From the IMG/VR virus record IMGVR_UViG_3300030044_000012: 64,000 nt of DNA; one strand, 5' to 3'. Below the pieces are notes generated by a model. It was not told the DNA's origin. It ran no database searches and worked only from the letters and a program-made list of their open reading frames with translations. This document shows positions 1 to 64,000 of this stretch, in pieces. Within the stretch, counting starts at the first letter, position 1. Every line of letters starts with the position of its first letter. This DNA is from an uncultured virus (IMG/VR IMGVR_UViG_3300030044_000012) (lineage: Duplodnaviria > Heunggongvirae > Uroviricota > Caudoviricetes). Position numbers and translations under genes: made by a program.

Positions 1-328
1 CGGTCGGCTGGTCATGATTCACACCCTTGGAGCCCCACATGGCGACCAGTTTTGCGCGTTCCAGACCGAGTACGCGGACTTTCAACAGGTCAGCCTTGTC
101 GCCCGGTACTTCAATGTCTTCGAGGCTGTCGATGAGGGTGGTGGTCTTGGGCGTGTCGTCCAATTCATCGACAGCCTCATCCTCCTTATTGCAACACGCG
201 CACCCAGAATAGCCGACGACACCACCAAAGAGGTCGTCATCTTCCCGCTTGGTTGCGAAGGCACCCAAGGCTAATCCGGTCAGAAACGCAAAAAGCCCAA
301 ACCCCGCTACATGCTTCGAAGTTGCCAC
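1..328 (-). CDS. hypothetical protein, runs off the left edge
   Basis: GTG at 328 after an AGGAG SD. Open frame (MATSKHVAGFGLFAFLTG...) to the window edge. Confidence 0.55.
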   Translation of the reverse strand, partial: MATSKHVAGFGLFAFLTGLALGAFATKREDDDLFGGVVGYSGCACCNKEDEAVDELDDTPKTTTLIDSLEDIEVPGDKADLLKVRVLGLERAKLVAMWGSKGVNHDQPT

Positions 329-615
329 GATGATTCTCCTTATTTCCAATTGACTGTGTTGCAAAGTGTGATAAGGGTAATGGTCAACATGACCATCCTC
401 CTCAATGTGTGGCGTGAATAGCCTCTAATGCGTCATTGAAGTTGGTGTAATGGACAGGCTCCGTTGCAATGGGTCAACCACTTGTTTGGCTTCATCAATG
501 GCTCCAAAAGGACGCCAAAGCAGCTTCCCTTCCACCCGTGCCATCACGTTAAACATAGGTCTCCTATGCGAACCTTGCCGGGGCTTGTCGGCCCCGGCCT
601 CAGGCCCGTCTCGGG

Positions 616-1587
616 TTAAGCTGCTGCGGCCTTCGCCTTTGCGGCTTTCTTCGCCTTCTTGGCGGTTACAGCAGGGGCGTTCAGCGAAGCAGCCAGAACA
701 CTCATGATGTCCGTCTTGGGGTCGGCGACCGGGGCAGCAATGGGTGCTGTGAGAGCCGTCACCTTACCTTCAATCTTGTCATTGACGAGACCCTTGAGGG
801 TGCGGATGTAACCATCGCTGTACTCAGTGGGGTCGAAGGTGTCCGTCAGGGCGTCGATGAGCATCCCGGCGATTTCGACTTCCTTGTCATTGAGGGTAGT
901 CGTCGCCCACTTGTCGAAATCACGGACTTCATTGTCGAAGTACATGTAGTGAGCGGTGATGCCATTCTTGCCGTAGGGGCGGAGAATCAGAGTCTGTTCG
1001 CGGCCACGTTGATTGGACTTGGCGATGGCGACCACACCACGGGCAATCATACCACGCCGGAGCAGGTCGAACGGCTTGTCGAAGCCCTTGTCGGCTGCGA
1101 CGTATTCGGCGGAGGCGAAGTAGATGGGGTCGATTTCGCTGACCTTGACAAACTCGACAATCTCCATTCGCTTGTCGGAGCCGACCATGCAGGACTTCTT
1201 CTCCTCATCGGAGATGACAACAAACTCATCTTCGGTGACCTTGTAGCCTGACAGAATCAAGTCGGCAGCGATTGCCTTATTCTCGGCGTCAACCATGCCA
1301 CCCTGCTTCAACTGGGCGTACTTGGGTGCCGCACCCTTCGTGACTTCCTCAGGGTTGGTAACGTAAACGCGATTGAAGGAGACCTTCTCTTCGTCGGTAG
1401 CTTTGAACGTTTTGATACCCAACGTCACCAGACCGAATGTTAGGACGCCCGTCCAATTGGCACGGTCAGCGAACTTCTTCTCGGTGGGGGCGGTACTCAG
1501 TTTCGGCTTCGCGGCGGTCTGTCCCATGAGTTGAGCGGAGAGGGCGGCGACAGCGGCGGCATCGGGAGCGGATTTCTTAATAGCCAT
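616..1587 (-). CDS. ku: Ku-like DNA end-binding protein
   Basis: RANWTGVLTFGLV and IVEFVKVSEIDPIYF match prokaryotic Ku. Basic Ala/Lys tail. Confidence 0.9.
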   Translation of the reverse strand: MAIKKSAPDAAAVAALSAQLMGQTAAKPKLSTAPTEKKFADRANWTGVLTFGLVTLGIKTFKATDEEKVSFNRVYVTNPEEVTKGAAPKYAQLKQGGMVDAENKAIAADLILSGYKVTEDEFVVISDEEKKSCMVGSDKRMEIVEFVKVSEIDPIYFASAEYVAADKGFDKPFDLLRRGMIARGVVAIAKSNQRGREQTLILRPYGKNGITAHYMYFDNEVRDFDKWATTTLNDKEVEIAGMLIDALTDTFDPTEYSDGYIRTLKGLVNDKIEGKVTALTAPIAAPVADPKTDIMSVLAASLNAPAVTAKKAKKAAKAKAAAA

Positions 1588-1620
1588 ACCGTTAGTATAC
1601 CTGCGAACCTTCGTTTTTGG
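1588..1620 (-). promoter_or_regulatory. phage promoter CCAAA-N14-GG-TATACT, leaderless
   Basis: TATACT lies 6 nt before the Ku ATG and 16 nt after CCAAA. The same geometry occurs at three other sites. Confidence 0.75.
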
Positions 1621-1717
1621 ATACTTTTTTCAAAAACTTTTTGAGAAATTTCGGGGGAGCCATTTAGGTTCCCCCGATTAAGGGAGTGTTTGGTGATTAA
1701 GCGGGAGCTTACACCCC

Positions 1718-2941
1718 TTAGAAGTCGTCTTCCTCATCGTCCCAGTCGTCGTCAAAGTTCGAAGAGTAAGAGGAGGAGGCGTAGGCCGGTACGGCTCCGG
1801 GCTCCGGGTAGGTGACGCCTTGAGCCTTGGCAATGGCTGTCAGAACCTTGTCGATGTCTTCCTGCGTGGGATGCAAGCTCCGCTCCACGTTGTAAACATC
1901 CTTGAGTTCCATACCTGAGGCCGCACGTACCTGACCCAAGGTAAGCCCTGCCGCTTCACGAGCGAACCGCAGCGGGTTGTCAAACAACTTGGATTTTGCC
2001 GGAGCAATATCCAACCGCGAGAACTTGCGGAGCCAGCCCGTCAACCGTTCGGTCGAAGCCTTGGTGAAGCTGGCCTCAGTCATAACCCCCCGCTTGAGGA
2101 GACGCTTCACAGTCGGCAGAGCCTTGACCTGCTTGATGAGAGCATAGCGTTCGGCGGCGACCTCGACAATAGGCTGCATCATGACCATGGTATCAGTCCT
2201 GCCTTCAATCATCTCATCCGGCTGAACCTCCCGTATCACTTCATACCGCCACGTCCGCCCCTTGGAGTAGTTGTAGTCAATCGGAATCGCGACCACATCA
2301 GCCGGGTTGATTTTAACTTCCATGATGCGGCACTTACCCCTCTCCCAGCCACCACCATAGTGAGGCAGATAGCTCCTTGAGCAGAAGTGAAGACCCTGAG
2401 AGCAAGTGTTGCGACGGTCAGGGTTAACAGCAGACCGGGGCATAACAACAGGAGGGCAACCCGGACGGTTGTTAAAGGTGCGGGTATAGATGTCTTTGTA
2501 GTCCCTGCCCACCTTCTTGTACGCGAGGAAGCAGCCATCGTCGGTCAGAGCGAAGCGGCCAGAGTTCAGCCATTCGTAAATCTCGTTGACCGTAGCCATA
2601 TCCGGCTGCTGATACAGGTTGTCCATGAAGCGGAGCCAACCGGCGACGGACTTGCCGTGTTCGATGAGTTCCTGAATCTTGGCCGACAGGGTGTTGTCCA
2701 CCTTCTGCCCCTTGTAGAAGACACCATCAGCGGTGATTGCAACCTTGCCATGCGACTGCTCCGCTAGTTGAGCGCTGAGCGTCACCAGCTTGGGAATACG
2801 CGACCACTGGCGACGTTCCAAGGCTTGGTGAAGCTTCTTGAAAGTCGGCTGGCCTTTGGATGCCTGATGCGGTTTTCCATTTACCACCACGCACACGTAA
2901 TTCGGTTGAAGGACATGTGGCATTGCTGCACTAGTAGACAT
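1718..2941 (-). CDS. rIIB: rIIB-like protein with C-terminal XRE-type HTH
   Basis: FMDNL, LTDDGCFLAYKKV, CSQGLH and VKINPADVVAIP.DYN..KGR motifs. Follows rIIA. Confidence 0.85.
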   Translation of the reverse strand: MSTSAAMPHVLQPNYVCVVVNGKPHQASKGQPTFKKLHQALERRQWSRIPKLVTLSAQLAEQSHGKVAITADGVFYKGQKVDNTLSAKIQELIEHGKSVAGWLRFMDNLYQQPDMATVNEIYEWLNSGRFALTDDGCFLAYKKVGRDYKDIYTRTFNNRPGCPPVVMPRSAVNPDRRNTCSQGLHFCSRSYLPHYGGGWERGKCRIMEVKINPADVVAIPIDYNYSKGRTWRYEVIREVQPDEMIEGRTDTMVMMQPIVEVAAERYALIKQVKALPTVKRLLKRGVMTEASFTKASTERLTGWLRKFSRLDIAPAKSKLFDNPLRFAREAAGLTLGQVRAASGMELKDVYNVERSLHPTQEDIDKVLTAIAKAQGVTYPEPGAVPAYASSSYSSNFDDDWDDEEDDF

Positions 2942-5381
2942 TGACAGTCTCCTCTTCCTCTTCGGTTTCTTCGGTAGCTATTTGCACATCGGCCAAAACC
3001 AACCGCTTGTTCCGTTCGTCGGTCGTCCGAATATAGTCTACCACAACAGTCTTCTCTTCTATTGTACCTGAACCATAGTTACTTTTGGAGCAAACTTTTA
3101 GCATGGGGTAGTTCCGATTCACTACCTTTATCCACGCCTGATTATAGTCGGCGGTGTTGCTGATGTTTATGTCGAGTTCGGAAGCGAGGTTGGCCAGACT
3201 CCTATGCCCAGTTCGGTCGGCTTTCTCCGCCTTATCCAGAGCCAGAGCGAACTGGCGGAAGGGGCTGTCCACAGAGAGTAAATGCGGATGCTCCGCCACA
3301 TACCCCATAGCGAACTTCCAAGTAGAGATGAACGGCTTTACAATCAGGCTGAGTTCCATCTCCTTGGCCGGAGTCAATATGCTCTTAATCCGCGATTCCA
3401 CAAAGGGCATGATGCTGATGAAGGAAGGGTCGGATATCAATTTGGAGTCCACCCTGACACCGAACACCGGAGTTGACGCAGTTATTTCCGGGAAAATGTC
3501 CGACTCACGAACCCGACTCAAAAACCTAATGAAGTTTCCGGCGTCTTCGCTGAACCGCGAAGGCAACCCTGCCACATTCGCTCCACCCTTCTCCACGAGT
3601 ACATAGAACTTGAGCGACGTGGGGTCATTAAGGGTAGCATTATCGTCCCCTTTTTCCCACTGCTTCTTCCAGCCATTACCCCGGCGAAAGTGGGTGGTAT
3701 AGGTTGGCAGTACACGCACGTTAGACCGTTCGCGTTTAACTACTTCCAGAGTCTTTTCGGCCTTCATCATAGGCTCATACTTTGCCTTGAGGTCAGATGC
3801 CTTGACTACGGGCGGGTTTCCAAGGTGGTCAAGCAGAGCGAGGGCTTCATCCCCAGCTTGATGCATGGGGATAGTTCGCTCACGCCGGGTAATCACCAGA
3901 GCGCGATTGTACTTGGTAGACTCCAGTGAATACTGGAGCATGTAGTGAACGTACCTATCGGCCACCGTTTTGAGGTCGTTAATCACGAAGATGACCCGGT
4001 TCTCCACATCCACTTTGATGTCAAAATCAGCCTTCTTTGCGACGTTCGACGCCACGTCACGATAGGCAATCGCCCTTTTGGCGGGGGTGGCGTTTTCGAA
4101 CAGGGGCTCCTTCTTAGCCCTTTTGGCCGACTTCCGTTCAGCGGTGCGGAAAGCCACCACTTCTACATGCTGGTAGTCCAGTTCGTTGAGGGTGACCTTT
4201 GCACTACCGAGGGTGAAATTGGAGTATCCCCCCAATAGCAACCCGCGATTATAGGCGTCGTTGACCAAAGTGCCCATCCCGGATTGCATGGACAACTCAT
4301 GAATTTTGAGACGAGCCTCCCACCCCGTATTGCAAGCATCAATCTGCTTCTTGATTTCTTCCAGCAACTTGCTTTGCACAACATCCAACCGCTTCAGGAT
4401 GTTATCGATGGTGTCACCGATAAGGCTCAAAGCCTCGCGGGATGCAGCCGGTTGTAATTCACCCACGTTGAAGAATAAGTCAATGGGCATCCCGAACAGC
4501 TTCTTTTGAGTCTCAGACAAACGGCTGCTGTCGATGTTGCCAACTGCGTACTGTACACAACCCATGATTGCCCGGAGGCCGTCCCCTTGTTCGGTGTCGG
4601 CATAGTCACCTTGCCGCATACCCCAAAGAGGGGTTCGAACCGAGTATTGCGGTGTATTGATGTTGACCGGCTTGTTCAGCTTCGGTCGCGGTTCGAAGAA
4701 CTCGAACACCGAAGCTGCTTTGTTTTCAAACTCCCAAATGTTCTGAGGGTTGACAGGGAAACTGACCGTCACACCGTTTAAAGCATCAGGGGTATCCATC
4801 GGCTCACCCATCATGACCAACTCCGGTAGCCCCTCTTCGCCAACAAAGGCATTGTAGAGGAAGGTCTGGCCGTTGTAACGATTGGTGACCACAAACCCCC
4901 CTGTGACACCACTGCTGTTCAGATAGGCAAATGGCGACTTGGAGCCGAGGCCGAAGCCCCCGATGGCATCATTGGATTGCTGCTTGTCGCTGGCGAAGTA
5001 GGTGGAGTGAAGCCGCTTCACAGCGTCGTAGTCGCCGGTAGCATCGCACTCATAGCATAGAGAGTCACCAGTCATGCCGGTACCATGGCAAGCCTCACAC
5101 CCACCCTTGGTAAACCGCATCCCAGTACCATAGTCGGTGACACTGAAGAATGGTTCAAATTGAGTAGGAAGGTGGATTTCGAAAGGGAGGTTATGCTTAA
5201 ACGCCGCCGTGTGAGAGTCTTTGGCGTTGCAACTCAGTTCGCGAATGACAGCGCGAATCTTGTCGTTGTACAGGTTGTCAGACATGGTTCTAAACAGGAC
5301 AGGGGAGGTTCTAACTTTGAAGCCGGATGGTTTGGACGTTCCTGAAACCTTGGTCACTGTTCCCGCTGTTTCCAATAGCAT
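2931..5381 (-). CDS. rIIA: rIIA-like protein (GHKL ATPase N-terminus)
   Basis: LY.DKIRAVIRELSCNA.DSH, DYGTGM and IGGFGLGSKSPFAY motifs. Confidence 0.88.
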   Translation of the reverse strand: MLLETAGTVTKVSGTSKPSGFKVRTSPVLFRTMSDNLYNDKIRAVIRELSCNAKDSHTAAFKHNLPFEIHLPTQFEPFFSVTDYGTGMRFTKGGCEACHGTGMTGDSLCYECDATGDYDAVKRLHSTYFASDKQQSNDAIGGFGLGSKSPFAYLNSSGVTGGFVVTNRYNGQTFLYNAFVGEEGLPELVMMGEPMDTPDALNGVTVSFPVNPQNIWEFENKAASVFEFFEPRPKLNKPVNINTPQYSVRTPLWGMRQGDYADTEQGDGLRAIMGCVQYAVGNIDSSRLSETQKKLFGMPIDLFFNVGELQPAASREALSLIGDTIDNILKRLDVVQSKLLEEIKKQIDACNTGWEARLKIHELSMQSGMGTLVNDAYNRGLLLGGYSNFTLGSAKVTLNELDYQHVEVVAFRTAERKSAKRAKKEPLFENATPAKRAIAYRDVASNVAKKADFDIKVDVENRVIFVINDLKTVADRYVHYMLQYSLESTKYNRALVITRRERTIPMHQAGDEALALLDHLGNPPVVKASDLKAKYEPMMKAEKTLEVVKRERSNVRVLPTYTTHFRRGNGWKKQWEKGDDNATLNDPTSLKFYVLVEKGGANVAGLPSRFSEDAGNFIRFLSRVRESDIFPEITASTPVFGVRVDSKLISDPSFISIMPFVESRIKSILTPAKEMELSLIVKPFISTWKFAMGYVAEHPHLLSVDSPFRQFALALDKAEKADRTGHRSLANLASELDINISNTADYNQAWIKVVNRNYPMLKVCSKSNYGSGTIEEKTVVVDYIRTTDERNKRLVLADVQIATEETEEEEETVNVY

Positions 5382-5685
5382 GAGTTTTTCTCTCCTGCCA
5401 TCAGTATACCGGATATACCAAGGTTCCAGCTAGTAAATTAAGAAATTTTTTCAGTTTGAAGGTTTTTCAGCGAATCCCGGAGTGCCTTTTGAGCCCGATG
5501 CACCAGAACCCCATACAACAGGGTGGCCGCAAGTCCTACTATCGAAGAAAGAAGCGGGTAGACCAACAGTATCGCTGGATTGAAGAGGTGGGCGATAACG
5601 AGAAGGATGGTTGCGATTGCAGCAGCCAGTCTAACCCCATGTGTATACCCGAGACCCATTGCCAACTTTTGAGACACGACAAGTT

Positions 5686-6108
5686 TCACTTTCCTGCTCT
5701 CCTCGGTACAGCCTTCATGGGTCGTTTTTCCTTCTTCACTTTGGGTACCTTGGGCTTCACGAAGAAGATGCTTGGGTACTCTGTCATGTGGAATTGGTTC
5801 AGGTCGGATATGGGGTGAGTACCCCACCCCGGAAGAGGCTCTGGACCCTTCCAAACAGCCATGATGCCGAGGGCTATGCATTCCAATGACCCCGGCCAGA
5901 ATCCTGTCCACCGTGCGAAGGCAGGGTCATGTGACCGGCAACTGCATTGAAGCCGTTGTCCACCACAGGCGGAGCAGCGTTGCACATCGCAATTGACGCT
6001 GTGGATACTTCCCGGCTTAACTCCACAATCAGGACAATCTCTCAACTTTGGTTCAATGCCAAACTTGACCAGCACCTTTTTTAACTCATCGAACTCTGCC
6101 CAAGGCAT
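5686..6108 (-). CDS. hypothetical Cys-rich protein
   Basis: CPDC, CSAC and CSC motifs. Fits the gene tiling. Confidence 0.6.
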   Translation of the reverse strand: MPWAEFDELKKVLVKFGIEPKLRDCPDCGVKPGSIHSVNCDVQRCSACGGQRLQCSCRSHDPAFARWTGFWPGSLECIALGIMAVWKGPEPLPGWGTHPISDLNQFHMTEYPSIFFVKPKVPKVKKEKRPMKAVPRRAGK

Positions 6109-6794
6109 AGACTACCCTTTCGCTACCGGCTCTTGATTAAGCACCCTGATTTTAACAGTCCGTAACCACTCTATGTCAGCGGCTGTGAACCTGCACTTGT
6201 GTAGTTCTACAACATTCCATGGAGCGGACACCATAGCTAAGCCGCACTTCTGGCATACTTCCTGAGGTTGCTCCACAATCTGCTCCTTATCCGCTGACAC
6301 ACGCACAAGTACAATGTACCCAACCGCGATGACAAAAATCGGCCAAAGGTTTAAGACGTTGTCCACAAACATTAGTATACCTCAAATCAGGGAGGATGCG
6401 TACCCTTTGCAAATGTCACCCCATCGTTCAATGTCGCCACGATAGCCTAATTTTTTTGCGGTAACGAAAGAAGATTCAAGCACCTCCGTCCAATCTGATG
6501 TTCTCACCAATTGGACACCAATCCACCGAAATTTAGGTTTAGCTTTTGTGTACTTAGTAGCATACTCTTTTGCGGTGGCCTCGGCCAGCTTGATGATCCC
6601 CATCAAATCCCCCAAGTAATCTAGGCTCTCTGGGGCTTCAGGTAGAGAATCAACAAACTCCTGACTGGCAAAGTCTATTCCGCAGGACTTGCAGATACCC
6701 TCATCGGTAATGTCAATGTGTTTGCATTCCATATTTTCTAAATACTGAGTTCTTAGGTATACGGGGAGCACCCCCATCACAGAAAAGAGAACAC

Positions 6795-7799
6795 ATGAAA
6801 GAACTGAACGTAATCGAGTTCGCTGAGCGCGAACTTGGCATGGTTTCTGGTCTAACGTTGTACCCCATCCAGCAAACTCTTCTGAAAATCATCTTCGGTG
6901 TCCCACTCGACTTCCAACCTCAAACCATTGAAGTATGGGACGACCTCCATGAAACTAAACTGTACACTCTGTCCGAACCCGACTACTTGAAGATGTGCTT
7001 CGAGGAGCAGAAGTGCAACTATGGCGACTGGCAAACACTCCCCGCCAAAGGCTTCAATGAGGCGCATCTATTCCAAGGACGCCGGGGTGGAAAGTCTACT
7101 CTACTCATGGTCTCCATCGCATATAAACTTTACCGTACTCTACTCCTTGGTGACCCACAGCGATTCTTCAATCTTTGTCCGGGCAGCGTGATCGACCTGA
7201 GTCTCGTCGGTATGGATAGCGATGGTGTTCGCCGGATGCATAAATCCCTGCATGATTACTACATCAATCGCACCGAAATCTTCGCATCGTATCTGGCAGC
7301 TTACACCCCCGGCAGGAGCATTGGGTTTTTCACAGAAGCCGACCGGCTCCGCAAGAACAGCTACCCTTCAGTTAATATTGGAGCGTACCCCTGCACAGCC
7401 AACGTCATGAGAGGACCGGCCAGCATTGGTTTGTTCTATGATGAGTTTGCCCACTACACCAAGGCCAATGATTTGTATTGTGCCTCGACTCCGGCCACGA
7501 TGAACTACCGCAATGAGAGTGGTGACCATTCGCTCATCATGTCGGTGTCTTCCCCATGGCACACAAACGGAAAGATGTTCGATCTACACGACATGGCATT
7601 TAGCCTTCGCAGCATTTTCACGCACAACGAGACTACAGCCACGTTGAACCCCGGAGTCGCCCCGTACATGCATCTGCGTCAGCAGAAGGAAAAGGGCAAC
7701 CACTATTTTGATTGTGAGTTTGGTGGGAAGTTCCTTCACAAAAACAAGACGATGACGCTGAAGGAATACCGGGAGGATATTGGGAAGGGCTCGTTGTGA
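6795..7799 (+). CDS. terminase large-subunit-like ATPase domain (no nuclease domain)
   Basis: LYPIQ Q-motif, Walker A GRRGGKS, Walker B LFYDEFAH, motif III SVSSP, and a terminal CEFGG.F. Confidence 0.75.
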   Translation: MKELNVIEFAERELGMVSGLTLYPIQQTLLKIIFGVPLDFQPQTIEVWDDLHETKLYTLSEPDYLKMCFEEQKCNYGDWQTLPAKGFNEAHLFQGRRGGKSTLLMVSIAYKLYRTLLLGDPQRFFNLCPGSVIDLSLVGMDSDGVRRMHKSLHDYYINRTEIFASYLAAYTPGRSIGFFTEADRLRKNSYPSVNIGAYPCTANVMRGPASIGLFYDEFAHYTKANDLYCASTPATMNYRNESGDHSLIMSVSSPWHTNGKMFDLHDMAFSLRSIFTHNETTATLNPGVAPYMHLRQQKEKGNHYFDCEFGGKFLHKNKTMTLKEYREDIGKGSL

Positions 7800-7810
7800 G
7801 CCCTTCTTTT
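7784..7810 (+). terminator. intrinsic terminator
   Basis: GAAGGGCTC-GTTGT-GAGCCCTTC followed by TTTT at the end of the plus-strand gene. Confidence 0.75.
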
Positions 7811-7815
7811 ACAGC

Positions 7816-9279
7816 TTAGTCTTCCTCATCGAAGGTGCCGTGGTACTCACCTTCAACTTCAGTAGTACCCACCGTAAACAACCCGAGGTTCTCAGCTTCG
7901 GCGGCATACTCGGCATACTTGTACTCGTTTATTGCAAAATCAGGGTCGGTGAAGACCGGGGTTAGGATAGAGTACAACCGATGCATATTAAGCCGGTCGG
8001 TATTGTCCTTGTTGTCATCATTGGAGCGACGTTCCGCTTCAGCCCACCACATGAACAACTCCTGCTTGAGTGGGTTCTTCAGAATGGTCTGCATCATCTC
8101 CGCGTGTGAATCCATTTGAACATCAACTTCGGGCTCAGTAAACTGGTTGATAATCTGGTCTTCACCAGCTTCCAGCCTGAGGAATTTCTCGTGGGCTACT
8201 TCCGAAGCACGAGAGAGTTGCTCACGTTCACGCACTTCTACTGGCTTTCCACTTTCCTTGATGTTCAACAAAAACTCAATGATTTCACCCTTCACGATGT
8301 TGAGATAACCATACCAACTAGTGCCGGGGTCATACACTACATCCCCGATCCTCTTTGGGCTATAGACTACTCTCAGCAACTCATCGCGTTCAATATCCGT
8401 CAGCTTGATTTCATTGTTGAACATATCGCGAAGAATGGTTTGGAATCCAAGCTGGCGGAGAATCTTTGCGGCGGTCGCACGCAGAACTGCACGCTGTGTG
8501 AGAGCACGTTCGAGGATGTCCACTTCAAGGAATACGTGAGGCGGTGCAGCCCCCGTCTCCTCGTACGCAGTCTTGCCTAGCACATCTCCTGTGTCGAGTT
8601 CAATGTAGACATCAGAGATAGGCGTGATAGCGTAGTCGGCAATGAGACCAAGCAGGTCTGCCCGGAATAGATCGAACAAGCGGATGGCAACCCCGTTTGG
8701 AGTTCCAACCTGATTGAAATAATTGGGGCATTCTTCCTTGATTAACTTCCACAAGTCTTCATCGGGCCAATTCTTTACTTCACGAGCGTCCTGAGCCACG
8801 AGAGAGCACTCACACTGCAAGTCAGTATGAGCGGTTGGGATTTCGAGACCCTCCTTATGCACCATATCAGGGAAGATGCGAAGGTACCAATTGCGTAGGG
8901 GACAGAGTTTATCCGGGTGTGAAATAAGCGTGTAGAAGTAGCGGCCTTCGCCGAGGGTCTCGGCGTACTGCTCCAAATCTGCAATGGTACTGGTAAAAGT
9001 GCCATCACTGGAGATGTACTGCTTACCCACCATAGCATCTCCGCCGAAAACGGCACGACGGTTGACAATAAAGGCGTTCTCAATTTTCACGAAGCGGGGG
9101 TCATGTATAAGTGCCCAAGTAGGACCGAGGGTCTCAACATACCCCCCTTCACCAAAGACTAGGGCATCCAGTAGCTGACAATACTCAAATTCTTCTTGTG
9201 TTACTTCCCCGGAAACAAAACGATACGTGCGTTTACCTTCGTCTTCTAAGCCCAAAAGACGCTTAAGTGTGATGTCCAT
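7816..9279 (-). CDS. hypothetical protein (487 aa, acidic)
   Basis: Long ORF with no recognised motif. Confidence 0.75.
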   Translation of the reverse strand: MDITLKRLLGLEDEGKRTYRFVSGEVTQEEFEYCQLLDALVFGEGGYVETLGPTWALIHDPRFVKIENAFIVNRRAVFGGDAMVGKQYISSDGTFTSTIADLEQYAETLGEGRYFYTLISHPDKLCPLRNWYLRIFPDMVHKEGLEIPTAHTDLQCECSLVAQDAREVKNWPDEDLWKLIKEECPNYFNQVGTPNGVAIRLFDLFRADLLGLIADYAITPISDVYIELDTGDVLGKTAYEETGAAPPHVFLEVDILERALTQRAVLRATAAKILRQLGFQTILRDMFNNEIKLTDIERDELLRVVYSPKRIGDVVYDPGTSWYGYLNIVKGEIIEFLLNIKESGKPVEVREREQLSRASEVAHEKFLRLEAGEDQIINQFTEPEVDVQMDSHAEMMQTILKNPLKQELFMWWAEAERRSNDDNKDNTDRLNMHRLYSILTPVFTDPDFAINEYKYAEYAAEAENLGLFTVGTTEVEGEYHGTFDEED

Positions 9280-9386
9280 TATTGACTAACCCTTTCGCTG
9301 GGAAATAGAAACTCCCAATACGGTGTTCTTATGTAAGGGGCCTTCGCTCCTATACAATCTAATACCCCACTAAGGAGGATTTGCTC

Positions 9387-9464
9387 ATGGACTTTTGTCT
9401 AAATCAAGCCTCAACCGCTGTACTAACCGTGTTGTATGACTTTGGAGATACTGCGACAACTTAG
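9387..9464 (+). CDS. small 25-aa ORF MDFCLNQASTAVLTVLYDFGDTATT
   Basis: Strong TAAGGAGG SD before the ATG. Followed by an anti-16S motif and a long hairpin. Confidence 0.45.
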   Translation: MDFCLNQASTAVLTVLYDFGDTATT

Positions 9465-9757
9465 AAAGGGGGTGATCTTATATCTACCGAACGCCCTCGG
9501 TAAGTTTGGTTGGAGTGAACCAAATTTTACTGAGGGCGTTTGTGTTTCACCAGATTGCGTCTTGCGTCCGTGACACCGATGAATCTATCAAGAGGCCCTT
9601 TCATGAGGATGATCTTTCATCCAATCCATAAGGTTGAAAATTGCGAACCCTAAGACCAAGATAAACAACCCCCACATGAAGCTGTGTTCTTTGATCCCGG
9701 AGATGACACCAAAGAACACAGCGAGGATGACATTTTTGTTTGCGTTGAATCTCCAAC

Positions 9758-10531
9758 TCATATCGTCACCGTCTTTTCAAAGTGGGCGGCAATCCCGCCT
9801 CCTTTGATTTTAATCGTCCAACCATTCATGTCGATGAATGTCTCACCACGATTAGTGGAGAACATGGGCTCGATGGCGATACGCATCCCCTTCGTGAGTT
9901 CCACAGGCGGAATGTCAGGCAATAGAAACGTCCCGGAGTTCCCCTCACGTTTCTCGGTGTGATAGGTCACCTCGTTTGGGATGAAGGGTTCCATGTGAAG
10001 TTCAGTACCGATGCCATGCCCACCATAACCATGGATGACTGTAATCTCGTACTGCTTCGCTACAGCCTCTATAGCAGCCGCGATGTCATTGGTGGTGGCT
10101 CCGGGCTTAGCCGCCGCTACACCGGCATCCAGAGCCTCATGGGTGGCCTTTATAAGGCGTCGTGCTGAGGCCGACCCCCTGCCAATGAGGACTGTGGTCG
10201 CCCCATCGTCATATTGACCCTCGGCGTCCTTAATGCCGCAGTCAATCTTCACCACATCGCCATCTTCGAATGGTCGTGCATCAGGAATGCCATGGATGAC
10301 TTCCCCATTGATGCTCACGCAGAGAATGTTTGGGTATGGCTCGTTGAAGCCCTTCGGCTGATACCCCTTGAAGGCAGGTTCGACCTTGTAAAGCTGCATA
10401 AGCAATTCAGCATATCGCTCAAGATCGTTGCCGGTACGGCCTTCGTACACAGACTCGGCGAGGGTGGCGAGAATCATCTCTAGTGCTGTCATTTCTTCCA
10501 TGGTTATTTCCAGTCCCTCCGATGCCATCAT
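9758..10531 (-). CDS. map: methionine aminopeptidase (M24A)
   Basis: CVSINGEVIHGIP, DGDVVKIDCG, GHGIG..LHMEP, AIEPM and AAHFEKTV motifs. Confidence 0.93.
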   Translation of the reverse strand: MMASEGLEITMEEMTALEMILATLAESVYEGRTGNDLERYAELLMQLYKVEPAFKGYQPKGFNEPYPNILCVSINGEVIHGIPDARPFEDGDVVKIDCGIKDAEGQYDDGATTVLIGRGSASARRLIKATHEALDAGVAAAKPGATTNDIAAAIEAVAKQYEITVIHGYGGHGIGTELHMEPFIPNEVTYHTEKREGNSGTFLLPDIPPVELTKGMRIAIEPMFSTNRGETFIDMNGWTIKIKGGGIAAHFEKTVTI

Positions 10532-10935
10532 TGAACCACCGGAGCCCGTTGAAAGTCTTCAATCTGCTCTTCCACTTGAGCAACGATGGCCGGAACATCA
10601 AGTGTGTTCTTTTTCCCTGCTGCAATAGCGGCCTTCAACTCCTGCTGAGAGATAATTCCAAGTTGACGTGCCCGGATCAGAGCGACCATGGAGCGAAGGT
10701 CTTCCTTACAAATGTACTTGTAAAGAATCCAGATATGAGAGCCGTAGATTTCCATGTCATCCAAGTGCAGCATCGGGCCGAAACCACCTAAGGCTGACTG
10801 TGGATCAATGGTGGCCCCTTGCCGTAAAAGTTCATTGAGAACAATTGCGGCTCCGATGATGCCCTCAGACATCTTAACCATCCCCGTCAAGGGGGAATCA
10901 TCTAACGCAACTCTTCCTACTGCGTACCTTCTCAT
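10528..10935 (-). CDS. hypothetical protein
   Basis: Coupled to map through a 4-nt overlap. Confidence 0.65.
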   Translation of the reverse strand: MRRYAVGRVALDDSPLTGMVKMSEGIIGAAIVLNELLRQGATIDPQSALGGFGPMLHLDDMEIYGSHIWILYKYICKEDLRSMVALIRARQLGIISQQELKAAIAAGKKNTLDVPAIVAQVEEQIEDFQRAPVVQ

Positions 10936-10938
10936 TCT

Positions 10939-11403
10939 TTACTCCTTGCATCCATCCAAGTCTTCGCGGAAATAATACGTTCCACAGTTTAGGCAGCGAA
11001 ATCGACCGGAGAACATCCCCATCCATTCCGTAATCTCCATATCCAAGTGGCACTCAGGACACTGCATATCTTTCTTGAATGCATATCCGCAGTCTGTGCA
11101 ATACCACTTAGATGGCACTTTATGCGTACCCCCACCTCCAACGGCGATGTTTTCCCAGTTCGATACTTCCCACTTTTTAGATGGATGCTTACAGGCGATG
11201 GGTTCCATGTGAAGCTTGTAACAGTCGCTGCACCGATGTATAGTGGTGGGAACTCCGGTCTCGTTGTCGTGACCGAATCCCCATGCTTTAGAGTCAGCAT
11301 GGTTACACAGCCATTGAGCCAACCAGCGGGGCCATAGAGAGATAGAAACGCTGATTTCTCGCTTCCACCACCGGCTGGGCTTCTGGTACTCGGCAATCAT
11401 CAT
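10939..11403 (-). CDS. hypothetical Zn-finger protein
   Basis: Several CxxC pairs. Confidence 0.6.
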   Translation of the reverse strand: MMIAEYQKPSRWWKREISVSISLWPRWLAQWLCNHADSKAWGFGHDNETGVPTTIHRCSDCYKLHMEPIACKHPSKKWEVSNWENIAVGGGGTHKVPSKWYCTDCGYAFKKDMQCPECHLDMEITEWMGMFSGRFRCLNCGTYYFREDLDGCKE

Positions 11404-11740
11404 AGCTCGTAAAGCCTCGCCAGCTTGATAAGAGCTAGTTCAACAGTGGATAGAGACAGGTCAGGGCTAATGTCATCCCTAAGCCAGATTAGGATGTCTT
11501 GTACCGGAAACTTCATAGGGATGGTGTCAAAGATAACACTCATCCCCAACACAGCGGCGGAATCCACACCCCATCCCCAAGTCTCAGGAATGGGGTCGGA
11601 TTTAGTCTCCTGAACCAATTCTCTCAAGTGATCCAATCTACGGTGGGAAGCATAAAACTCATACCGAGTATGGATGTCACTGTTAAGTATGGTCACTCGA
11701 CGTAGGGTATCGTCCTCAAGTTTTTTGTACATGGCACCTA

Positions 11741-12247
11741 TTACTTCTTTCTCACTAAAGAATGTCCCTTGATGTGGAGTTTTTTTGCCTTCAACAAAGT
11801 CTCCCATTGTTTGCGGGTGCCGATGTCCCCGCGTGACAAGAGCCCTAGCTCTTCTTCACTACGGCTGAGAGCTTTGAACATCCCGTACAAAGGGTAGTCC
11901 TCTGAAACAAGAGTTTCTTTGCGATGCAGAATCGGTTGGTTGGTTGTCTTCGTAAAATCTGAAATACAGCACTGCTTGCTTGGCAAAACTACCGTAACAC
12001 TATACTTCAGTGCCGGGTGTGGGTTGGTGTCAAAATCAGGGCAACTAAGGAGGCACACATGTAGTCTGTCAGGTGCCACTTTTACCACATCATAGTCAAA
12101 CTCCCCTGCTATTAAGAGAGCCCTCGCCACCAACACTCGCAAGTCTGTTGGGAGGTGGCAAATATTACTTTTGTGAGCATATAGAGGTGTGGATAACCAC
12201 GTCTCCGCCACGGGGCATTCAGGCAACTCAGCAGCTATTGCTTCCAT
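11741..12247 (-). CDS. stand-alone domain resembling DNA phosphorothioation-associated putative methyltransferase
   Basis: FDTNPHPAL..S, N.PILHRKET.V...YP.Y..F..L...EE..GLL and IGT...W..LL motifs. Confidence 0.65.
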   Translation of the reverse strand: MEAIAAELPECPVAETWLSTPLYAHKSNICHLPTDLRVLVARALLIAGEFDYDVVKVAPDRLHVCLLSCPDFDTNPHPALKYSVTVVLPSKQCCISDFTKTTNQPILHRKETLVSEDYPLYGMFKALSRSEEELGLLSRGDIGTRKQWETLLKAKKLHIKGHSLVRKK

Positions 12248-12971
12248 GGTGCGTCAGTCCTTGTGGTAACAAGGTACACACTTTTTCAGTGAGTATCTTT
12301 TTCAGATGTGTGTTCATCTCGGGGAGAGGATCAACCCCACCCAATTGTCGATACAGAGAATACAAATTCGTACGGCCAGTTTCATTGGTTACTGCTTTGC
12401 GAATTTTCTTCTCCACCTCCTCCGGAGTGTCATCTAAGAAGAGACAGCCATCCGGTTCGCTCTTGCTCATTTTTTTGGTCGGGTCGGTTAAACTCATGAC
12501 GCGACCGGCAGCGGGGTTGGCGATTGGTATTTTGACTTCCTCACCAAAGGTCTTGTTGTACCGGGCGAGGAGGTCACGGGCAAAGTTCAAGTGCTGGGAT
12601 TGGTCTTCCCCTACAATTACCTCATCGTATCCAGCCACGTCATGAACCATAAGCACTGGATAAACAAACAAATGAGCCGTCTTCTCATTACTGGCACGAA
12701 ACTGGGTCATCCGGTTCAGTTCGCCCGGATACGTCAGTGCCAACAGCCGAAAATATCGGGTGGCGTCAAAGGTGTTTTTCTGATGCTCTATATTCTTAAC
12801 ACCAAACTGCGACAAAGTAAATACCACAGAGGCAACCATTTTGTCTGAGCAAAAAGGAGCATGATATGTGGCAATTAAAACGGTCGCCCCGGATAGGGCT
12901 GGTTGAATACAAGCGAAGTAATGACCAAGGTGCAACCGCCCGGTTGGGCGGAGGCCGCAGAGAGATTTCAT
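12228..12971 (-). CDS. trpS: compact tryptophanyl-tRNA synthetase
   Basis: GLRPTGRLHLGHY (HIGH), YPVLM..D, VGEDQ.QHL..ARD and KMSKS. ATG at 12971 has a GGAG SD. Confidence 0.9.
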   Translation of the reverse strand: MKSLCGLRPTGRLHLGHYFACIQPALSGATVLIATYHAPFCSDKMVASVVFTLSQFGVKNIEHQKNTFDATRYFRLLALTYPGELNRMTQFRASNEKTAHLFVYPVLMVHDVAGYDEVIVGEDQSQHLNFARDLLARYNKTFGEEVKIPIANPAAGRVMSLTDPTKKMSKSEPDGCLFLDDTPEEVEKKIRKAVTNETGRTNLYSLYRQLGGVDPLPEMNTHLKKILTEKVCTLLPQGLTHHGSNSC

Positions 12972-12984
12972 AGCTGGCTCCGAT

Positions 12985-13554
12985 TTAATGGATGAGTTCG
13001 TCGTTGTAACGCAGATGTGGGTGTAGGTACTGGGGCGGTACTTCATCCACGAGCCAGACTCCATTGGGGGTTAGGTAAAAATGAATCCCGTTTTGATGCA
13101 TGTCGCCGGTCCTCACCGTTAACACCACCGGCTTACCATGTCGTTCACCGACCTTGAAGGCCGTCTGCAAATCCGCAGACAGGTGAACGTGGTGTCGGGA
13201 GCCCTTTATCAAACCTAATCTCAGGATGGAGCCAAGGAACCGTCTTGCGGTGCCGTGGTAGAGGAGCTTAGGTGGCTCCACAGGGTCATACTTAAGATCA
13301 ACCTTGATGCTGTGACCTTGAGATGCCCGGATTCGTTTGCCGTCGTCGGAGAACTCAAAACGCTTTTTGTCGTTCTCAGCTACAACCTCGTCAAGCTCTT
13401 CGCGGGTGATTTTATGCCCATGGGAAGCGCAACCCTGAAGGAGTTCTGCCACGGGGCACCAACCAGCCTCATCAAGGGTCAGGCCAGCTTCCTCGGGCTT
13501 GTGCCGCAAGATCAGGCTAAGGAACTTACTTGTACGTACGAGAGGGGTCGTCAT
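12985..13554 (-). CDS. kptA: RNA 2'-phosphotransferase (Tpt1/KptA)
   Basis: SKFLSLILRH, NDKKRF, IRASQGHS, LYHGT, RHHVHLS and NGVWL motifs. Confidence 0.95.
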   Translation of the reverse strand: MTTPLVRTSKFLSLILRHKPEEAGLTLDEAGWCPVAELLQGCASHGHKITREELDEVVAENDKKRFEFSDDGKRIRASQGHSIKVDLKYDPVEPPKLLYHGTARRFLGSILRLGLIKGSRHHVHLSADLQTAFKVGERHGKPVVLTVRTGDMHQNGIHFYLTPNGVWLVDEVPPQYLHPHLRYNDELIH

Positions 13555-13556
13555 AC

Positions 13557-13832
13557 TTACTCCGGTTGCGTGCTGCACACAGGGAGGTCGTGCTCGTCAA
13601 AAACATGTTCGGCCAGTGCGTAGGGAGGCCCATTCAACCAACCCTCTTCCTTGGCTTGGTCTTGGGATATAACCTTAATCCGGCAACCGTCTTGCGCGTG
13701 CAAGTCAACGCAAACAACTTCAATTTGGTCGATGCGAACGGCAACGACCACCCGAGTACCAATATCAGTACACTGATACTGCTTACCTGAGCACCAGAAG
13801 CGTTCACCAATTTTGAAATCTGAGAGTTTCAT
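13557..13832 (-). CDS. hypothetical protein (leaderless)
   Basis: GGTATAGT 6 nt before the ATG. Confidence 0.65.
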   Translation of the reverse strand: MKLSDFKIGERFWCSGKQYQCTDIGTRVVVAVRIDQIEVVCVDLHAQDGCRIKVISQDQAKEEGWLNGPPYALAEHVFDEHDLPVCSTQPE

Positions 13833-13865
13833 GGTTTAACTATACCATAGTTTAAGAATATTTTT

Positions 13866-13956
13866 TGGTGGGTGTGGAGGGATTTGAACCCCCACCATTA
13901 GCCCTCTCGGGTACGGATTAAAAGTCCGCTGTGCGACCAGATTACACTACACACCC
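13866..13956 (-). tRNA. tRNA-Lys(UUU) with long variable arm
   Basis: Acceptor GGGTGTG/CACACCC, loop CT-TTT-AA, 19-nt variable region with CCC-GAGA-GGG, CCA end. Confidence 0.88.
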
Positions 13957-13969
13957 ATGAAATAAATTT

Positions 13970-14044
13970 TGGTGGGTGCGGTCGGACTCGAACCGACATT
14001 TCGACGCTTAAAAGGCGAGTTTCCTGCCATTGAATGACGCACCC
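13970..14044 (-). tRNA. tRNA-Lys(UUU) with two anticodon-stem mismatches
   Basis: Cloverleaf with anticodon stem CTCGC/GCGTC and CCA end. Confidence 0.85.
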
Positions 14045-14058
14045 AAACACTTAAATTT

Positions 14059-14128
14059 TGGTGGGCGCGGAGGGAATCGAACCCTCGCCGAGTGGTTAAA
14101 AGCCACATGCTCGACCTTCGACACGCCC
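14059..14128 (-). tRNA. tRNA-Lys(UUU) with truncated D-arm (70 nt)
   Basis: D region is only TCGA-AGG-TCGA. Normal T arm and CCA end. Confidence 0.75.
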
Positions 14129-14161
14129 ATACAACAGTGTGGGCGCATAACCGAAAGGGAA

Positions 14162-14215
14162 CTAGACCCTTACGTTTATCCGACCACACTCGCGTTTTGT
14201 GCGTTTCAATGTCAT
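14162..14215 (-). CDS. putative leader peptide MTLKRTKRECGRINVRV before the Lys(UUU) trio
   Basis: Two AAA codons. The TAG stop sits in a hairpin loop. SD is weak. Confidence 0.35.
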   Translation of the reverse strand: MTLKRTKRECGRINVRV

Positions 14216-14389
14216 GTCTCAATCTCAGTCTGGACTACTTTACAGGCTGTCCACGAAGAACTTCTATTACACCGGGCTTCAGGCAGTTGCCACAAGCATT
14301 GGGTTTGATGACCACCGTCTTGTTCGGTGAAAAACAGCGGCACTGATTAAGCACCACCCCACACGAACATTTCTCAATAAAATGGTCAC

Positions 14390-14755
14390 TCATTTAGATG
14401 CCTTCTTGTCAAACTCAGCCTGAAGTTTTTCGTTCTCTTCAGGGGTGTTATCCTTATGATACACAGCTTCCCAACCAACAGCAACCATTAACTGATCGAA
14501 GTCCCCAGCGGCGTTAATCTTCTCGGTGAGCCCTATGACCCACTCACAGAAGCAGCCGGGGTATAAACTCGGAGTCCATTCCTCCTCGAAGCCATGTTCA
14601 TGACCACCCGCCTGAGCCTGTTTACGCTCTTCCTGACAGCCGGAGCACATCTGAGTAACAACGTAGGCTTCCGCTTCGTCCTCGGTCTTGAAGCCGCATC
14701 TGGAGGGGTCTTCAAAGCCCTCAGGCCGTGCCGGTAAATAAATAGCTGTGTACAT
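14390..14755 (-). CDS. hypothetical protein
   Basis: ORF fits the gene tiling. Confidence 0.6.
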   Translation of the reverse strand: MYTAIYLPARPEGFEDPSRCGFKTEDEAEAYVVTQMCSGCQEERKQAQAGGHEHGFEEEWTPSLYPGCFCEWVIGLTEKINAAGDFDQLMVAVGWEAVYHKDNTPEENEKLQAEFDKKASK

Positions 14756-15274
14756 CAGACCTCAATGAAACTGCTCGAATGGTATGCGGATTCAACAATG
14801 GTTTAAACTCGTCATATAAAGAACCCAAAGTTCCTTTATATGTTTTCGAGCGAACTTTGTGCTTACGCCAGTCAACTCCAGCTTGAGTTAACCGTATGGC
14901 TTTCAGTTGAGCCGAGGAGATAAGACAAGGAGTTGCAGTTGGGTCTTTACGACACTCTAGCAAATCCAAAACCAGTTCTCGCTTTGCTTCCCCTATTTCT
15001 CTTGCTGTGTACTCGGTGATGATACATAATCACCGCCCTCTGTCCACAACAGGAACCCCAGCAAGGCTTGCCGCCTTTAGTATGACATCGTAAGCTACGA
15101 TACCATACGCATCACCTAACCCACCAGCTACATGAGCAGCAATTTGAACCGCATCACAATCTAATACCCGATCTTTAATCAGCTTACGGGAGATTGCTGT
15201 GCTAAGTCCCTCTCGGCCTTCTTCTGTTTCCAGTCTTTGCTGGAGTCTTCGCCAATCCATTCAATCCTCAAATC

Positions 15275-15363
15275 TGGTGCCCCCGGCAGGATTCGAACCT
15301 GCGATTGAGATTTCTCTCGCGAGTTTAGGAAACTCGGGCCTTCGTCCGCTAGACTACGGGGGC
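15275..15363 (-). tRNA. tRNA-Arg(CCU) with long variable arm
   Basis: Loop TT-CCT-AA, V-arm GAGA-GAAA-TCTC, CCA end. Confidence 0.88.
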
Positions 15364-16409
15364 ATGAAACTTAAAACATAGAACGTTGGTACACCCGTTA
15401 GATTCATTATGGTTAGGACTTGCACACTGAACCATAAGGTGTAGCACTTGTTCAGTATCTCCACAAAAAGGGCACTTACTTTCGGTAGTGTACATGAAGC
15501 TACCACAATTCCCACAACAAAAACTTTGACCTTCTTCGCCATGGTACATAAAACTTCTGGCGGGACTACGGCTGAGACGAAGTTTTAGTTGTTCTTTGGC
15601 TTCCCTACTTGATGACATTCGTCACCTCTTTAGAGATGCGGTTCTGACGTTCCTTGTGCAATTGTCCACGCCAGTGCAATCCTAAAAATCCTACGAATGC
15701 GAAGAGCACAGTCTGTGCAGCACTGAGCCAAAGCAACTGGTTGACGAGTTCCTGATACGTCTCACAACTCATACGGACTCCGGGCTCCCAACTCTTTCAC
15801 TGTTTCGATGTCTTCAACTTTGAGCAACCGACGTTCCAACATGTGATTGAAGAAACGAGTTCGAGTGTTCATGAACTTCTTCAATCCCCGATTCTTCTGA
15901 GCGATGCCGTGCTTCCCGCATGTTGAATCCCATCCCCCACCATTCCGGCCTTGGCCGACGTATGCGGTGATTTTCTCAACAAAGCCGCGTTGGTGATTCG
16001 TCTTCACAATATTCCTTAAGCACAGCCTCGGTTACATCAAAGGGTTCAACGTCGATCATTGCTTTGACCTGTAACCCCGACTCGGGCATGTTCCTGCACC
16101 CTTCACAATTGGAATGCCACGTACACGGATGCTTCTCACACCCTATACCATAGTCACCATGCAAAGTCAACATACCTTACTCGCCTTGCTTTCAAATGCG
16201 TATCTTACCACAGACAACGGCCAAAATAGACACCAAAAAGTCAGGGCAGAGTAAAACACCCATTTTTGCTTCCGTGTGTATCTGGTGGTCGTATCCCCTA
16301 GAGGGAATGACATGACCAGCATAAACAGCCCGAGAGCGAGGCAAATATACGAGGTTAGACCGACTAAAAGCAGTAGCATATTAAGTCCTCAAACTGTGCT
16401 TGACAACCT

Positions 16410-16484
16410 TGGTGCCCCCGGCAGGAATCGAACCTGCTTCCTCGATTTAGAAGATCGGTGCCCTATCCATTGGACGACGAAGGC
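16410..16484 (-). tRNA. tRNA-Arg(UCU)
   Basis: Cloverleaf with loop CT-TCT-AA and CCA end. Confidence 0.9.
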
Positions 16485-17054
16485 AAAACTTGTTAGTACC
16501 CATCAGAGAGGTTCGCCAAACCCGGTTTGATTAGAACCCCCCATTTGTCGTAAACAGCTTCGGTCGAGTTGGGGTCGATGAACCCCATACAATACCAATC
16601 GCTTCGACCGTGAATCCACCTCGGTGCATGACACTTGAAGCATTCAACTTGCTCCAATTCTTTGATGTCAGGCATTGGTGTACCCCATCTTACAAAAGCC
16701 ACAGGTGCAGCCAGCTTCATGCACTGTGGAGCCCCGCTTTTCGGCTTCTACTCTAGCGGCCTCACCACAGTTGCCACAGTAGACTTCATTCATGTCGAAG
16801 TCACACCATACAACTTCATTTACAGCTACGCGACTGTCACAACCGCTACAATCAGCTTCGTTCTCCGCGTTTATCCAAGGCATATCACTGTACCGGACCG
16901 ACGAACGGATAACCGCGTGGCAAACAGTACATTCCAACCATCCAAAACAAGTGAACCTGTAGTCGTGACGAATACACATATTTCACTCCTAAAAAGGCTT
17001 CTCGCAATCCGTCCGGACGGACTCCCCTATCATCCTCTTAATTGAGGGTGATAG

Positions 17055-17624
17055 CTATTTTTCTAGTTCGATATTCCAATAAGCGTATGATGCCTTTTCC
17101 GCATACAACCAATTCTGCCACTCGACCCATTCCGGCCTGATGTGCTTGATGTGCAGCCGGAAGTTGAACCGAGGGTCATCGACCTTCGGTACGTAAGGCT
17201 GAGTACGAAGAGGCATATTTGCTTGCTTCGGGGTCATACCTGCCTTGGCCTTGTTGCACTTCTGGCAAGCTACAACCACGTTCATCCAAACAGTAACACC
17301 ACCCTGACAACGGGGGATGACGTGCTCAATCTGGAATTCTTCCGTCGAAACATGCTTACCGCAGTATTGACAGTTACCCTCGTCCCTGATGTAGATGTTA
17401 CGGCGAGAGCAAGGAACAGACATCTTCCTCTTCTTCGTCCAAGCGTTCTTCACTTGAATGACGCGGGGCATACCCATCTCAAAAGAGGTTGAGTGCAGCA
17501 TACGCCCACCCTCGTCTTCCTTGATGATGTTAGCGCGGTCTTCCCAGTAAAGCTTGACCGCATTCATCCAGTCGGTGAAACCGACAGGCTTCCAGTTCAT
17601 GTCGAGAACAAGAGTGTCATTCAT
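17055..17624 (-). CDS. HNH endonuclease
   Basis: RD...CQYCG, IEHVIPR..GG, N.V.AC..CN..K. Followed by a hairpin at about 17027-17054. Confidence 0.9.
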   Translation of the reverse strand: MNDTLVLDMNWKPVGFTDWMNAVKLYWEDRANIIKEDEGGRMLHSTSFEMGMPRVIQVKNAWTKKRKMSVPCSRRNIYIRDEGNCQYCGKHVSTEEFQIEHVIPRCQGGVTVWMNVVVACQKCNKAKAGMTPKQANMPLRTQPYVPKVDDPRFNFRLHIKHIRPEWVEWQNWLYAEKASYAYWNIELEK

Positions 17625-17799
17625 TGTGAACGCTCCTTACATACCTAGTGGTGATGCTTCATTGTCTCCCCTTGCACGGGTTGGATTTAGTTACTACTTC
17701 CCAACTCTTCGGAAAGTATAGCCGTCAGATAGCGGTGGTTTAGTGCTATTCCTTGAAGGGAGTATTTTTCATCTCCTCTCCTCACACTGGGGTGACCCA

Positions 17800-18240
17800 T
17801 CATCCCCGCTGGCTCAATCTCGTCATTGAAACCAAAGCTCCATGTTCGAAGATGGCGTCATACTCAAACCACTCAACCTCAGGTTTCGGAACAGGCTTCC
17901 CGTCCTCGCCCAACATTTCCACTTTGCCTTCTCCTTCAAAGGAAATCAAAAACAGATTTCCTGAATTCTCATCCCCGTAAAAGTTCAGGACTCCTGAAAA
18001 ATCTACAGGGTTCCAGCCCTTTGGAATCCTTGTACAGCTTCCGACCAAACGGGCAAATCCTTCGGCGCTTGGATCACTGCGGTCCTCGACATCATAGTCT
18101 TCAACCTCCAGCTTTCCTTCAACGGTAATGCGATAGTTGTCGAAGAAGGTCTCCAGACTCTTGGTCTGAAACTCAAACTTCGTCGGGTCATCCAAACCCG
18201 GCAACGGATACTCGCAATGTACGTAGTCGAACATGCCCAT
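17800..18240 (-). CDS. hypothetical phage protein (MGMFDYV...FQTK type)
   Basis: N-terminus typical of a recurrent phage family. Confidence 0.7.
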   Translation of the reverse strand: MGMFDYVHCEYPLPGLDDPTKFEFQTKSLETFFDNYRITVEGKLEVEDYDVEDRSDPSAEGFARLVGSCTRIPKGWNPVDFSGVLNFYGDENSGNLFLISFEGEGKVEMLGEDGKPVPKPEVEWFEYDAIFEHGALVSMTRLSQRG

Positions 18241-18416
18241 GTGATACCAAATTTCGTCGGCTTGTCTTTAATCACGTCGCAAGCAAGCCTGTTTGCAGTT
18301 ATCTCTGTCAATCGTTCATGTCTCAACTGTCTCAACTTAAAGGTGTTAAGCAACCTCATTGCACCAGTTTCGAATACTGAGAAGTTGGCGATGCCTTCAT
18401 TTAAGCCCTCAAATTT

Positions 18417-18492
18417 TGGTGCGTCGGGTGGGAGTCGAACCCACAACCTGTCGGTTAAGAGCCGAATGCTCTGCCAGTTGAGCTACCGACGC
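18417..18492 (-). tRNA. tRNA-Lys(CUU)
   Basis: Cloverleaf with loop CT-CTT-AA and CCA end. Confidence 0.93.
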
Positions 18493-19009
18493 ATGATCCC
18501 TTATTAAAGGGGTTAAAAGTTAAGGTTCACAGTGTGGTGCAGGAAGATGATTGCTGTCACTTCCACGACGACGTAGCTGACAAATACAAGAAACAGAATC
18601 CCAAAAATTGGGTTATCTTGCACGATGTCCAGAAGCTTATTCGCTAAATCCTTCACTATTTCCTCCGCTTATCTTCTTCACGCCATCGGTCGCGATATGC
18701 CTTCCAGCACTTGCGACAAACATTATGCTTCGACTCACCACGCATACGCTTATTGAGCGTCGTGCGAAAGATTGCCGGATACTTCCCACAATCCGAACAC
18801 GTCTGCGGCATGGGTAGCCGCCTTACTTCTGTACACATCCGGCATCGCTGAACCACTGAATGTTGATAACTGGCACTAACTCTTCGCTGGTGTCCGTCTC
18901 AACCCATTCATACGTGGCGGTCAGCTTGCTGGGCTTTGAATCGGTGGATTCCAGAATTACTTTGATGCTGTTCGTCAAAGCATTCGTAAGATTCACTTGA
19001 TCTGATGCA

Positions 19010-19879
19010 TCATACGACATTCAATCCCTCCAAGGCTCTAACTACGGCTCCCATATCGGAAGCGTAAAATCCAGAACTGTTCAAGGTGTTGATTTCTACC
19101 ACCTTGTACTCACCACCACAAAGTCCAATGTCCATCACGTATGCAGTGTCAATCGGCTCTGCATAGGTAGAGTCATAAGTGTCAGACTCTGAGCAATCCA
19201 CCGCCAGCATATCCTTCACGAACTCGACCATTGGATGAAACAATGGGTTGTTCGAATCTACCCTCTGGTACATTATCTGTCGCCCGAGAGTACGGTATGA
19301 ACTACCTGTTACTAGTGTACCATCAACTATGAAGAACCGTGCCTCAAGATCAATCTTTTTTGGCTCGGCGTACATCACGGGAGTCTCCGGGGTTAAGCTG
19401 ATGTACCCGTCGTTTGACAAATCCATTATCCGATTCTTCCACTCAGCCAGTGCCACCCCGTCAATGAGGGTGCCGCTGAACGACTTGGAATCATGCACCG
19501 GGCGAACGAACTTTGATCCTTCAAAATTCAGTTCACTGAACGGACAGAACTGAGCGTCATCATTGAGGAAGTGCGGACCAAACCGGGCCTTCAAGTACCT
19601 CATGTCGAACTTCTCGTTCTGAAACCGCCCCGGCTTCCAACCCTTCTCAACAGCGATGTGACCGAGGGTTGTCGCCCCCCAAACCATTACACTGCCCTCC
19701 AACTTCAACTCATGGGCGAACACAACGTCAGGGCCGAAGTTATGGTCGATAATGTCACCCTCTCTGGCATGAGCAAGAACCTTAACCACGGTGTACTGAC
19801 ACCCGTTTTCTTCGAGTGCGTCGAGCAAGGTCTTGAACCCAAACTCATTAAACAGGTTGTCTTGAACTATGTGGTGCAT
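19010..19879 (-). CDS. ATP-grasp protein (R2K/DUF4343-like)
   Basis: FVRP..D.KSFSG, E.RFFIVDG, YVMDIG and KVVEIN..NSSGFY motifs. Confidence 0.75.
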   Translation of the reverse strand: MHHIVQDNLFNEFGFKTLLDALEENGCQYTVVKVLAHAREGDIIDHNFGPDVVFAHELKLEGSVMVWGATTLGHIAVEKGWKPGRFQNEKFDMRYLKARFGPHFLNDDAQFCPFSELNFEGSKFVRPVHDSKSFSGTLIDGVALAEWKNRIMDLSNDGYISLTPETPVMYAEPKKIDLEARFFIVDGTLVTGSSYRTLGRQIMYQRVDSNNPLFHPMVEFVKDMLAVDCSESDTYDSTYAEPIDTAYVMDIGLCGGEYKVVEINTLNSSGFYASDMGAVVRALEGLNVV

Positions 19880-20163
19880 CTTCGTCGCTTTCTATCAACT
19901 CGGTTGAACAGTTGTCTTCGACTACACGAACATCCAGCCCGTCAACGTACGCCTTGATAGTGGGAACAAACTCCCATTCCTTGTAACGATCCCACGGGTC
20001 TTCAATCTCAAGAACCACTCGGAATCTTCTCAATCATCCACCCTGTTGAAATTCCCGTGGGTGTCGGAGACTACCTTAACTTCAACTTCCATCTTAAGTA
20101 TACCTCAGTGCTAATTGCACAAAAGGCTAATACTCGGAAACTTGGCTCACCCGAAAGGGACGC

Positions 20164-20259
20164 TTTGCGGTGCTAGTCGGTGTTCTCACCGGACAAGCTT
20201 GGGACATCCAATGTATCGCACTGGGGAGACCCTAGCTGGTGTTGTAACCACACCGCAAA
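20164..20259 (-). ncRNA. putative multibranched structured RNA
   Basis: Closing stems TTTGCGGTG/CACCGCAAA and GCTAG/CTAGC with internal hairpins. Intergenic. Confidence 0.4.
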
Positions 20260-20602
20260 CTTGTTACTTGCTGTACTTGTCTTTTAACTTTCCAGCTTCC
20301 GCCGCCTTCGTGGTGTAATACTCATATAGGTTCTTCGCCGAGTCGGCTGGTCTCGGGTACTTAGCGTATAGACTGACAGGTGCGTTCTTGCTACGCTCTA
20401 ACCACAGCGCCTTGGCCGCAGCAGCCTTCTGTTGATACTTTACTTGCAGGTTAGCATAATAAGCTGCGGTCTTCGGTGATTGAGCGTTTGCAAAACACGA
20501 CAGTAGAATGATGCTTACGAATAATGCTTTCATAAAATTACCTCCACTTATATAAGACTGGGGTAACCCATGAAGAATTTGGCAATTATTCATAAAACTT
20601 TT

Positions 20603-20676
20603 TGGCTCGGCGTCAGAGATTCGAACTCCGGTTAACTGGGTCAGAGCCAGTCGTCCTACCGCTGAACGAACGCCGA
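20603..20676 (-). tRNA. tRNA-Gln(CUG)
   Basis: Loop CT-CTG-AC, T1-A72 pair, G73, CCA end. Confidence 0.9.
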
Positions 20677-20677
20677 A

Positions 20678-21833
20678 CTATACTTCCTTAAGCACTTTCA
20701 TGCCAAGGAGGACCATACACTGTTGTAATACGCCAACTGCATAATGAAGGGCGTAAACGAACCCGGCATCACCATGCTGAATCGACTTCTTACCATACAC
20801 CTCTGACAGCTTCTTCGCCAGAGACAGAGCAAACTGTGCGATGTACGTAGGCTCCTTTTGGTCGATAGCCTTTTGCCAGTAGTATTGCAAGTAGCTGGCA
20901 AACCCACAAAGCTGGGCATCTTCCAGAGATAGAACATCCGGGTCACCTTCAATCGCAAAAGATAAAGCCTTGCTGACCTTTGCATTAGTGTGGGAGATGT
21001 AGATTCCGGGGCTTGTAATGTTGCACCAGTTCTTCACATCGCACACAGTGTCCTTACCTACTGACGTGGAGTTAAACTGCCACGCCAGCACGTTCCAAGC
21101 TAAATCGAAAGGGTGTGGCGTGGGTTTTAATACCGCAAGGGTCTCATTGATGAGTTCGTCGGCCAACATTAGGTTGACGTTCTCACCTTCCAACTTTACT
21201 GTACTCCGCATCTTTTTCTTATCGAGGCCGAGGACAAGCCCCATGGACAAATGTTTGTTGCCCACACCTAACGACTGAAAGTGTGAATGTTGTTCCTGAC
21301 CTGTAAGATAGAAATCAGGCTTCACAACTTCGGCGAAACTCAAGTCGTGTGCGGCGTAGGTTGCCGCTCCTGTAGACTTGTAGATCACCACGCTGCCCAG
21401 CATCTTGCATCCAGCGTACCCACCCTCACCTTCAGTGAGAAGCACGGTTGGGGCCGGTAGCTCATTGTCGAGATACATGACCGGACTGTATCCGGCGACT
21501 TGGCACCATGCCTTATACTTGGCAAGAGCACCCTCTACAACCCCATTGGCGGCTCCCAGCATCGCCACGGGTTTGGCTCCAGTGATGTTGGCAATCGCAG
21601 CCGCAATGCAAAGGTTTTTCAAATGCCCAACGTGAAGGTCTTTGTTCAGGTTAGGTGAAAACCCATCAAATATGATGCCTGATGGTACGGCCTTCGTCGG
21701 CCATTCCCAAGCTTGTGGGGTGACATGGTAGTTGTGAAATATTCCCGTGGGCTTATAATCAAACCCGACGAAGATACTCCAGTGAAGTCGAAGATGTAAT
21801 TCCGACTCCGATGTTCTCAGGCATTGGTTTCAT
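20678..21833 (-). CDS. argS: arginyl-tRNA synthetase split by a +1 frameshift near 21771
   Basis: FSPNLNKDLHVGH (HIGH, upstream of the TTG used by the ORF track), KSTG..TY...DL, GLV..DKKKMRS and EP..IA.F...LA...Y. The ATG at 21833 has an AGGAG SD but is in another frame. Confidence 0.82.
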
Positions 21834-22252
21834 GATGCGTCTCCTAAAATTACTCCAAAGGTGTGCCTCTCGGCCAAAGACTCTAAGGGCTGGCATGGTC
21901 GTCTCAGTACAGGGGTAAGGATGTCTTAATTCCCCGTTCCCAATCAGACCCACAGTTCCTCTCGTAATGTGTGGGCAAAACCATGTCTTGCTACTAGTTT
22001 GCCAAGTTGGCCGATGTAGGAGGATACTGACCCCGTTACCGGGGGGCTAAAGCCTACTGTCGAACCACTCAGGTACTCCATTCACATTCCCTGCGGTTAT
22101 ACGCTGGACTTTAGTGCATCCCCAAAACATTGTCCAGACCCTTGGCCTCGGTCGCGCTAGACCTACTACCCTCCGCTCGTCACTCCTTAGAAGATGGGAT
22201 TCTAACCCGACCTCCCTTTGGAACTTGTGTGGCCGAATGTCAGGCCACGAAG

Positions 22253-22325
22253 CTGGAACGGAAGGACTCGAACCTTCAACCTTGGGATTCAGAATCCCCT
22301 GCACTGCCAATTGTGCTACGTTCCA
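22253..22325 (-). tRNA. tRNA-Gln(CUG), CCA not encoded
   Basis: Acceptor TGGAACG/CGTTCCA and loop TT-CTG-AA. Confidence 0.88.
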
Positions 22326-22331
22326 AAAACT

Positions 22332-22408
22332 TGGTACCTCAGAGTGGATTCGAACCACTGAATGCGGCCTTATGAGAGCCGTGTCTTAGACCACTTGACG
22401 ACTGAGGC
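22332..22408 (-). tRNA. tRNA-Met/Ile2(CAU)
   Basis: Loop CT-CAT-AA and CCA end. Confidence 0.88.
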
Positions 22409-22745
22409 ATCTTTCTTTGTGGTGCCGACGTAAATGGCAGTTCGCACAAAGCATGATACACTTTTCAATTTCCACAATCAGTCTGGTGAGTGACCAACCA
22501 AGAACCCGACTGTCTGATACATTGGAATCCTTATCCCCTTGATGATGAAACTGGAGTACCACAATGTCGGTCTCCCCACAATCGAGGCAAGGATGTGATT
22601 CCTTGTACGTTTTGATGTATGCCCGGTTCCTCACCGTTGCAACTTCCGTGGTGTACTTCTTAGCCCTTGCCTTAACAGCTTCCTTGTTTGCTTCGTAATG
22701 GCGTTTCGCTGACCTAGCTTGTGCTTCTTTGTTCCTGTTACTCAT
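22386..22745 (-). CDS. HNH endonuclease (homing-type) ending inside a tRNA
   Basis: CLDCGE...LQFHH...LCANCH motifs. Probable start MSNRNK. Confidence 0.8.
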   Translation of the reverse strand: MSNRNKEAQARSAKRHYEANKEAVKARAKKYTTEVATVRNRAYIKTYKESHPCLDCGETDIVVLQFHHQGDKDSNVSDSRVLGWSLTRLIVEIEKCIMLCANCHLRRHHKERCLSRQVV

Positions 22746-22788
22746 ACAATAGACCTCTATGTATGAGTTAGGAAGTCGAATTTTAAAT

Positions 22789-22898
22789 TGGCTCGGGGGA
22801 CGAGATTCGAACTCGTGATAACCTCCAGCTTCGACTTCCCGGCGCATCCGGTCGGCCTTTATTACGCTGGCGCTTTGCCACGCCTAAGCTATCCCCTG
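22789..22898 (-). ncRNA. tRNA-like RNA with a 36-nt expanded anticodon loop
   Basis: D arm, CCAGC/GCTGG stem, ACGAG-TTCGAAT-CTCGT and CCA. The acceptor is only partly paired. Confidence 0.6.
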
Positions 22899-23294
22899 TA
22901 CTCAAGGGTCAATCTAATGTCTGTTCCGGCGATGTTTGGCACGAAAGGGACAATATATTAACTCTTCATTGAAAGTGAAGTAACCGTGGCGTACACCGCG
23001 ATGAGTAAATTGTCAAAGAACAAACTAACTCGGGCCTGAGCCCCTAAACTTCCACTTCTTCAACTTCGCTGGAGCCACATGCAGGGCATGTAATCCAGAA
23101 CTTCGTGTCGGGATGGTAAGCATCGCCAACCGCAATCTTTGCACTTGACCTGCTCTTCCATCACGTCATCCATGAGTGCAGTCCTTAATGTGGCTTGACC
23201 CATAGGGGCCACTAACACGAACCCACCCTCTTCCATAACAACGCTTGCAAAATAAGGAAGCAAACCAACGTCGAATCATTACATCTCCCAAACT

Positions 23295-23347
23295 TGGGGA
23301 GGGTTGATTTTCGCCAAGGTTATGACCCTTGTAGCGGACAACCCTCC
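23295..23347 (-). ncRNA. armless tRNA-like RNA with CAT loop
   Basis: GGAGGGTTG/CAACCCTCC plus CCA, and CAAGG-GTCATAA-CCTTG. Confidence 0.5.
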
Positions 23348-23457
23348 TTTGCCGCCTTCCGCGTTACCAGATGCACGACAAACTCAGCGGACGTGGGAAG
23401 CTGTTTCCCTTCTAAGTAGGACTTACTCACACGGCCTACACGTCCTAAACTATGTTA

Positions 23458-23548
23458 TGGCTCCGAGGGTAGGATTCGAACCTACAGGGAAGGATAAACC
23501 AACACGCATTAACAGTGCGTTCCGTTGCCAATTACGGTTTACCTCGGA
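23458..23548 (-). tRNA. tRNA-Asn(GUU) with 18-nt variable region
   Basis: Loop CT-GTT-AA, G73, CCA end. Confidence 0.85.
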
Positions 23549-23555
23549 ACAACTT

Positions 23556-23630
23556 TGGCTCACTCGGAGAGATTCGAACTCCCGACCCGCTGGTTAACGG
23601 CCAGCCGCTCTGCCACTGAGCTACGAGTGA
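23556..23630 (-). tRNA. tRNA-Asn(GUU) with C33
   Basis: Loop CC-GTT-AA and CCA end. Confidence 0.88.
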
Positions 23631-23650
23631 ACAACTTGTACATCTAAACT

Positions 23651-23739
23651 TGGCTCAAGGGAAGAGACTCGAACTCTCAGAGGGCTTTCACCCACTTGCT
23701 TAACAGGCAAGTACGCTACCAGTTACGTTTTACCCTTGA
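23651..23739 (-). tRNA. tRNA-Asn(GUU) with long variable arm
   Basis: V-arm GGGT-GAAA-GCCC and CCA end. Confidence 0.86.
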
Positions 23740-23761
23740 ACAACTTGTGCTTCTAAACCTT

Positions 23762-23836
23762 TGGCAGGGGCGGAGGGATTCGAACCCCCAAGTTCGGTTT
23801 TGGAGACCGACAGTTTGCCGTTGAGCTTACGCCCCT
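23762..23836 (-). tRNA. tRNA-Trp(CCA)
   Basis: Loop CT-CCA-AA, G73, CCA end. Confidence 0.9.
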
Positions 23837-23842
23837 GTAACT

Positions 23843-23949
23843 TAGACGACGGGCGTCCTTCCGTTGAACGACGCGATGCTCTATGCATCTGGTAGAGGAC
23901 TTACTAACGGCCTTGACCAGATGGGATTCGAACCCATACAGCCCGTCTA
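23843..23949 (-). ncRNA. circularly permuted tRNA-like RNA (YrlA-like order)
   Basis: T arm precedes D arm, closed by GACGGGC/GCCCGTC. Confidence 0.5.
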
Positions 23950-23967
23950 CTTGTTGGGCAAACTTCT

Positions 23968-24041
23968 TGCCCGAATAGTAGGACTCGAACCTACACTGTG
24001 TCTCGTTCGTAGCGAGATTGACTATCCATTGCCGATGGGGC
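23968..24041 (-). pseudogene. degenerate tRNA-Arg(ACG)
   Basis: Intact anticodon and T arms. Broken acceptor stem and no CCA. Confidence 0.6.
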
Positions 24042-24271
24042 CACATGTCACCGTTCGATTACTTTTCGGCATGTCACCGAACGGGTACAAACTTGAGCCG
24101 GGGCTTACCCGGAACAGCGGACTTACTCCGACCGCCGCCCGTGGGCTCGGTCACTGCGTCTGCCAGAGGATTTACTCACTCGACCTCTGCTACACTTCGA
24201 AAGAGGCAACATATTACCTATTACACGGTCAAATCGCACATAACCGGCAATATGTTGCCTTTTATCCAACT

Positions 24272-24360
24272 TGGTGTACCCGGAGGGACTCGAACCCCCG
24301 TGGAGAACTTTCGTTCAACAGATTCGTAGTCTGGTGCCTCATCCGCTAGGCTACGGGTAC
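24272..24360 (-). tRNA. tRNA-Arg(ACG) with long variable arm
   Basis: V-arm GAAC-GAAA-GTTC and CCA end. Confidence 0.88.
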
Positions 24361-24452
24361 ATGGTGAAACTAAATCCGCCCCCTTTGCCATTTGTTGTCG
24401 CGAACAACGCCGCTTACGCGGGAACCGATTTGAACGGTCTCAGGGATGGTAC

Positions 24453-24528
24453 TGGGGCACCCGGTGAGAATCGAACTCACGACCTACTCCTTCGGAGGGA
24501 GCCGCTCTATCCACTGAGCTACGGGTGC
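24453..24528 (-). tRNA. tRNA-Arg(CCG)
   Basis: Loop CT-CCG-AA and CCA end. Confidence 0.92.
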
Positions 24529-24757
24529 AAAACTTAAGCCGGGTCTCTCCAGCCGGGGGTCACTCCACTTCGACTTGCCATTCAACCTAACTTCGGACAT
24601 CCCGAAGGTCTATTGACTGTCTTCACCGCCGAGTGGCGGAACGTCACGCAAGGTGTCGCGTTCTCGACGTAGATTCTAGCGGTGGATTTCCTTCAGGGTT
24701 TCCCCTTACTGGTATTACATCCCTTTCGGGTACCGCACTGTCCACGTCGAAACTTAT

Positions 24758-24833
24758 TGGGGCGGCTGGAGAGATTCGAACTCTCGACTACCTGAGCCAC
24801 AGTCAGGCGTTCTACCGCTGAACTACAGCCGCC
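24758..24833 (-). tRNA. tRNA-His(GUG), G-1 encoded
   Basis: Loop CT-GTG-GC, G-1:C73 pair, CCA end. Confidence 0.92.
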
Positions 24834-24847
24834 ATAAAAACAAAACT

Positions 24848-24928
24848 TGGGGCGAATGGTGGGAATTGAACCCACGAGACCACGGTTTCACAGACCGGAG
24901 GCACATACCAACACTGCCGACAAACGCC
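24848..24928 (-). tRNA. tRNA-His(GUG) variant, G-1 encoded
   Basis: Loop CT-GTG-AA, two T.T acceptor mismatches, CCA end. Confidence 0.8.
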
Positions 24929-25046
24929 ATAAACTTTGGGGTCTCTCCCTCCCGTCAAGCCGACACGTCTGGCTTTCGACCTATTACGCTCATGTTGTCA
25001 AACATCATCTCGATTTGACCTGAGTCAATCGGAATATCGTACATCT

Positions 25047-25134
25047 TGGCAGGGGTGGAGGGGGTCGAACCCTCAGTGAGCGTTACGCTCGGCGGTTTTG
25101 GAGACCGCTGCATTTCCAACAATGCTTCACCCCT
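25047..25134 (-). tRNA. tRNA-Trp(CCA) with long variable arm
   Basis: V-arm GAGCG-TAA-CGCTC, G73, CCA end. Confidence 0.88.
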
Positions 25135-25166
25135 AAAAACAAAAAGCCCTAGCCGGTGGCTAGGGT
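25135..25166 (-). terminator. attenuator terminator 1
   Basis: ACCCTAGCC-ACC-GGCTAGGGC plus TTTTTGTTTTT, abutting tRNA-Trp. Confidence 0.88.
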
Positions 25167-25195
25167 CATGTGAATCCAATCTGGCGGCTTAGGAG

Positions 25196-25297
25196 TTAAT
25201 CATCCCAACCCTCCACGACGGAGCACAGACCCATAGCATGGCGCTGATTTCGCTTTTGCCACTGGTGCCGCATCGGATTGGACTGTTTCATCGTCAT
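25196..25297 (-). CDS. attenuator leader peptide 1 (MTMKQSNPMRHQWQKRNQRHAMGLCSVVEGWDD)
   Basis: TAAGGA SD. Codons match the downstream tRNA set. The 3' half forms the antiterminator. Confidence 0.82.
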   Translation of the reverse strand: MTMKQSNPMRHQWQKRNQRHAMGLCSVVEGWDD

Positions 25298-25466
25298 GGT
25301 GATTCCTTATGCGAGGCGTCTTCACAACCTCACTTACTTATAGTACCCGAAGTCGAGATATTTACAACACTATTTTTTGATTTATTTTCGAAAATCTGTG
25401 GAAAACCCTAAATTTGACAATTTCAGCCATTTCCGTTAAAACTCTTCTTGCGTCGAAAGGAGCGTC

Positions 25467-25859
25467 ATGCCTACCGCCACATACCAATGTGACAAGTGCG
25501 ACCATCAGCCATTCAAGGCCCCCACTGCTCTTGGGAGGCACAAACTATCAGCCCACGGAATTCCCGGCAACTCTTCTTCATCAATTGCCTACCGCAAGGC
25601 CAAGGAGGCTAATGCCCTTACTTCAAAAAGATCACTCGCAGCAACGAAACCCCCGCAAACGCATCAAGCTACAAATCGTCTCCCGAAACCCGAGAGCCAC
25701 CAAGCTGGCTACCAAAACCAAATCCCCGAAGGTGCCCTCGCCGTTGCCTTCGGGCGCTTCCAAGAACTTTGCCGCAGCTTTGCATTTGAATATGACTTAC
25801 CTCCAAAGCTGTTTACCTCCCGGCTCTCTCAACTTATATCAGCCTCGGCGGTACGGTAA
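25467..25859 (+). CDS. C2H2 zinc-finger protein, divergent from leader 1
   Basis: CDKC...F.....LGRH...AH motif, AAGGAG SD, TTGACA at 25414. Confidence 0.75.
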   Translation: MPTATYQCDKCDHQPFKAPTALGRHKLSAHGIPGNSSSSIAYRKAKEANALTSKRSLAATKPPQTHQATNRLPKPESHQAGYQNQIPEGALAVAFGRFQELCRSFAFEYDLPPKLFTSRLSQLISASAVR

Positions 25860-26336
25860 CCGTCTTGGGGTTCCCTGCGTGTGTCAGCAGTGTGGCGACC
25901 GGCCACCCAACTACATTCGACCTTGGAATCGTTGGCGGTGGATGAACTTTCACATGTTCGTTCGTCATACGCTTAAGCAGGTTCCGATGGTGACGGACTA
26001 ACCGCGTACCTGAGTGCTTCAAGCACTTGTTCTGCGAGGGTCTTATCGGCACCGTCGATACTTGATGTGTGTCTTCCGTACCTATCTGGGGCGGTAAGTT
26101 CTACGTAAGCAGAACCCCGCTCCACTGTAATGGAGATGTTGCAGTCATCGGGTAGGTCTCGGGCTGCTTCTTGAATGGCATCCTGCAACGTGGGTGCGGT
26201 TGCCCTCAACTCAACCCGCCCACCGAGACAGAGAGCTTCAACCTGTCTATCTACGAAGTCTCGTTTAAGGGCATCTTCCAGACTGGAGTAGTCACACTCC
26301 CACATCTCTTGAGACACTGAATCACGTAGCTCCATG

Positions 26337-26603
26337 CTAACCTCGTTTCCAGTTGTGAAGCTCTTTACCCACATGGGGTCGTTTCTGAATCCACGCTATC
26401 CAAGTTTGAACATCTGGATGCGCCTTGAGTAAATCAATCGTGTTGAACTCGCGTTCTAACTGCTTCTCAGTGAAGAGCCGGTGAATCTGGCTATGACAGG
26501 GGCGACAAATCCACTCCGTCTTATTGCGGTCGATACCCAGTTCCCGCTTCACTTTTTTGTTATGACGCGCCTTCGGGATGATGTGGTGCCTCGTCAGCCT
26601 CAA
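26337..26603 (-). CDS. small HNH-like protein (YisB-like)
   Basis: LTRHHIIP...ICRPCHSQIH motif. Confidence 0.7.
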   Translation of the reverse strand: MRLTRHHIIPKARHNKKVKRELGIDRNKTEWICRPCHSQIHRLFTEKQLEREFNTIDLLKAHPDVQTWIAWIQKRPHVGKELHNWKRG

Positions 26604-26927
26604 CTCATCCCGTTCGCATACTTAAGTCCCTACTTACCTTCGGGGCGTTTGTCCAAACCTTTTTCGGCGAGAACTTCCGCCACGTCGTCAACATGCAAGC
26701 AATCACACATACAGGCGTAGTCATTCGGTGGCTGAATCGCGGCGATATTGCCATTGCAGTAGTCGTTCCCCGGCGTCGCGCTATGCAGAACACCGAAAGA
26801 CACTACCTTTCCGTCCTGTAGCTTGATGATCTTGTCGCCATTCTTTGCTTCACGTCCATTGCGATAGTGCATGTCATTCTCCTTTGCTCCCGAGGGAGTC
26901 AAATAGTTTGCATATTCCTGTCATGGC

Positions 26928-27452
26928 TTAGTCGTGACTGTATCCTTCAGTTTCAATCTTGACGCCATTATCCTTCTTGGTAACGATGACGCTAACGTGG
27001 TCACCGAACATGGCCTCGTAATCGTCGCTGCAAAAAAGGCCAAGGAATTCACCGAGGGCCTTATGAGCCGCGTGCTTCGAACTCTCTTCCTCGGTGACCT
27101 GCCTCTTGACCCACTTATACTTCGTCTGTTTGACAGTCCGACCACGCCAGTCGGTTACTTCTTCCTCCCCATCACACACCCGGTCAGAGTCCCTGAAGTG
27201 GTATTCATTCAAATCCTCTTCATCACCAAACTGGATGTAGGGATCATCGGTGTGTGCGCTGAAAGTACACGCATCGCCATCATTGAAATACGGAGTGTAC
27301 TGCGTCCAACTGAAGGCCACCAACTTTGGGTGCTCTTCAAAAATGGTTTCAACGGCCTCTTTGAAAAGCCGCTTGCCAGTATCCTTGATTTCCTTCTCAA
27401 GCTCCTCACGCCGCTTGCGGAAGGACTTTAACTGCTCAATTGCGTCTGCCAC
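26928..27452 (-). CDS. conserved phage protein
   Basis: WTQYTPYFNDGDAC.F motif. Confidence 0.7.
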   Translation of the reverse strand: MADAIEQLKSFRKRREELEKEIKDTGKRLFKEAVETIFEEHPKLVAFSWTQYTPYFNDGDACTFSAHTDDPYIQFGDEEDLNEYHFRDSDRVCDGEEEVTDWRGRTVKQTKYKWVKRQVTEEESSKHAAHKALGEFLGLFCSDDYEAMFGDHVSVIVTKKDNGVKIETEGYSHD

Positions 27453-27453
27453 C

Positions 27454-27843
27454 CTAGACCTCTTTCCTGATCGGTTTGTGTTTTACAACTTTTGCAAAAG
27501 ATGGTGGGGCTCCCATGCCTTTGACCATCCATTCCTTCATATCTATTTCTTGAAGGAAGTCCTGTGCCGAGGGGATGTATCGGCCACCGTAGTCTTCTAA
27601 TACGTGCTGCTCGCCAACATCACGAACAGAAACTAATCGACCATCGCTGTTTGTAATGTTGTGCCCGAAAATCTTCTCCAGAATCACAGAGAGAAACCAA
27701 GCATTGTGAGTTAGGGCTCGATGGCGACTATCTGCTATTTGTCCTTTTGAAGAATCAAGCAAGTCATGGATGGGGAGGTAGTCTTCCGGTTTACCTCCCC
27801 ACTTCTTTACAGAAGATTGGGCATGGATGTAGGGCTTAGCCAT
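27454..27843 (-). CDS. DUF6915-like protein
   Basis: HA.SS.KKWGG..EDY..IH...DSSK...D.RHRALTH motif. Confidence 0.75.
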   Translation of the reverse strand: MAKPYIHAQSSVKKWGGKPEDYLPIHDLLDSSKGQIADSRHRALTHNAWFLSVILEKIFGHNITNSDGRLVSVRDVGEQHVLEDYGGRYIPSAQDFLQEIDMKEWMVKGMGAPPSFAKVVKHKPIRKEV

Positions 27844-28010
27844 TATCCCTCATGTTTCAACTTAAAAACCTGCTTCGCCACATCGCTGATGACGCTGCCG
27901 CAGTCGGGGCAATATTTCGTGATAAACAACCGCGACACACGAGCCACTGGGACCACGATGTGATGGCAGCTAGAGCAACGTTCATGTACACAACCAGTGG
28001 TACGCATGGT

Positions 28011-28670
28011 TTACTTCCAGCGGGTAGGGTTGTAGTCAGCGGCGTCCCGTTCTTTCTGCTTTGCTTCTTCAGCTATCTTAGCCATTTCAAAATCAGCAAC
28101 CGCCTTTTTGAACATACGATTGGAGATTGACTGCAAGGATTCAGCAATCTGAGTGTAGATGGTGCGAAACACCCTGCGGACAGGGTCATTGATGAGTGTC
28201 CACAGACCGGAGAACGGCCAATAGGTCATCCACATCATGATGTCACTTTTATGTGACCCAGCCTGTGGGGGTAGTTGGTACCCGTGTTCAAATGTTTCTT
28301 TGAACCTCAAAGCTTGTTCCGGGGTCTCAATAGCTTTGAGTCCTTGATGCTGAAGCCAGACGGTTTTCTTCTCGTTGTGCTTTTCAAGCTCCCGGTTGAC
28401 GTAAAGGAACCATTTGATGATGCCCCAGACTGTGCCAATGACGAAGTAGCTGACAATCAGCCCCATAGTTTTTCCCTCATTGTCAGTAACCCAATGAAGG
28501 GCTTCCCGGAAATCAGCCCCGGTCAAAACGATGAGAGTTGCGATGAGAGTGAGGAAGGCAAAGAACCCCTTACTGTTCTCTACCAAGGCAGTGATGATTA
28601 TGATGGCCGCGATGAAGATGACCCATCCCCACAACGTGCCAAACGCTAATGCTGCAAAGAGTGTAAACAT
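28011..28670 (-). CDS. membrane protein
   Basis: Several hydrophobic segments and a WMTYWPFS motif. Confidence 0.7.
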   Translation of the reverse strand: MFTLFAALAFGTLWGWVIFIAAIIIITALVENSKGFFAFLTLIATLIVLTGADFREALHWVTDNEGKTMGLIVSYFVIGTVWGIIKWFLYVNRELEKHNEKKTVWLQHQGLKAIETPEQALRFKETFEHGYQLPPQAGSHKSDIMMWMTYWPFSGLWTLINDPVRRVFRTIYTQIAESLQSISNRMFKKAVADFEMAKIAEEAKQKERDAADYNPTRWK

Positions 28671-30164
28671 AGTTACCAACTCACTTTCAAAATAACGTCG
28701 GTAGTCCAGTAAGGCTCCGAGGAGCCACACTCACCCCCGCTGTTCATGTACGCTGCTGTTTCATCAACCTCGTACGAAGTTGTCGTCAAGATAGCCGTGT
28801 AGCCATCCCTCTTCAAACGTCGGATGACCAACTTCATGTCATTCTTATATTCAAAGAGGTTCTCGTAGGATTTGAGGCTTGAATAGTTCTGAATGCCAAT
28901 TCGACACTCAGTCTTTCCATTCCTCACGGCATAGTTTATGTTTGCGTGGACTTCCGCTTCAAAGTCCTCTCTCCACTTCTTGCGCTTGGTGTGTTCAAGA
29001 GCCTTCTTCTCAGCGGCCTGTTTTGCCTTCGCAGCGCGTTCCGCACATGCCACGATTGGCGCGTTTTCCTCCGCCAATTTCCGTGCTTCCGTCGCCTTCA
29101 TTTATTCTCCTCGACTGGCTTGTACAGCTTCCTGACAGTTACAGATGAGTCTTTTGCAAGAAGATCAGCAGCATCATCGGCCTTACGTAGAGTATCGAAC
29201 GATGCAGTTGTTGTACTGGAAGACACACCAGCGATTCCGCCTCGCCGATAAGACCCGTACCCCACTTCAATTTGGTGATACATTGTTACGGTTGTGGTAA
29301 TCAGAAGCTGATAGCTCATTCGACTACCTCAATCGTGACTCGAATCTGTCTACCAGCAAACTCACGAGCGATGCTGTGGGCTGGTGACTTTCTTTTGTCC
29401 CAGTCTTCATGGGATTGCAGGACGACGTTGAAAGCTCGATCAACCTGAGGGTCGGACAAGTGGTAGCGCAAAGTGAAACCATTGTCCTCCCTCGAATATT
29501 TGATGGGCTCCCGGCTTAACAGCACAATCTTTGGTGGAGCTACCGTTTCACTCAAGGCTAATCTCCCGCCGTTGCTGCTTTTGAAGATTCCCAATCCAAC
29601 ACCACATCTTCCTTGTGAAGAGGCTGTGTGACCCTCCACGAATTGGTATTGGTGATGATGCGGTCCCAATTGTTGCACCGCATGTTGCTGAGAAGGATTG
29701 AATCATCCTTGGTTGCACGGGCTTCGACCTCGGCAAACGTCTCCACCTTGCCACCGAGATAGTACGTGGGGCTGGTTGCCGACACTTTGGAATCAAGGTC
29801 TTCAGAGTTACGAGAACGGGTGGTGAAGTAGAAAGCAAACGGTGTGGCATTATGCCGCTCCTTGATGCCACGAGCCATCTGTTTCGCCTTCTCTACATCC
29901 CACGAATCAATCTCTTTCGAGGTCTCTTCATGGGAAAAAGTACCGGGGCTGAGAAACGTCACAAAGTGTTTTTTCATGTTTAGTGCCACCATCCAAACCA
30001 AATCCCCCAACCATGAACAACAGCGATGGGGAAGAAGATTGCACCCGCAATAAGAAACCCCCACAGATGCTCATTGAAGCATGTGTAAATGTGCTGACAC
30101 CATCCAGCAAAGGTAACGGCAAAGATTGCCAGAGTAAACAGGCAACCACCGATAGATGCGTTTC

Positions 30165-32126
30165 TCATAGATGTCCTTCCTTCTTCCAGTGGTAAAGCAT
30201 CGCCTCTACTACAATCTTGTTGATGGCCCCACGATCACACAGGGGTGGCAATGGAGACACCTTCTCCGCTTCAACCACAGCTTCGCGAAGTCGGTTGTAC
30301 TCACTCGTAACACGCTCGATGTTCCACCCACCGTTACGGATTTCGAGGAGTGTCGATACATTCGGACGAGGGAAGGTCATAGTTCCGGTCTGCAACAGTT
30401 CAAGGCATTCATCCATAGAGCGAACCATGTGCATCGCGGCCTTGCAGTTTCCTTGAAATGCGGGACGACCTTGACTGCGAGTGACCAGTGTGCCCAACGG
30501 CATTTCAAAGCAGACAACCCGGTGATTTTCCACTTTGATTTCCTTGATGGGGTAACCATACTTCTGCTTCGGCTCCTCTCCTGCCCTCAGGATTCCACTT
30601 TTGAAGTTGACACAACGAAACTGACTTTGGTCAGCGGGGCGGTACACCTGATACATCGGAATGTTTCCTAATTTGGTTTCATCTCGGTCGTATTCATAAG
30701 GACCGTTGACCACACAAATATGCCCTGAAGACACCATCATTGCTTGAACATCATCGGCCAATTTCTTAACCGATGTATAAAGGAGGGTGCCTTGCCCATC
30801 CTTTCTTTCTTTCTTGGTACGATAACCATCACCCAAGCAAAGACTGTTCCATAAAATCCACGCCTGTTCGTAGCCCAATTGGAAACACCAATCAGGTAAA
30901 TGCTTAGCCTTGTGGTGACCGAAGTCCTCGTATAGCTTGTACGCCAGCTTCCTTGGGAAGGTCCAAACTGTCTCATATTCGACGTGTTCGCGTGGATAAT
31001 CATAGCGGTGCCCATGGAAAATTGTACGCAGCCTATCTGCGTACTGGTAATACTCTTCTTTGCCTTCGGGTGTTTGCACAACCCTAACGCTCTTCACCCT
31101 CCCCTCGCGAAAAGAGATGCTGCCCTCTGACAGGTATAACCCAGCCAGTGACAGGTATTCATCCATCACATCGTATTGATAGATGCGTGGTGAGGCCGAA
31201 CGAGGAGTATGGTACATCGAGCGTACAACTCGGGCTTTAACCCCGCCCATGAGGTCTGACAATTGAACGAGACGCCAATCGGCTTTACCGGGGTAATATT
31301 TTGTGCTGAATCCTAATTTAGGGTTTCTGGACGCAGGGGATGCCACCATATTGTGGTTGGGAGTCACAACACAGCGAGTGAGTTGAGGTTCAACAACGTA
31401 CATGAAACCCGAATGATATTTATCAATCCTCCGCAGCGGAGTGTCAAATCGCACAGCATCAAACCGCACGCCGGATGTCTGTCCCTTAATGAAGTCAAAC
31501 GTGGCTAGTTTGTCCGAATCAAGCACATCATCAAATCGCTTCCAACCGTGGTCAGTGAGAAACTCTGTTTCAGAATCAAGGTAGCAATCGTACCCATGGG
31601 CAGCTATCAAATCATCCCTCTGACCATGTTTCCCGGCTCCCTGTAGCCCCAACAAGCGGTTGTACTGGCTCTTCCCTAGTCCGAGGAAGGCCGCAGTGTG
31701 TCCAGAGGCAAGGAAGAGGCTCCTGTGAGGTAGAATGTAGGTGTCCCATACGCTCGGGTGAGTCACATGACTATCCTTGATGGGTTCGGGAGCGAATAGG
31801 TAGCTGAGGATGGTAGGGTTACCCTTCATGGCGAGTCCCGCCCAGCGCCTGAGAGTGTAAGCTTTAAGATCGGTGTCATCAGCCGTGTTCTTTTCGTATT
31901 GGTCGGACGTTCCCTGTGTGATGTGTCCCTTCTGTCGAGGGTCTTCATTTCCGAGGGCGAGTTCGAACACAGGGTCGCCGATGTACACACCGGCCACATC
32001 GAGGTCGGACTTCCCTTCGATACGGGCTCCGTGCATTGAAGAGCCTGACGCGAAGGCAAGAATCACCTGATCCAACCTCAGCATCGGATTTCTCAACAAC
32101 ACATTAACCAATTCACCGTTAAGCAC
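30165..32126 (-). CDS. DNA polymerase-beta-superfamily nucleotidyltransferase (RlaP/YcgL-like) with intein
   Basis: GS..HG.....SDLD..GVY, KGNP..L..LF, GYD|..|CKAAMH..R motifs. Confidence 0.85.
   Translation of the reverse strand: MLNGELVNVLLRNPMLRLDQVILAFASGSSMHGARIEGKSDLDVAGVYIGDPVFELALGNEDPRQKGHITQGTSDQYEKNTADDTDLKAYTLRRWAGLAMKGNPTILSYLFAPEPIKDSHVTHPSVWDTYILPHRSLFLASGHTAAFLGLGKSQYNRLLGLQGAGKHGQRDDLIAAHGYDCYLDSETEFLTDHGWKRFDDVLDSDKLATFDFIKGQTSGVRFDAVRFDTPLRRIDKYHSGFMYVVEPQLTRCVVTPNHNMVASPASRNPKLGFSTKYYPGKADWRLVQLSDLMGGVKARVVRSMYHTPRSASPRIYQYDVMDEYLSLAGLYLSEGSISFREGRVKSVRVVQTPEGKEEYYQYADRLRTIFHGHRYDYPREHVEYETVWTFPRKLAYKLYEDFGHHKAKHLPDWCFQLGYEQAWILWNSLCLGDGYRTKKERKDGQGTLLYTSVKKLADDVQAMMVSSGHICVVNGPYEYDRDETKLGNIPMYQVYRPADQSQFRCVNFKSGILRAGEEPKQKYGYPIKEIKVENHRVVCFEMPLGTLVTRSQGRPAFQGNCKAAMHMVRSMDECLELLQTGTMTFPRPNVSTLLEIRNGGWNIERVTSEYNRLREAVVEAEKVSPLPPLCDRGAINKIVVEAMLYHWKKEGHL
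30447..31586 (-). mobile_element. intein with LAGLIDADG endonuclease (380 aa)
   Basis: Starts CYLDSETEFLT..GWK, block B VTPNH, LAGLYLSEG and LCLGDG, ends FQGN|C. Confidence 0.9.
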
Positions 32127-32744
32127 AACTACCCCCCAGTGATCCTAACCAAGTCGGGGCAGAATTCGCCCAAGATGGAGAGAAGAATCAATTCTTCAAC
32201 GCTGTGGAGAGTTCCGTCATTGGCAACCCTCGGCCCGTTAGCGATAATGGCCGAGATTGAATCCTTAGCCCATTTTCGCATTTCAACAGTCAGCCTTTGT
32301 CTACTTCAATCCAAACAATGGGCATCATCCACCTCGTTATTGACCATTAACCATGTTGCCAATGTCGCTTGGGGTCAAGACCGCAATCTGTTCTGTCGGC
32401 ACACCAGCAAACAAATTCCACAACAGAGTTAACCGCTCCGCACGAGGACCGTACATTGAATATGTCGCTCCGTCATCGGCGAGTATCTGTGCTGCTCCGC
32501 CGTGATACTCCGTACCCGACATGTCCACTGTCCAATTCTGATTGATGTTCATGACGCTCACTTCCCTTCACTTGGGGGTGTTGTAATATGCCGCGTACCC
32601 ACTACCCGGCACTGACCAATATGCCGTTTTCCGTTCAGGATACCGGGCGTGAGAATACGCAATACAGTCTCCGATTACAAACAACCCCCACAAAACAACC
32701 CAAAGTGTTAACAGGTGTACTCTTGCCATGAACTCCCGGATTTC

Positions 32745-33491
32745 TTACAGCGTGTGTTCGTATTCCTTCTCGTCCCACACTTCGATGTAGTAGGACTCTT
32801 TATCAACGCTACGTCCGTTATATGTGGACAGTGAGACAATCAGGAAAGGGTCCGGGTCGCGTTGAACGATGGTCTGTTCGCGCTCGACCACCAGTTGGTC
32901 AATCTGGAACTCCGCCTCGGGCAGCAATGCTTTGATTTGTAGTGCCTTTGACAGAACAAACTCAGGAACCGCGCCGGGGTAGCCTTTCAGTGAATACGTT
33001 TGCCACTTCTTGTTCTTACGCCAGCCGCGCAGGTCGCCATTGAACGTATAAACCCATGCGGCGATTTGGAAACAAACAATACCGGCAATGGATAGAACAT
33101 TGAACACGTCACCCACAACGCCCCAAAAGCTGAAATCAGGGTAGTTGTGTGAGACAGGGAGGGAGCAGCTAAGAATTAAGGCAAGCGCAAAGCACAAGCC
33201 GAAGTGGAACACCGCCCATTTGTGACCAGACCAGACACCAAACTTTTCCTTGCTCAGCTTGTAGGCTTCGACCTTCGATGTCACCAACGGAGGAATCTCC
33301 AATTTACAGAGAGCCCCACGCAGAGTGCTACCTGTTGCCTTGAGCAGCTTGTTATAACCCAAGACACTGGAAGCCTGTTCCCCCAGTAGTTGAGTCGTCT
33401 CATCTGTGCGAAACTGCACCCGTTCAATTTCAGAAGGCTTCGTCATTAAACTCAGCATTGTTGTTCTCCATACAACTGTTTTTCGTTCCAT
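32745..33491 (-). CDS. membrane protein
   Basis: Two TM segments. GGTACACT 6 nt before the ATG at 33491. Confidence 0.7.
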   Translation of the reverse strand: MERKTVVWRTTMLSLMTKPSEIERVQFRTDETTQLLGEQASSVLGYNKLLKATGSTLRGALCKLEIPPLVTSKVEAYKLSKEKFGVWSGHKWAVFHFGLCFALALILSCSLPVSHNYPDFSFWGVVGDVFNVLSIAGIVCFQIAAWVYTFNGDLRGWRKNKKWQTYSLKGYPGAVPEFVLSKALQIKALLPEAEFQIDQLVVEREQTIVQRDPDPFLIVSLSTYNGRSVDKESYYIEVWDEKEYEHTL

Positions 33492-34478
33492 GTGAGCAGT
33501 GTACCTCATTTCGAGTAGGTTGAGAAGAGTTTAGTTGATTATCTTGTCATCGCACGAATATAGTAACGCAAGCAACCACCAATACTACAAAAACCCAAAT
33601 CATCGCGATTGCGGTGCCGAAGTATTTCCATGTGGCTTCGTAGAAAGGCATGTATTCATCAAACGCTTTACTGTACTCGCTGAATGATATTTTACCTTCT
33701 CTGTGTAGGATTTCGTACTTGGTTAAGCGCCGTGAGGCTTCCATATACTCCTTGCCAGCACGTATATAGTAAATCGGACTTAACACAAACTCTTTGATTG
33801 TCATGCCCCTTAGTTCCTTTCAATCGTACAAAGTGACCGTAGTCTTGGCGGTCATCGGGTGTACATGAATCGCCCGTACTGGAGTGCTCATGAACCCTTT
33901 GGTACTGAGAAGTTCCTTGGCAAAAGCAGCTTCAAACTCTTCCTTGTTTAAGTATGCTATGTACTCAATGTAATGCTCAGTGGAAGCCGGATACCCATGC
34001 CCCGGTGCCCACTCCCCCACCGATTCTGTGGTGTAGGAGGAGCCTTTGATAATCACCCAGTGTTCACAGGCCGGTACCTGCTCCGGATTGCGAACGTAGA
34101 TTACAGTTGTTGGATAGGGCATACATTTTCCTTTGGGGGTTTGTTCAGAGTGCGAATGCGTTGCAGCATCTGGTTGTGAATGGTGCGAAGCCGGGACACG
34201 CTGTCATTGAACTGAATTCGTTGCTCATAGGAGGCGTCTGGTTTGGGCTCAAACTGATGCATCGAACTCATGGATATTTTGAAGACAGCCTCAGCGGAGT
34301 ACAGCAAAGCACCCCGGACGGCCTTTGCGTGTTCTTTGTGGCGGACGTGAACTGCTTTAAGGATAACGTTCATGACGTTCTGATAGCTCTCCACGTTATG
34401 GAGAACCTTCGCTCGTGGGTGGTGCCCCTTGGTAGGACTCACCTTGGGAGAACTGTGTCTGTAGGGCACTTACACACC

Positions 34479-35528
34479 TCAAATGAGAATCATGTTTCCC
34501 TGTTGGTGGTAGACGAAGTTGGCATCCAGCATTTTCATCCACTCTTCTTTAGTCGCCCGAAAATCATCAAAGGTGGTTGCATTGACAGCACACCACTCAC
34601 ACAAGGCTTCAAGCGTCTTGAACACCGGGCTGGTAGGCTCTCCCTCATTCGTGGTGCTCCAAAGCTGGAACCCAATACCCTTGGGTGGTTCCTTCTTTTT
34701 CCAAGAGTCGCACCTCTTCTTATGTGCTGGGGTAAACCAGACAGAGCCACTGCCCTTGCAGTGAGCACACTTCGTGGTGCCCAGCTTCTCCCGCTTCATC
34801 CGTGCTCTGATACACGTCCACGCTGAACCTCCACCGATAAGCGCATCGATGCTCCAGTCATTGACTTCCTGCGGAGTGGGCACACGACCGTTGTGAAAAG
34901 TCTTCCATGGTTGCCAGTTCTTCCTGCCCTTCCAGTTGGCTGCACTACGCCGTTCCCGCTCCTCATTATTGAACTTCTCGACAGCGTCGAACTCAACCTT
35001 TTGCTCCTCGTTGAGTGGATGCCGGGTGAGATGCCGGGTGAAGTCTGTTAACTGATTATCATCAAGAAGAGCTTTGACATCAGCTTCATTCAGATGATGC
35101 ATCCAGCGACAGTTGAAAAGTTCGGCGAGACGGTTTCCTTCTCGTTGGATACTCCCTTCAAGCCACTCATACCCCGCGAGGTAGGCGTCGATGCCCTTCT
35201 CGTTCCACAATTTCCAATACACCTCAACGCCCTGCATGTACCCTTCCCTACCCGGTGCCGCTAGATGAGTCATCAGGACGTTCTTTATTGCGAAGGAGCG
35301 TACGACGGGAGAGTCAGCAGTGTAGGGAGTAGAGCCGTTATCTTCTGGCTGGAATGTGGTCTTCCCATACCACATATCCGACAGCCGTTTGGCCTCAGGA
35401 CTCTCACCTGATCCTTCGCAGAAGGGGCAGTTCTTGTGATCCTTGTAGTAGGGGTTGATGTACCCCTTCCAAATTTTGCCAATAGGGGCATTGAACTTCA
35501 ATGGCACCCGTTTCAGTTCACGTCCCAT
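34479..35528 (-). CDS. conserved phage protein with DnaJ-like CxxCxGxG motifs
   Basis: MGRELKRVP, CPFCEGSG, CAHCKGSG and EPP.G.G.QLW.TT.EG motifs. Confidence 0.75.
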   Translation of the reverse strand: MGRELKRVPLKFNAPIGKIWKGYINPYYKDHKNCPFCEGSGESPEAKRLSDMWYGKTTFQPEDNGSTPYTADSPVVRSFAIKNVLMTHLAAPGREGYMQGVEVYWKLWNEKGIDAYLAGYEWLEGSIQREGNRLAELFNCRWMHHLNEADVKALLDDNQLTDFTRHLTRHPLNEEQKVEFDAVEKFNNEERERRSAANWKGRKNWQPWKTFHNGRVPTPQEVNDWSIDALIGGGSAWTCIRARMKREKLGTTKCAHCKGSGSVWFTPAHKKRCDSWKKKEPPKGIGFQLWSTTNEGEPTSPVFKTLEALCEWCAVNATTFDDFRATKEEWMKMLDANFVYHQQGNMILI

Positions 35529-35888
35529 CGCTTATTTCCTTTCAGGGTCGGTACAATACGACGAGCAAGGTTGGAGAACGTTCCAACCCCGCTTATCGCC
35601 TCCGACACTATGTTACTCGGGCACAGGCTCATTTGTATCCGAGAGCCTCACGCTCTTGAGGATTCAGTTTGTTGAGAGCCTGTTCACGCAGCTTGTTCTC
35701 TTGCTCCCCCTTGTATTCTTCGTAGGTATCAAAAATGATAAGTTCAACGGCACGAACAGTTCCGTCGGCACCCCACCAACCTGTGCCTTTGGTGGCTCTG
35801 GTGCCATCGGCAGCGTTAACAAAATAACCCACGTGTGCGTCACTACGTTCGTCTTGAGGGACTCGGGCTTCAAATGCACTGATACGTT

Positions 35889-36305
35889 TCATGCGGCTTT
35901 CCTCAATTCTCTGATGGTCTCCCACACGTAGGTGTCGGGTACCCACATCCATCTTGGCCCAGCCATCTGGTTCTGGTCGATATGGATGGCAAACTTCACG
36001 AGATAGTAGTTACCTCTTCTCGGTTCACGGTGGTACCCTTCAATGGTGGCTTGATAGAATGCCCCATTATCGTTAACCCACACGTTGGTGTCGTTGACGA
36101 GGATGCGATTGTCGTTGATATGAGATGGGGCACGCCGGGGACGAATCACAGCGACGACTTTACTGTCAGGAAGAGTGTGTAGAATCAACCACTCCAACGC
36201 GGTTCGAGCGGCCTGAGGGGCAAGTCGAACCCACACAATGAACAGAGTGGTTGAGAGGATTTCAACTACAGCCACGCCAAGGAGGACACTGATGAAGTAA
36301 CCCAT
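35889..36305 (-). CDS. hypothetical membrane-anchored protein
   Basis: First gene after a promoter motif, with an N-terminal TM segment. Confidence 0.65.
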   Translation of the reverse strand: MGYFISVLLGVAVVEILSTTLFIVWVRLAPQAARTALEWLILHTLPDSKVVAVIRPRRAPSHINDNRILVNDTNVWVNDNGAFYQATIEGYHREPRRGNYYLVKFAIHIDQNQMAGPRWMWVPDTYVWETIRELRKAA

Positions 36306-36338
36306 GCTCCTAGTATACCTGTACTCGGGGTGTTTTGG
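36306..36338 (-). promoter_or_regulatory. phage promoter CCAAA-N14-GG-TATACT
   Basis: Exact spacing, 6 nt before the ATG. Confidence 0.75.
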
Positions 36339-36920
36339 TTACAAATTTCAGAAACTTTTTACAACCTGTACTTAGGGTGCTTATCCGGCTCAGTAATTCC
36401 CATGCTTTTTAGGATGTTACGCAGCTTCCGTGCCTCAAGATTGCGGACAGAGTAGCCGGTACCGCAGGGGCAGGAATCACACCCCGGCTTGCCGCAACCA
36501 AGGCATACTTCAACCTCAACGCAGCCAAGTTTTTCGGCCTGTTCCTTGAAATTTTCAAGGTGTTTGATCTGTGCTGATAGATTCATCTGGTCTCCTTAGA
36601 AGATGGGCAGCGAGCCATCCAACGGGTAGATGGGTTTGGGTGGGTGGGTGGAGGGTGTTGGTGTGTCTTGTTTTCTCATCTTCCCACTTTTTCATAAGGG
36701 TTTTCCTGTGCCGAGTGAATGGTGACTACACCTTCTTTGTTGTTTCTTTCCACTTCACAGTAATCGCACCACTCGCAGACAATGTGTCCCATGACCGAGT
36801 AAGTACCGTCGCCGTTGTCCAATAGATGCCTCAGCGTATTTGACGGCCTCTTATAAACCTCGGTCGCTGTTTCGAGGTTGAAGCGTTCGCGTTCAATGAA
36901 GTTCATTTCCCCTACTGGAC

Positions 36921-37334
36921 TCATAGCTCTTTCACTTTCTGAATGGCGGAATGGTCGTCCTGTTCCAGAATCTTGCGTTCGGAATCGAGATCACGCTTCA
37001 ACGCACGGGCGGCTGAGAACTTATCACCATAACGTGCTCTCAGTTTGGCGATGTTGGTGCCCATGAGTTCTTCGAAGCTGGCATCAAGTTCATGGATGGC
37101 AATAGCGAAGTACCATAGGGAGTCGCCGATTTCTTCCTTGAAGTTTACTTCATCAACGGTCTTACCATAGAAGAGCGCCTTTTTGATAGCGTCGAGCAAC
37201 TCACCGGCCTCGGTTGCGGCACCAATGGCAGCGTGGAGGAGTTGAATGTTGCGGTTGGTCAGTCGAGCACGGATGGCGTCGAAGTCTTGACTATTGGTTA
37301 CTATGGCATTTTCGATGTATTCGGTAGGGTTCAT
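36921..37334 (-). CDS. MazG-like NTP pyrophosphohydrolase
   Basis: G.ATEAGELLD..KK, EEIGD.LWY and NIAKLRARY motifs. Confidence 0.88.
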   Translation of the reverse strand: MNPTEYIENAIVTNSQDFDAIRARLTNRNIQLLHAAIGAATEAGELLDAIKKALFYGKTVDEVNFKEEIGDSLWYFAIAIHELDASFEELMGTNIAKLRARYGDKFSAARALKRDLDSERKILEQDDHSAIQKVKEL

Positions 37335-37725
37335 GCATAACTAATACTGCATTTAGGAAACTGTCGGGGAGAAGATGTAGCCGTGCTGCTTCCCCCATTC
37401 AATCCAAATTTTGCAGAGCGGGTCGAGACGGCCTCTAACTTCCTCCGGGAAATGGGGACACTGCTCCTGAACAATGGTGCCAAGCAGAGCCATCGCCGCC
37501 CATGGGTCAAAGACACCAAGGGTGGAGCTATCTTCCCCTACATTGTGGTAGTAGTCATGCAGGTCATAAATCAGGTGAGGAATGACCTCGGTGTTCATGT
37601 TAAGCATCGCTTGGAAAGCGGGGTGCTTCCACACAGTCATGGACATGACAGCAGTCTCGTCGGAGTAGACGGCCATGTACTCACGATATTGTTCGTAGGA
37701 TGTCATGGGGGAATTGTACACTAGT

Positions 37726-37819
37726 TGGTGGTGGATGAGGGAGTCGAACCCGTCCCGGCACGCCAATCTAGCGTTTATCAGGGTGTATAAATCCCCGCCG
37801 CACACCGATGCTATCCACC
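37726..37819 (-). tRNA. atypical tRNA with UAU anticodon (Ile or allo-tRNA-like)
   Basis: Acceptor GGTGGAT/ATCCACC, loop TT-TAT-AC, long V-arm, bulged T stem, CCA end. Confidence 0.65.
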
Positions 37820-38331
37820 ATTTTCATTTTGTCTTTATATTTCTTTGTGTTCTTCCCCTTATACGTTGGGGTTAATGTATGACAATTTGGACAAATGAAT
37901 CTCAAGTTTTCTATTCGATTATCTTTCTTATCACCGTTTACATGGTCTAACTCAATGGGAATAGGGTGATTTTCCCACATTGTTCTCCGGCATTCTTCAC
38001 AACGATGCTCTTTAATCCCCTCTGATATTAGCCTCCTCTTCAAGCTATTGAGGTTTTTATAAGTGGAGTCTTTAACAAGGATAGAGGATAGAGGTGCCCT
38101 GCGCCCCCAGTTGCGGGTATGGTTAACCATCTTTAACCCATGGTTCCACCCCTGTCCTTTCATGTGGGATACATCTACACTTAGTCGTTTTGCGGACAGC
38201 ATTAACGAGTAATGTGTGTTTCCCTTGGCTTGCTTCCCTAACACCTTAGCCACTTCACGCCATGAAAAACTTATACGTACAGCTTCTATAAATTGTTCAT
38301 CAGTCCAACTTCTACTTCTTCCCATACCCAT
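37768..38331 (-). CDS. HNH endonuclease ending inside a tRNA
   Basis: CEEC, LDHVNGD..DNRIENLRFICPNCH motifs. Confidence 0.88.
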   Translation of the reverse strand: MGMGRSRSWTDEQFIEAVRISFSWREVAKVLGKQAKGNTHYSLMLSAKRLSVDVSHMKGQGWNHGLKMVNHTRNWGRRAPLSSILVKDSTYKNLNSLKRRLISEGIKEHRCEECRRTMWENHPIPIELDHVNGDKKDNRIENLRFICPNCHTLTPTYKGKNTKKYKDKMKMVDSIGVRRGFIHPDKR

Positions 38332-38393
38332 TGCTCCTAACTAACAATGGATTCGGAAGTTGTAAAATAAACTGGTGCGTGTTAACTTATTTG

Positions 38394-38481
38394 TGGTAGG
38401 GCTGGTGGGACTCGAACCCACACCGTGCGAAACGGACCATCAGATTTTAAGTCTGCGTGATATGCCATTCTCTACAGCCCC
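38394..38481 (-). tRNA. tRNA-Leu(UAA)
   Basis: Loop CT-TAA-AA, V-arm, A73, CCA end. Confidence 0.9.
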
Positions 38482-39211
38482 AAATTTTACTTCTTAAATC
38501 CCTTGATACGTTCTTGTGAGAGCGTAGCCACCGACCTTGGCTGCGGCGGATGTTCAATTACTTCCCTGAGGCGCTCGGTGAACACTCGCCCGTATTCAGC
38601 ATCGGCCTGTTGAACCGCCTCAAACAACTCCGGGGTGCGATTCTTCACGTACGCAGTTGAAGCTTGAAGCAGATGGGCTCTTGCAAGTTTGACGGGCTCG
38701 TAGCTATTCAACTGGTCTACTTGCTCATCGGATAGTGTCTTGGTGTCTTCAGCCATACCTACCTAATACTCAAATTCCATACGATTGGCGTCATCCAGCT
38801 TAACCCAAAAGCGACAACCTTTCACCTTCTTACCAGAAATACGACTGGCGTTAAACGTCACCGAATCAAAATCCTTCGAGCCGTTCCGGATGTAAATCCG
38901 ATGTAGCTTAAGGACTGTACCCTTTGGCAGAGTTACCTTGGTAGCTGCCATCTCCTTCCGCCAATCGTTCACACACTTGAGCCCGAAGTGTTCAAACATC
39001 CCCCAATTACGAGACTCATGGTACAGGAGGAACGTCCAATCGCTGGCAGTCGTGAACTCCGTCCCCAAAGCGGGAATAGACATCCGTTGCTTCTTCATCG
39101 CTCACCCCAACTCATCTTGCTACGCATCGCTTCAAAAAACCCACTGCTATGGAGCCGCACTAGATTCACCGTGTGCTCGGAACGGCATTGACCTCGGTAC
39201 TGCACTTAAAC

Positions 39212-39299
39212 TGGCGGAGGCGGACGGAGTTGAACCCCCAAGTCCTTTCGGTACGTCCCGTTTCGAGCGGGGTGGGCTTGCCACATGCCCAACGCCTCC
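39212..39299 (-). tRNA. tRNA-Ser(CGA)
   Basis: Loop CT-CGA-AA, V-arm, G73. Confidence 0.9.
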
Positions 39300-39451
39300 A
39301 TTTTACAACTACCCTATATCGTTCTCAAACTTTCCTTAAATTTTGGTGGGGGTACGCAGTACGCAGCTTGGCTCTATCCACTTCAGGCTTGGCATAGGCT
39401 GCTTTGTAGCGTTCCAATGCCTCATTAACCTACATTATACCTCCAATATCA

Positions 39452-39538
39452 TGGCGGAGAGCCGAGAACACGATTCCCAAACCCGAAGGTTCCATCTGTT
39501 TAGCAAACAGCGCCGTCAGCCCCAACGGTTGACTCTCC
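39452..39538 (-). tRNA. tRNA-Ser(GCU), 8/4-type fold
   Basis: GGAGAGTC/GGCTCTCC, 4-bp T stem, T loop ATCGTGT. Confidence 0.8.
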
Positions 39539-39542
39539 ATTT

Positions 39543-39617
39543 TGGTCGGGCCAGAAGGATTCGAACCTTCAACCTAGAAATTATGAGTTTCGTGCTCTAC
39601 CCTTGAGCTATAGCCCG
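39543..39617 (-). tRNA. tRNA-Ile2/Met(CAU)
   Basis: Loop CT-CAT-AA and CCA end. Confidence 0.88.
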
Positions 39618-40166
39618 ATTTGTTCTTCCAGTCCAGCCTTCGAATGCCCCCGCTTGCCTAGCTGCTCTAAGTCCATCTAACAAAAACAACCATGCAGCGT
39701 AGGGTACTGACCCCCGAAAGTAATTGCACCGAATGCAAGCCGCTTTCACATTGTCCTTTGTGTGCCCCCTTGTGTTGTCAATCCGGTCGAGAGTCATCCG
39801 AAGTTCGGTCTCTCCACAGTAAAAACACCCATCAGCAATCACAGCACTAACCCAATTACGGTCGAGGTCATTATCTCTCCTTTTCAATTTATCACTTCTC
39901 TTACTGTCGTTAGTGATAAACTTTCCCGTGTATTTTGGGTCTTTTCGGTACTCCCTTACTCTCTTGTTTGTTCTCTGTTTATACAGAGGGTCGGCGGCGC
40001 ATCTGGAAAGATAAGTCTGTTTCTTCCGAGTGTTCCGTTTTTTGTTATCACAGGTTCTGCAAACTTTCTTGATGTACTCACTACCACCAGTCCGGTTTGT
40101 GTAGAACTCGTCCCTGTGTTTAGGCATCTCGCATCGCTTACAAATGATAATAATTTCAGTGTCCAT
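39597..40166 (-). CDS. HNH-like endonuclease ending inside a tRNA
   Basis: CFYCG....TLDRIDN..GH..DNV..AC..CN motif with N-terminal CxxC pairs. Confidence 0.82.
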   Translation of the reverse strand: MDTEIIIICKRCEMPKHRDEFYTNRTGGSEYIKKVCRTCDNKKRNTRKKQTYLSRCAADPLYKQRTNKRVREYRKDPKYTGKFITNDSKRSDKLKRRDNDLDRNWVSAVIADGCFYCGETELRMTLDRIDNTRGHTKDNVKAACIRCNYFRGSVPYAAWLFLLDGLRAARQAGAFEGWTGRTNRAIAQG

Positions 40167-40206
40167 ACCAATGACACTGATAGTTCATTTTGGCGGAATG
40201 CAAGTT

Positions 40207-40294
40207 TGGCGGAGAGTAATTGCATCGAACAATTATCCATCACTGGATACTATGGTTTTCAAGACCATTCGGGGAGCCAACCCCAGTACCCTCC
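40207..40294 (-). tRNA. tRNA-Ser(UGA)
   Basis: Loop CT-TGA-AA, V-arm, G73. Can fold 8/4 or 7/5. Confidence 0.82.
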
Positions 40295-40983
40295 AAATTT
40301 ATTTGGGCGACTCGGGACACCATCCGGTATACAGTTGGTGAGGTATCCCTCGCGTTTCGCACGATAGTCCACCGAATACCCGGTCACCTAGACTTACCGC
40401 TCCACCCTTCGCTAATACTTTCCCTGTGCAGGATTTGAACCTGCGGTTCCCCGGTTCTTTAGGGCGCGGTGACCGCTCCCGAGGAATCTATGTCACCGTC
40501 AGCATTAAACCACTCTGCCAACAGGAAAACTTATCTTTCCCACGCCACCAGCGGAATCTCAAACGGCGGGATTTCCACTTTGCAGTATGGCTTGTACTCA
40601 TCAAACTTGTGCTGACCGGGCAACGCTTCAACCCAGTAGCAAATCTCTTCTGCGAACACATCACTGAACTTCTGACGCCAATACACGAACCACTGCTTAT
40701 CTGCGTTCCACCGGGCGATACTCGCATTCCGGCAGCTTCCAAGATAGTAGGCTCCGTGTTCCAAATCTTCGAAGGCTACCATACCTTTCTTGTGCTTCTC
40801 AGGTGTCGGGCACTCACTGTATAGTTCACGTCGGAAGTATTGTTCTGCTTCTTCTCGTGATGTGCCTCGTGCCATGGAACTGGCTACACATCGTTCAAAC
40901 TCGGCACCGTAAATTTTGTTGCTCCCACAAAAGCAACACAGCATATCTACCGCGTTGAAGTCAATCATAGCACCCTTTCAAAC

Positions 40984-41071
40984 TGGCGGAGTCGGAGAGA
41001 TTCGAACTCTCGATACCTTTCGGTATGCACGTTTTCCAAACGTGTGACATAGACCACTCGACCACGACTCC
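40984..41071 (-). tRNA. tRNA-Ser(GGA)
   Basis: Loop TT-GGA-AA, V-arm ATACC-GAAA-GGTAT, G73. Confidence 0.92.
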
Positions 41072-41075
41072 GTGT

Positions 41076-41107
41076 AAAACAAAAAAGCCACCCGATTTGG
41101 GTGGCTT
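41076..41107 (-). terminator. attenuator terminator 2
   Basis: AAGCCACCC-AAATC-GGGTGGCTT plus TTTTGTTTT, 4 nt before tRNA-Ser. Confidence 0.88.
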
Positions 41108-41130
41108 CTGGAAACTTGTTGAAGACTTGT

Positions 41131-41223
41131 TCAATCCCAAGTATCAACACTTCCGCCACCACCGCGTCCAGTTGAACTGGACGAGCTAGATGAGGAGGTC
41201 GATATGGATAACGTGTTCTTCAT
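41131..41223 (-). CDS. attenuator leader peptide 2 (MKNTLSISTSSSSSSSSTGRGGGGSVDTWD)
   Basis: Eight consecutive Ser codons using all six synonyms, plus TTA and ATA. The 3' half forms the antiterminator. Confidence 0.85.
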   Translation of the reverse strand: MKNTLSISTSSSSSSSSTGRGGGGSVDTWD

Positions 41224-41966
41224 GACTGTATACATAATACGCCGAAAGTTGAGAAACCTGCAAACTATTTTTGAATTTTTTCGTGCCAGTCTTCTGGGTA
41301 GGGTGTAAGCTCTCCATTTTCAATAACTTGCTCGTACAAACTTCTCGCTTGATAATTCGTATAACTTACCGTGGAGTCCTTTCTACCCTTGCCCCCATGT
41401 CCCATATGGATTTTTTCGCACCATCTACATAGATAGAACTCCATCTTGTCACGGTGCCGGTGTGGGATGTCTTCGAGTGTGAGAGCACGGGCGTATGCCT
41501 CGGCGACCGAAGAGTGACACAGCTTACCAGCGTTGCCGTTGCCAATACACTCATGTCGATGAGCGTGTCCTCCGACCACCGCCACACGTGGAGAGGGAAC
41601 CGGCTTTCTGTTCACTGAAAAAGTGAAGCCGCAGCCGACGCAGACAACATATGCCCCCTTCTTCTCCGGGCTAACGATCCCGGCGCAAAGAGGACAGAAC
41701 TTGATGTCTTTCTTTTTGAGGTGGTCACCCATCTGATTTTGGGACGCACAGATGTTCAGCGATACGTTCAAGGGCGATGGCGATTCGCTCTTGCGTAGAA
41801 CTGCCTTGGGCAAGTTCGACTCTCTTTAACAGTCGTTGTGCAAGCCGCGTCTTTCCATCCCTAACCCCTCGGGCATACGTGTCTTCGTAGCTGTCTGGAA
41901 ACTCTGCTCCCACGGCCAGAATCGTATCACTAGCTACCAACCTTAGAAACTCTTCTTCAGCAGTAT

Positions 41967-42827
41967 TCATTGCTCTTCCTCCGCGTACATCTTCTCACCA
42001 CCGTAGTGGTGGTTCCAACCTAAGTACCGAGGTGGACGCTTAGGAAGTCCAGACTTCACATCATAGAAATCATGCAAAGTATGACTTCCGGACTCGGTGT
42101 AAAACTCCTGCGGCTTATCCGGGTCAACAACACCACTGCCCTCCTCTTCCGGCTTTGGAGCCAGCGAGTGAACCCACTCGACCATGCGATGCAACTGAGG
42201 CTGGTCAGATACGTGTGCTGCATAATCATCCTCGCCTCGGCGAGTAAGCACAGCGACCGGCTTACCATCAAACCATAGAGTAGCCAGCACCCACGATTCG
42301 TCAGAGTCCATGTTGACACGGACGATGTAACGGAACTGAATGCGACCTTCCTTCTCCACTTCAGCTTCAAACTTGTGATAACCACTTCCAAATCCCGCCT
42401 CATAGAGGTTGAGGTTGAAGGGCTCCTTCAACCAATAATTGAGCAGGTCGTACAGGACACTCTCTGTAGTCACCATGACCGGAGTCATTACGTAGAGTTG
42501 GTTGGGGGAGTAGATGGGGATATCCGCATCTTCTTTCATCTCTCGCAAGTATTGAGCGAAGTCATTCTCTGTGGCGACGAATTTGCATCGGCCACGCACC
42601 GGATGTGTGAAGGCTCCGCACCAAAACTCGTCAATGTGACTCCGCCCTTCTCCTTTGAAATGCATCTTGGCGAAGTCATAGGTGTCCAATTGCTCAAGAG
42701 CAAAAGTACGAGCGGTATCGAAGGCGTTGTCCCTTTGGGTGCCCTCATACTTCAGGCTGTTGAACGACTTGACCAGCGTGGCATCCGCATTGGAACTGCC
42801 TACGTAAACCTCTGCAATATATTCCAT
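41967..42827 (-). CDS. hypothetical protein
   Basis: 286-aa ORF with GAGG SD. Confidence 0.7.
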   Translation of the reverse strand: MEYIAEVYVGSSNADATLVKSFNSLKYEGTQRDNAFDTARTFALEQLDTYDFAKMHFKGEGRSHIDEFWCGAFTHPVRGRCKFVATENDFAQYLREMKEDADIPIYSPNQLYVMTPVMVTTESVLYDLLNYWLKEPFNLNLYEAGFGSGYHKFEAEVEKEGRIQFRYIVRVNMDSDESWVLATLWFDGKPVAVLTRRGEDDYAAHVSDQPQLHRMVEWVHSLAPKPEEEGSGVVDPDKPQEFYTESGSHTLHDFYDVKSGLPKRPPRYLGWNHHYGGEKMYAEEEQ

Positions 42828-44850
42828 GACTTCCTCTGCTTACATCGTTGGGCCGTGACCTACGACGAAACGCTGCTTCCTTCCGCATGATGGGCAAGTG
42901 TGCTCATAGATACCGGGTTGAGGGCACCAATGAGTTGGTGGGTTGTGCTCTGGGTCGCGACAAATTCGCGGCTCTTTCAGGTCATCTATTTTTCGTGTTG
43001 GCATATCTTACCTCGCGTCGTCTATGCGGCAATTCCAGCAAATGCTGTACTCGTGCTTGCCGTATGTGTTCTTGAGCATCTGAATTTCATCATCCTCGAT
43101 AGGTTTTCCGCAGTCTGTGCAGTGAATCTTGGAACGGTCTTCAATGTCAGCCAAGAACGCCTTGGCATCGGCATCGCCTTGCTCTTTCAACCACATTAGA
43201 GTGCGCTCACAGAGAGCATCCATACCCATACGGATATGATGGTCATGATGTCCGATAAGGTCGAGCATTCTTGCCGCTCTGAGCATCTGACTGGTAGATT
43301 CAATGATAAGTTGTTGAGCCTCTGAAGCCCCAGACAAGAGCTTCGCGTTGGCTTCTCCGGTGTAGACAGACTCCACCAATTCACCATCACTGCCATGAAT
43401 CAGAAAAGCTGCATCAAATTGACTCAGCGTCCACGGTCCGGGTGTAGATTTTTGGTCTGCCATACTCACCGCCTAAACACTGGGATTTTCTCAACTCGGT
43501 CCTGAGTATCGAACGTGTATTCCACGTCACCACACTCGGAGCACACTCGTTTCCAGCGTGCCCTCTCGTGTTTTGGTACATAGCACGGGCCACGAAAGTC
43601 CACACCCATCGTACCGGGAGGGTCGCCGGGGTCGGTGTAGGCCGGTGTTACGATGGGGTCATACACAACAGCACTCCACTTATGCCGACAATCCCGCCTG
43701 AGAGCTTTCAGCTTCAACTGAAGCCCCTCAGCCTTCTGACTGGCTGTACAGAACTCATCCTCTATCCTGCGAATGTCAGGGTTCATTTGATTTCACTGTG
43801 CCGGGATATCGCTCCCGGCTGGCGGTTTGGCAGGACAGATTCAACGCCTCCATCTTGTACCAGCCTCTTAAGCGACTGGCGGATGTTCAATCGGCTCCGC
43901 TGCTTCTCCTGCGGCCTTGCGGCGGGTTACCGGGCACCCACACCCGGCGATAAGCGTTTACGTTCGACATGCTCTCGTGTTGCCATGATACTGTGCAGCA
44001 GCGTTTCAAATGGCTTTAGTGTTTCCAGTTCTTTCGTCGCCCAAGCTTCACCCGCTTCATCACTGCAATGATGGAGGAAGCCGGTACGAGCCGTCAGTTT
44101 GCGGTGGATGTTGAGCAGTCGTGGTGTGCTCATCTTCCTGAGTTGTTCCTCAGGAAGAAGCTTAATCAGATGCCCTCGGGCTCCTAATGCCTTACTCATC
44201 AGATTATCCTCCTTTACGATTTTCATATTTTGAGAACCTTCATGCGTTGACTCCATGACACTGACATTCACACGCAAGGCTAGTGCAACCCTTATGCCGC
44301 TTAGCAGTGCAGTTACCCGAGACCCAGCCGGGTAGGTGAACCCCCCGTGCTCGACCTTGCACATGGCTGTTTGGCGTCGGCTCATGTAGCAGAACCGGAC
44401 GTTTACCGTGTCTCAACGATATGTAAACCCTACGAGCACGACCACTCATGTTTACACTTAAAGTTTCATGCAAGCATCAGAAGAAGTTCTTCCGCCCCGA
44501 ATACCTTGTGTTCGCCGCAATCTTCACACTCATAGTTCCGGGCGTCAGGCTCAACTCCATCTGTCTCTGCCCCACAGGCAATGCAGAAGCCAGCATTGTC
44601 TCCAGCCTCGACTGCTTCCATCACTTGCTCAATGGTGACCTTCACTTTGTTCGTTGCCATCACTGTTTCTCCAATGTGTACTTAAGCCAGACACCCGCCA
44701 ACCAATCGGAAAACCAACCCAAGTCACGGTCTCCAATACAGTCTTCGATGAAATCAATGAAAACCACAATTACCCATTGGTAAAAGGGCAACTCGATCAC
44801 TTTGCAGGGACGCAACAAATACCGCATCTAACCCCCTTTGTTCGGTCTCA

Positions 44851-47028
44851 TTAGACTTCCTCCACCGCAACACTAGTGTTTACCATCCCCATACCAGCAG
44901 CGTCCAGCGTGGCAATGAGCCAGTCCTTACCAACCTTCTGAGTCTTGGCTCCTTTGGCAACCAAGTCATCAAACTTGCTCAACTTGGTGGCTCCAGCATC
45001 ATCCCCCACAATCAGATAAGTCAGCTTCGCCGAGACTCCCGACTTTGCTACCCCACCGAGACTCTCCAGTTTAGCCGTCAACTTCTCACGGTCTTCATCG
45101 AAGGTGCCTGTAATGAGGAAGGTTGTTCCGGCGAGGGGCTGTCCCACGCCGTCTGCAAGCTTCGTGACCGTAGGCTTGGGACGAACGCCAGCATTGAACA
45201 AGGTCAGGCACATATCACGGTTCACCGGGTCAAGCGACCAATTCTTGAGGATGTCACTCTTGACATCGCCCAAGCTGTCAATGTTCCGGCCAGTGGCGGC
45301 TTCCATTTTCGCACAAAGGTTGGGCATGTCGTCGGCTTCAAGCTTTAACTCCTTCGCCAACAACTTACCGAGAGTGCGGCCAACCATAGGAATGCCAAGG
45401 GCAGCAATCCACTTATCCCATGGTGCCGTCTTCGCGTTCTCGATGGACTTAAGCATACGCAGGATGAGTACACTGAAGCCCTGCTTTGCCATGCGAGTCG
45501 CAAACTCATCTTCACCCTGTGCATCGCCATACTTCGCCTTCAACTTGCGAAGGTTTTCAAGGGCGTCAACTTGGAACTGGAATAACTCGCCAAGGTTCCG
45601 AGCATACTGATTCTTCACCAGCTTTGACGCCATGTCGTCGGCCAGACCGTCGATTTCAAGAATGTCGCGACCACCAATGTAGCTCAAGGTTTTCGCTATG
45701 CGACCGGGGCACCCCGCTGCATTTTCACAGGAACGGCTTGTGATACCACTGCTCTTGTCCGTCCACACCACGATGATGGAACCACACTCAGGACACTCTG
45801 TGGGCGGCACAATCGGGTCGCCTGTGTCATCCAACACCTTCACAATTTGGGGGATGACATCGCCAGAGCGAAGCATCTCAACCTTGGCTCCAATGGTTAG
45901 CCCCATGGTGGCAATCCAAGTCTCGTTGTTAAGCGTTGCACGAGTCACTGAGGCTCCGGCAAGGAAAACCGGGTCACACGTCGCCACGGGCGTCAGAGCG
46001 CCTTGACGACCTACCTGCCATGTGATGGAGCGAAGGTAAGTGGTGCCGGTTGCCGACTGCGGCTTGAAGCAGGTCATCCAGTTGGTGAATTTCGAAGCCA
46101 CACCGAGTTCCCTGCGGAGCTTGTGAGAGTCAACCTTGATAACCACGCCATCAGCCCTGATTTCAGACTTCGCATTCAAGGCCAAAATGTCGTCAATCGC
46201 TTTCACTACGCCGTCTGAACTGGTAACGAGAATGCCCTCGTACTTAGAGAATCCAGCCCTTTCTAGTAGCTGCATACGCTCGTAGTTGGAGTCAGGGAGA
46301 GCAGCATCGTTTGAAGGGGAATACACATCCCACGGCATGAGAAGAATTTCACGCGAAGCAACCACAGCGAGGTCTTTCTGTTTTAGAGTTCCCGCCGTGA
46401 GATTGCGAGTGGAGGCGTATGTCTTGAGCCCCTTGGCTGTTGCGTCAGCGTTGATGCGGTCAAGTTCACCGTCACGCATGACAAGTTCACCCCGGATGTT
46501 AATGTCGGGTGCCACATCCAGAAGAGGAGCGTGAACGAGGAACTGAGGGACACTCTTGAGAGCCTTGACCTGTGCGGTCTGGTCTTCCCCCTCGTCGCCT
46601 TTGCCCCGAGTCAGGGAGAACGTCAATGAACCATTGAGATAACGGTTTTCATTTGAAGTTCCATCCCGCTTGGGCTCCACGCATACTGCGGTGCCCGTGG
46701 GAAGGGTGAGATACCACGCCACCACATCTTCACGTTTGTACTGGTTCTCGATGGAGAGCATGGGACGAATGTGCTTGACGCGACCTGTGCCGTTGCGACC
46801 ATCAACTACAGCTACGGTAGTAGTGACGGCTGTATCACTGCCGACTTCAGTCAACGCCGGAGCGAACTCAGTCAGTGAGGGGTTCGCATCAATGATACCC
46901 CGAAGTTGAGCCTCCAAAATATCGTACTCGGCATCGGTGATAATCGGCTCAGCCAGAATGTAGTAGGCGTGTTGAGCCGCTTTCAGTCGCCCATTCATTT
47001 CGCGAACTACAGTTTCAAGAATTCCCAT
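44851..47028 (-). CDS. ligA: NAD-dependent DNA ligase
   Basis: YY....P.I.DAEYD, H..PMLS, EPKRDG (KxDG), RGE, DGVVIK, Zn finger, HhH and BRCT. Confidence 0.95.
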   Translation of the reverse strand: MGILETVVREMNGRLKAAQHAYYILAEPIITDAEYDILEAQLRGIIDANPSLTEFAPALTEVGSDTAVTTTVAVVDGRNGTGRVKHIRPMLSIENQYKREDVVAWYLTLPTGTAVCVEPKRDGTSNENRYLNGSLTFSLTRGKGDEGEDQTAQVKALKSVPQFLVHAPLLDVAPDINIRGELVMRDGELDRINADATAKGLKTYASTRNLTAGTLKQKDLAVVASREILLMPWDVYSPSNDAALPDSNYERMQLLERAGFSKYEGILVTSSDGVVKAIDDILALNAKSEIRADGVVIKVDSHKLRRELGVASKFTNWMTCFKPQSATGTTYLRSITWQVGRQGALTPVATCDPVFLAGASVTRATLNNETWIATMGLTIGAKVEMLRSGDVIPQIVKVLDDTGDPIVPPTECPECGSIIVVWTDKSSGITSRSCENAAGCPGRIAKTLSYIGGRDILEIDGLADDMASKLVKNQYARNLGELFQFQVDALENLRKLKAKYGDAQGEDEFATRMAKQGFSVLILRMLKSIENAKTAPWDKWIAALGIPMVGRTLGKLLAKELKLEADDMPNLCAKMEAATGRNIDSLGDVKSDILKNWSLDPVNRDMCLTLFNAGVRPKPTVTKLADGVGQPLAGTTFLITGTFDEDREKLTAKLESLGGVAKSGVSAKLTYLIVGDDAGATKLSKFDDLVAKGAKTQKVGKDWLIATLDAAGMGMVNTSVAVEEV

Positions 47029-47061
47029 ACTCGTAGTATACCTCGTACCTGACGGGTTTGG
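47029..47061 (-). promoter_or_regulatory. phage promoter CCAAA-N14-GG-TATACT
   Basis: Exact spacing, 6 nt before the ligA ATG. Confidence 0.75.
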
Positions 47062-47077
47062 ACACGTTTTTGGGAAT

Positions 47078-47509
47078 TTATTCTGTCATCGGCCTTTGAA
47101 CGGCGTTCTCAGCCCCCGGAATCCTCGGCTTGGGGCTGACGCCATCCCACACGAACCGGCCACTCTCAAACCCGATGCCCAGCCGCAGCAACATAGAGTC
47201 TCCACTGAGGAACCCCCATAGATGGTACTGGTTGGAGCTATCCACCAATAGACTATCCTTTGGATAGACCTCAACCATCTCAGCCTCAAGTCCGACAATC
47301 TCGTTCTTGATACGCTGGAACTCCCGCCAATCGTGCTTGGACGAGCGGTCGTTGTTCCGGATGGAAAGATGGAACACGTCGGGGTTGCCATTTTTCCCTT
47401 CGTACTTGCGAAGAATGACGTGGTAACGATTGTTGTGATAGAGCACGCCGCTGCCATCAGGCATGGCTTGCTGCTCGAACGTGCTCCACGGTTTCTTAAA
47501 CTTGGACAT
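47078..47509 (-). CDS. conserved hypothetical protein
   Basis: HLSIR...DWREFQRIKNE..G.E...VEVYP....LVD..N.YHLW motif. Confidence 0.75.
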   Translation of the reverse strand: MSKFKKPWSTFEQQAMPDGSGVLYHNNRYHVILRKYEGKNGNPDVFHLSIRNNDRSSKHDWREFQRIKNEIVGLEAEMVEVYPKDSLLVDSSNQYHLWGFLSGDSMLLRLGIGFESGRFVWDGVSPKPRIPGAENAVQRPMTE

Positions 47510-47743
47510 GAACTCGCTCTAATATTTCGTGGAGTGCATGGAACACTTCCAACTCGGTCATGGCATGTTGCACCGGGTTGGTCTCATCATTCCAGTACAG
47601 CGAGAAGCGGGTGCTCGGTGTACGACCGGCCACATCGTATAGGCTCAGCACACGACCGTTAATAACGAAGTCTGTAATTGGACGCAGCACTTCGTTTGCA
47701 TGTGGATACACCCCCCAAGGGTAGTCTGCTCTCGTAAACTTCA

Positions 47744-48679
47744 TCATCTCACCGCCTTAAAGATTGTTCGCCCAAAAGGTTTCAAGGGCTTAGCGTCCGG
47801 GCCTTTGACGTAAGCTTCGATAAATATCCACTTGTAGTCGCCGAGGGTCTGGTAAGGTTGAAGCCGCCAGTGACCACGCACAACCCATTGCCACTGCCAG
47901 TCCACAAGTCGGCTTATGCCTTCTGACTGCCGCTCCTGCTCCATACGTCGAAGACTGACTATCCGTAACTCCGGGTTGAGCAGCAAATTCTTACGCATTG
48001 CCATACTGCGAACCAGACTGCTGGTCTTCTCCTTGGACATTGAAGTCAACCGCTGGTTCATCATGTGCAGAGCCGTGAACACCCAACGTATCTCGTGGTT
48101 GAGTTCCATGTGCCGACCGGCAACATAGGTACCCTCATCCTTGAAGGTACGCTCAAACAAATGGAGACGTTCCAGAACCCTGTCTCCGGTTCTAATAACG
48201 AAGTGTGACCATGGCATGAACCCTTCACCCCCATAGTCGGCCCCGTTCTGGTAGCACATGAAGTAGTACCCACCAGTGGAGGTCTTCGCCCACGATACAG
48301 CAGTGATTCGCATCTTGCCCCTCATCCGCTCTTGCATCGACCTCAGGGCGTAAGAGTCATTGCCCCAATGAGCCGAATCGAGCACGGGGTCGGGCACCTT
48401 AAATGGTTCTTCAAGGAACAAGAAACCAACCGGCGTGAACATCCAATCCTCTTCGAATGCCAACTCATCTGGAACTGAGATACGAGCGTAGTCCACCAAG
48501 TCGCAGAAATTGCGATTCATGAAAATTGTCTCTGCGTTTTGAAGGACCGCCGTGTAGCTGACAAAGGCATCTTGAAAGTTTTTATCAGCGTACATCACTC
48601 GCGGGGAGGGTTGATGTCGTCGTCCCCACTCGTACCAGTGAGCCTGAGTCTCCAAGGCTTTGATGTAGGAGACCCTCAT
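47744..48679 (-). CDS. conserved phage protein
   Basis: C-terminal W.VRGHWR.Q.Y...I..YVKGP motif. Confidence 0.75.
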   Translation of the reverse strand: MRVSYIKALETQAHWYEWGRRHQPSPRVMYADKNFQDAFVSYTAVLQNAETIFMNRNFCDLVDYARISVPDELAFEEDWMFTPVGFLFLEEPFKVPDPVLDSAHWGNDSYALRSMQERMRGKMRITAVSWAKTSTGGYYFMCYQNGADYGGEGFMPWSHFVIRTGDRVLERLHLFERTFKDEGTYVAGRHMELNHEIRWVFTALHMMNQRLTSMSKEKTSSLVRSMAMRKNLLLNPELRIVSLRRMEQERQSEGISRLVDWQWQWVVRGHWRLQPYQTLGDYKWIFIEAYVKGPDAKPLKPFGRTIFKAVR

Positions 48680-49571
48680 GACTCAATACACCTCAGCTTT
48701 TTTAGCTTTTTCAGCTTCCAGCTTCTGCATCTGCTGGTTGTCAATGAGCCCCGGTTTGACACCTGATTCCCAAAGCTGCTCGGCGTCCTTGAGAGGAAGG
48801 AGCATCATGCCCCCAGACACATTGCGGACGTGAACACCACGCGGCTCACCTTCCAGATACTGCTGTATTTCCTCGATGCTCAGCCTGAGGATGGAAGGCC
48901 GGAAAGAGATGGCGTTGATACAAGCCGACATGGATGCTTCATAGCTGCGACGATGAGCCCGGTTGTACGAGTCTTCAAAGTAGTGAAGCCCTTCCGCCAG
49001 CGTCTCGAAGCCATGGATGCTGTACCTCTGTTGCCCATGCGCTTTGGTCAGCATCAATCCAGTGATGCCTTGTGCCTGTACTAGGCAAACGTATGCATTA
49101 TCCACAGAACACCTCCGATACTGCTTCTTCACTTCCACAAACACACATCTCAGACTCCTTTACCGCATAGCGTTGAATAAGGAAAAACCCTCCACCGTAA
49201 CAGCAGCTACAACCGCAATGTGACCGTGTATGGTGCGGAAGAACGTCGTTGCCAACAAGGTTTGCTCCACCACTCCCAACATATCTCCGGCGTGATGGCA
49301 CCTCATCACAGTGTTAAAACGTTCCCTAATGACACAAGCAAGAGAAGGCCAATTCAACATGCGACTGCCCGGTAGTTTATGCAGTAGCTGTTCCTGCTCA
49401 TGGAAGAAGTCAGCAATCAACTTCCCCTCTTCGGTGAGTGGAAATATCTCGTCGTTAAAGTTGCCGTAACTGCGGAAGAACTCACTGACAAGGCCAAAGA
49501 CACGACCCTTCGTCATATCAGTGATGGTCTTCTCCTCATACTCGTGGAGGACTTTGTCTCCAACTTTCCAC

Positions 49572-50525
49572 TTAAATTCCTGCTGCGTGACTGTGAGCAT
49601 TTTCATTCTCCAAGACTGAAGTCGAGAACACCGACTCACCCTGCTGCTCCCCGGCGAGGAGGTTGTTGAGGTAGATGGTCTGAACGTCAATGAATTTTTG
49701 CAAGCAGGTACGGCACCTACGACGCCGCTGAGCGAACCTGTCTTTTTTATCTCCCCGTTCGATATGGGGCCGACGCAGCCCTTGGTACCGATAAGCAAAC
49801 TTGCAAGTAAGGGGTGTGGTAGTTTTCAACAGATTCTTCGCCCATTGCAGTTGTTTACGAATGCGAACGATTGTATTCCGCGTTGCCCTATGCTCACGAT
49901 GAAACTTCTCCTGAGTTTCCTTGCGCTTGGGGTGGCACTTATCACAGTAACGATGGCGATTGGGGATTTGAATGTCCTCTTTGCACAGAGCGCAAGGCTT
50001 CACAGACCGCTTCTTTAGGCACTCATCACAAATGCGCTTGTAGCGGTCTACCTCGTTCTTACCACAATCATGGCAAAGCCGGTCAGGCTGTTCAGACTTG
50101 TGGCTGCTATACCACTTATTGCGGTCTTCCGGCGTTATAAAAACGTAACTGATTTTTTCAGGGATGGGAGCAACACTTGTTAAATCCTGAATCTCGACCG
50201 CACCCCGCTTCTGCAAGGACCGCGCTGTCGCCTGCTTGTAAGGAGGTTTGAGTTCAAGCCAATCGGCCTCATTCAGGGCTTGCAAAAGTTCTTTCTGAGC
50301 AGAAGTCCATGGAGTCGTCGCTTGTTGACCATGAATCAGTCGAACCAAAAAAGAGCCGGAGGTCACAGGTTTGTAGCCACTGCGTACCACCAAATCGTCG
50401 TCTCCCTTCTTGATAACTATGGCCTGTGCATCTTCGACTGATTTAGCTTCGATATCTACCATGTACCGAGGGGCACGGCCAGCCACGATTTCAGACTTTC
50501 GATAAAACGAGACGCGATATTTCAT
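49572..50525 (-). CDS. hypothetical Zn-finger protein
   Basis: Multiple CxxC pairs. Confidence 0.65.
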   Translation of the reverse strand: MKYRVSFYRKSEIVAGRAPRYMVDIEAKSVEDAQAIVIKKGDDDLVVRSGYKPVTSGSFLVRLIHGQQATTPWTSAQKELLQALNEADWLELKPPYKQATARSLQKRGAVEIQDLTSVAPIPEKISYVFITPEDRNKWYSSHKSEQPDRLCHDCGKNEVDRYKRICDECLKKRSVKPCALCKEDIQIPNRHRYCDKCHPKRKETQEKFHREHRATRNTIVRIRKQLQWAKNLLKTTTPLTCKFAYRYQGLRRPHIERGDKKDRFAQRRRRCRTCLQKFIDVQTIYLNNLLAGEQQGESVFSTSVLENENAHSHAAGI

Positions 50526-50528
50526 GGG

Positions 50529-51095
50529 TTACTTCTCCAGTAAAAACCAAAAATCGGCAGCATCGAGACGGGCAAGAGCCCTCTCATACCGCCGCTTGAT
50601 GGACTGCTCAAAGGTCTTGTTGTACCGGGCGAGGAGGTCACGGGCAAAGTTCAAGTGTTGAGACTGGTCTTCCCCTACAATTACCTCATCGTATCCAGCG
50701 ATAGGTAGCACATGAATGCGACCCAAGTTGTGGTGGATGTCAAGGATTTTCAATAGTCGAGAGCCGGTGTCTTCGTTGGCTCGGGCAATGAAGTCCATAT
50801 ATACTTCACCCTTCCTGCGTGTCACCCCATCAACCATCCGATGAACATTTTCACCGAATTCAGCTAGGATGTAGGAAAGGGGGTACTTCTCAGGATGGTC
50901 CTCAGGTACGTCATGAAGAACCGCAGCGGCCATGAACTCTTCAAGAGACACGCCCGGAACTGGTTTGACGTTGTATGCCCTCTCCGCTGCAAACATCACA
51001 GCGAGAGGGTGTAGGACGTACGGTCGTCCAGCCTTGTCCACTTGACCCGTGTGGGCTTCGACAGCTAACCGGATTGCTTTCTCTAGCAGGTTCAT
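50529..51095 (-). CDS. HD-domain hydrolase (RelA/SpoT-HD-like) with a 30-aa TrpRS-derived insert
   Basis: AH.GQVDKAG.PYVLHP, AAVLHDV.ED and K..D..HN motifs. Start MNLLEK follows the promoter motif. Confidence 0.85.
   Translation of the reverse strand: MNLLEKAIRLAVEAHTGQVDKAGRPYVLHPLAVMFAAERAYNVKPVPGVSLEEFMAAAVLHDVPEDHPEKYPLSYILAEFGENVHRMVDGVTRRKGEVYMDFIARANEDTGSRLLKILDIHHNLGRIHVLPIAGYDEVIVGEDQSQHLNFARDLLARYNKTFEQSIKRRYERALARLDAADFWFLLEK
50609..50699. repeat. 91-bp copy of trpS segment 12545-12635
   Basis: 88 of 91 bases identical by direct comparison. Confidence 0.92.
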
Positions 51096-51129
51096 CACCC
51101 ATAGTATACCCAAAACCACCTGTATTTGG
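51096..51129 (-). promoter_or_regulatory. phage promoter CCAAA-N14-GG-TATACT
   Basis: Exact spacing, 7 nt before the ATG. Confidence 0.72.
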
Positions 51130-51218
51130 CTATCAAATTTGGGGTGAATTTTTAAGTCATTTATTTTCAACGTATAGGAGAGTTGACTTTTAGATAGGGC
51201 TTAATTAAATTAGTAAAT

Positions 51219-51905
51219 ATGGCAGATGTAGAAACAACCATGACTCGCGAGGAACAAGTCACTCGGGATTTCGAGGACATGTTTACTCCAGCGGAGTTGC
51301 ACTCTGATTTAGCCTTATATCTGACCACGGGTGAGCCATTCTCCATGTTACGTCACCCACTGGTATTCGGGGTACCCTACTCCGAGGAGATGAACAACTT
51401 TTACAACAAACGGTATGCTTTGATGTCAGAGGAAATTGAAAAAGCCATCAACGAAGGAGCAATCCACCGCTACGTGTTTATGCACGAACGACCGTACAGG
51501 TTGGATGCCTTTGTTAAGTGTATTGCAAATCGGGTGGTGTCGGATACCGACTACTGGGAATTGCTAGGGTCGGCGTGGATTGACTCTGAAAACATCTGGC
51601 AGAACCAGACTATCTGGCGGCGTTTACTCAAGTCACCGCGTCCCCATAAACACACATTCATGGATGAAGACGACAGGAAGGCTTTCAAAGCGTTGCCGTC
51701 GCAACTCACAGTGTACCGTGGATGCAGACCCGGCCAAAATGAGGCTGGGATGTCGTGGACACTGGATAGAGATAAAGCAGTGTGGTTCTCCATCAGGTAC
51801 AAATCGAAGGGAACGAGCCCACACGTCCTCGAAAGAACTATCAGCAAGCGCAAAGCATTCGCCTACTTAGGTGGTCGCAACGAAAGTGAAATCATTATTC
51901 TTTGA
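51219..51905 (+). CDS. hypothetical protein, possible ADP-ribosyltransferase fold
   Basis: VYRG, SWT and ESEII give an R-S-E pattern. TTGACT-17-TAAATT lies 7 nt before the ATG. Confidence 0.6.
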   Translation: MADVETTMTREEQVTRDFEDMFTPAELHSDLALYLTTGEPFSMLRHPLVFGVPYSEEMNNFYNKRYALMSEEIEKAINEGAIHRYVFMHERPYRLDAFVKCIANRVVSDTDYWELLGSAWIDSENIWQNQTIWRRLLKSPRPHKHTFMDEDDRKAFKALPSQLTVYRGCRPGQNEAGMSWTLDRDKAVWFSIRYKSKGTSPHVLERTISKRKAFAYLGGRNESEIIIL

Positions 51906-53214
51906 TGGTACCGCTTAGTCGGAAGTCTGGAAGTTGAGCTATCAGCTTTGCAGCCGCCGTCAATGAAAAAGTCTTGGCCTTCCTTCGGTCGGCGGTAAAC
52001 TTCATCTTCTCCACTTTAATTCCGACGTACTCTACCCCGGAGATGAAGGTGGCAGAACTCCGCTTGTGAGCGCTGGCATTTACTTGAATGACGCACTTCT
52101 TCGATGCAGCCTTGGCGTCAGCATCGAAGTAGGAGCGAAGCAAGTCCTGAATTCTCTTCAGGTATTCCTCCTGCGTAGCCTCCATGGTTTCGTTTTCGAT
52201 GTGATCGAGAGCCGCCCAAAAATGGTTAGCTTCATCCCCCTGTAGGGGCTTGGTAGCGTTAGCTGGAGAAATGAGAACAACCCCATTATTACTGTTGGCC
52301 TCGTAATCATACTTACGTTCCGCCTGAGGATCAAAATCAAAAGCCAATTTAGGTAGCCTCTTGTCGAGTAGTTTACTTTTCTTATGGGAAGTAATACCCA
52401 TCTCTCGCAAGGTATTTTGGTCGTTCTCATTGAATTCTCGGTCGTGATGAATTGATTGACGATCCATCTCGGGCAGGTTACTTAAAGTGTCCCACAAAAC
52501 CTCAGGGTCAGTGTCCTGAATGACCACTTCACCATTTAACTTGATAACATAGTAGGACTCACCCGACTCATGTAAAGTAACTTGAGCATCGGGGAGGTTG
52601 GGGTTTATATAAAGAGAGTCTTCCCATGGGGTTTCGGTGGATTGGTCAACCACATACCCCTTCTTCTGGAGGATGTCTTCCCATTGTTCTTCAACATAGA
52701 GAGCCGTCTTTGCACTGCCAGTGATGCCAATGCCCTTCATAAACTCTTTATCCTCATCTGTGGGGGTAAACTCTTCACGCGGAGGGACTGCATCCCCTGT
52801 TTCCGTACCGCCCTGATAGATATAGCCATCATCACCGACGTACAGGTTAGCTTCTCCAAACTTCTTCGCGGCCAGTGTAAGCGTCTTACCGTTCTCCGGC
52901 CAGTCACCATCCCAGAACCCGGCACCATGGCCGTTACGGGTCAACCAGAAGTCATGTCCACCCTGAATGCTACTCTTCTCCTGAAGGGCTTCAGCATTTT
53001 GCTGCTGAAACTGTTGGCAGTCACTAACCATAGCATTGAGGCTGGAAGGGGCAATATCCTCGATGTCGTATTCACGTTCTAATGGGATACCTTCATCTTG
53101 AGTGGATGTAAAAAGGGCGGTTTCTATATAAGAACGAGTGAAATCATCCAGAGCACTGACGGCTGCTGAAATAAACAACCAATCAGCCCTTTTTAACCAA
53201 TTAGCCTTTTTCAT
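51895..53214 (-). CDS. hypothetical multidomain acidic protein
   Basis: GHDFWLTRNGHGAGFWDGDW motif and a repeated linker EF...D...L/M..[IM]GIT. Confidence 0.7.
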   Translation of the reverse strand: MKKANWLKRADWLFISAAVSALDDFTRSYIETALFTSTQDEGIPLEREYDIEDIAPSSLNAMVSDCQQFQQQNAEALQEKSSIQGGHDFWLTRNGHGAGFWDGDWPENGKTLTLAAKKFGEANLYVGDDGYIYQGGTETGDAVPPREEFTPTDEDKEFMKGIGITGSAKTALYVEEQWEDILQKKGYVVDQSTETPWEDSLYINPNLPDAQVTLHESGESYYVIKLNGEVVIQDTDPEVLWDTLSNLPEMDRQSIHHDREFNENDQNTLREMGITSHKKSKLLDKRLPKLAFDFDPQAERKYDYEANSNNGVVLISPANATKPLQGDEANHFWAALDHIENETMEATQEEYLKRIQDLLRSYFDADAKAASKKCVIQVNASAHKRSSATFISGVEYVGIKVEKMKFTADRRKAKTFSLTAAAKLIAQLPDFRLSGTIKE

Positions 53215-53610
53215 TAGTGGGGAACTCCCTTTAGGAAATACTGACTCTAATAGGGAGTTCCGAAAATGGTTTGTTAGCGGTTAACATCCTTGACTAAGTA
53301 ACTGTCAACAACGTGTCAACAACGTAGTAACATCTCTTCTTCTCATCCCACTTAAACGACAGATTTACCGTTTGCAGAGAGATAAAGGGCTGGGGGGAGT
53401 CTTCACATAAGGTGTAGTCAACTATTTGACCATCGTCGGAATACACGACCTCCACATAAGGTCTGTCGTCAACCCCTTTAGCCCAGTCATGAGTTCGAAT
53501 CGGCCCGACGCCCGACAGTGGGTGCGCCGTGGGCGCTGGGTGGCTGCAAGCCGTCAGGAAAAGCAGAGACATTGCTAAAATGAAGATAGATTTAAAGTTC
53601 ATTCTTGGCC

Positions 53611-54210
53611 TCACTCACCCTCAAACCATTTCATGAACGGCTTGTTTGCCAACGCGAAGTTGGTCATAAATTCTCCAAGGTGGTATACGCCCGGATGATC
53701 GTCTGCGGTTGGATTTTCTGAGTTCCACCATGTATCCCCACCATGAAGACAGTCTCCAGCGTGGAATATCTCGTGCATTAGCGAATTCCTTAGCGCCTGA
53801 CCGCTTTGGTGGTCGATGTAGGTAATTGTCTTATTCCGGCAGAACGTCTTCGCTAGTGAGTCGGATGGCTTATCCTTTTGATCCTTACCTATATCCTCCG
53901 CGAACATCTTCACTTTGACGATATCCCATTGTTCACCGTTTACGTTTATTTCGGTGGGAACGCCATCTTCTGTGACTGCTGAGTGTGTGACATATGTTTC
54001 TCCGCTCGTGGTGAACGCCGCCCATGTGGGCCAGTTCCTAGCTTTAGCGTCCTCCCTTTGCTTATATGCGAAATAAATATTCGATACGACCAAAGCAGCA
54101 AAACAACCGACTGCGACGATAGTAATCCCCAGCAGGAGACGCTTTTTCCGACGTTGGCGGATACGCGATAGAACAGTTTCGTTAAATCCTTTTCTTATCT
54201 TAAATTTCAT
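53611..54210 (-). CDS. membrane-anchored HExxH protein
   Basis: N-terminal TM segment and LMHEIFHA. Confidence 0.6.
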   Translation of the reverse strand: MKFKIRKGFNETVLSRIRQRRKKRLLLGITIVAVGCFAALVVSNIYFAYKQREDAKARNWPTWAAFTTSGETYVTHSAVTEDGVPTEINVNGEQWDIVKVKMFAEDIGKDQKDKPSDSLAKTFCRNKTITYIDHQSGQALRNSLMHEIFHAGDCLHGGDTWWNSENPTADDHPGVYHLGEFMTNFALANKPFMKWFEGE

Positions 54211-54583
54211 TCTTGGCCTCAATTTTAGGTGGGAACGTCCCGAGAATAGCGCCCAGCATTATCTGCTGACGGAGGGACTCACCCTTCATGAGCAAGTCCA
54301 CATTGTCAGAGTTACGCTTCCTCTCCGCTTTCAACTCTAACTCCAACTGCAAGACACGCTTGCGGAGCCAGTGGTTGTCTTCATTCAGGGTCAGGTAATC
54401 CATCATCGTCCTCTTTATTAAGTGCTTCAGGATCAGGAAGAGTATACTGAGTCAGTTTCTTCCAATGTGCCACCACAGCCGGGTGGGCACCACCATCGGT
54501 TTCAGCTTCAGCCAACTTCTTCATCGCTTCATCCCTAAGCCAAGTTCCAATACTTCTACTTCAATGTTAGTTTGCACGAGCCC

Positions 54584-55834
54584 TCACTTTCCTTTCGAAA
54601 GCAAATCGAACGACACCAGCTTCAGCTTCACCCGACCAAGAGCGCGGTCGTGCCGCTCAACCACCGGGCACACTACAATACCTTCCTTCATGTGGTTGGC
54701 GAAGGTAGAATTTCCGAGGCTGAGTTCCTTTAACTTCTCTGCGTCCCACGGTCCTCGGTAAATTACCGGAGCCCGGTACTGTTCCGGGAGGATGGCTTCA
54801 AGTTCCAAGTAATCAGCGAACCTATCAACTTTCAGCACATCGAAAATGCGGATGTGGTTAGGCTGATTCGGCTTCACGCCGTACTTCAGCTTCTGCACGT
54901 TGCCAAATGTCTCACCGTAAACAATCCAGTCTGGGTGCTCCTGACAAAACTTCGCCAGCCATGGGTGAGCACGGAACGCCCTCCACCACAGGTTGGCAGG
55001 AGAATCCAACCAGAACGCTTCCCTGCTACCGCAGAACTGCCGGTATTCACCTGTAACCCTGTCCTTGGCATAGACGAAGCGGCTGTTGGCACCATCAAGC
55101 TTCTCGGTCGCCACAACCTCTTCACCCGGCAAGAACACGTTAGGCCAGTTGTAGTAGTTTTCCACGTCGTACTCATGGAGCCACGGTAGGTCAGGACCGA
55201 TTTCACGCTCCCCTTCGGAACCTGCCGGGAGGGTTGGCTCGTAACGCTTCAGAGACATAGTGTCCCACACGTCGTCACCAACCTCGGCGGTCAAAAGGCA
55301 AGGCAGTTCGCGAAGTTCGTCGGTCGTTTCAAGGACGCTCTCAAGTCCGTTAATGTGGACGTTCTTACCGTTATCGCTGGTCATAAGAATCCAGCCCTTT
55401 TTGCACAGAGGGCACTCGGTGGTAGGCCAGAGCATACCGAACGACTGTACCCCCCTTAGACGACGAGCAGTGATACGTAGATTCTTGGTGTTGGCCTTTT
55501 CGCCGTCTTCGATGTGCTGGAGGCGAATGTTGTATTCATCTCTAATCGAAGAGGGAACGCCAACATTTCCCGGTATTCCGATGGGGTGAGTGAACTCCTT
55601 GGCTAGTTCGGCACGAGCGGAGTTGTTCCGCTTCAGAAAAGCGAAGTCTTCGGTATCTGGAACTACCGTATCAGGCTGAATGTAGACGGCCTTGGTGACG
55701 CCCTGCCAGTCTTCAGTGGCTACAACGCACGTGTAGGCATTCACACGGACAATCGAGAGACGAGTCGTCTCCGGGTCGGGGTGAGGTTCTAGTACAACGG
55801 GTACTACGTATGCATGGTGGTTACTGTCTGCCAT
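54584..55834 (-). CDS. RNA ligase, DRB0094/Rnl5-like
   Basis: N-terminal OB-like domain (PHP...RL, LRGVQS.G), TEKLDGAN, YGE.FG, FDV, EGIVV and KLK. Confidence 0.85.
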   Translation of the reverse strand: MADSNHHAYVVPVVLEPHPDPETTRLSIVRVNAYTCVVATEDWQGVTKAVYIQPDTVVPDTEDFAFLKRNNSARAELAKEFTHPIGIPGNVGVPSSIRDEYNIRLQHIEDGEKANTKNLRITARRLRGVQSFGMLWPTTECPLCKKGWILMTSDNGKNVHINGLESVLETTDELRELPCLLTAEVGDDVWDTMSLKRYEPTLPAGSEGEREIGPDLPWLHEYDVENYYNWPNVFLPGEEVVATEKLDGANSRFVYAKDRVTGEYRQFCGSREAFWLDSPANLWWRAFRAHPWLAKFCQEHPDWIVYGETFGNVQKLKYGVKPNQPNHIRIFDVLKVDRFADYLELEAILPEQYRAPVIYRGPWDAEKLKELSLGNSTFANHMKEGIVVCPVVERHDRALGRVKLKLVSFDLLSKGK

Positions 55835-56410
55835 GTGTCCCTTTCATCCAACAATAACACCCCCCCACATCGAGGTGTGGGGTTATCGCGGTTATGATTT
55901 CATCCAATAGGTCTGAAGTGTTTTTACGCAGGTAGTCAGGAGCAAACCCATGGTACCTTTCCAAAATAGGCTGTAACTTGTCTCTGACGGCCTGTTGCTG
56001 CTCTTCTCGTCTGGACTTACCGGGGTCAGCCCAATACTGTCGTTGACGTTCAACCTCAGCGACCTTGGTCTGGTCACACACATGGTCAACATCGCGGTTT
56101 AACCACTCATCACAGGCTGCACAATAGGCTGGCCTGAATAATTCAGGACGATGTATGCGCTGGAGTTCTTCCAACCTCTGGCGGTCAACTGGCATGGCCG
56201 TCCCCAAACACATCCCGAATATAGGAGCAATCCAAGTCAACTTGGGTATCAGTGCCAACACATTTGGAGGCTACGGTTAATATTCTTCGAGCCGCTTCGC
56301 TCTCGTTGCGACCATGTTTCTGCTTCAGGTACTTGCAAGCGGAAAATAGTGAAGTTTTGATTTCCTCGATTTGCACGAGTCCCATCTCTAGTACCTCGAA
56401 CTCAAGTGTA

Positions 56411-57631
56411 CTACAGTACATCCAATTCGTCATCATCCAATTCAATAAAATGAGTGTGTTTTTCCTCAGGCGAGGTCGGTTCAACTGCCGGTGGGGCGAC
56501 CTTAGCCATGCACCCCGCTGGGACGGGGCTATTCAACGACCACTGACTGCCGCGCCCAAGGCCGATGGAAACAACCCCGAGACGAGCCTTCGCCCGTTTG
56601 AGTGCGTCTTTTGATATCCCTTGTGCATGGGCTTCCTTAAGAAGATCACTAAGAGCCTTCGTTTTACTATCTAAAGCCACTTTCAAAAAGGCTTCTGCCG
56701 ATGATCGTGCTTGTATCCACATGTCTTTAGCCGATGTTAAATCAAGAGAGGCACCGCCCTCTTTTTGCCCTTTCCTATTCAAAAAGTTAATCTCAGCTTT
56801 CAATTCACTCAGAGCACTGATCCCTTGGTCCTTAGAAAGAAACCCCTCTTCTATAGTTGTTTTTACCATGAACAAGGCAGAGATTAAATCCGCCTGACGC
56901 TTCTTAATTAAGAGGTGAGGAGAAATACGCTTTACAACTTCGATTGCAGCATAACCATTCCAATTAAGCACATAGGACGCTCCCTGTTTTTCAGTGGACT
57001 CACGAGCGCAATTCACGCGGCCATTAGGAAAATGGGTCATTAGTTTTTGTAGTAGCTTTGATGAATTATTGTACACACGGATAGTTGGATAAAACCCCTT
57101 GGTTTCGCTCCCAACTATGGATATAGTCCCCTCTCCATCTATAATTCCGGCGAGGTATTTATCATCAACATGGATGGAGTCTGGAGTCAACCCCATTGAG
57201 TTTAACCACTCAATTTCTTTGTGAGACAGAGGGCATGGGGATTCCATATCGGGGTACCAAAACCCACGATGGTCTTCTAGGTTGTTTAAAGATTTGGGTC
57301 GTGAACCCATCCAAATCCAAATAGAGGTCTGAAGAGCATTCAGGAGGTTCCAAAGTGCCTGAGAAAGATGGGGTTCACTTCGATCCCCGGCTTTATATCG
57401 AGACAGATGTCGCAAAGCACTATCAAGGAGGTCTTCAAGAGGCATACCGAACTCCCAGTTACGCCACCCTCGTCCAAGGTTTCCCTCTTCATAAACATGC
57501 GAAAGCAGGTCTATAGCATCTGAAGGGAGCCATTTTTGTGCTCCCTTCCCTCGGCGATAATCTCTTTTAGCTCCAGTACCATAGTCCGTTTCTTGGTCAG
57601 AAGCTTTTTTGAAGTTCACATCATTATCCAT
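56411..57631 (-). CDS. dATP/dGTP diphosphohydrolase-N (DUF5664-like) fused to a LAGLIDADG endonuclease
   Basis: TGAKRD...GKG, RNWE.G.P...DSALRHL...G...E.HL..A.WN, then YLAGIIDGEGTI. Confidence 0.75.
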   Translation of the reverse strand: MDNDVNFKKASDQETDYGTGAKRDYRRGKGAQKWLPSDAIDLLSHVYEEGNLGRGWRNWEFGMPLEDLLDSALRHLSRYKAGDRSEPHLSQALWNLLNALQTSIWIWMGSRPKSLNNLEDHRGFWYPDMESPCPLSHKEIEWLNSMGLTPDSIHVDDKYLAGIIDGEGTISIVGSETKGFYPTIRVYNNSSKLLQKLMTHFPNGRVNCARESTEKQGASYVLNWNGYAAIEVVKRISPHLLIKKRQADLISALFMVKTTIEEGFLSKDQGISALSELKAEINFLNRKGQKEGGASLDLTSAKDMWIQARSSAEAFLKVALDSKTKALSDLLKEAHAQGISKDALKRAKARLGVVSIGLGRGSQWSLNSPVPAGCMAKVAPPAVEPTSPEEKHTHFIELDDDELDVL

Positions 57632-57934
57632 ATACCCCTTAAATACCCTCTTCAGGGATATTCATGGCAAAATGTTCCCATGGTTTCTTGAGATTCTTTC
57701 GAGCCTTCTTGCTCTTGACCTCCTTGTAGATGCGCTCAGCTTGCACACGCGACGACCAAGCTGGGCCGTCATGGCTCCTCATCATGAGTTCAACGAGGAT
57801 GGCTTCGATGGCGAGGACTTTAGCGAGAGTTTTCTTTTTCATTGACAGACCTGCCGTTTCATCTCCAACAACGTTGGAGCAATGCGAGGAACATCACTCG
57901 GTGCCACAAGCTTGGCCTCAAATGCGTTCCGCAT

Positions 57935-58546
57935 TTACTTGTCGCCGTGCCAGCCTTCAACCATGAGGTCAGGTAGCTTGTATGGAAAGACCGCAATGTC
58001 TTCTTCCTGATAGGTCACATCTGGCTTGCCCGTCTTGGGGTCTTTGCAGAGATTCCATGTACCCTTCGCGTCGTCTGGAATGAATAGCCCATTAGGCTCC
58101 GGCTGGGGCACAACAGCGTGGTCTCCCCACACCCTGTTGCCTTGGTCGTCTTGGTAGTATTGACCGCTGCCAGAATAGACTGCTCCCGTTCTCGTGGTTA
58201 GAAATTCGTAATGCACGGGGTTGTTGGCGCGGGTGTTGTATGGCAGACCATAGCCGACCGACTCACACACGAAGGTGTACTTTCCATCCATGTTCTTCGT
58301 GTAAGTCCACGTCGCCAAATCCGGCGTGTCCCGCTTTTCTTGGATGAGTTTCGCCATCCGCTTCTCATTCCAGTTCACGATGGACGGCGGTGGTACTTGT
58401 GCATCACCCTCAGCCTGTTGCTGCTCTTGCTGCTGAGCAATCTTTGAGTCGTTGCTCTGGTGCGTTGTGTAGTTGCACCCCACCAAGACAGGCACGAGGG
58501 CAAACATCAACACGAAAGCAAACGTCATAACTGTTTTGCGAATCAT
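57935..58546 (-). CDS. lipoprotein
   Basis: Signal peptide with LVGC lipobox and an S.GYGLPY...EPNGLF motif. Confidence 0.7.
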   Translation of the reverse strand: MIRKTVMTFAFVLMFALVPVLVGCNYTTHQSNDSKIAQQQEQQQAEGDAQVPPPSIVNWNEKRMAKLIQEKRDTPDLATWTYTKNMDGKYTFVCESVGYGLPYNTRANNPVHYEFLTTRTGAVYSGSGQYYQDDQGNRVWGDHAVVPQPEPNGLFIPDDAKGTWNLCKDPKTGKPDVTYQEEDIAVFPYKLPDLMVEGWHGDK

Positions 58547-58578
58547 AATCTTTCTCCTGAGTGAAAGGTTGGTAAGAG

Positions 58579-58950
58579 CTACCGTCGTGCGGTCGCCAAA
58601 CACGAACGCAGGTAATCCGGCACATCGTCTGTGCTCCACTCCGCGAACTCATGGTTGATGACATCGTAAATCATGGGTTTGTGGTCGTCATCCGTCGTGG
58701 AGACCTGAGAGCAGAGGGTATTCAGCCGTTGAATTGAGCCCTGCTTGTAGGACTTAGTCTGCTCGTATACCTGCCGACGAACAGCCTCCTGCTTTGGTGC
58801 CCAAAATTTGTAGCTGATGAAGTTGAAGGAGTCAGAGAGGAGAGTGAAGCCAAAACCCACCACAGTCAACACGAGCAGGGCGACAATGCCACGCATCAGC
58901 GTCCAGTATCCCTCACGTTCTACCGTCCTGAAATCGTCACGATAGGTCAT
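58579..58950 (-). CDS. membrane protein
   Basis: One TM segment and a P..EAVRRQVYEQTKSY motif. Confidence 0.7.
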   Translation of the reverse strand: MTYRDDFRTVEREGYWTLMRGIVALLVLTVVGFGFTLLSDSFNFISYKFWAPKQEAVRRQVYEQTKSYKQGSIQRLNTLCSQVSTTDDDHKPMIYDVINHEFAEWSTDDVPDYLRSCLATARR

Positions 58951-59007
58951 AGATTATTCCTTTGATTTTTGAGGGGCTTTTAACCCCTCAAGGGTTGTGA
59001 GTTGCAG

Positions 59008-59664
59008 TTACAGCGAAGCCAGAAGGTCGGTTGCGGCTGCGCTCTGAAGTGGGTCGGCCAGCGGCTTGAACCCTGCCGCCGTGCGGTCGAATTCGGCTTG
59101 AGCAGTGACGTTGCGCTCGTGGATGCGATTGGCGATGTTGTCCACGTTCGGACCATCCACCGATGTGGTGAGGTCCGCAGCCAGCTTCAACCCGGCGTTG
59201 GCCGCTTCCAGCGTGTGGGCCGACTGTGCTTCTGCTTCGAGGCTGTGAAGGTTGCTCATGAGGGCATCGTGACGAGCCGTCACTGCCGCCGCCGCTTCGT
59301 TCATGTGTTGGGCGTTCGTCTTGGCATTCGTAAGCTGCTGGGTGGCCGAATCCAAATGTGCCTTGGCGTCAACAACCTTCTGAGCGTATGCGGTCGCCGT
59401 GGGGATGTCTCCGGTCGCCTTTGCAGCCTTGGCTTCGGCGGTGTTGTGGTCAATTTCCAGTTGAATGGAAGCAAGCTGATTGACCAAGATGGTCACACTT
59501 GCATCGGCTGCTGCGGCAAAATGGTTAACTTCGCTCTGCTTGACTTCGAGTTCGCGGAGTTCCTGCTTGACAACCGGAATGGATTGATGGTCAATGGCCT
59601 TGTCAACCGCCTCGTTGGCACCGGCGCTGACCAGCGTGGTCAGTTTGTGAAAGAAGCTGCTCAT
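59008..59664 (-). CDS. PspA/IM30-family coiled-coil protein
   Basis: Amphipathic N-terminus MSSFFHKL and an Ala-rich coiled coil of 218 aa. Confidence 0.7.
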   Translation of the reverse strand: MSSFFHKLTTLVSAGANEAVDKAIDHQSIPVVKQELRELEVKQSEVNHFAAAADASVTILVNQLASIQLEIDHNTAEAKAAKATGDIPTATAYAQKVVDAKAHLDSATQQLTNAKTNAQHMNEAAAAVTARHDALMSNLHSLEAEAQSAHTLEAANAGLKLAADLTTSVDGPNVDNIANRIHERNVTAQAEFDRTAAGFKPLADPLQSAAATDLLASL

Positions 59665-59720
59665 AGATTTCTCCTGTGACTTTGGTTGAGGTTGAGGGGC
59701 GGTGACCCGCCCCAGCCTAG

Positions 59721-61094
59721 TTAAAAGTCGGTACCGCCGCTGTCGCCGCCCGAGTAGTCGCTTCCACCGCTGTTATCGCTGCTGTCATCGAAGCTGACGG
59801 AACCACTGTCTCCACCGCTGTTATCGCTGCTGTCATCGAAGCTGACGGAACCACTTCCACGGGCGTCATCGTCATTGCGCGAAGGAGCCTCGTAACGAGG
59901 GGCTTGATACTCAGGCTCACGATACCGTTCGTTGTTGCTGGCAATCGCTTCGCCGAGGAGTACGCCGGTCAGCATGTCATTACCGTTGTCGTACCGGGTG
60001 TTGTCCACATAAGTGGTGGTGTGGTGAACTTCACGAACCACGGTCTGCGGATGTGAAGAGTAGTAGTCCGGGTGGCTCTGGTTAGGGCTGTATGACGGAG
60101 CCGAAGGGGCGACAGGAGCCTGAGGAGCAAACGGAGCCGCAGATGCTGCCGCTGCATAAGCGCGAGGGGGTTCCGGGTCGCGGGGAGTCTCCACATGAAT
60201 AGCTGAACGAATCTCATTGGAGAGACTATCCCATTCACGCGCCATGACAGTGTACTGACCCGCTGACAGGCCAGTCGTATTCGGGTCATAGCTGACTGAG
60301 TTCGTCAGAGTCTGATATTCCCCTGACAACTCAAGGTAAAGGGGATTGTCAGCCGGTAGCGACCGAAACAACCTTGTCGTCGCCTGAAGAGCAGCCTGAG
60401 CACTCTGCCGGGCGCTATCAGCCGTCGAACGGTCTTCATTGCGCTTGCTGAAGATGCGATACAGAACATACGCAACAATCGCGAGGAAGAGTAGGAAGAA
60501 GAACCACTTGAATATGGACGCAGTGGACTCCGCCGACTTCTTCTTGGCCTCAGCTTGAATGGCTGCGGTTCTCGGGTCTACCGCCTGATTGATGACAGTA
60601 CGTTGGACTGGATGCATGGCTTGGTCGTTGTAAGACGCGATAGCCCCGGCATAGTTCTTGAACGTCGCACCAACACCTTCGCCGAACTGCTTCGACTTGA
60701 AGAAAGGTACAGCCGTCTTCGCCAAGATGTTGGCTGCTCTTCCTTTACCCAGCGCACCGTCATAGGCACCACCATAGAAAGACTCGACAGCTTGAGGCGC
60801 AATGACGATGACCAGCAGGTTCGCATTGCGACTACCATTAGCCGTTGCCCAGTTGCGGCAATTGTGCAGATAGGAGTTCAACACACCCCCTGCATTCCCG
60901 CCGTAGTTCGCCAGATTGGCGACGGTGATGACGTGGGGGTCAACTCCTTGGCTGGAGAGAGCCGAAGCTCCCTGTGTGACTGCCGCCGTGTTAGAAATCC
61001 TTCCGGCTTCGTCGCTGATGATGCCGCAGCTTTGGGAGTGTGCCAAAGACGCGAACAACACAAATACACTGAAAATCGAAAATATGTGTTTCAT
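59721..61094 (-). CDS. TPM-domain membrane protein with Gly/Ser/Asp tail
   Basis: Signal peptide, I.DEAG.I, P.FK..QF..G, TM segment and low-complexity tail. Confidence 0.75.
   Translation of the reverse strand: MKHIFSIFSVFVLFASLAHSQSCGIISDEAGRISNTAAVTQGASALSSQGVDPHVITVANLANYGGNAGGVLNSYLHNCRNWATANGSRNANLLVIVIAPQAVESFYGGAYDGALGKGRAANILAKTAVPFFKSKQFGEGVGATFKNYAGAIASYNDQAMHPVQRTVINQAVDPRTAAIQAEAKKKSAESTASIFKWFFFLLFLAIVAYVLYRIFSKRNEDRSTADSARQSAQAALQATTRLFRSLPADNPLYLELSGEYQTLTNSVSYDPNTTGLSAGQYTVMAREWDSLSNEIRSAIHVETPRDPEPPRAYAAAASAAPFAPQAPVAPSAPSYSPNQSHPDYYSSHPQTVVREVHHTTTYVDNTRYDNGNDMLTGVLLGEAIASNNERYREPEYQAPRYEAPSRNDDDARGSGSVSFDDSSDNSGGDSGSVSFDDSSDNSGGSDYSGGDSGGTDF
59763..59855. repeat. 45-bp direct repeat x2 (period 48), in frame
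   Basis: Encodes SGSVSFDDSSDNSGG twice. Confidence 0.9.
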
Positions 61095-61123
61095 ACCTAA
61101 ATCCTTTCAAACCTTGTTATTTG

Positions 61124-61705
61124 TTAGCACGAGCATGAGAAGTAGGTTGGGGGTTGGAAGAACCTCTTGCCTGTGACAATTTCGACGTGTGTCCAAAACT
61201 CGGGTGGAATCTCTCCGTGGGCATCGCTGCCATTGAAGTGAATGTACTCACCGTCGATGTAACTACTGCCATACCTGCCCTTGGTGATGACCTCCATCAC
61301 GTCGTCGTATCCGGGGCAGTCAGCATTGGCACAGAAATCCCGCAACCATGCTTCAGATGCTGCCTTGCTGCTCGGGCTGATTGTTGCAACCTCCGCCTCA
61401 GGAAAGTCCGGGTGTGACCACACGTGACGGAGTGAGGTAATCTGGCGAGGATACACGACCAACCAGAACCACGAGCCCTTGAGAACCTTGTTGTTCAAAA
61501 AGGGGTCCACAATACCCAGCGGCTTTTTGACCACCCCTGCTTTCCCGTCTATCAAACCAACGTGCTGGCCGGGGTAAAGGTCGATGGCCGCTTGTACCGG
61601 CTCCACCGCCAAGTGAATGGCATCGCGGCCTTGTCCGGGCTGGATGATAGTACCCAATGTTTCGAGTGCGTCGGTCGATACCGAACGCTTGTCTCCGTTG
61701 CTCAT
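61124..61705 (-). CDS. conserved phage protein
   Basis: RDAIHLAV, GIVDPFL, P..ITSLRHVW.HP and a terminal FSCSC. Confidence 0.75.
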   Translation of the reverse strand: MSNGDKRSVSTDALETLGTIIQPGQGRDAIHLAVEPVQAAIDLYPGQHVGLIDGKAGVVKKPLGIVDPFLNNKVLKGSWFWLVVYPRQITSLRHVWSHPDFPEAEVATISPSSKAASEAWLRDFCANADCPGYDDVMEVITKGRYGSSYIDGEYIHFNGSDAHGEIPPEFWTHVEIVTGKRFFQPPTYFSCSC

Positions 61706-62562
61706 GCAGTCACCCCTTTTGCTTTTAGTGTGTTGTCATCACCTTCCCAGTGACGAGGAATCATGTTTCGGAGGTAATCACGGTTGCGGGTGAAGGTCGG
61801 CGTGGATTCATCGAGAGCCCACTCGCCACGACGAGCGATGGAGAGGGCGAGCGCCTCATCACTAAGCACAGGGGTGTGCTTACGAATAACCCCACCATGC
61901 TTGAATCGTACAGGATGCTTCGCCCAGTTGTCTCCAGCCTCATGAATGATTTCGTGGCGCTCCGGGGTACTCTTACCCTGCAACTTCTTATGCGAAGCGT
62001 AGGCGGAGGCAAGTTGCGTCACTGAGTTGCGTGCTGCGTCCTGCTGCCGCCAGATGAAATAGTTTTCGACCTCGATGTAATCGGGGATGGTGAAAGCACG
62101 AGCATCGAATACAGCATCGGGAGTTTTACCAAACCACGGGGCTTCCTTCATTGAGTCAGACCATGATGCAGTTTTACTGAAGTGGGCTACGATGCGGTTG
62201 AAGCTCATGGTAGCGATAGAAGCAGCTACAGAAACCCACTTCTGGAGGTTACCGTCGAACCATGATTGTGAGCCCTCGTCAGCGAAGTCGGTCGCCAGCA
62301 CAGAAATTTCATCGCTCTGGACATAGGCGAAACGAGCCCCGGCGATTTCCTTGCAGAGAGCGATGGCCGCAGCATCCATGCAAGACATGAATTTGGTATC
62401 ATAAGGCTTTGTGAGCCCCTTTGTCCATGTATGGAAGGCGCGACCATCTACACGAAGAATAGTGTAGGTGCGACGGGGCAGGAAGAACCGACTGCGGTCT
62501 TCATACTGACCCTTCATTCTGTCTCCGAGTTTGTCGTTCTTTGGCTGGTTGCCCATGGTCAT
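61702..62562 (-). CDS. thg1: tRNA-His guanylyltransferase Thg1-like protein
   Basis: RVDGRAFH, YVQSDEIS, FDAR and NYFIWRQQDA.RNS motifs. Confidence 0.93.
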   Translation of the reverse strand: MTMGNQPKNDKLGDRMKGQYEDRSRFFLPRRTYTILRVDGRAFHTWTKGLTKPYDTKFMSCMDAAAIALCKEIAGARFAYVQSDEISVLATDFADEGSQSWFDGNLQKWVSVAASIATMSFNRIVAHFSKTASWSDSMKEAPWFGKTPDAVFDARAFTIPDYIEVENYFIWRQQDAARNSVTQLASAYASHKKLQGKSTPERHEIIHEAGDNWAKHPVRFKHGGVIRKHTPVLSDEALALSIARRGEWALDESTPTFTRNRDYLRNMIPRHWEGDDNTLKAKGVTA

Positions 62563-62870
62563 CTTTCGTTGTAAAGAGCGGAGATAACTTCATTGGAGGG
62601 GAGAATCGGTTCGATGGAGTCGGTCACGTAAGGCAGGTCGTGCTCACCTTCACAGCACAGCCAAGAACCGTCCGTAAACACGATGCGAAGCAGCTTGAAT
62701 GTCACGTCCCCAAACTCTGCGGTAAACCGACCTTCTACATCTGCAATTTCTCTTCCGCAGAGTTTAGACACTAGTATGCTCTGGAGTCCTGCACTCAGGA
62801 TTTCCGGGCACAGACTCCCATTCGATTAAGCCTGCTTGGTCAGCTAACTCCAAAACCCTTTTAAACAGGA

Positions 62871-63746
62871 TCATAGGCTCCTGAACTCCTGCTTAACCTG
62901 AGCTACAAACGCCATGAAGTCCGGGCGAAGTACAATGTCAGGTTGCCACGCCAGATTAAGGTCAATCAGGTTGTAGCTCTTGACGATGTAAGAACCATCT
63001 ACCGTGGCTCCAGAAGCGTCGTGGTCGCGTCCAAGCATCCAGATGTGGTCAGCGACCGCACAAGCGGCGGTAACGTCGTGTGTGACAACGATAACCGTGT
63101 TCAGGTCGTCCATGTTGGCTACCTGCTGGATCAGATGAGCCGTCTTTTCGAGGTTGATTGGATCAAGGCCGGAGAAAGGCTCGTCCATCAGGATGTAATG
63201 TGAAGAGCAGAGAATCTGTTGGATGATAGCGATGCGCTGACGCTGACCCCCCGACAAATCTTTCGGGTAAGCTAACAACTTGTCGGCCAGACCGAACTCT
63301 GTGAGGTACGCCATGATTTTGTCCATAGCGACTGATTTTGACTTCTCGACCTGCATCGCGGCCAGCATCAAGTTGCCCTTGATGGTGCGATGATAGAAGA
63401 GAGGGTAGCTCTGTGCGACCACACCAACATCCCCGGCATGGACTTCACATTTATCTTGTGTACAACCCTCGCGGCCACAATGACAGTTGTTGATGTAGAC
63501 GTGTCCGCTGGTGGCTTTTTTAAGACCGGCAATGATGCGGAACAACTGCGTCTTACCGATGCCCGAGGGGCCAAGGAAACCAACGACTTGCCCCTTCACA
63601 ATGCGGTTGCCTTGAGCGTCCGCACGATCAACTACAATGTCCTGAATCTGAGCGTTGACGTTCTTCAGGACTTGACGGTCGTAGCTGAGACAAACGTTGT
63701 CGATGGTAAGCAGTGCTTGCCCGAGATGGTATTCCATGGTTGCCAT
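62871..63746 (-). CDS. ABC transporter ATP-binding protein (TauB/NrtD-like)
   Basis: GPSGIGKT, LSGGQRQR, LMDEPFSGLD and VTHD motifs. Confidence 0.92.
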   Translation of the reverse strand: MATMEYHLGQALLTIDNVCLSYDRQVLKNVNAQIQDIVVDRADAQGNRIVKGQVVGFLGPSGIGKTQLFRIIAGLKKATSGHVYINNCHCGREGCTQDKCEVHAGDVGVVAQSYPLFYHRTIKGNLMLAAMQVEKSKSVAMDKIMAYLTEFGLADKLLAYPKDLSGGQRQRIAIIQQILCSSHYILMDEPFSGLDPINLEKTAHLIQQVANMDDLNTVIVVTHDVTAACAVADHIWMLGRDHDASGATVDGSYIVKSYNLIDLNLAWQPDIVLRPDFMAFVAQVKQEFRSL

Positions 63747-64000
63747 TATCGTTTCCCTTTCAGAACGGCCCACGATGAACCGCATGGGGCCGTATCAAAC
63801 CCACAACTTCGGAGTTGACCAGCCACCCACTCAGCTACCTGTTCCCTTGTCTGTGTTTTGAAGTGGTCGCTGTGGCTGTGCATAGTCAACGCCATCTCGA
63901 ACATGATGTCAATCAGCTTCTGTTCCACGACGACGCCGCTCCACTCTTACATGAACTCGATGATAAATCGGTTCCGACTTCAGGGTTAAAACCCCATCAA

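Follow-up and report, generated by a model that had tools for sequence, protein, structure and literature searches.

A putative leader-peptide attenuator in front of a serine, leucine and isoleucine tRNA gene cluster of an uncultured virus

The window analyzed here is a stretch of 64,000 nucleotides recorded as an uncultured virus of the Caudoviricetes (IMG/VR IMGVR_UViG_3300030044_000012), and it appears to be a segment of a large uncultured phage genome. Its long ORFs lie almost exclusively on the minus strand, which also carries 21 tRNA genes called by ARAGORN at default settings. Pfam domains of an NAD-dependent DNA ligase, an RNA ligase, an RlaP-type RNA-repair protein and an HNH endonuclease were identified, and the DNA ligase has at most about 30% identity to any phage record. 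Megablast of positions 40400-42000 against cultured phages gave no match, and the matches of a distant blastn search against other phages were to their tRNA-Ser genes only. Sequencing runs containing this stretch carry the label peat metagenome. One metatranscriptome run contains 27% of the sampled words, in short contigs of depth about 2-5 that are possibly DNA; these RNA-library contigs cover 41198..41348 and pieces of neighboring genes, come without ends or strand, and are too sparse to read.

Four elements follow one another on the minus strand and form what we call the Ser unit: a promoter-like site (41263..41234), a 30-codon ORF (41223..41131), a terminator (41109..41083) and a gene for tRNA-Ser(GGA). 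The gene upstream encodes a 182-aa protein for which tblastn against cultured phages gave no match and for which no relative was found among viral contigs either. A sequence-only reading of this stretch had described a poly-serine leader and a switchable terminator in front of tRNA genes; this arrangement is indeed present on the minus strand, and all of the structural claims of that reading were reproduced.

The tRNA genes downstream of the unit, all on the minus strand, begin with tRNA-Ser(GGA) (40984..41071), the first gene of the putatively regulated cluster, and continue at 37726..40294 with tRNA-Ser(UGA) (40294..40207), a CAU tRNA (39617..39543), a tRNA-Ser(GCU)-like gene (39538..39452), tRNA-Ser(CGA) (39299..39212), tRNA-Leu(UAA) (38481..38394) and a 94-nt tRNA-Ile(UAU)-like gene (37819..37726). 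Interspersed with them are ORFs, among them one for a 145-aa protein (40968..40531). The set agrees with the one that had been proposed, namely Ser(GGA, UGA, GCU, CGA), Leu(UAA) and CAU/UAU tRNAs: five of the genes are called by ARAGORN at default settings, while Ser(GCU) and Ile(UAU) appear at a relaxed threshold only. Both relaxed calls align with tRNAs that are called at default settings in relatives, and the window copy of Ser(GCU) has an aberrant T-arm. Rfam lists four of the seven tRNAs. A search of 36000-42500 against Rfam at E <= 1 returned only tRNAs and two sub-threshold plastid families, both located on tRNA genes, and in this region and at this threshold no T-box, riboswitch or Trp, His, Leu or Thr leader family was found at the Ser unit. 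Since the next downstream tRNA is 12 kb away, we treat the Ser cluster as distinct; the whole cluster is presumably co-transcribed with the leader.

The promoter-like region (41229..41290, minus strand) consists of the motif TTCAAAAATAG (41275..41265), a -35 element TTGCAG (41263..41258), an 18-nt spacer and a -10 element TATTAT (41239..41234). In the window, a promoter profile built from six units of this kind has just two matches, the Ser unit and 25393..25336. The same profile also picks up three sites outside its building set, one of which lies 5 nt before a tRNA-Met gene in a related 139.7-kb viral contig (G002), and this spacing supports a start of transcription just after TATTAT. The ATG at 41223 stands 10 nt past the -10 hexamer, and the corresponding distance is 6-10 nt across Ser-unit homologues. 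No Shine-Dalgarno sequence was found before the leader in the window or in any of its three relatives (L010, L015 and L016, introduced below). The short distance between promoter and ATG, together with the tRNA-Met case, suggests that the leader mRNA is probably leaderless. An ATG at 41235 was considered as an alternative start and judged unlikely; it overlaps the -10 hexamer and is missing in two relatives, and the second ATG, at 41223, was taken as the start because of this overlap.

The leader ORF (41131..41223, minus strand) comprises 30 codons and a TGA stop and encodes the peptide MKNTLSISTSSSSSSSSTGRGGGGSVDTWD. Its frame opens with ATG AAG AAC ACG, continues through a regulatory codon run at codons 5-17 (41173..41211; region 1) that reads TTA TCC ATA TCG ACC TCC TCA TCT AGC TCG TCC AGT TCA, and ends with ACT GGA CGC GGT GGT GGC GGA AGT GTT GAT ACT TGG GAT TGA. 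The leader codons quoted in the sequence-only reading are correct, and all six serine codons together with TTA and ATA occur in frame from the ATG at 41223. Twelve of the 13 codons of 41211..41173 are readable by tRNAs of the downstream cluster. Among 79,654 stop-free 13-codon stretches in all six frames, only three overlapping ones, at 41214..41208, hold at least 11 codons from the set of six serine codons, TTA and ATA. This set makes up 7.15% of the codons in long minus-strand ORFs (43 ORFs, 12,412 codons), in which TTA (0.53%) and ATA (0.61%) are rare. The use of all six serine codons is not significant on its own, having a chance of 0.11-0.34 for 8-11 serine codons at the codon usage of this phage. 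A small hairpin, CGTCCAG-TTCAA-CTGGACG (41165..41183, minus strand), lies inside the end of the serine run; it forms when the window, L010 and L016 units are folded and is missing from L015, and it may act as an RNA polymerase pause hairpin.

The predicted intrinsic terminator (41073..41109, minus strand) has the form AGAAGCCACCC-AAATC-GGGTGGCTTTT followed by TTGTTTT, its left and right arms constituting regions 3 and 4. The hairpin at 41109..41083 is the best-scoring terminator-like site in 30000-48000, with 11 pairs of which 6 are G-C, and tRNA-Ser(GGA) starts 5 nt past its T-tract. A putative antiterminator (regions 2 and 3; 41099..41161, minus strand) was found in which GGTGGC (41160..41155) pairs with GCCACC (41105..41100), with inner helices GGAA/TTCC, TGTTGA/TCAACA and ACTTG/CAAGT and with the stop codon TGA (41133..41131) in the loop. 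All of these pairs had been claimed beforehand, as had the position of the TGA, and all appear in the minimum-energy fold calculated with the terminator 3' arm omitted, which represents the state before RNA polymerase has made that arm. GCCACC is, as also proposed, the left arm of the terminator and is shared by the antiterminator (2:3) and the terminator (3:4). The window antiterminator has an energy of -25.9 kcal/mol (z = -4.21 vs dinucleotide shuffles). When the full leader is folded, the serine codon region pairs with the G-rich GGTGGTGGCGGAAGTG (1:2) and the terminator forms as well (3:4); this 193-nt leader RNA has z = -3.93, and none of 200 shuffles folds as well. The predicted fold logic of the Ser unit is the four-segment logic of classical attenuators.

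Relatives were sought with the 145-aa protein as an anchor, which led to a 42.5-kb viral contig (G001), and an alignment of 15 homologues of this protein led to 80 metagenome loci. Scans of the loci and contigs for serine runs and sequence patterns gave three distinct Ser-unit homologues: L010 in G001, with the leader MKNMISISSSSSSSSTSGWDGMGVCA; L015 on a metagenome contig, with the leader MKNTLTISSSSSSSSTGGDGMVCV; and L016, identical to a unit (L095) in G002, with the leader MKNTLSISSSSTSSSSWTGGGVVNV. A leader pattern scan of viral contigs gave this true unit and one chance match (L094), and both matches in genome contigs were chance matches to the starts of ordinary genes. Exact 25-nt matches to the terminator were also seen in eight viral contigs, with no tRNA nearby and in unrelated context (one read).

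The frame and the pairing, on whose preservation in homologues the sequence-only reading had made its case depend, are kept in all three relatives found. Leader ORFs of the four Ser units have 30, 26, 24 and 25 codons, and the differences are whole codons. The N-terminus MKN(T/M)(L/I)(S/T)IS and the serine run are kept in L010, L015 and L016, with ATA at codon 7 in all four units and TTA at codon 5 in three of them, L010 having ATA there. All three relatives retain 8-10 serine codons, the promoter, the position of the ATG, the terminator and tRNA-Ser(GGA), which lies 11-21 nt past the stem and in G001 was detected by Rfam only. The promoter motif is conserved in 4/4 Ser units and is still present in L010, where the upstream gene differs from that of the window. 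The tRNA set of L016 (Ser gga, gct, cga and tga, then CAT, Leu taa and Ile tat) agrees with that of the window. The peptide after the serine run varies in sequence and length among the Ser units; the RNA pairing is kept.

This pairing can be followed through the three regions involved. Region 3 reads GCCACCC in the window, GCCGTCC in L010, and GCCGCCC in both L015 and L016; region 4 reads GGGTGGC, GGACGGC, GGGCGGC and GGGTGGC, and region 2 reads GGTGGC, GGACGGC, GGTGGC and GGCGGC, in the same order. The changes in region 3 of L010 are matched in both of its partners, regions 2 and 4. In the four units, the fractions of dinucleotide shuffles that did as well as the pairing between region 3 and its upstream partner were 0.015, 0.001, 0.019 and 0.008. 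Without region 4, the 2:3 helix is the minimum-energy fold in 4/4 units (z -3.5 to -5.8); once region 4 is included, 1:2 and 3:4 together take its place in all four. The 1:2 pairing is better than that of shuffles in only two of the four (z of -2.8 in the window, -3.8 in L010, -0.9 in L015 and -0.4 in L016). The stop codon lies 12-21 nt past region 2, within the 2:3 loop, in every unit, so a ribosome finishing the leader would cover the antiterminator. In the MAFFT alignment, region 2 was shifted by three columns in L015 and L016; the pair-counting tool was used on the terminator only, and 2:3 covariation was read sequence by sequence with a script. All 36 terminator cells counted across the four homologues are paired, and two pairs are changed on both sides; with four sequences, 57 of 500 shuffles did as well, and the compensations are largely from a single lineage.

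Similar units were found in front of other tRNA clusters. The Trp/His/Arg unit of the window (25393..25135, minus strand) has a promoter (25393..25336), an AAGGA site, the ORF MTMKQSNPMRHQWQKRNQRHAMGLCSVVEGWDD, a terminator (25165..25147) and then an 88-nt tRNA-Trp, the cluster that follows (25134..13866) containing Trp, His, Arg, Asn, Met, Gln and Lys tRNAs. Its codon run MRHQWQKRNQRH is the sole stretch (unit 25297..25135; 82,384 codon windows) in which 12 of 12 codons belong to the codon set of that cluster, and GCTATGGGTC, directly after the run, pairs with the left arm of the terminator. A homologue of this unit is carried by G001. Two more units were identified in G002: a Leu/Tyr unit, with the promoter motif, MNRLSHNTTLGLSLYYLLSSGLVLSDRPS and a terminator followed by two Tyr and five Leu tRNAs, and a Pro/Phe unit, with the promoter motif and the presumably leaderless MKFTSPNPSFPPCPTLHGPDL followed by Pro, Pro, Met and Phe tRNAs. 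The Leu/Tyr leader contains five Leu codons and never TTA, whose tRNA belongs to the Ser cluster. The Trp and Leu/Tyr units carry AAGGA-type sites; in the Ser and Pro/Phe units no Shine-Dalgarno sequence is seen. For the Ala/Glu/Gly cluster with which G002 ends, just 205 nt of upstream sequence are available, and they contain no clear terminator.

Leaders are enriched for the codons of their own cluster and not for those of other clusters. Own-cluster codons make up 45-56% of the Ser leaders (background 11.2%), which contain 0% Leu/Tyr-set codons, 53-61% of the Trp leaders (background 25.3%), 36% of the Leu/Tyr leader (background 11.6%), which also has 25% Ser-set codons, and 30% of the Pro/Phe leader (background 8.1%). 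In the loci examined, a perfect hairpin with a T-run ending at most 25 nt upstream was found for 7 of 429 tRNAs; five of these are the leader units described here, one is a weak site at tRNA-Arg(ccg) of the window and one is on an unrelated contig (L069). Six of the seven tRNAs are the first after a leader unit. Upstream of the weak hairpin at tRNA-Arg(ccg) (24554..24537) there is no ORF with cognate codons, and we do not include this site among the units. When the 198 tRNAs preceded by a gap of at least 110 nt were scanned with relaxed criteria, 21 had some hairpin and T-run, and none beyond the units described here had a convincing cognate leader.

In L069, a 32-codon ORF containing all 20 amino acids precedes an array of 25 tRNAs. 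Such a complete set was found in 3 of 19,395 windows in long ORFs and in 1 of 231 small ORFs. The stop codon of this ORF lies within the 5' arm of a 16-bp antiterminator that overlaps the terminator. At least two unrelated phage lineages, one of them that of L069, have this leader-terminator design. Occurrence of analogous leader-terminator units with matching codons before other tRNA sub-clusters gives independent support for reading the Ser unit as an attenuator.

We consider it quite likely, judging from the sequence features and their conservation, that the Ser unit places tRNA genes under the control of a ribosome-mediated leader-peptide transcription attenuator, in which a shortage in decoding would induce the matching tRNAs. 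In such a mechanism, for which we infer the start site, translation of the leader, termination with its efficiency and the response to tRNA shortage, transcription would start at the conserved promoter a few bases before the ATG and the 30-codon leader would be translated by a ribosome. With plentiful tRNAs for TTA, ATA and the six serine codons, the ribosome would reach the TGA and sit on the antiterminator; the terminator hairpin could then form, and transcription would end 5 nt before tRNA-Ser(GGA). If one of these tRNAs were scarce or uncharged, the ribosome would stall in the Ser/TTA/ATA run (region 1), leaving the G-rich region 2 free to pair with region 3, the left arm of the terminator. 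Termination would be prevented, and RNA polymerase would read into tRNA-Ser(GGA) and presumably on into the Ser(UGA, GCU, CGA), Leu(UAA), Ile(UAU) and CAU tRNAs. With no translation at all, 1:2 and 3:4 would form and transcription would terminate. The quantity sensed would be the decoding capacity for codons read by the operon's own products, giving feedback on tRNA supply. Sensing at the level of single isoacceptors is speculation.

An unlikely alternative is that the attenuator is real and reports general translation status or serine starvation, the codon match merely slowing translation of the leader. TTA and ATA, being rare in this phage, would slow ribosomes anyway, and classical attenuators respond to levels of charged tRNA and hence also to amino-acid starvation. 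A general sensor is difficult to reconcile with four or five types of unit that have different codon sets, each matching only the tRNAs downstream of it. These sets also combine amino acids for which no common biosynthetic pathway exists (Ser, Leu-UUA and Ile-AUA in one case; Trp, His, Arg, Asn, Met, Gln and Lys in another), and the five Leu codons of the Leu/Tyr leader avoid precisely the codon whose tRNA is encoded in the Ser cluster.

The remaining explanations deny regulation of the tRNA genes by the leader. The promoter, short ORF and terminator would make a complete transcription unit, and the eight N-terminal residues of the peptide are conserved, as might be expected of an independent small gene for a serine-rich micropeptide or a small RNA, with the tRNAs expressed otherwise and the adjacency to tRNA-Ser incidental. 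We find this very unlikely: the C-terminal half of the peptide varies in sequence and length while the RNA pairing persists, no Rfam family matches the unit in the search at E <= 1, and an identical layout with matched codons stands before other tRNA clusters. Moreover, just 5-15 nt lie between the T-tract and the tRNA, too few to hold a promoter, and expression of tRNA-Ser(GGA) must therefore depend on read-through. Such read-through, if partial, or else processing, could also supply the tRNA if the hairpin were simply a constitutive terminator of the upstream gene and the serine run and complementarities were by-products of low complexity. There is no terminator between the 182-aa gene, whose stop is at 41265, and the leader, so transcripts from upstream would end here, and the one RNA-library contig that spans 41198..41348, which may be DNA, would fit such transcripts. 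The upstream gene and the terminator are nevertheless separated by a conserved promoter motif, also in L010 with its different upstream gene, and a simple terminator would not be expected to show covariation across three segments or a significantly stable 2:3 helix in 4/4 units. With a codon run that is unique in the window as well, a constitutive terminator appears to us very unlikely indeed.

If the Ser unit is an attenuator with tRNA output, decoding capacity would come under a direct feedback that limits itself. This would bear on the question of why and when phage tRNA genes are expressed. Such genes have been proposed, among other things, to compensate for codon usage, to replace host tRNAs that are degraded and to evade anticodon nucleases, and the attenuator would make each of these ideas testable by asking which stress opens which unit. 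Tentatively, we suggest as possible rather than probable that tRNA-rich phages carry modular decoding sensors, the mini-ORF of each sub-cluster being written in the codons of its own tRNAs, so that the remaining decoding ability of the infected cell would be gauged separately for each codon family and only the missing replacement tRNAs switched on. Modular sensors would, if they exist, matter in host defence by cleavage or depletion of tRNAs. As a separate observation on the idea of tRNA-cleavage defence, we note that an RNA ligase, an RlaP-like RNA-repair protein and an NAD-dependent DNA ligase are encoded in the window. The combination of promoter, cognate-codon mini-ORF, terminator and tRNA also offers a signature with which viral metagenomes can be searched.

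We know of no report of attenuators with tRNA genes as targets, of leaders that combine several amino acids in a manner tailored to a tRNA set, or of such a system in a phage. A full-text search of literature outside the subscription journals, which include older phage T4 and T5 papers, gave no description of such an element. The closest classical counterparts are the leader-peptide attenuators of proteobacterial amino-acid operons, such as trpL, hisL, leuL, thrL, ilvL and pheL. Two publications deal with attenuators of amino-acid biosynthetic operons (PMC1183508, PMC3082878). In its codon run, terminator, antiterminator and conserved promoter-proximal ORF, the Ser unit has the sequence features of a leader-peptide attenuator. 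As in trpL-type systems, regulatory codons are clustered in a short ORF close to the promoter, a predicted intrinsic terminator precedes the first gene, the 2:3 and 3:4 helices of the RNA are alternatives, and the stop codon is placed where a finishing ribosome would block the antiterminator; a 1:2 pairing like theirs appears in the full-length fold of all four homologues and is better than that of shuffles in two of them. Unlike those systems, the Ser unit is phage-borne, its regulated genes would be tRNAs rather than enzymes, and its regulatory run mixes the codons of several amino acids as set by the tRNA content of the operon; in further contrast, a Shine-Dalgarno sequence is missing from both the Ser and the Pro/Phe units, and no Rfam leader family matches in 36000-42500 at E <= 1.

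Attenuation of a gene of the translation apparatus has a precedent in the pheM leader of the E. coli pheST operon, which encodes phenylalanyl-tRNA synthetase. Both pheM and the Ser unit would place such a gene under a leader peptide, with decoding of the cognate codons as the signal, but pheM controls a synthetase, for one amino acid and in a cellular gene, whereas the product of the Ser unit is the tRNA itself. With the proposed attenuator, tRNA genes and viruses would join amino-acid biosynthesis and a synthetase operon among the settings of classical attenuation. In mycobacteria, leaderless polycysteine short ORFs are described, according to the abstract of a preprint (bioRxiv 10.1101/834739), as Cys-responsive attenuators. 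The Ser unit resembles these, so far as that abstract describes them, in that its short ORF is probably leaderless, heads an operon, contains a run of one codon type and is proposed to act as a sensor; it differs from the protein-coding operons of the abstract in its explicit intrinsic terminator and antiterminator and in its phage tRNA targets. A last parallel is with T-box riboswitches, which likewise couple tRNA status to read-through by a choice between terminator and antiterminator. The T-box, however, binds uncharged tRNA directly and without translation, whereas the sensor of the Ser unit would be a translated run of codons.

A second attenuator-like unit was found in the window at 25135..25393 on the minus strand, with the same promoter motif as the Ser unit, an AAGGA site, an ORF and a terminator (25165..25147, minus). 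Its leader ORF, also on the minus strand, encodes MTMKQSNPMRHQWQKRNQRHAMGLCSVVEGWDD followed by a stop codon. The unit heads a cluster of Trp, His, Arg, Asn, Met, Gln and Lys tRNAs (25134..13866, minus), and the amino acids of the MRHQWQKRNQRH run in the leader all belong to this cluster, with no others. A homologue of this unit is carried by the related 42.5-kb viral contig G001 (locus L012, 44-205).

Two more units were detected on the minus strand of the 139.7-kb relative G002 (L099, G002:89000-100500), at 10396..10127 and 5409..5146 of that locus. One has a Leu/Tyr-rich leader and a terminator upstream of two Tyr and five Leu tRNAs. The other has a Pro/Phe-rich leaderless leader and a hairpin upstream of two Pro tRNAs, one Met and one Phe tRNA. 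The promoter motif common to these units also lies 5 nt upstream of a tRNA-Met at position 3437 of L099. A unit on an unrelated metagenome contig (L069, 58-223) has a 32-codon ORF holding all 20 amino acids, whose stop codon falls within a 16-bp antiterminator arm that overlaps a terminator; these elements immediately precede a 25-tRNA array. The exact 25-nt Ser-unit terminator (GCCACCC-AAATC-GGGTGGC plus T-run) was also present in eight other viral contigs, with no tRNA near any of these copies, and this sharing may reflect convergence or a common host-type terminator.

ARAGORN predicted five tRNAs of 88-91 nt on the minus strand of the window, with Lys (13866-13956), Arg (15275-15363), Asn (23651-23739), Arg (24272-24360) and Trp (25047-25134) anticodons. 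Most of them adjoin a normal-length copy with the same amino acid, and the long extra arm of the predicted Trp tRNA was also found in G001. That contig also carries what is left of a truncated tRNA-Ser(cga)-like gene (L009, about 2912-2990).

Relatives have ORFs inserted ahead of the next gene, after the leader unit or after tRNA-Ser(GGA) (L010, 1830-2360; L012, 225-555; L015, 2920-3470). Judged by eye, they resemble HNH homing endonucleases. An HNH ORF in the window itself (37768..38331) has Pfam support.

Downstream of the Ser unit is a gene for a 145-aa protein (40531..40968, minus) with no Pfam family, whose Cys pairs and GAYYxGSCRNA motif are conserved in an alignment of its relatives (A1). 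These relatives are located within tRNA arrays on many phage contigs that differ in other respects (loci L033-L077), and this placement suggests a tRNA-related role. Genes for an RNA ligase (54584..55834), an RlaP-like nucleotidyltransferase (30165..32126) and an NAD-dependent DNA ligase (44851..47028), all on the minus strand, are near the window's tRNA clusters, consistent with an RNA-repair tool kit.
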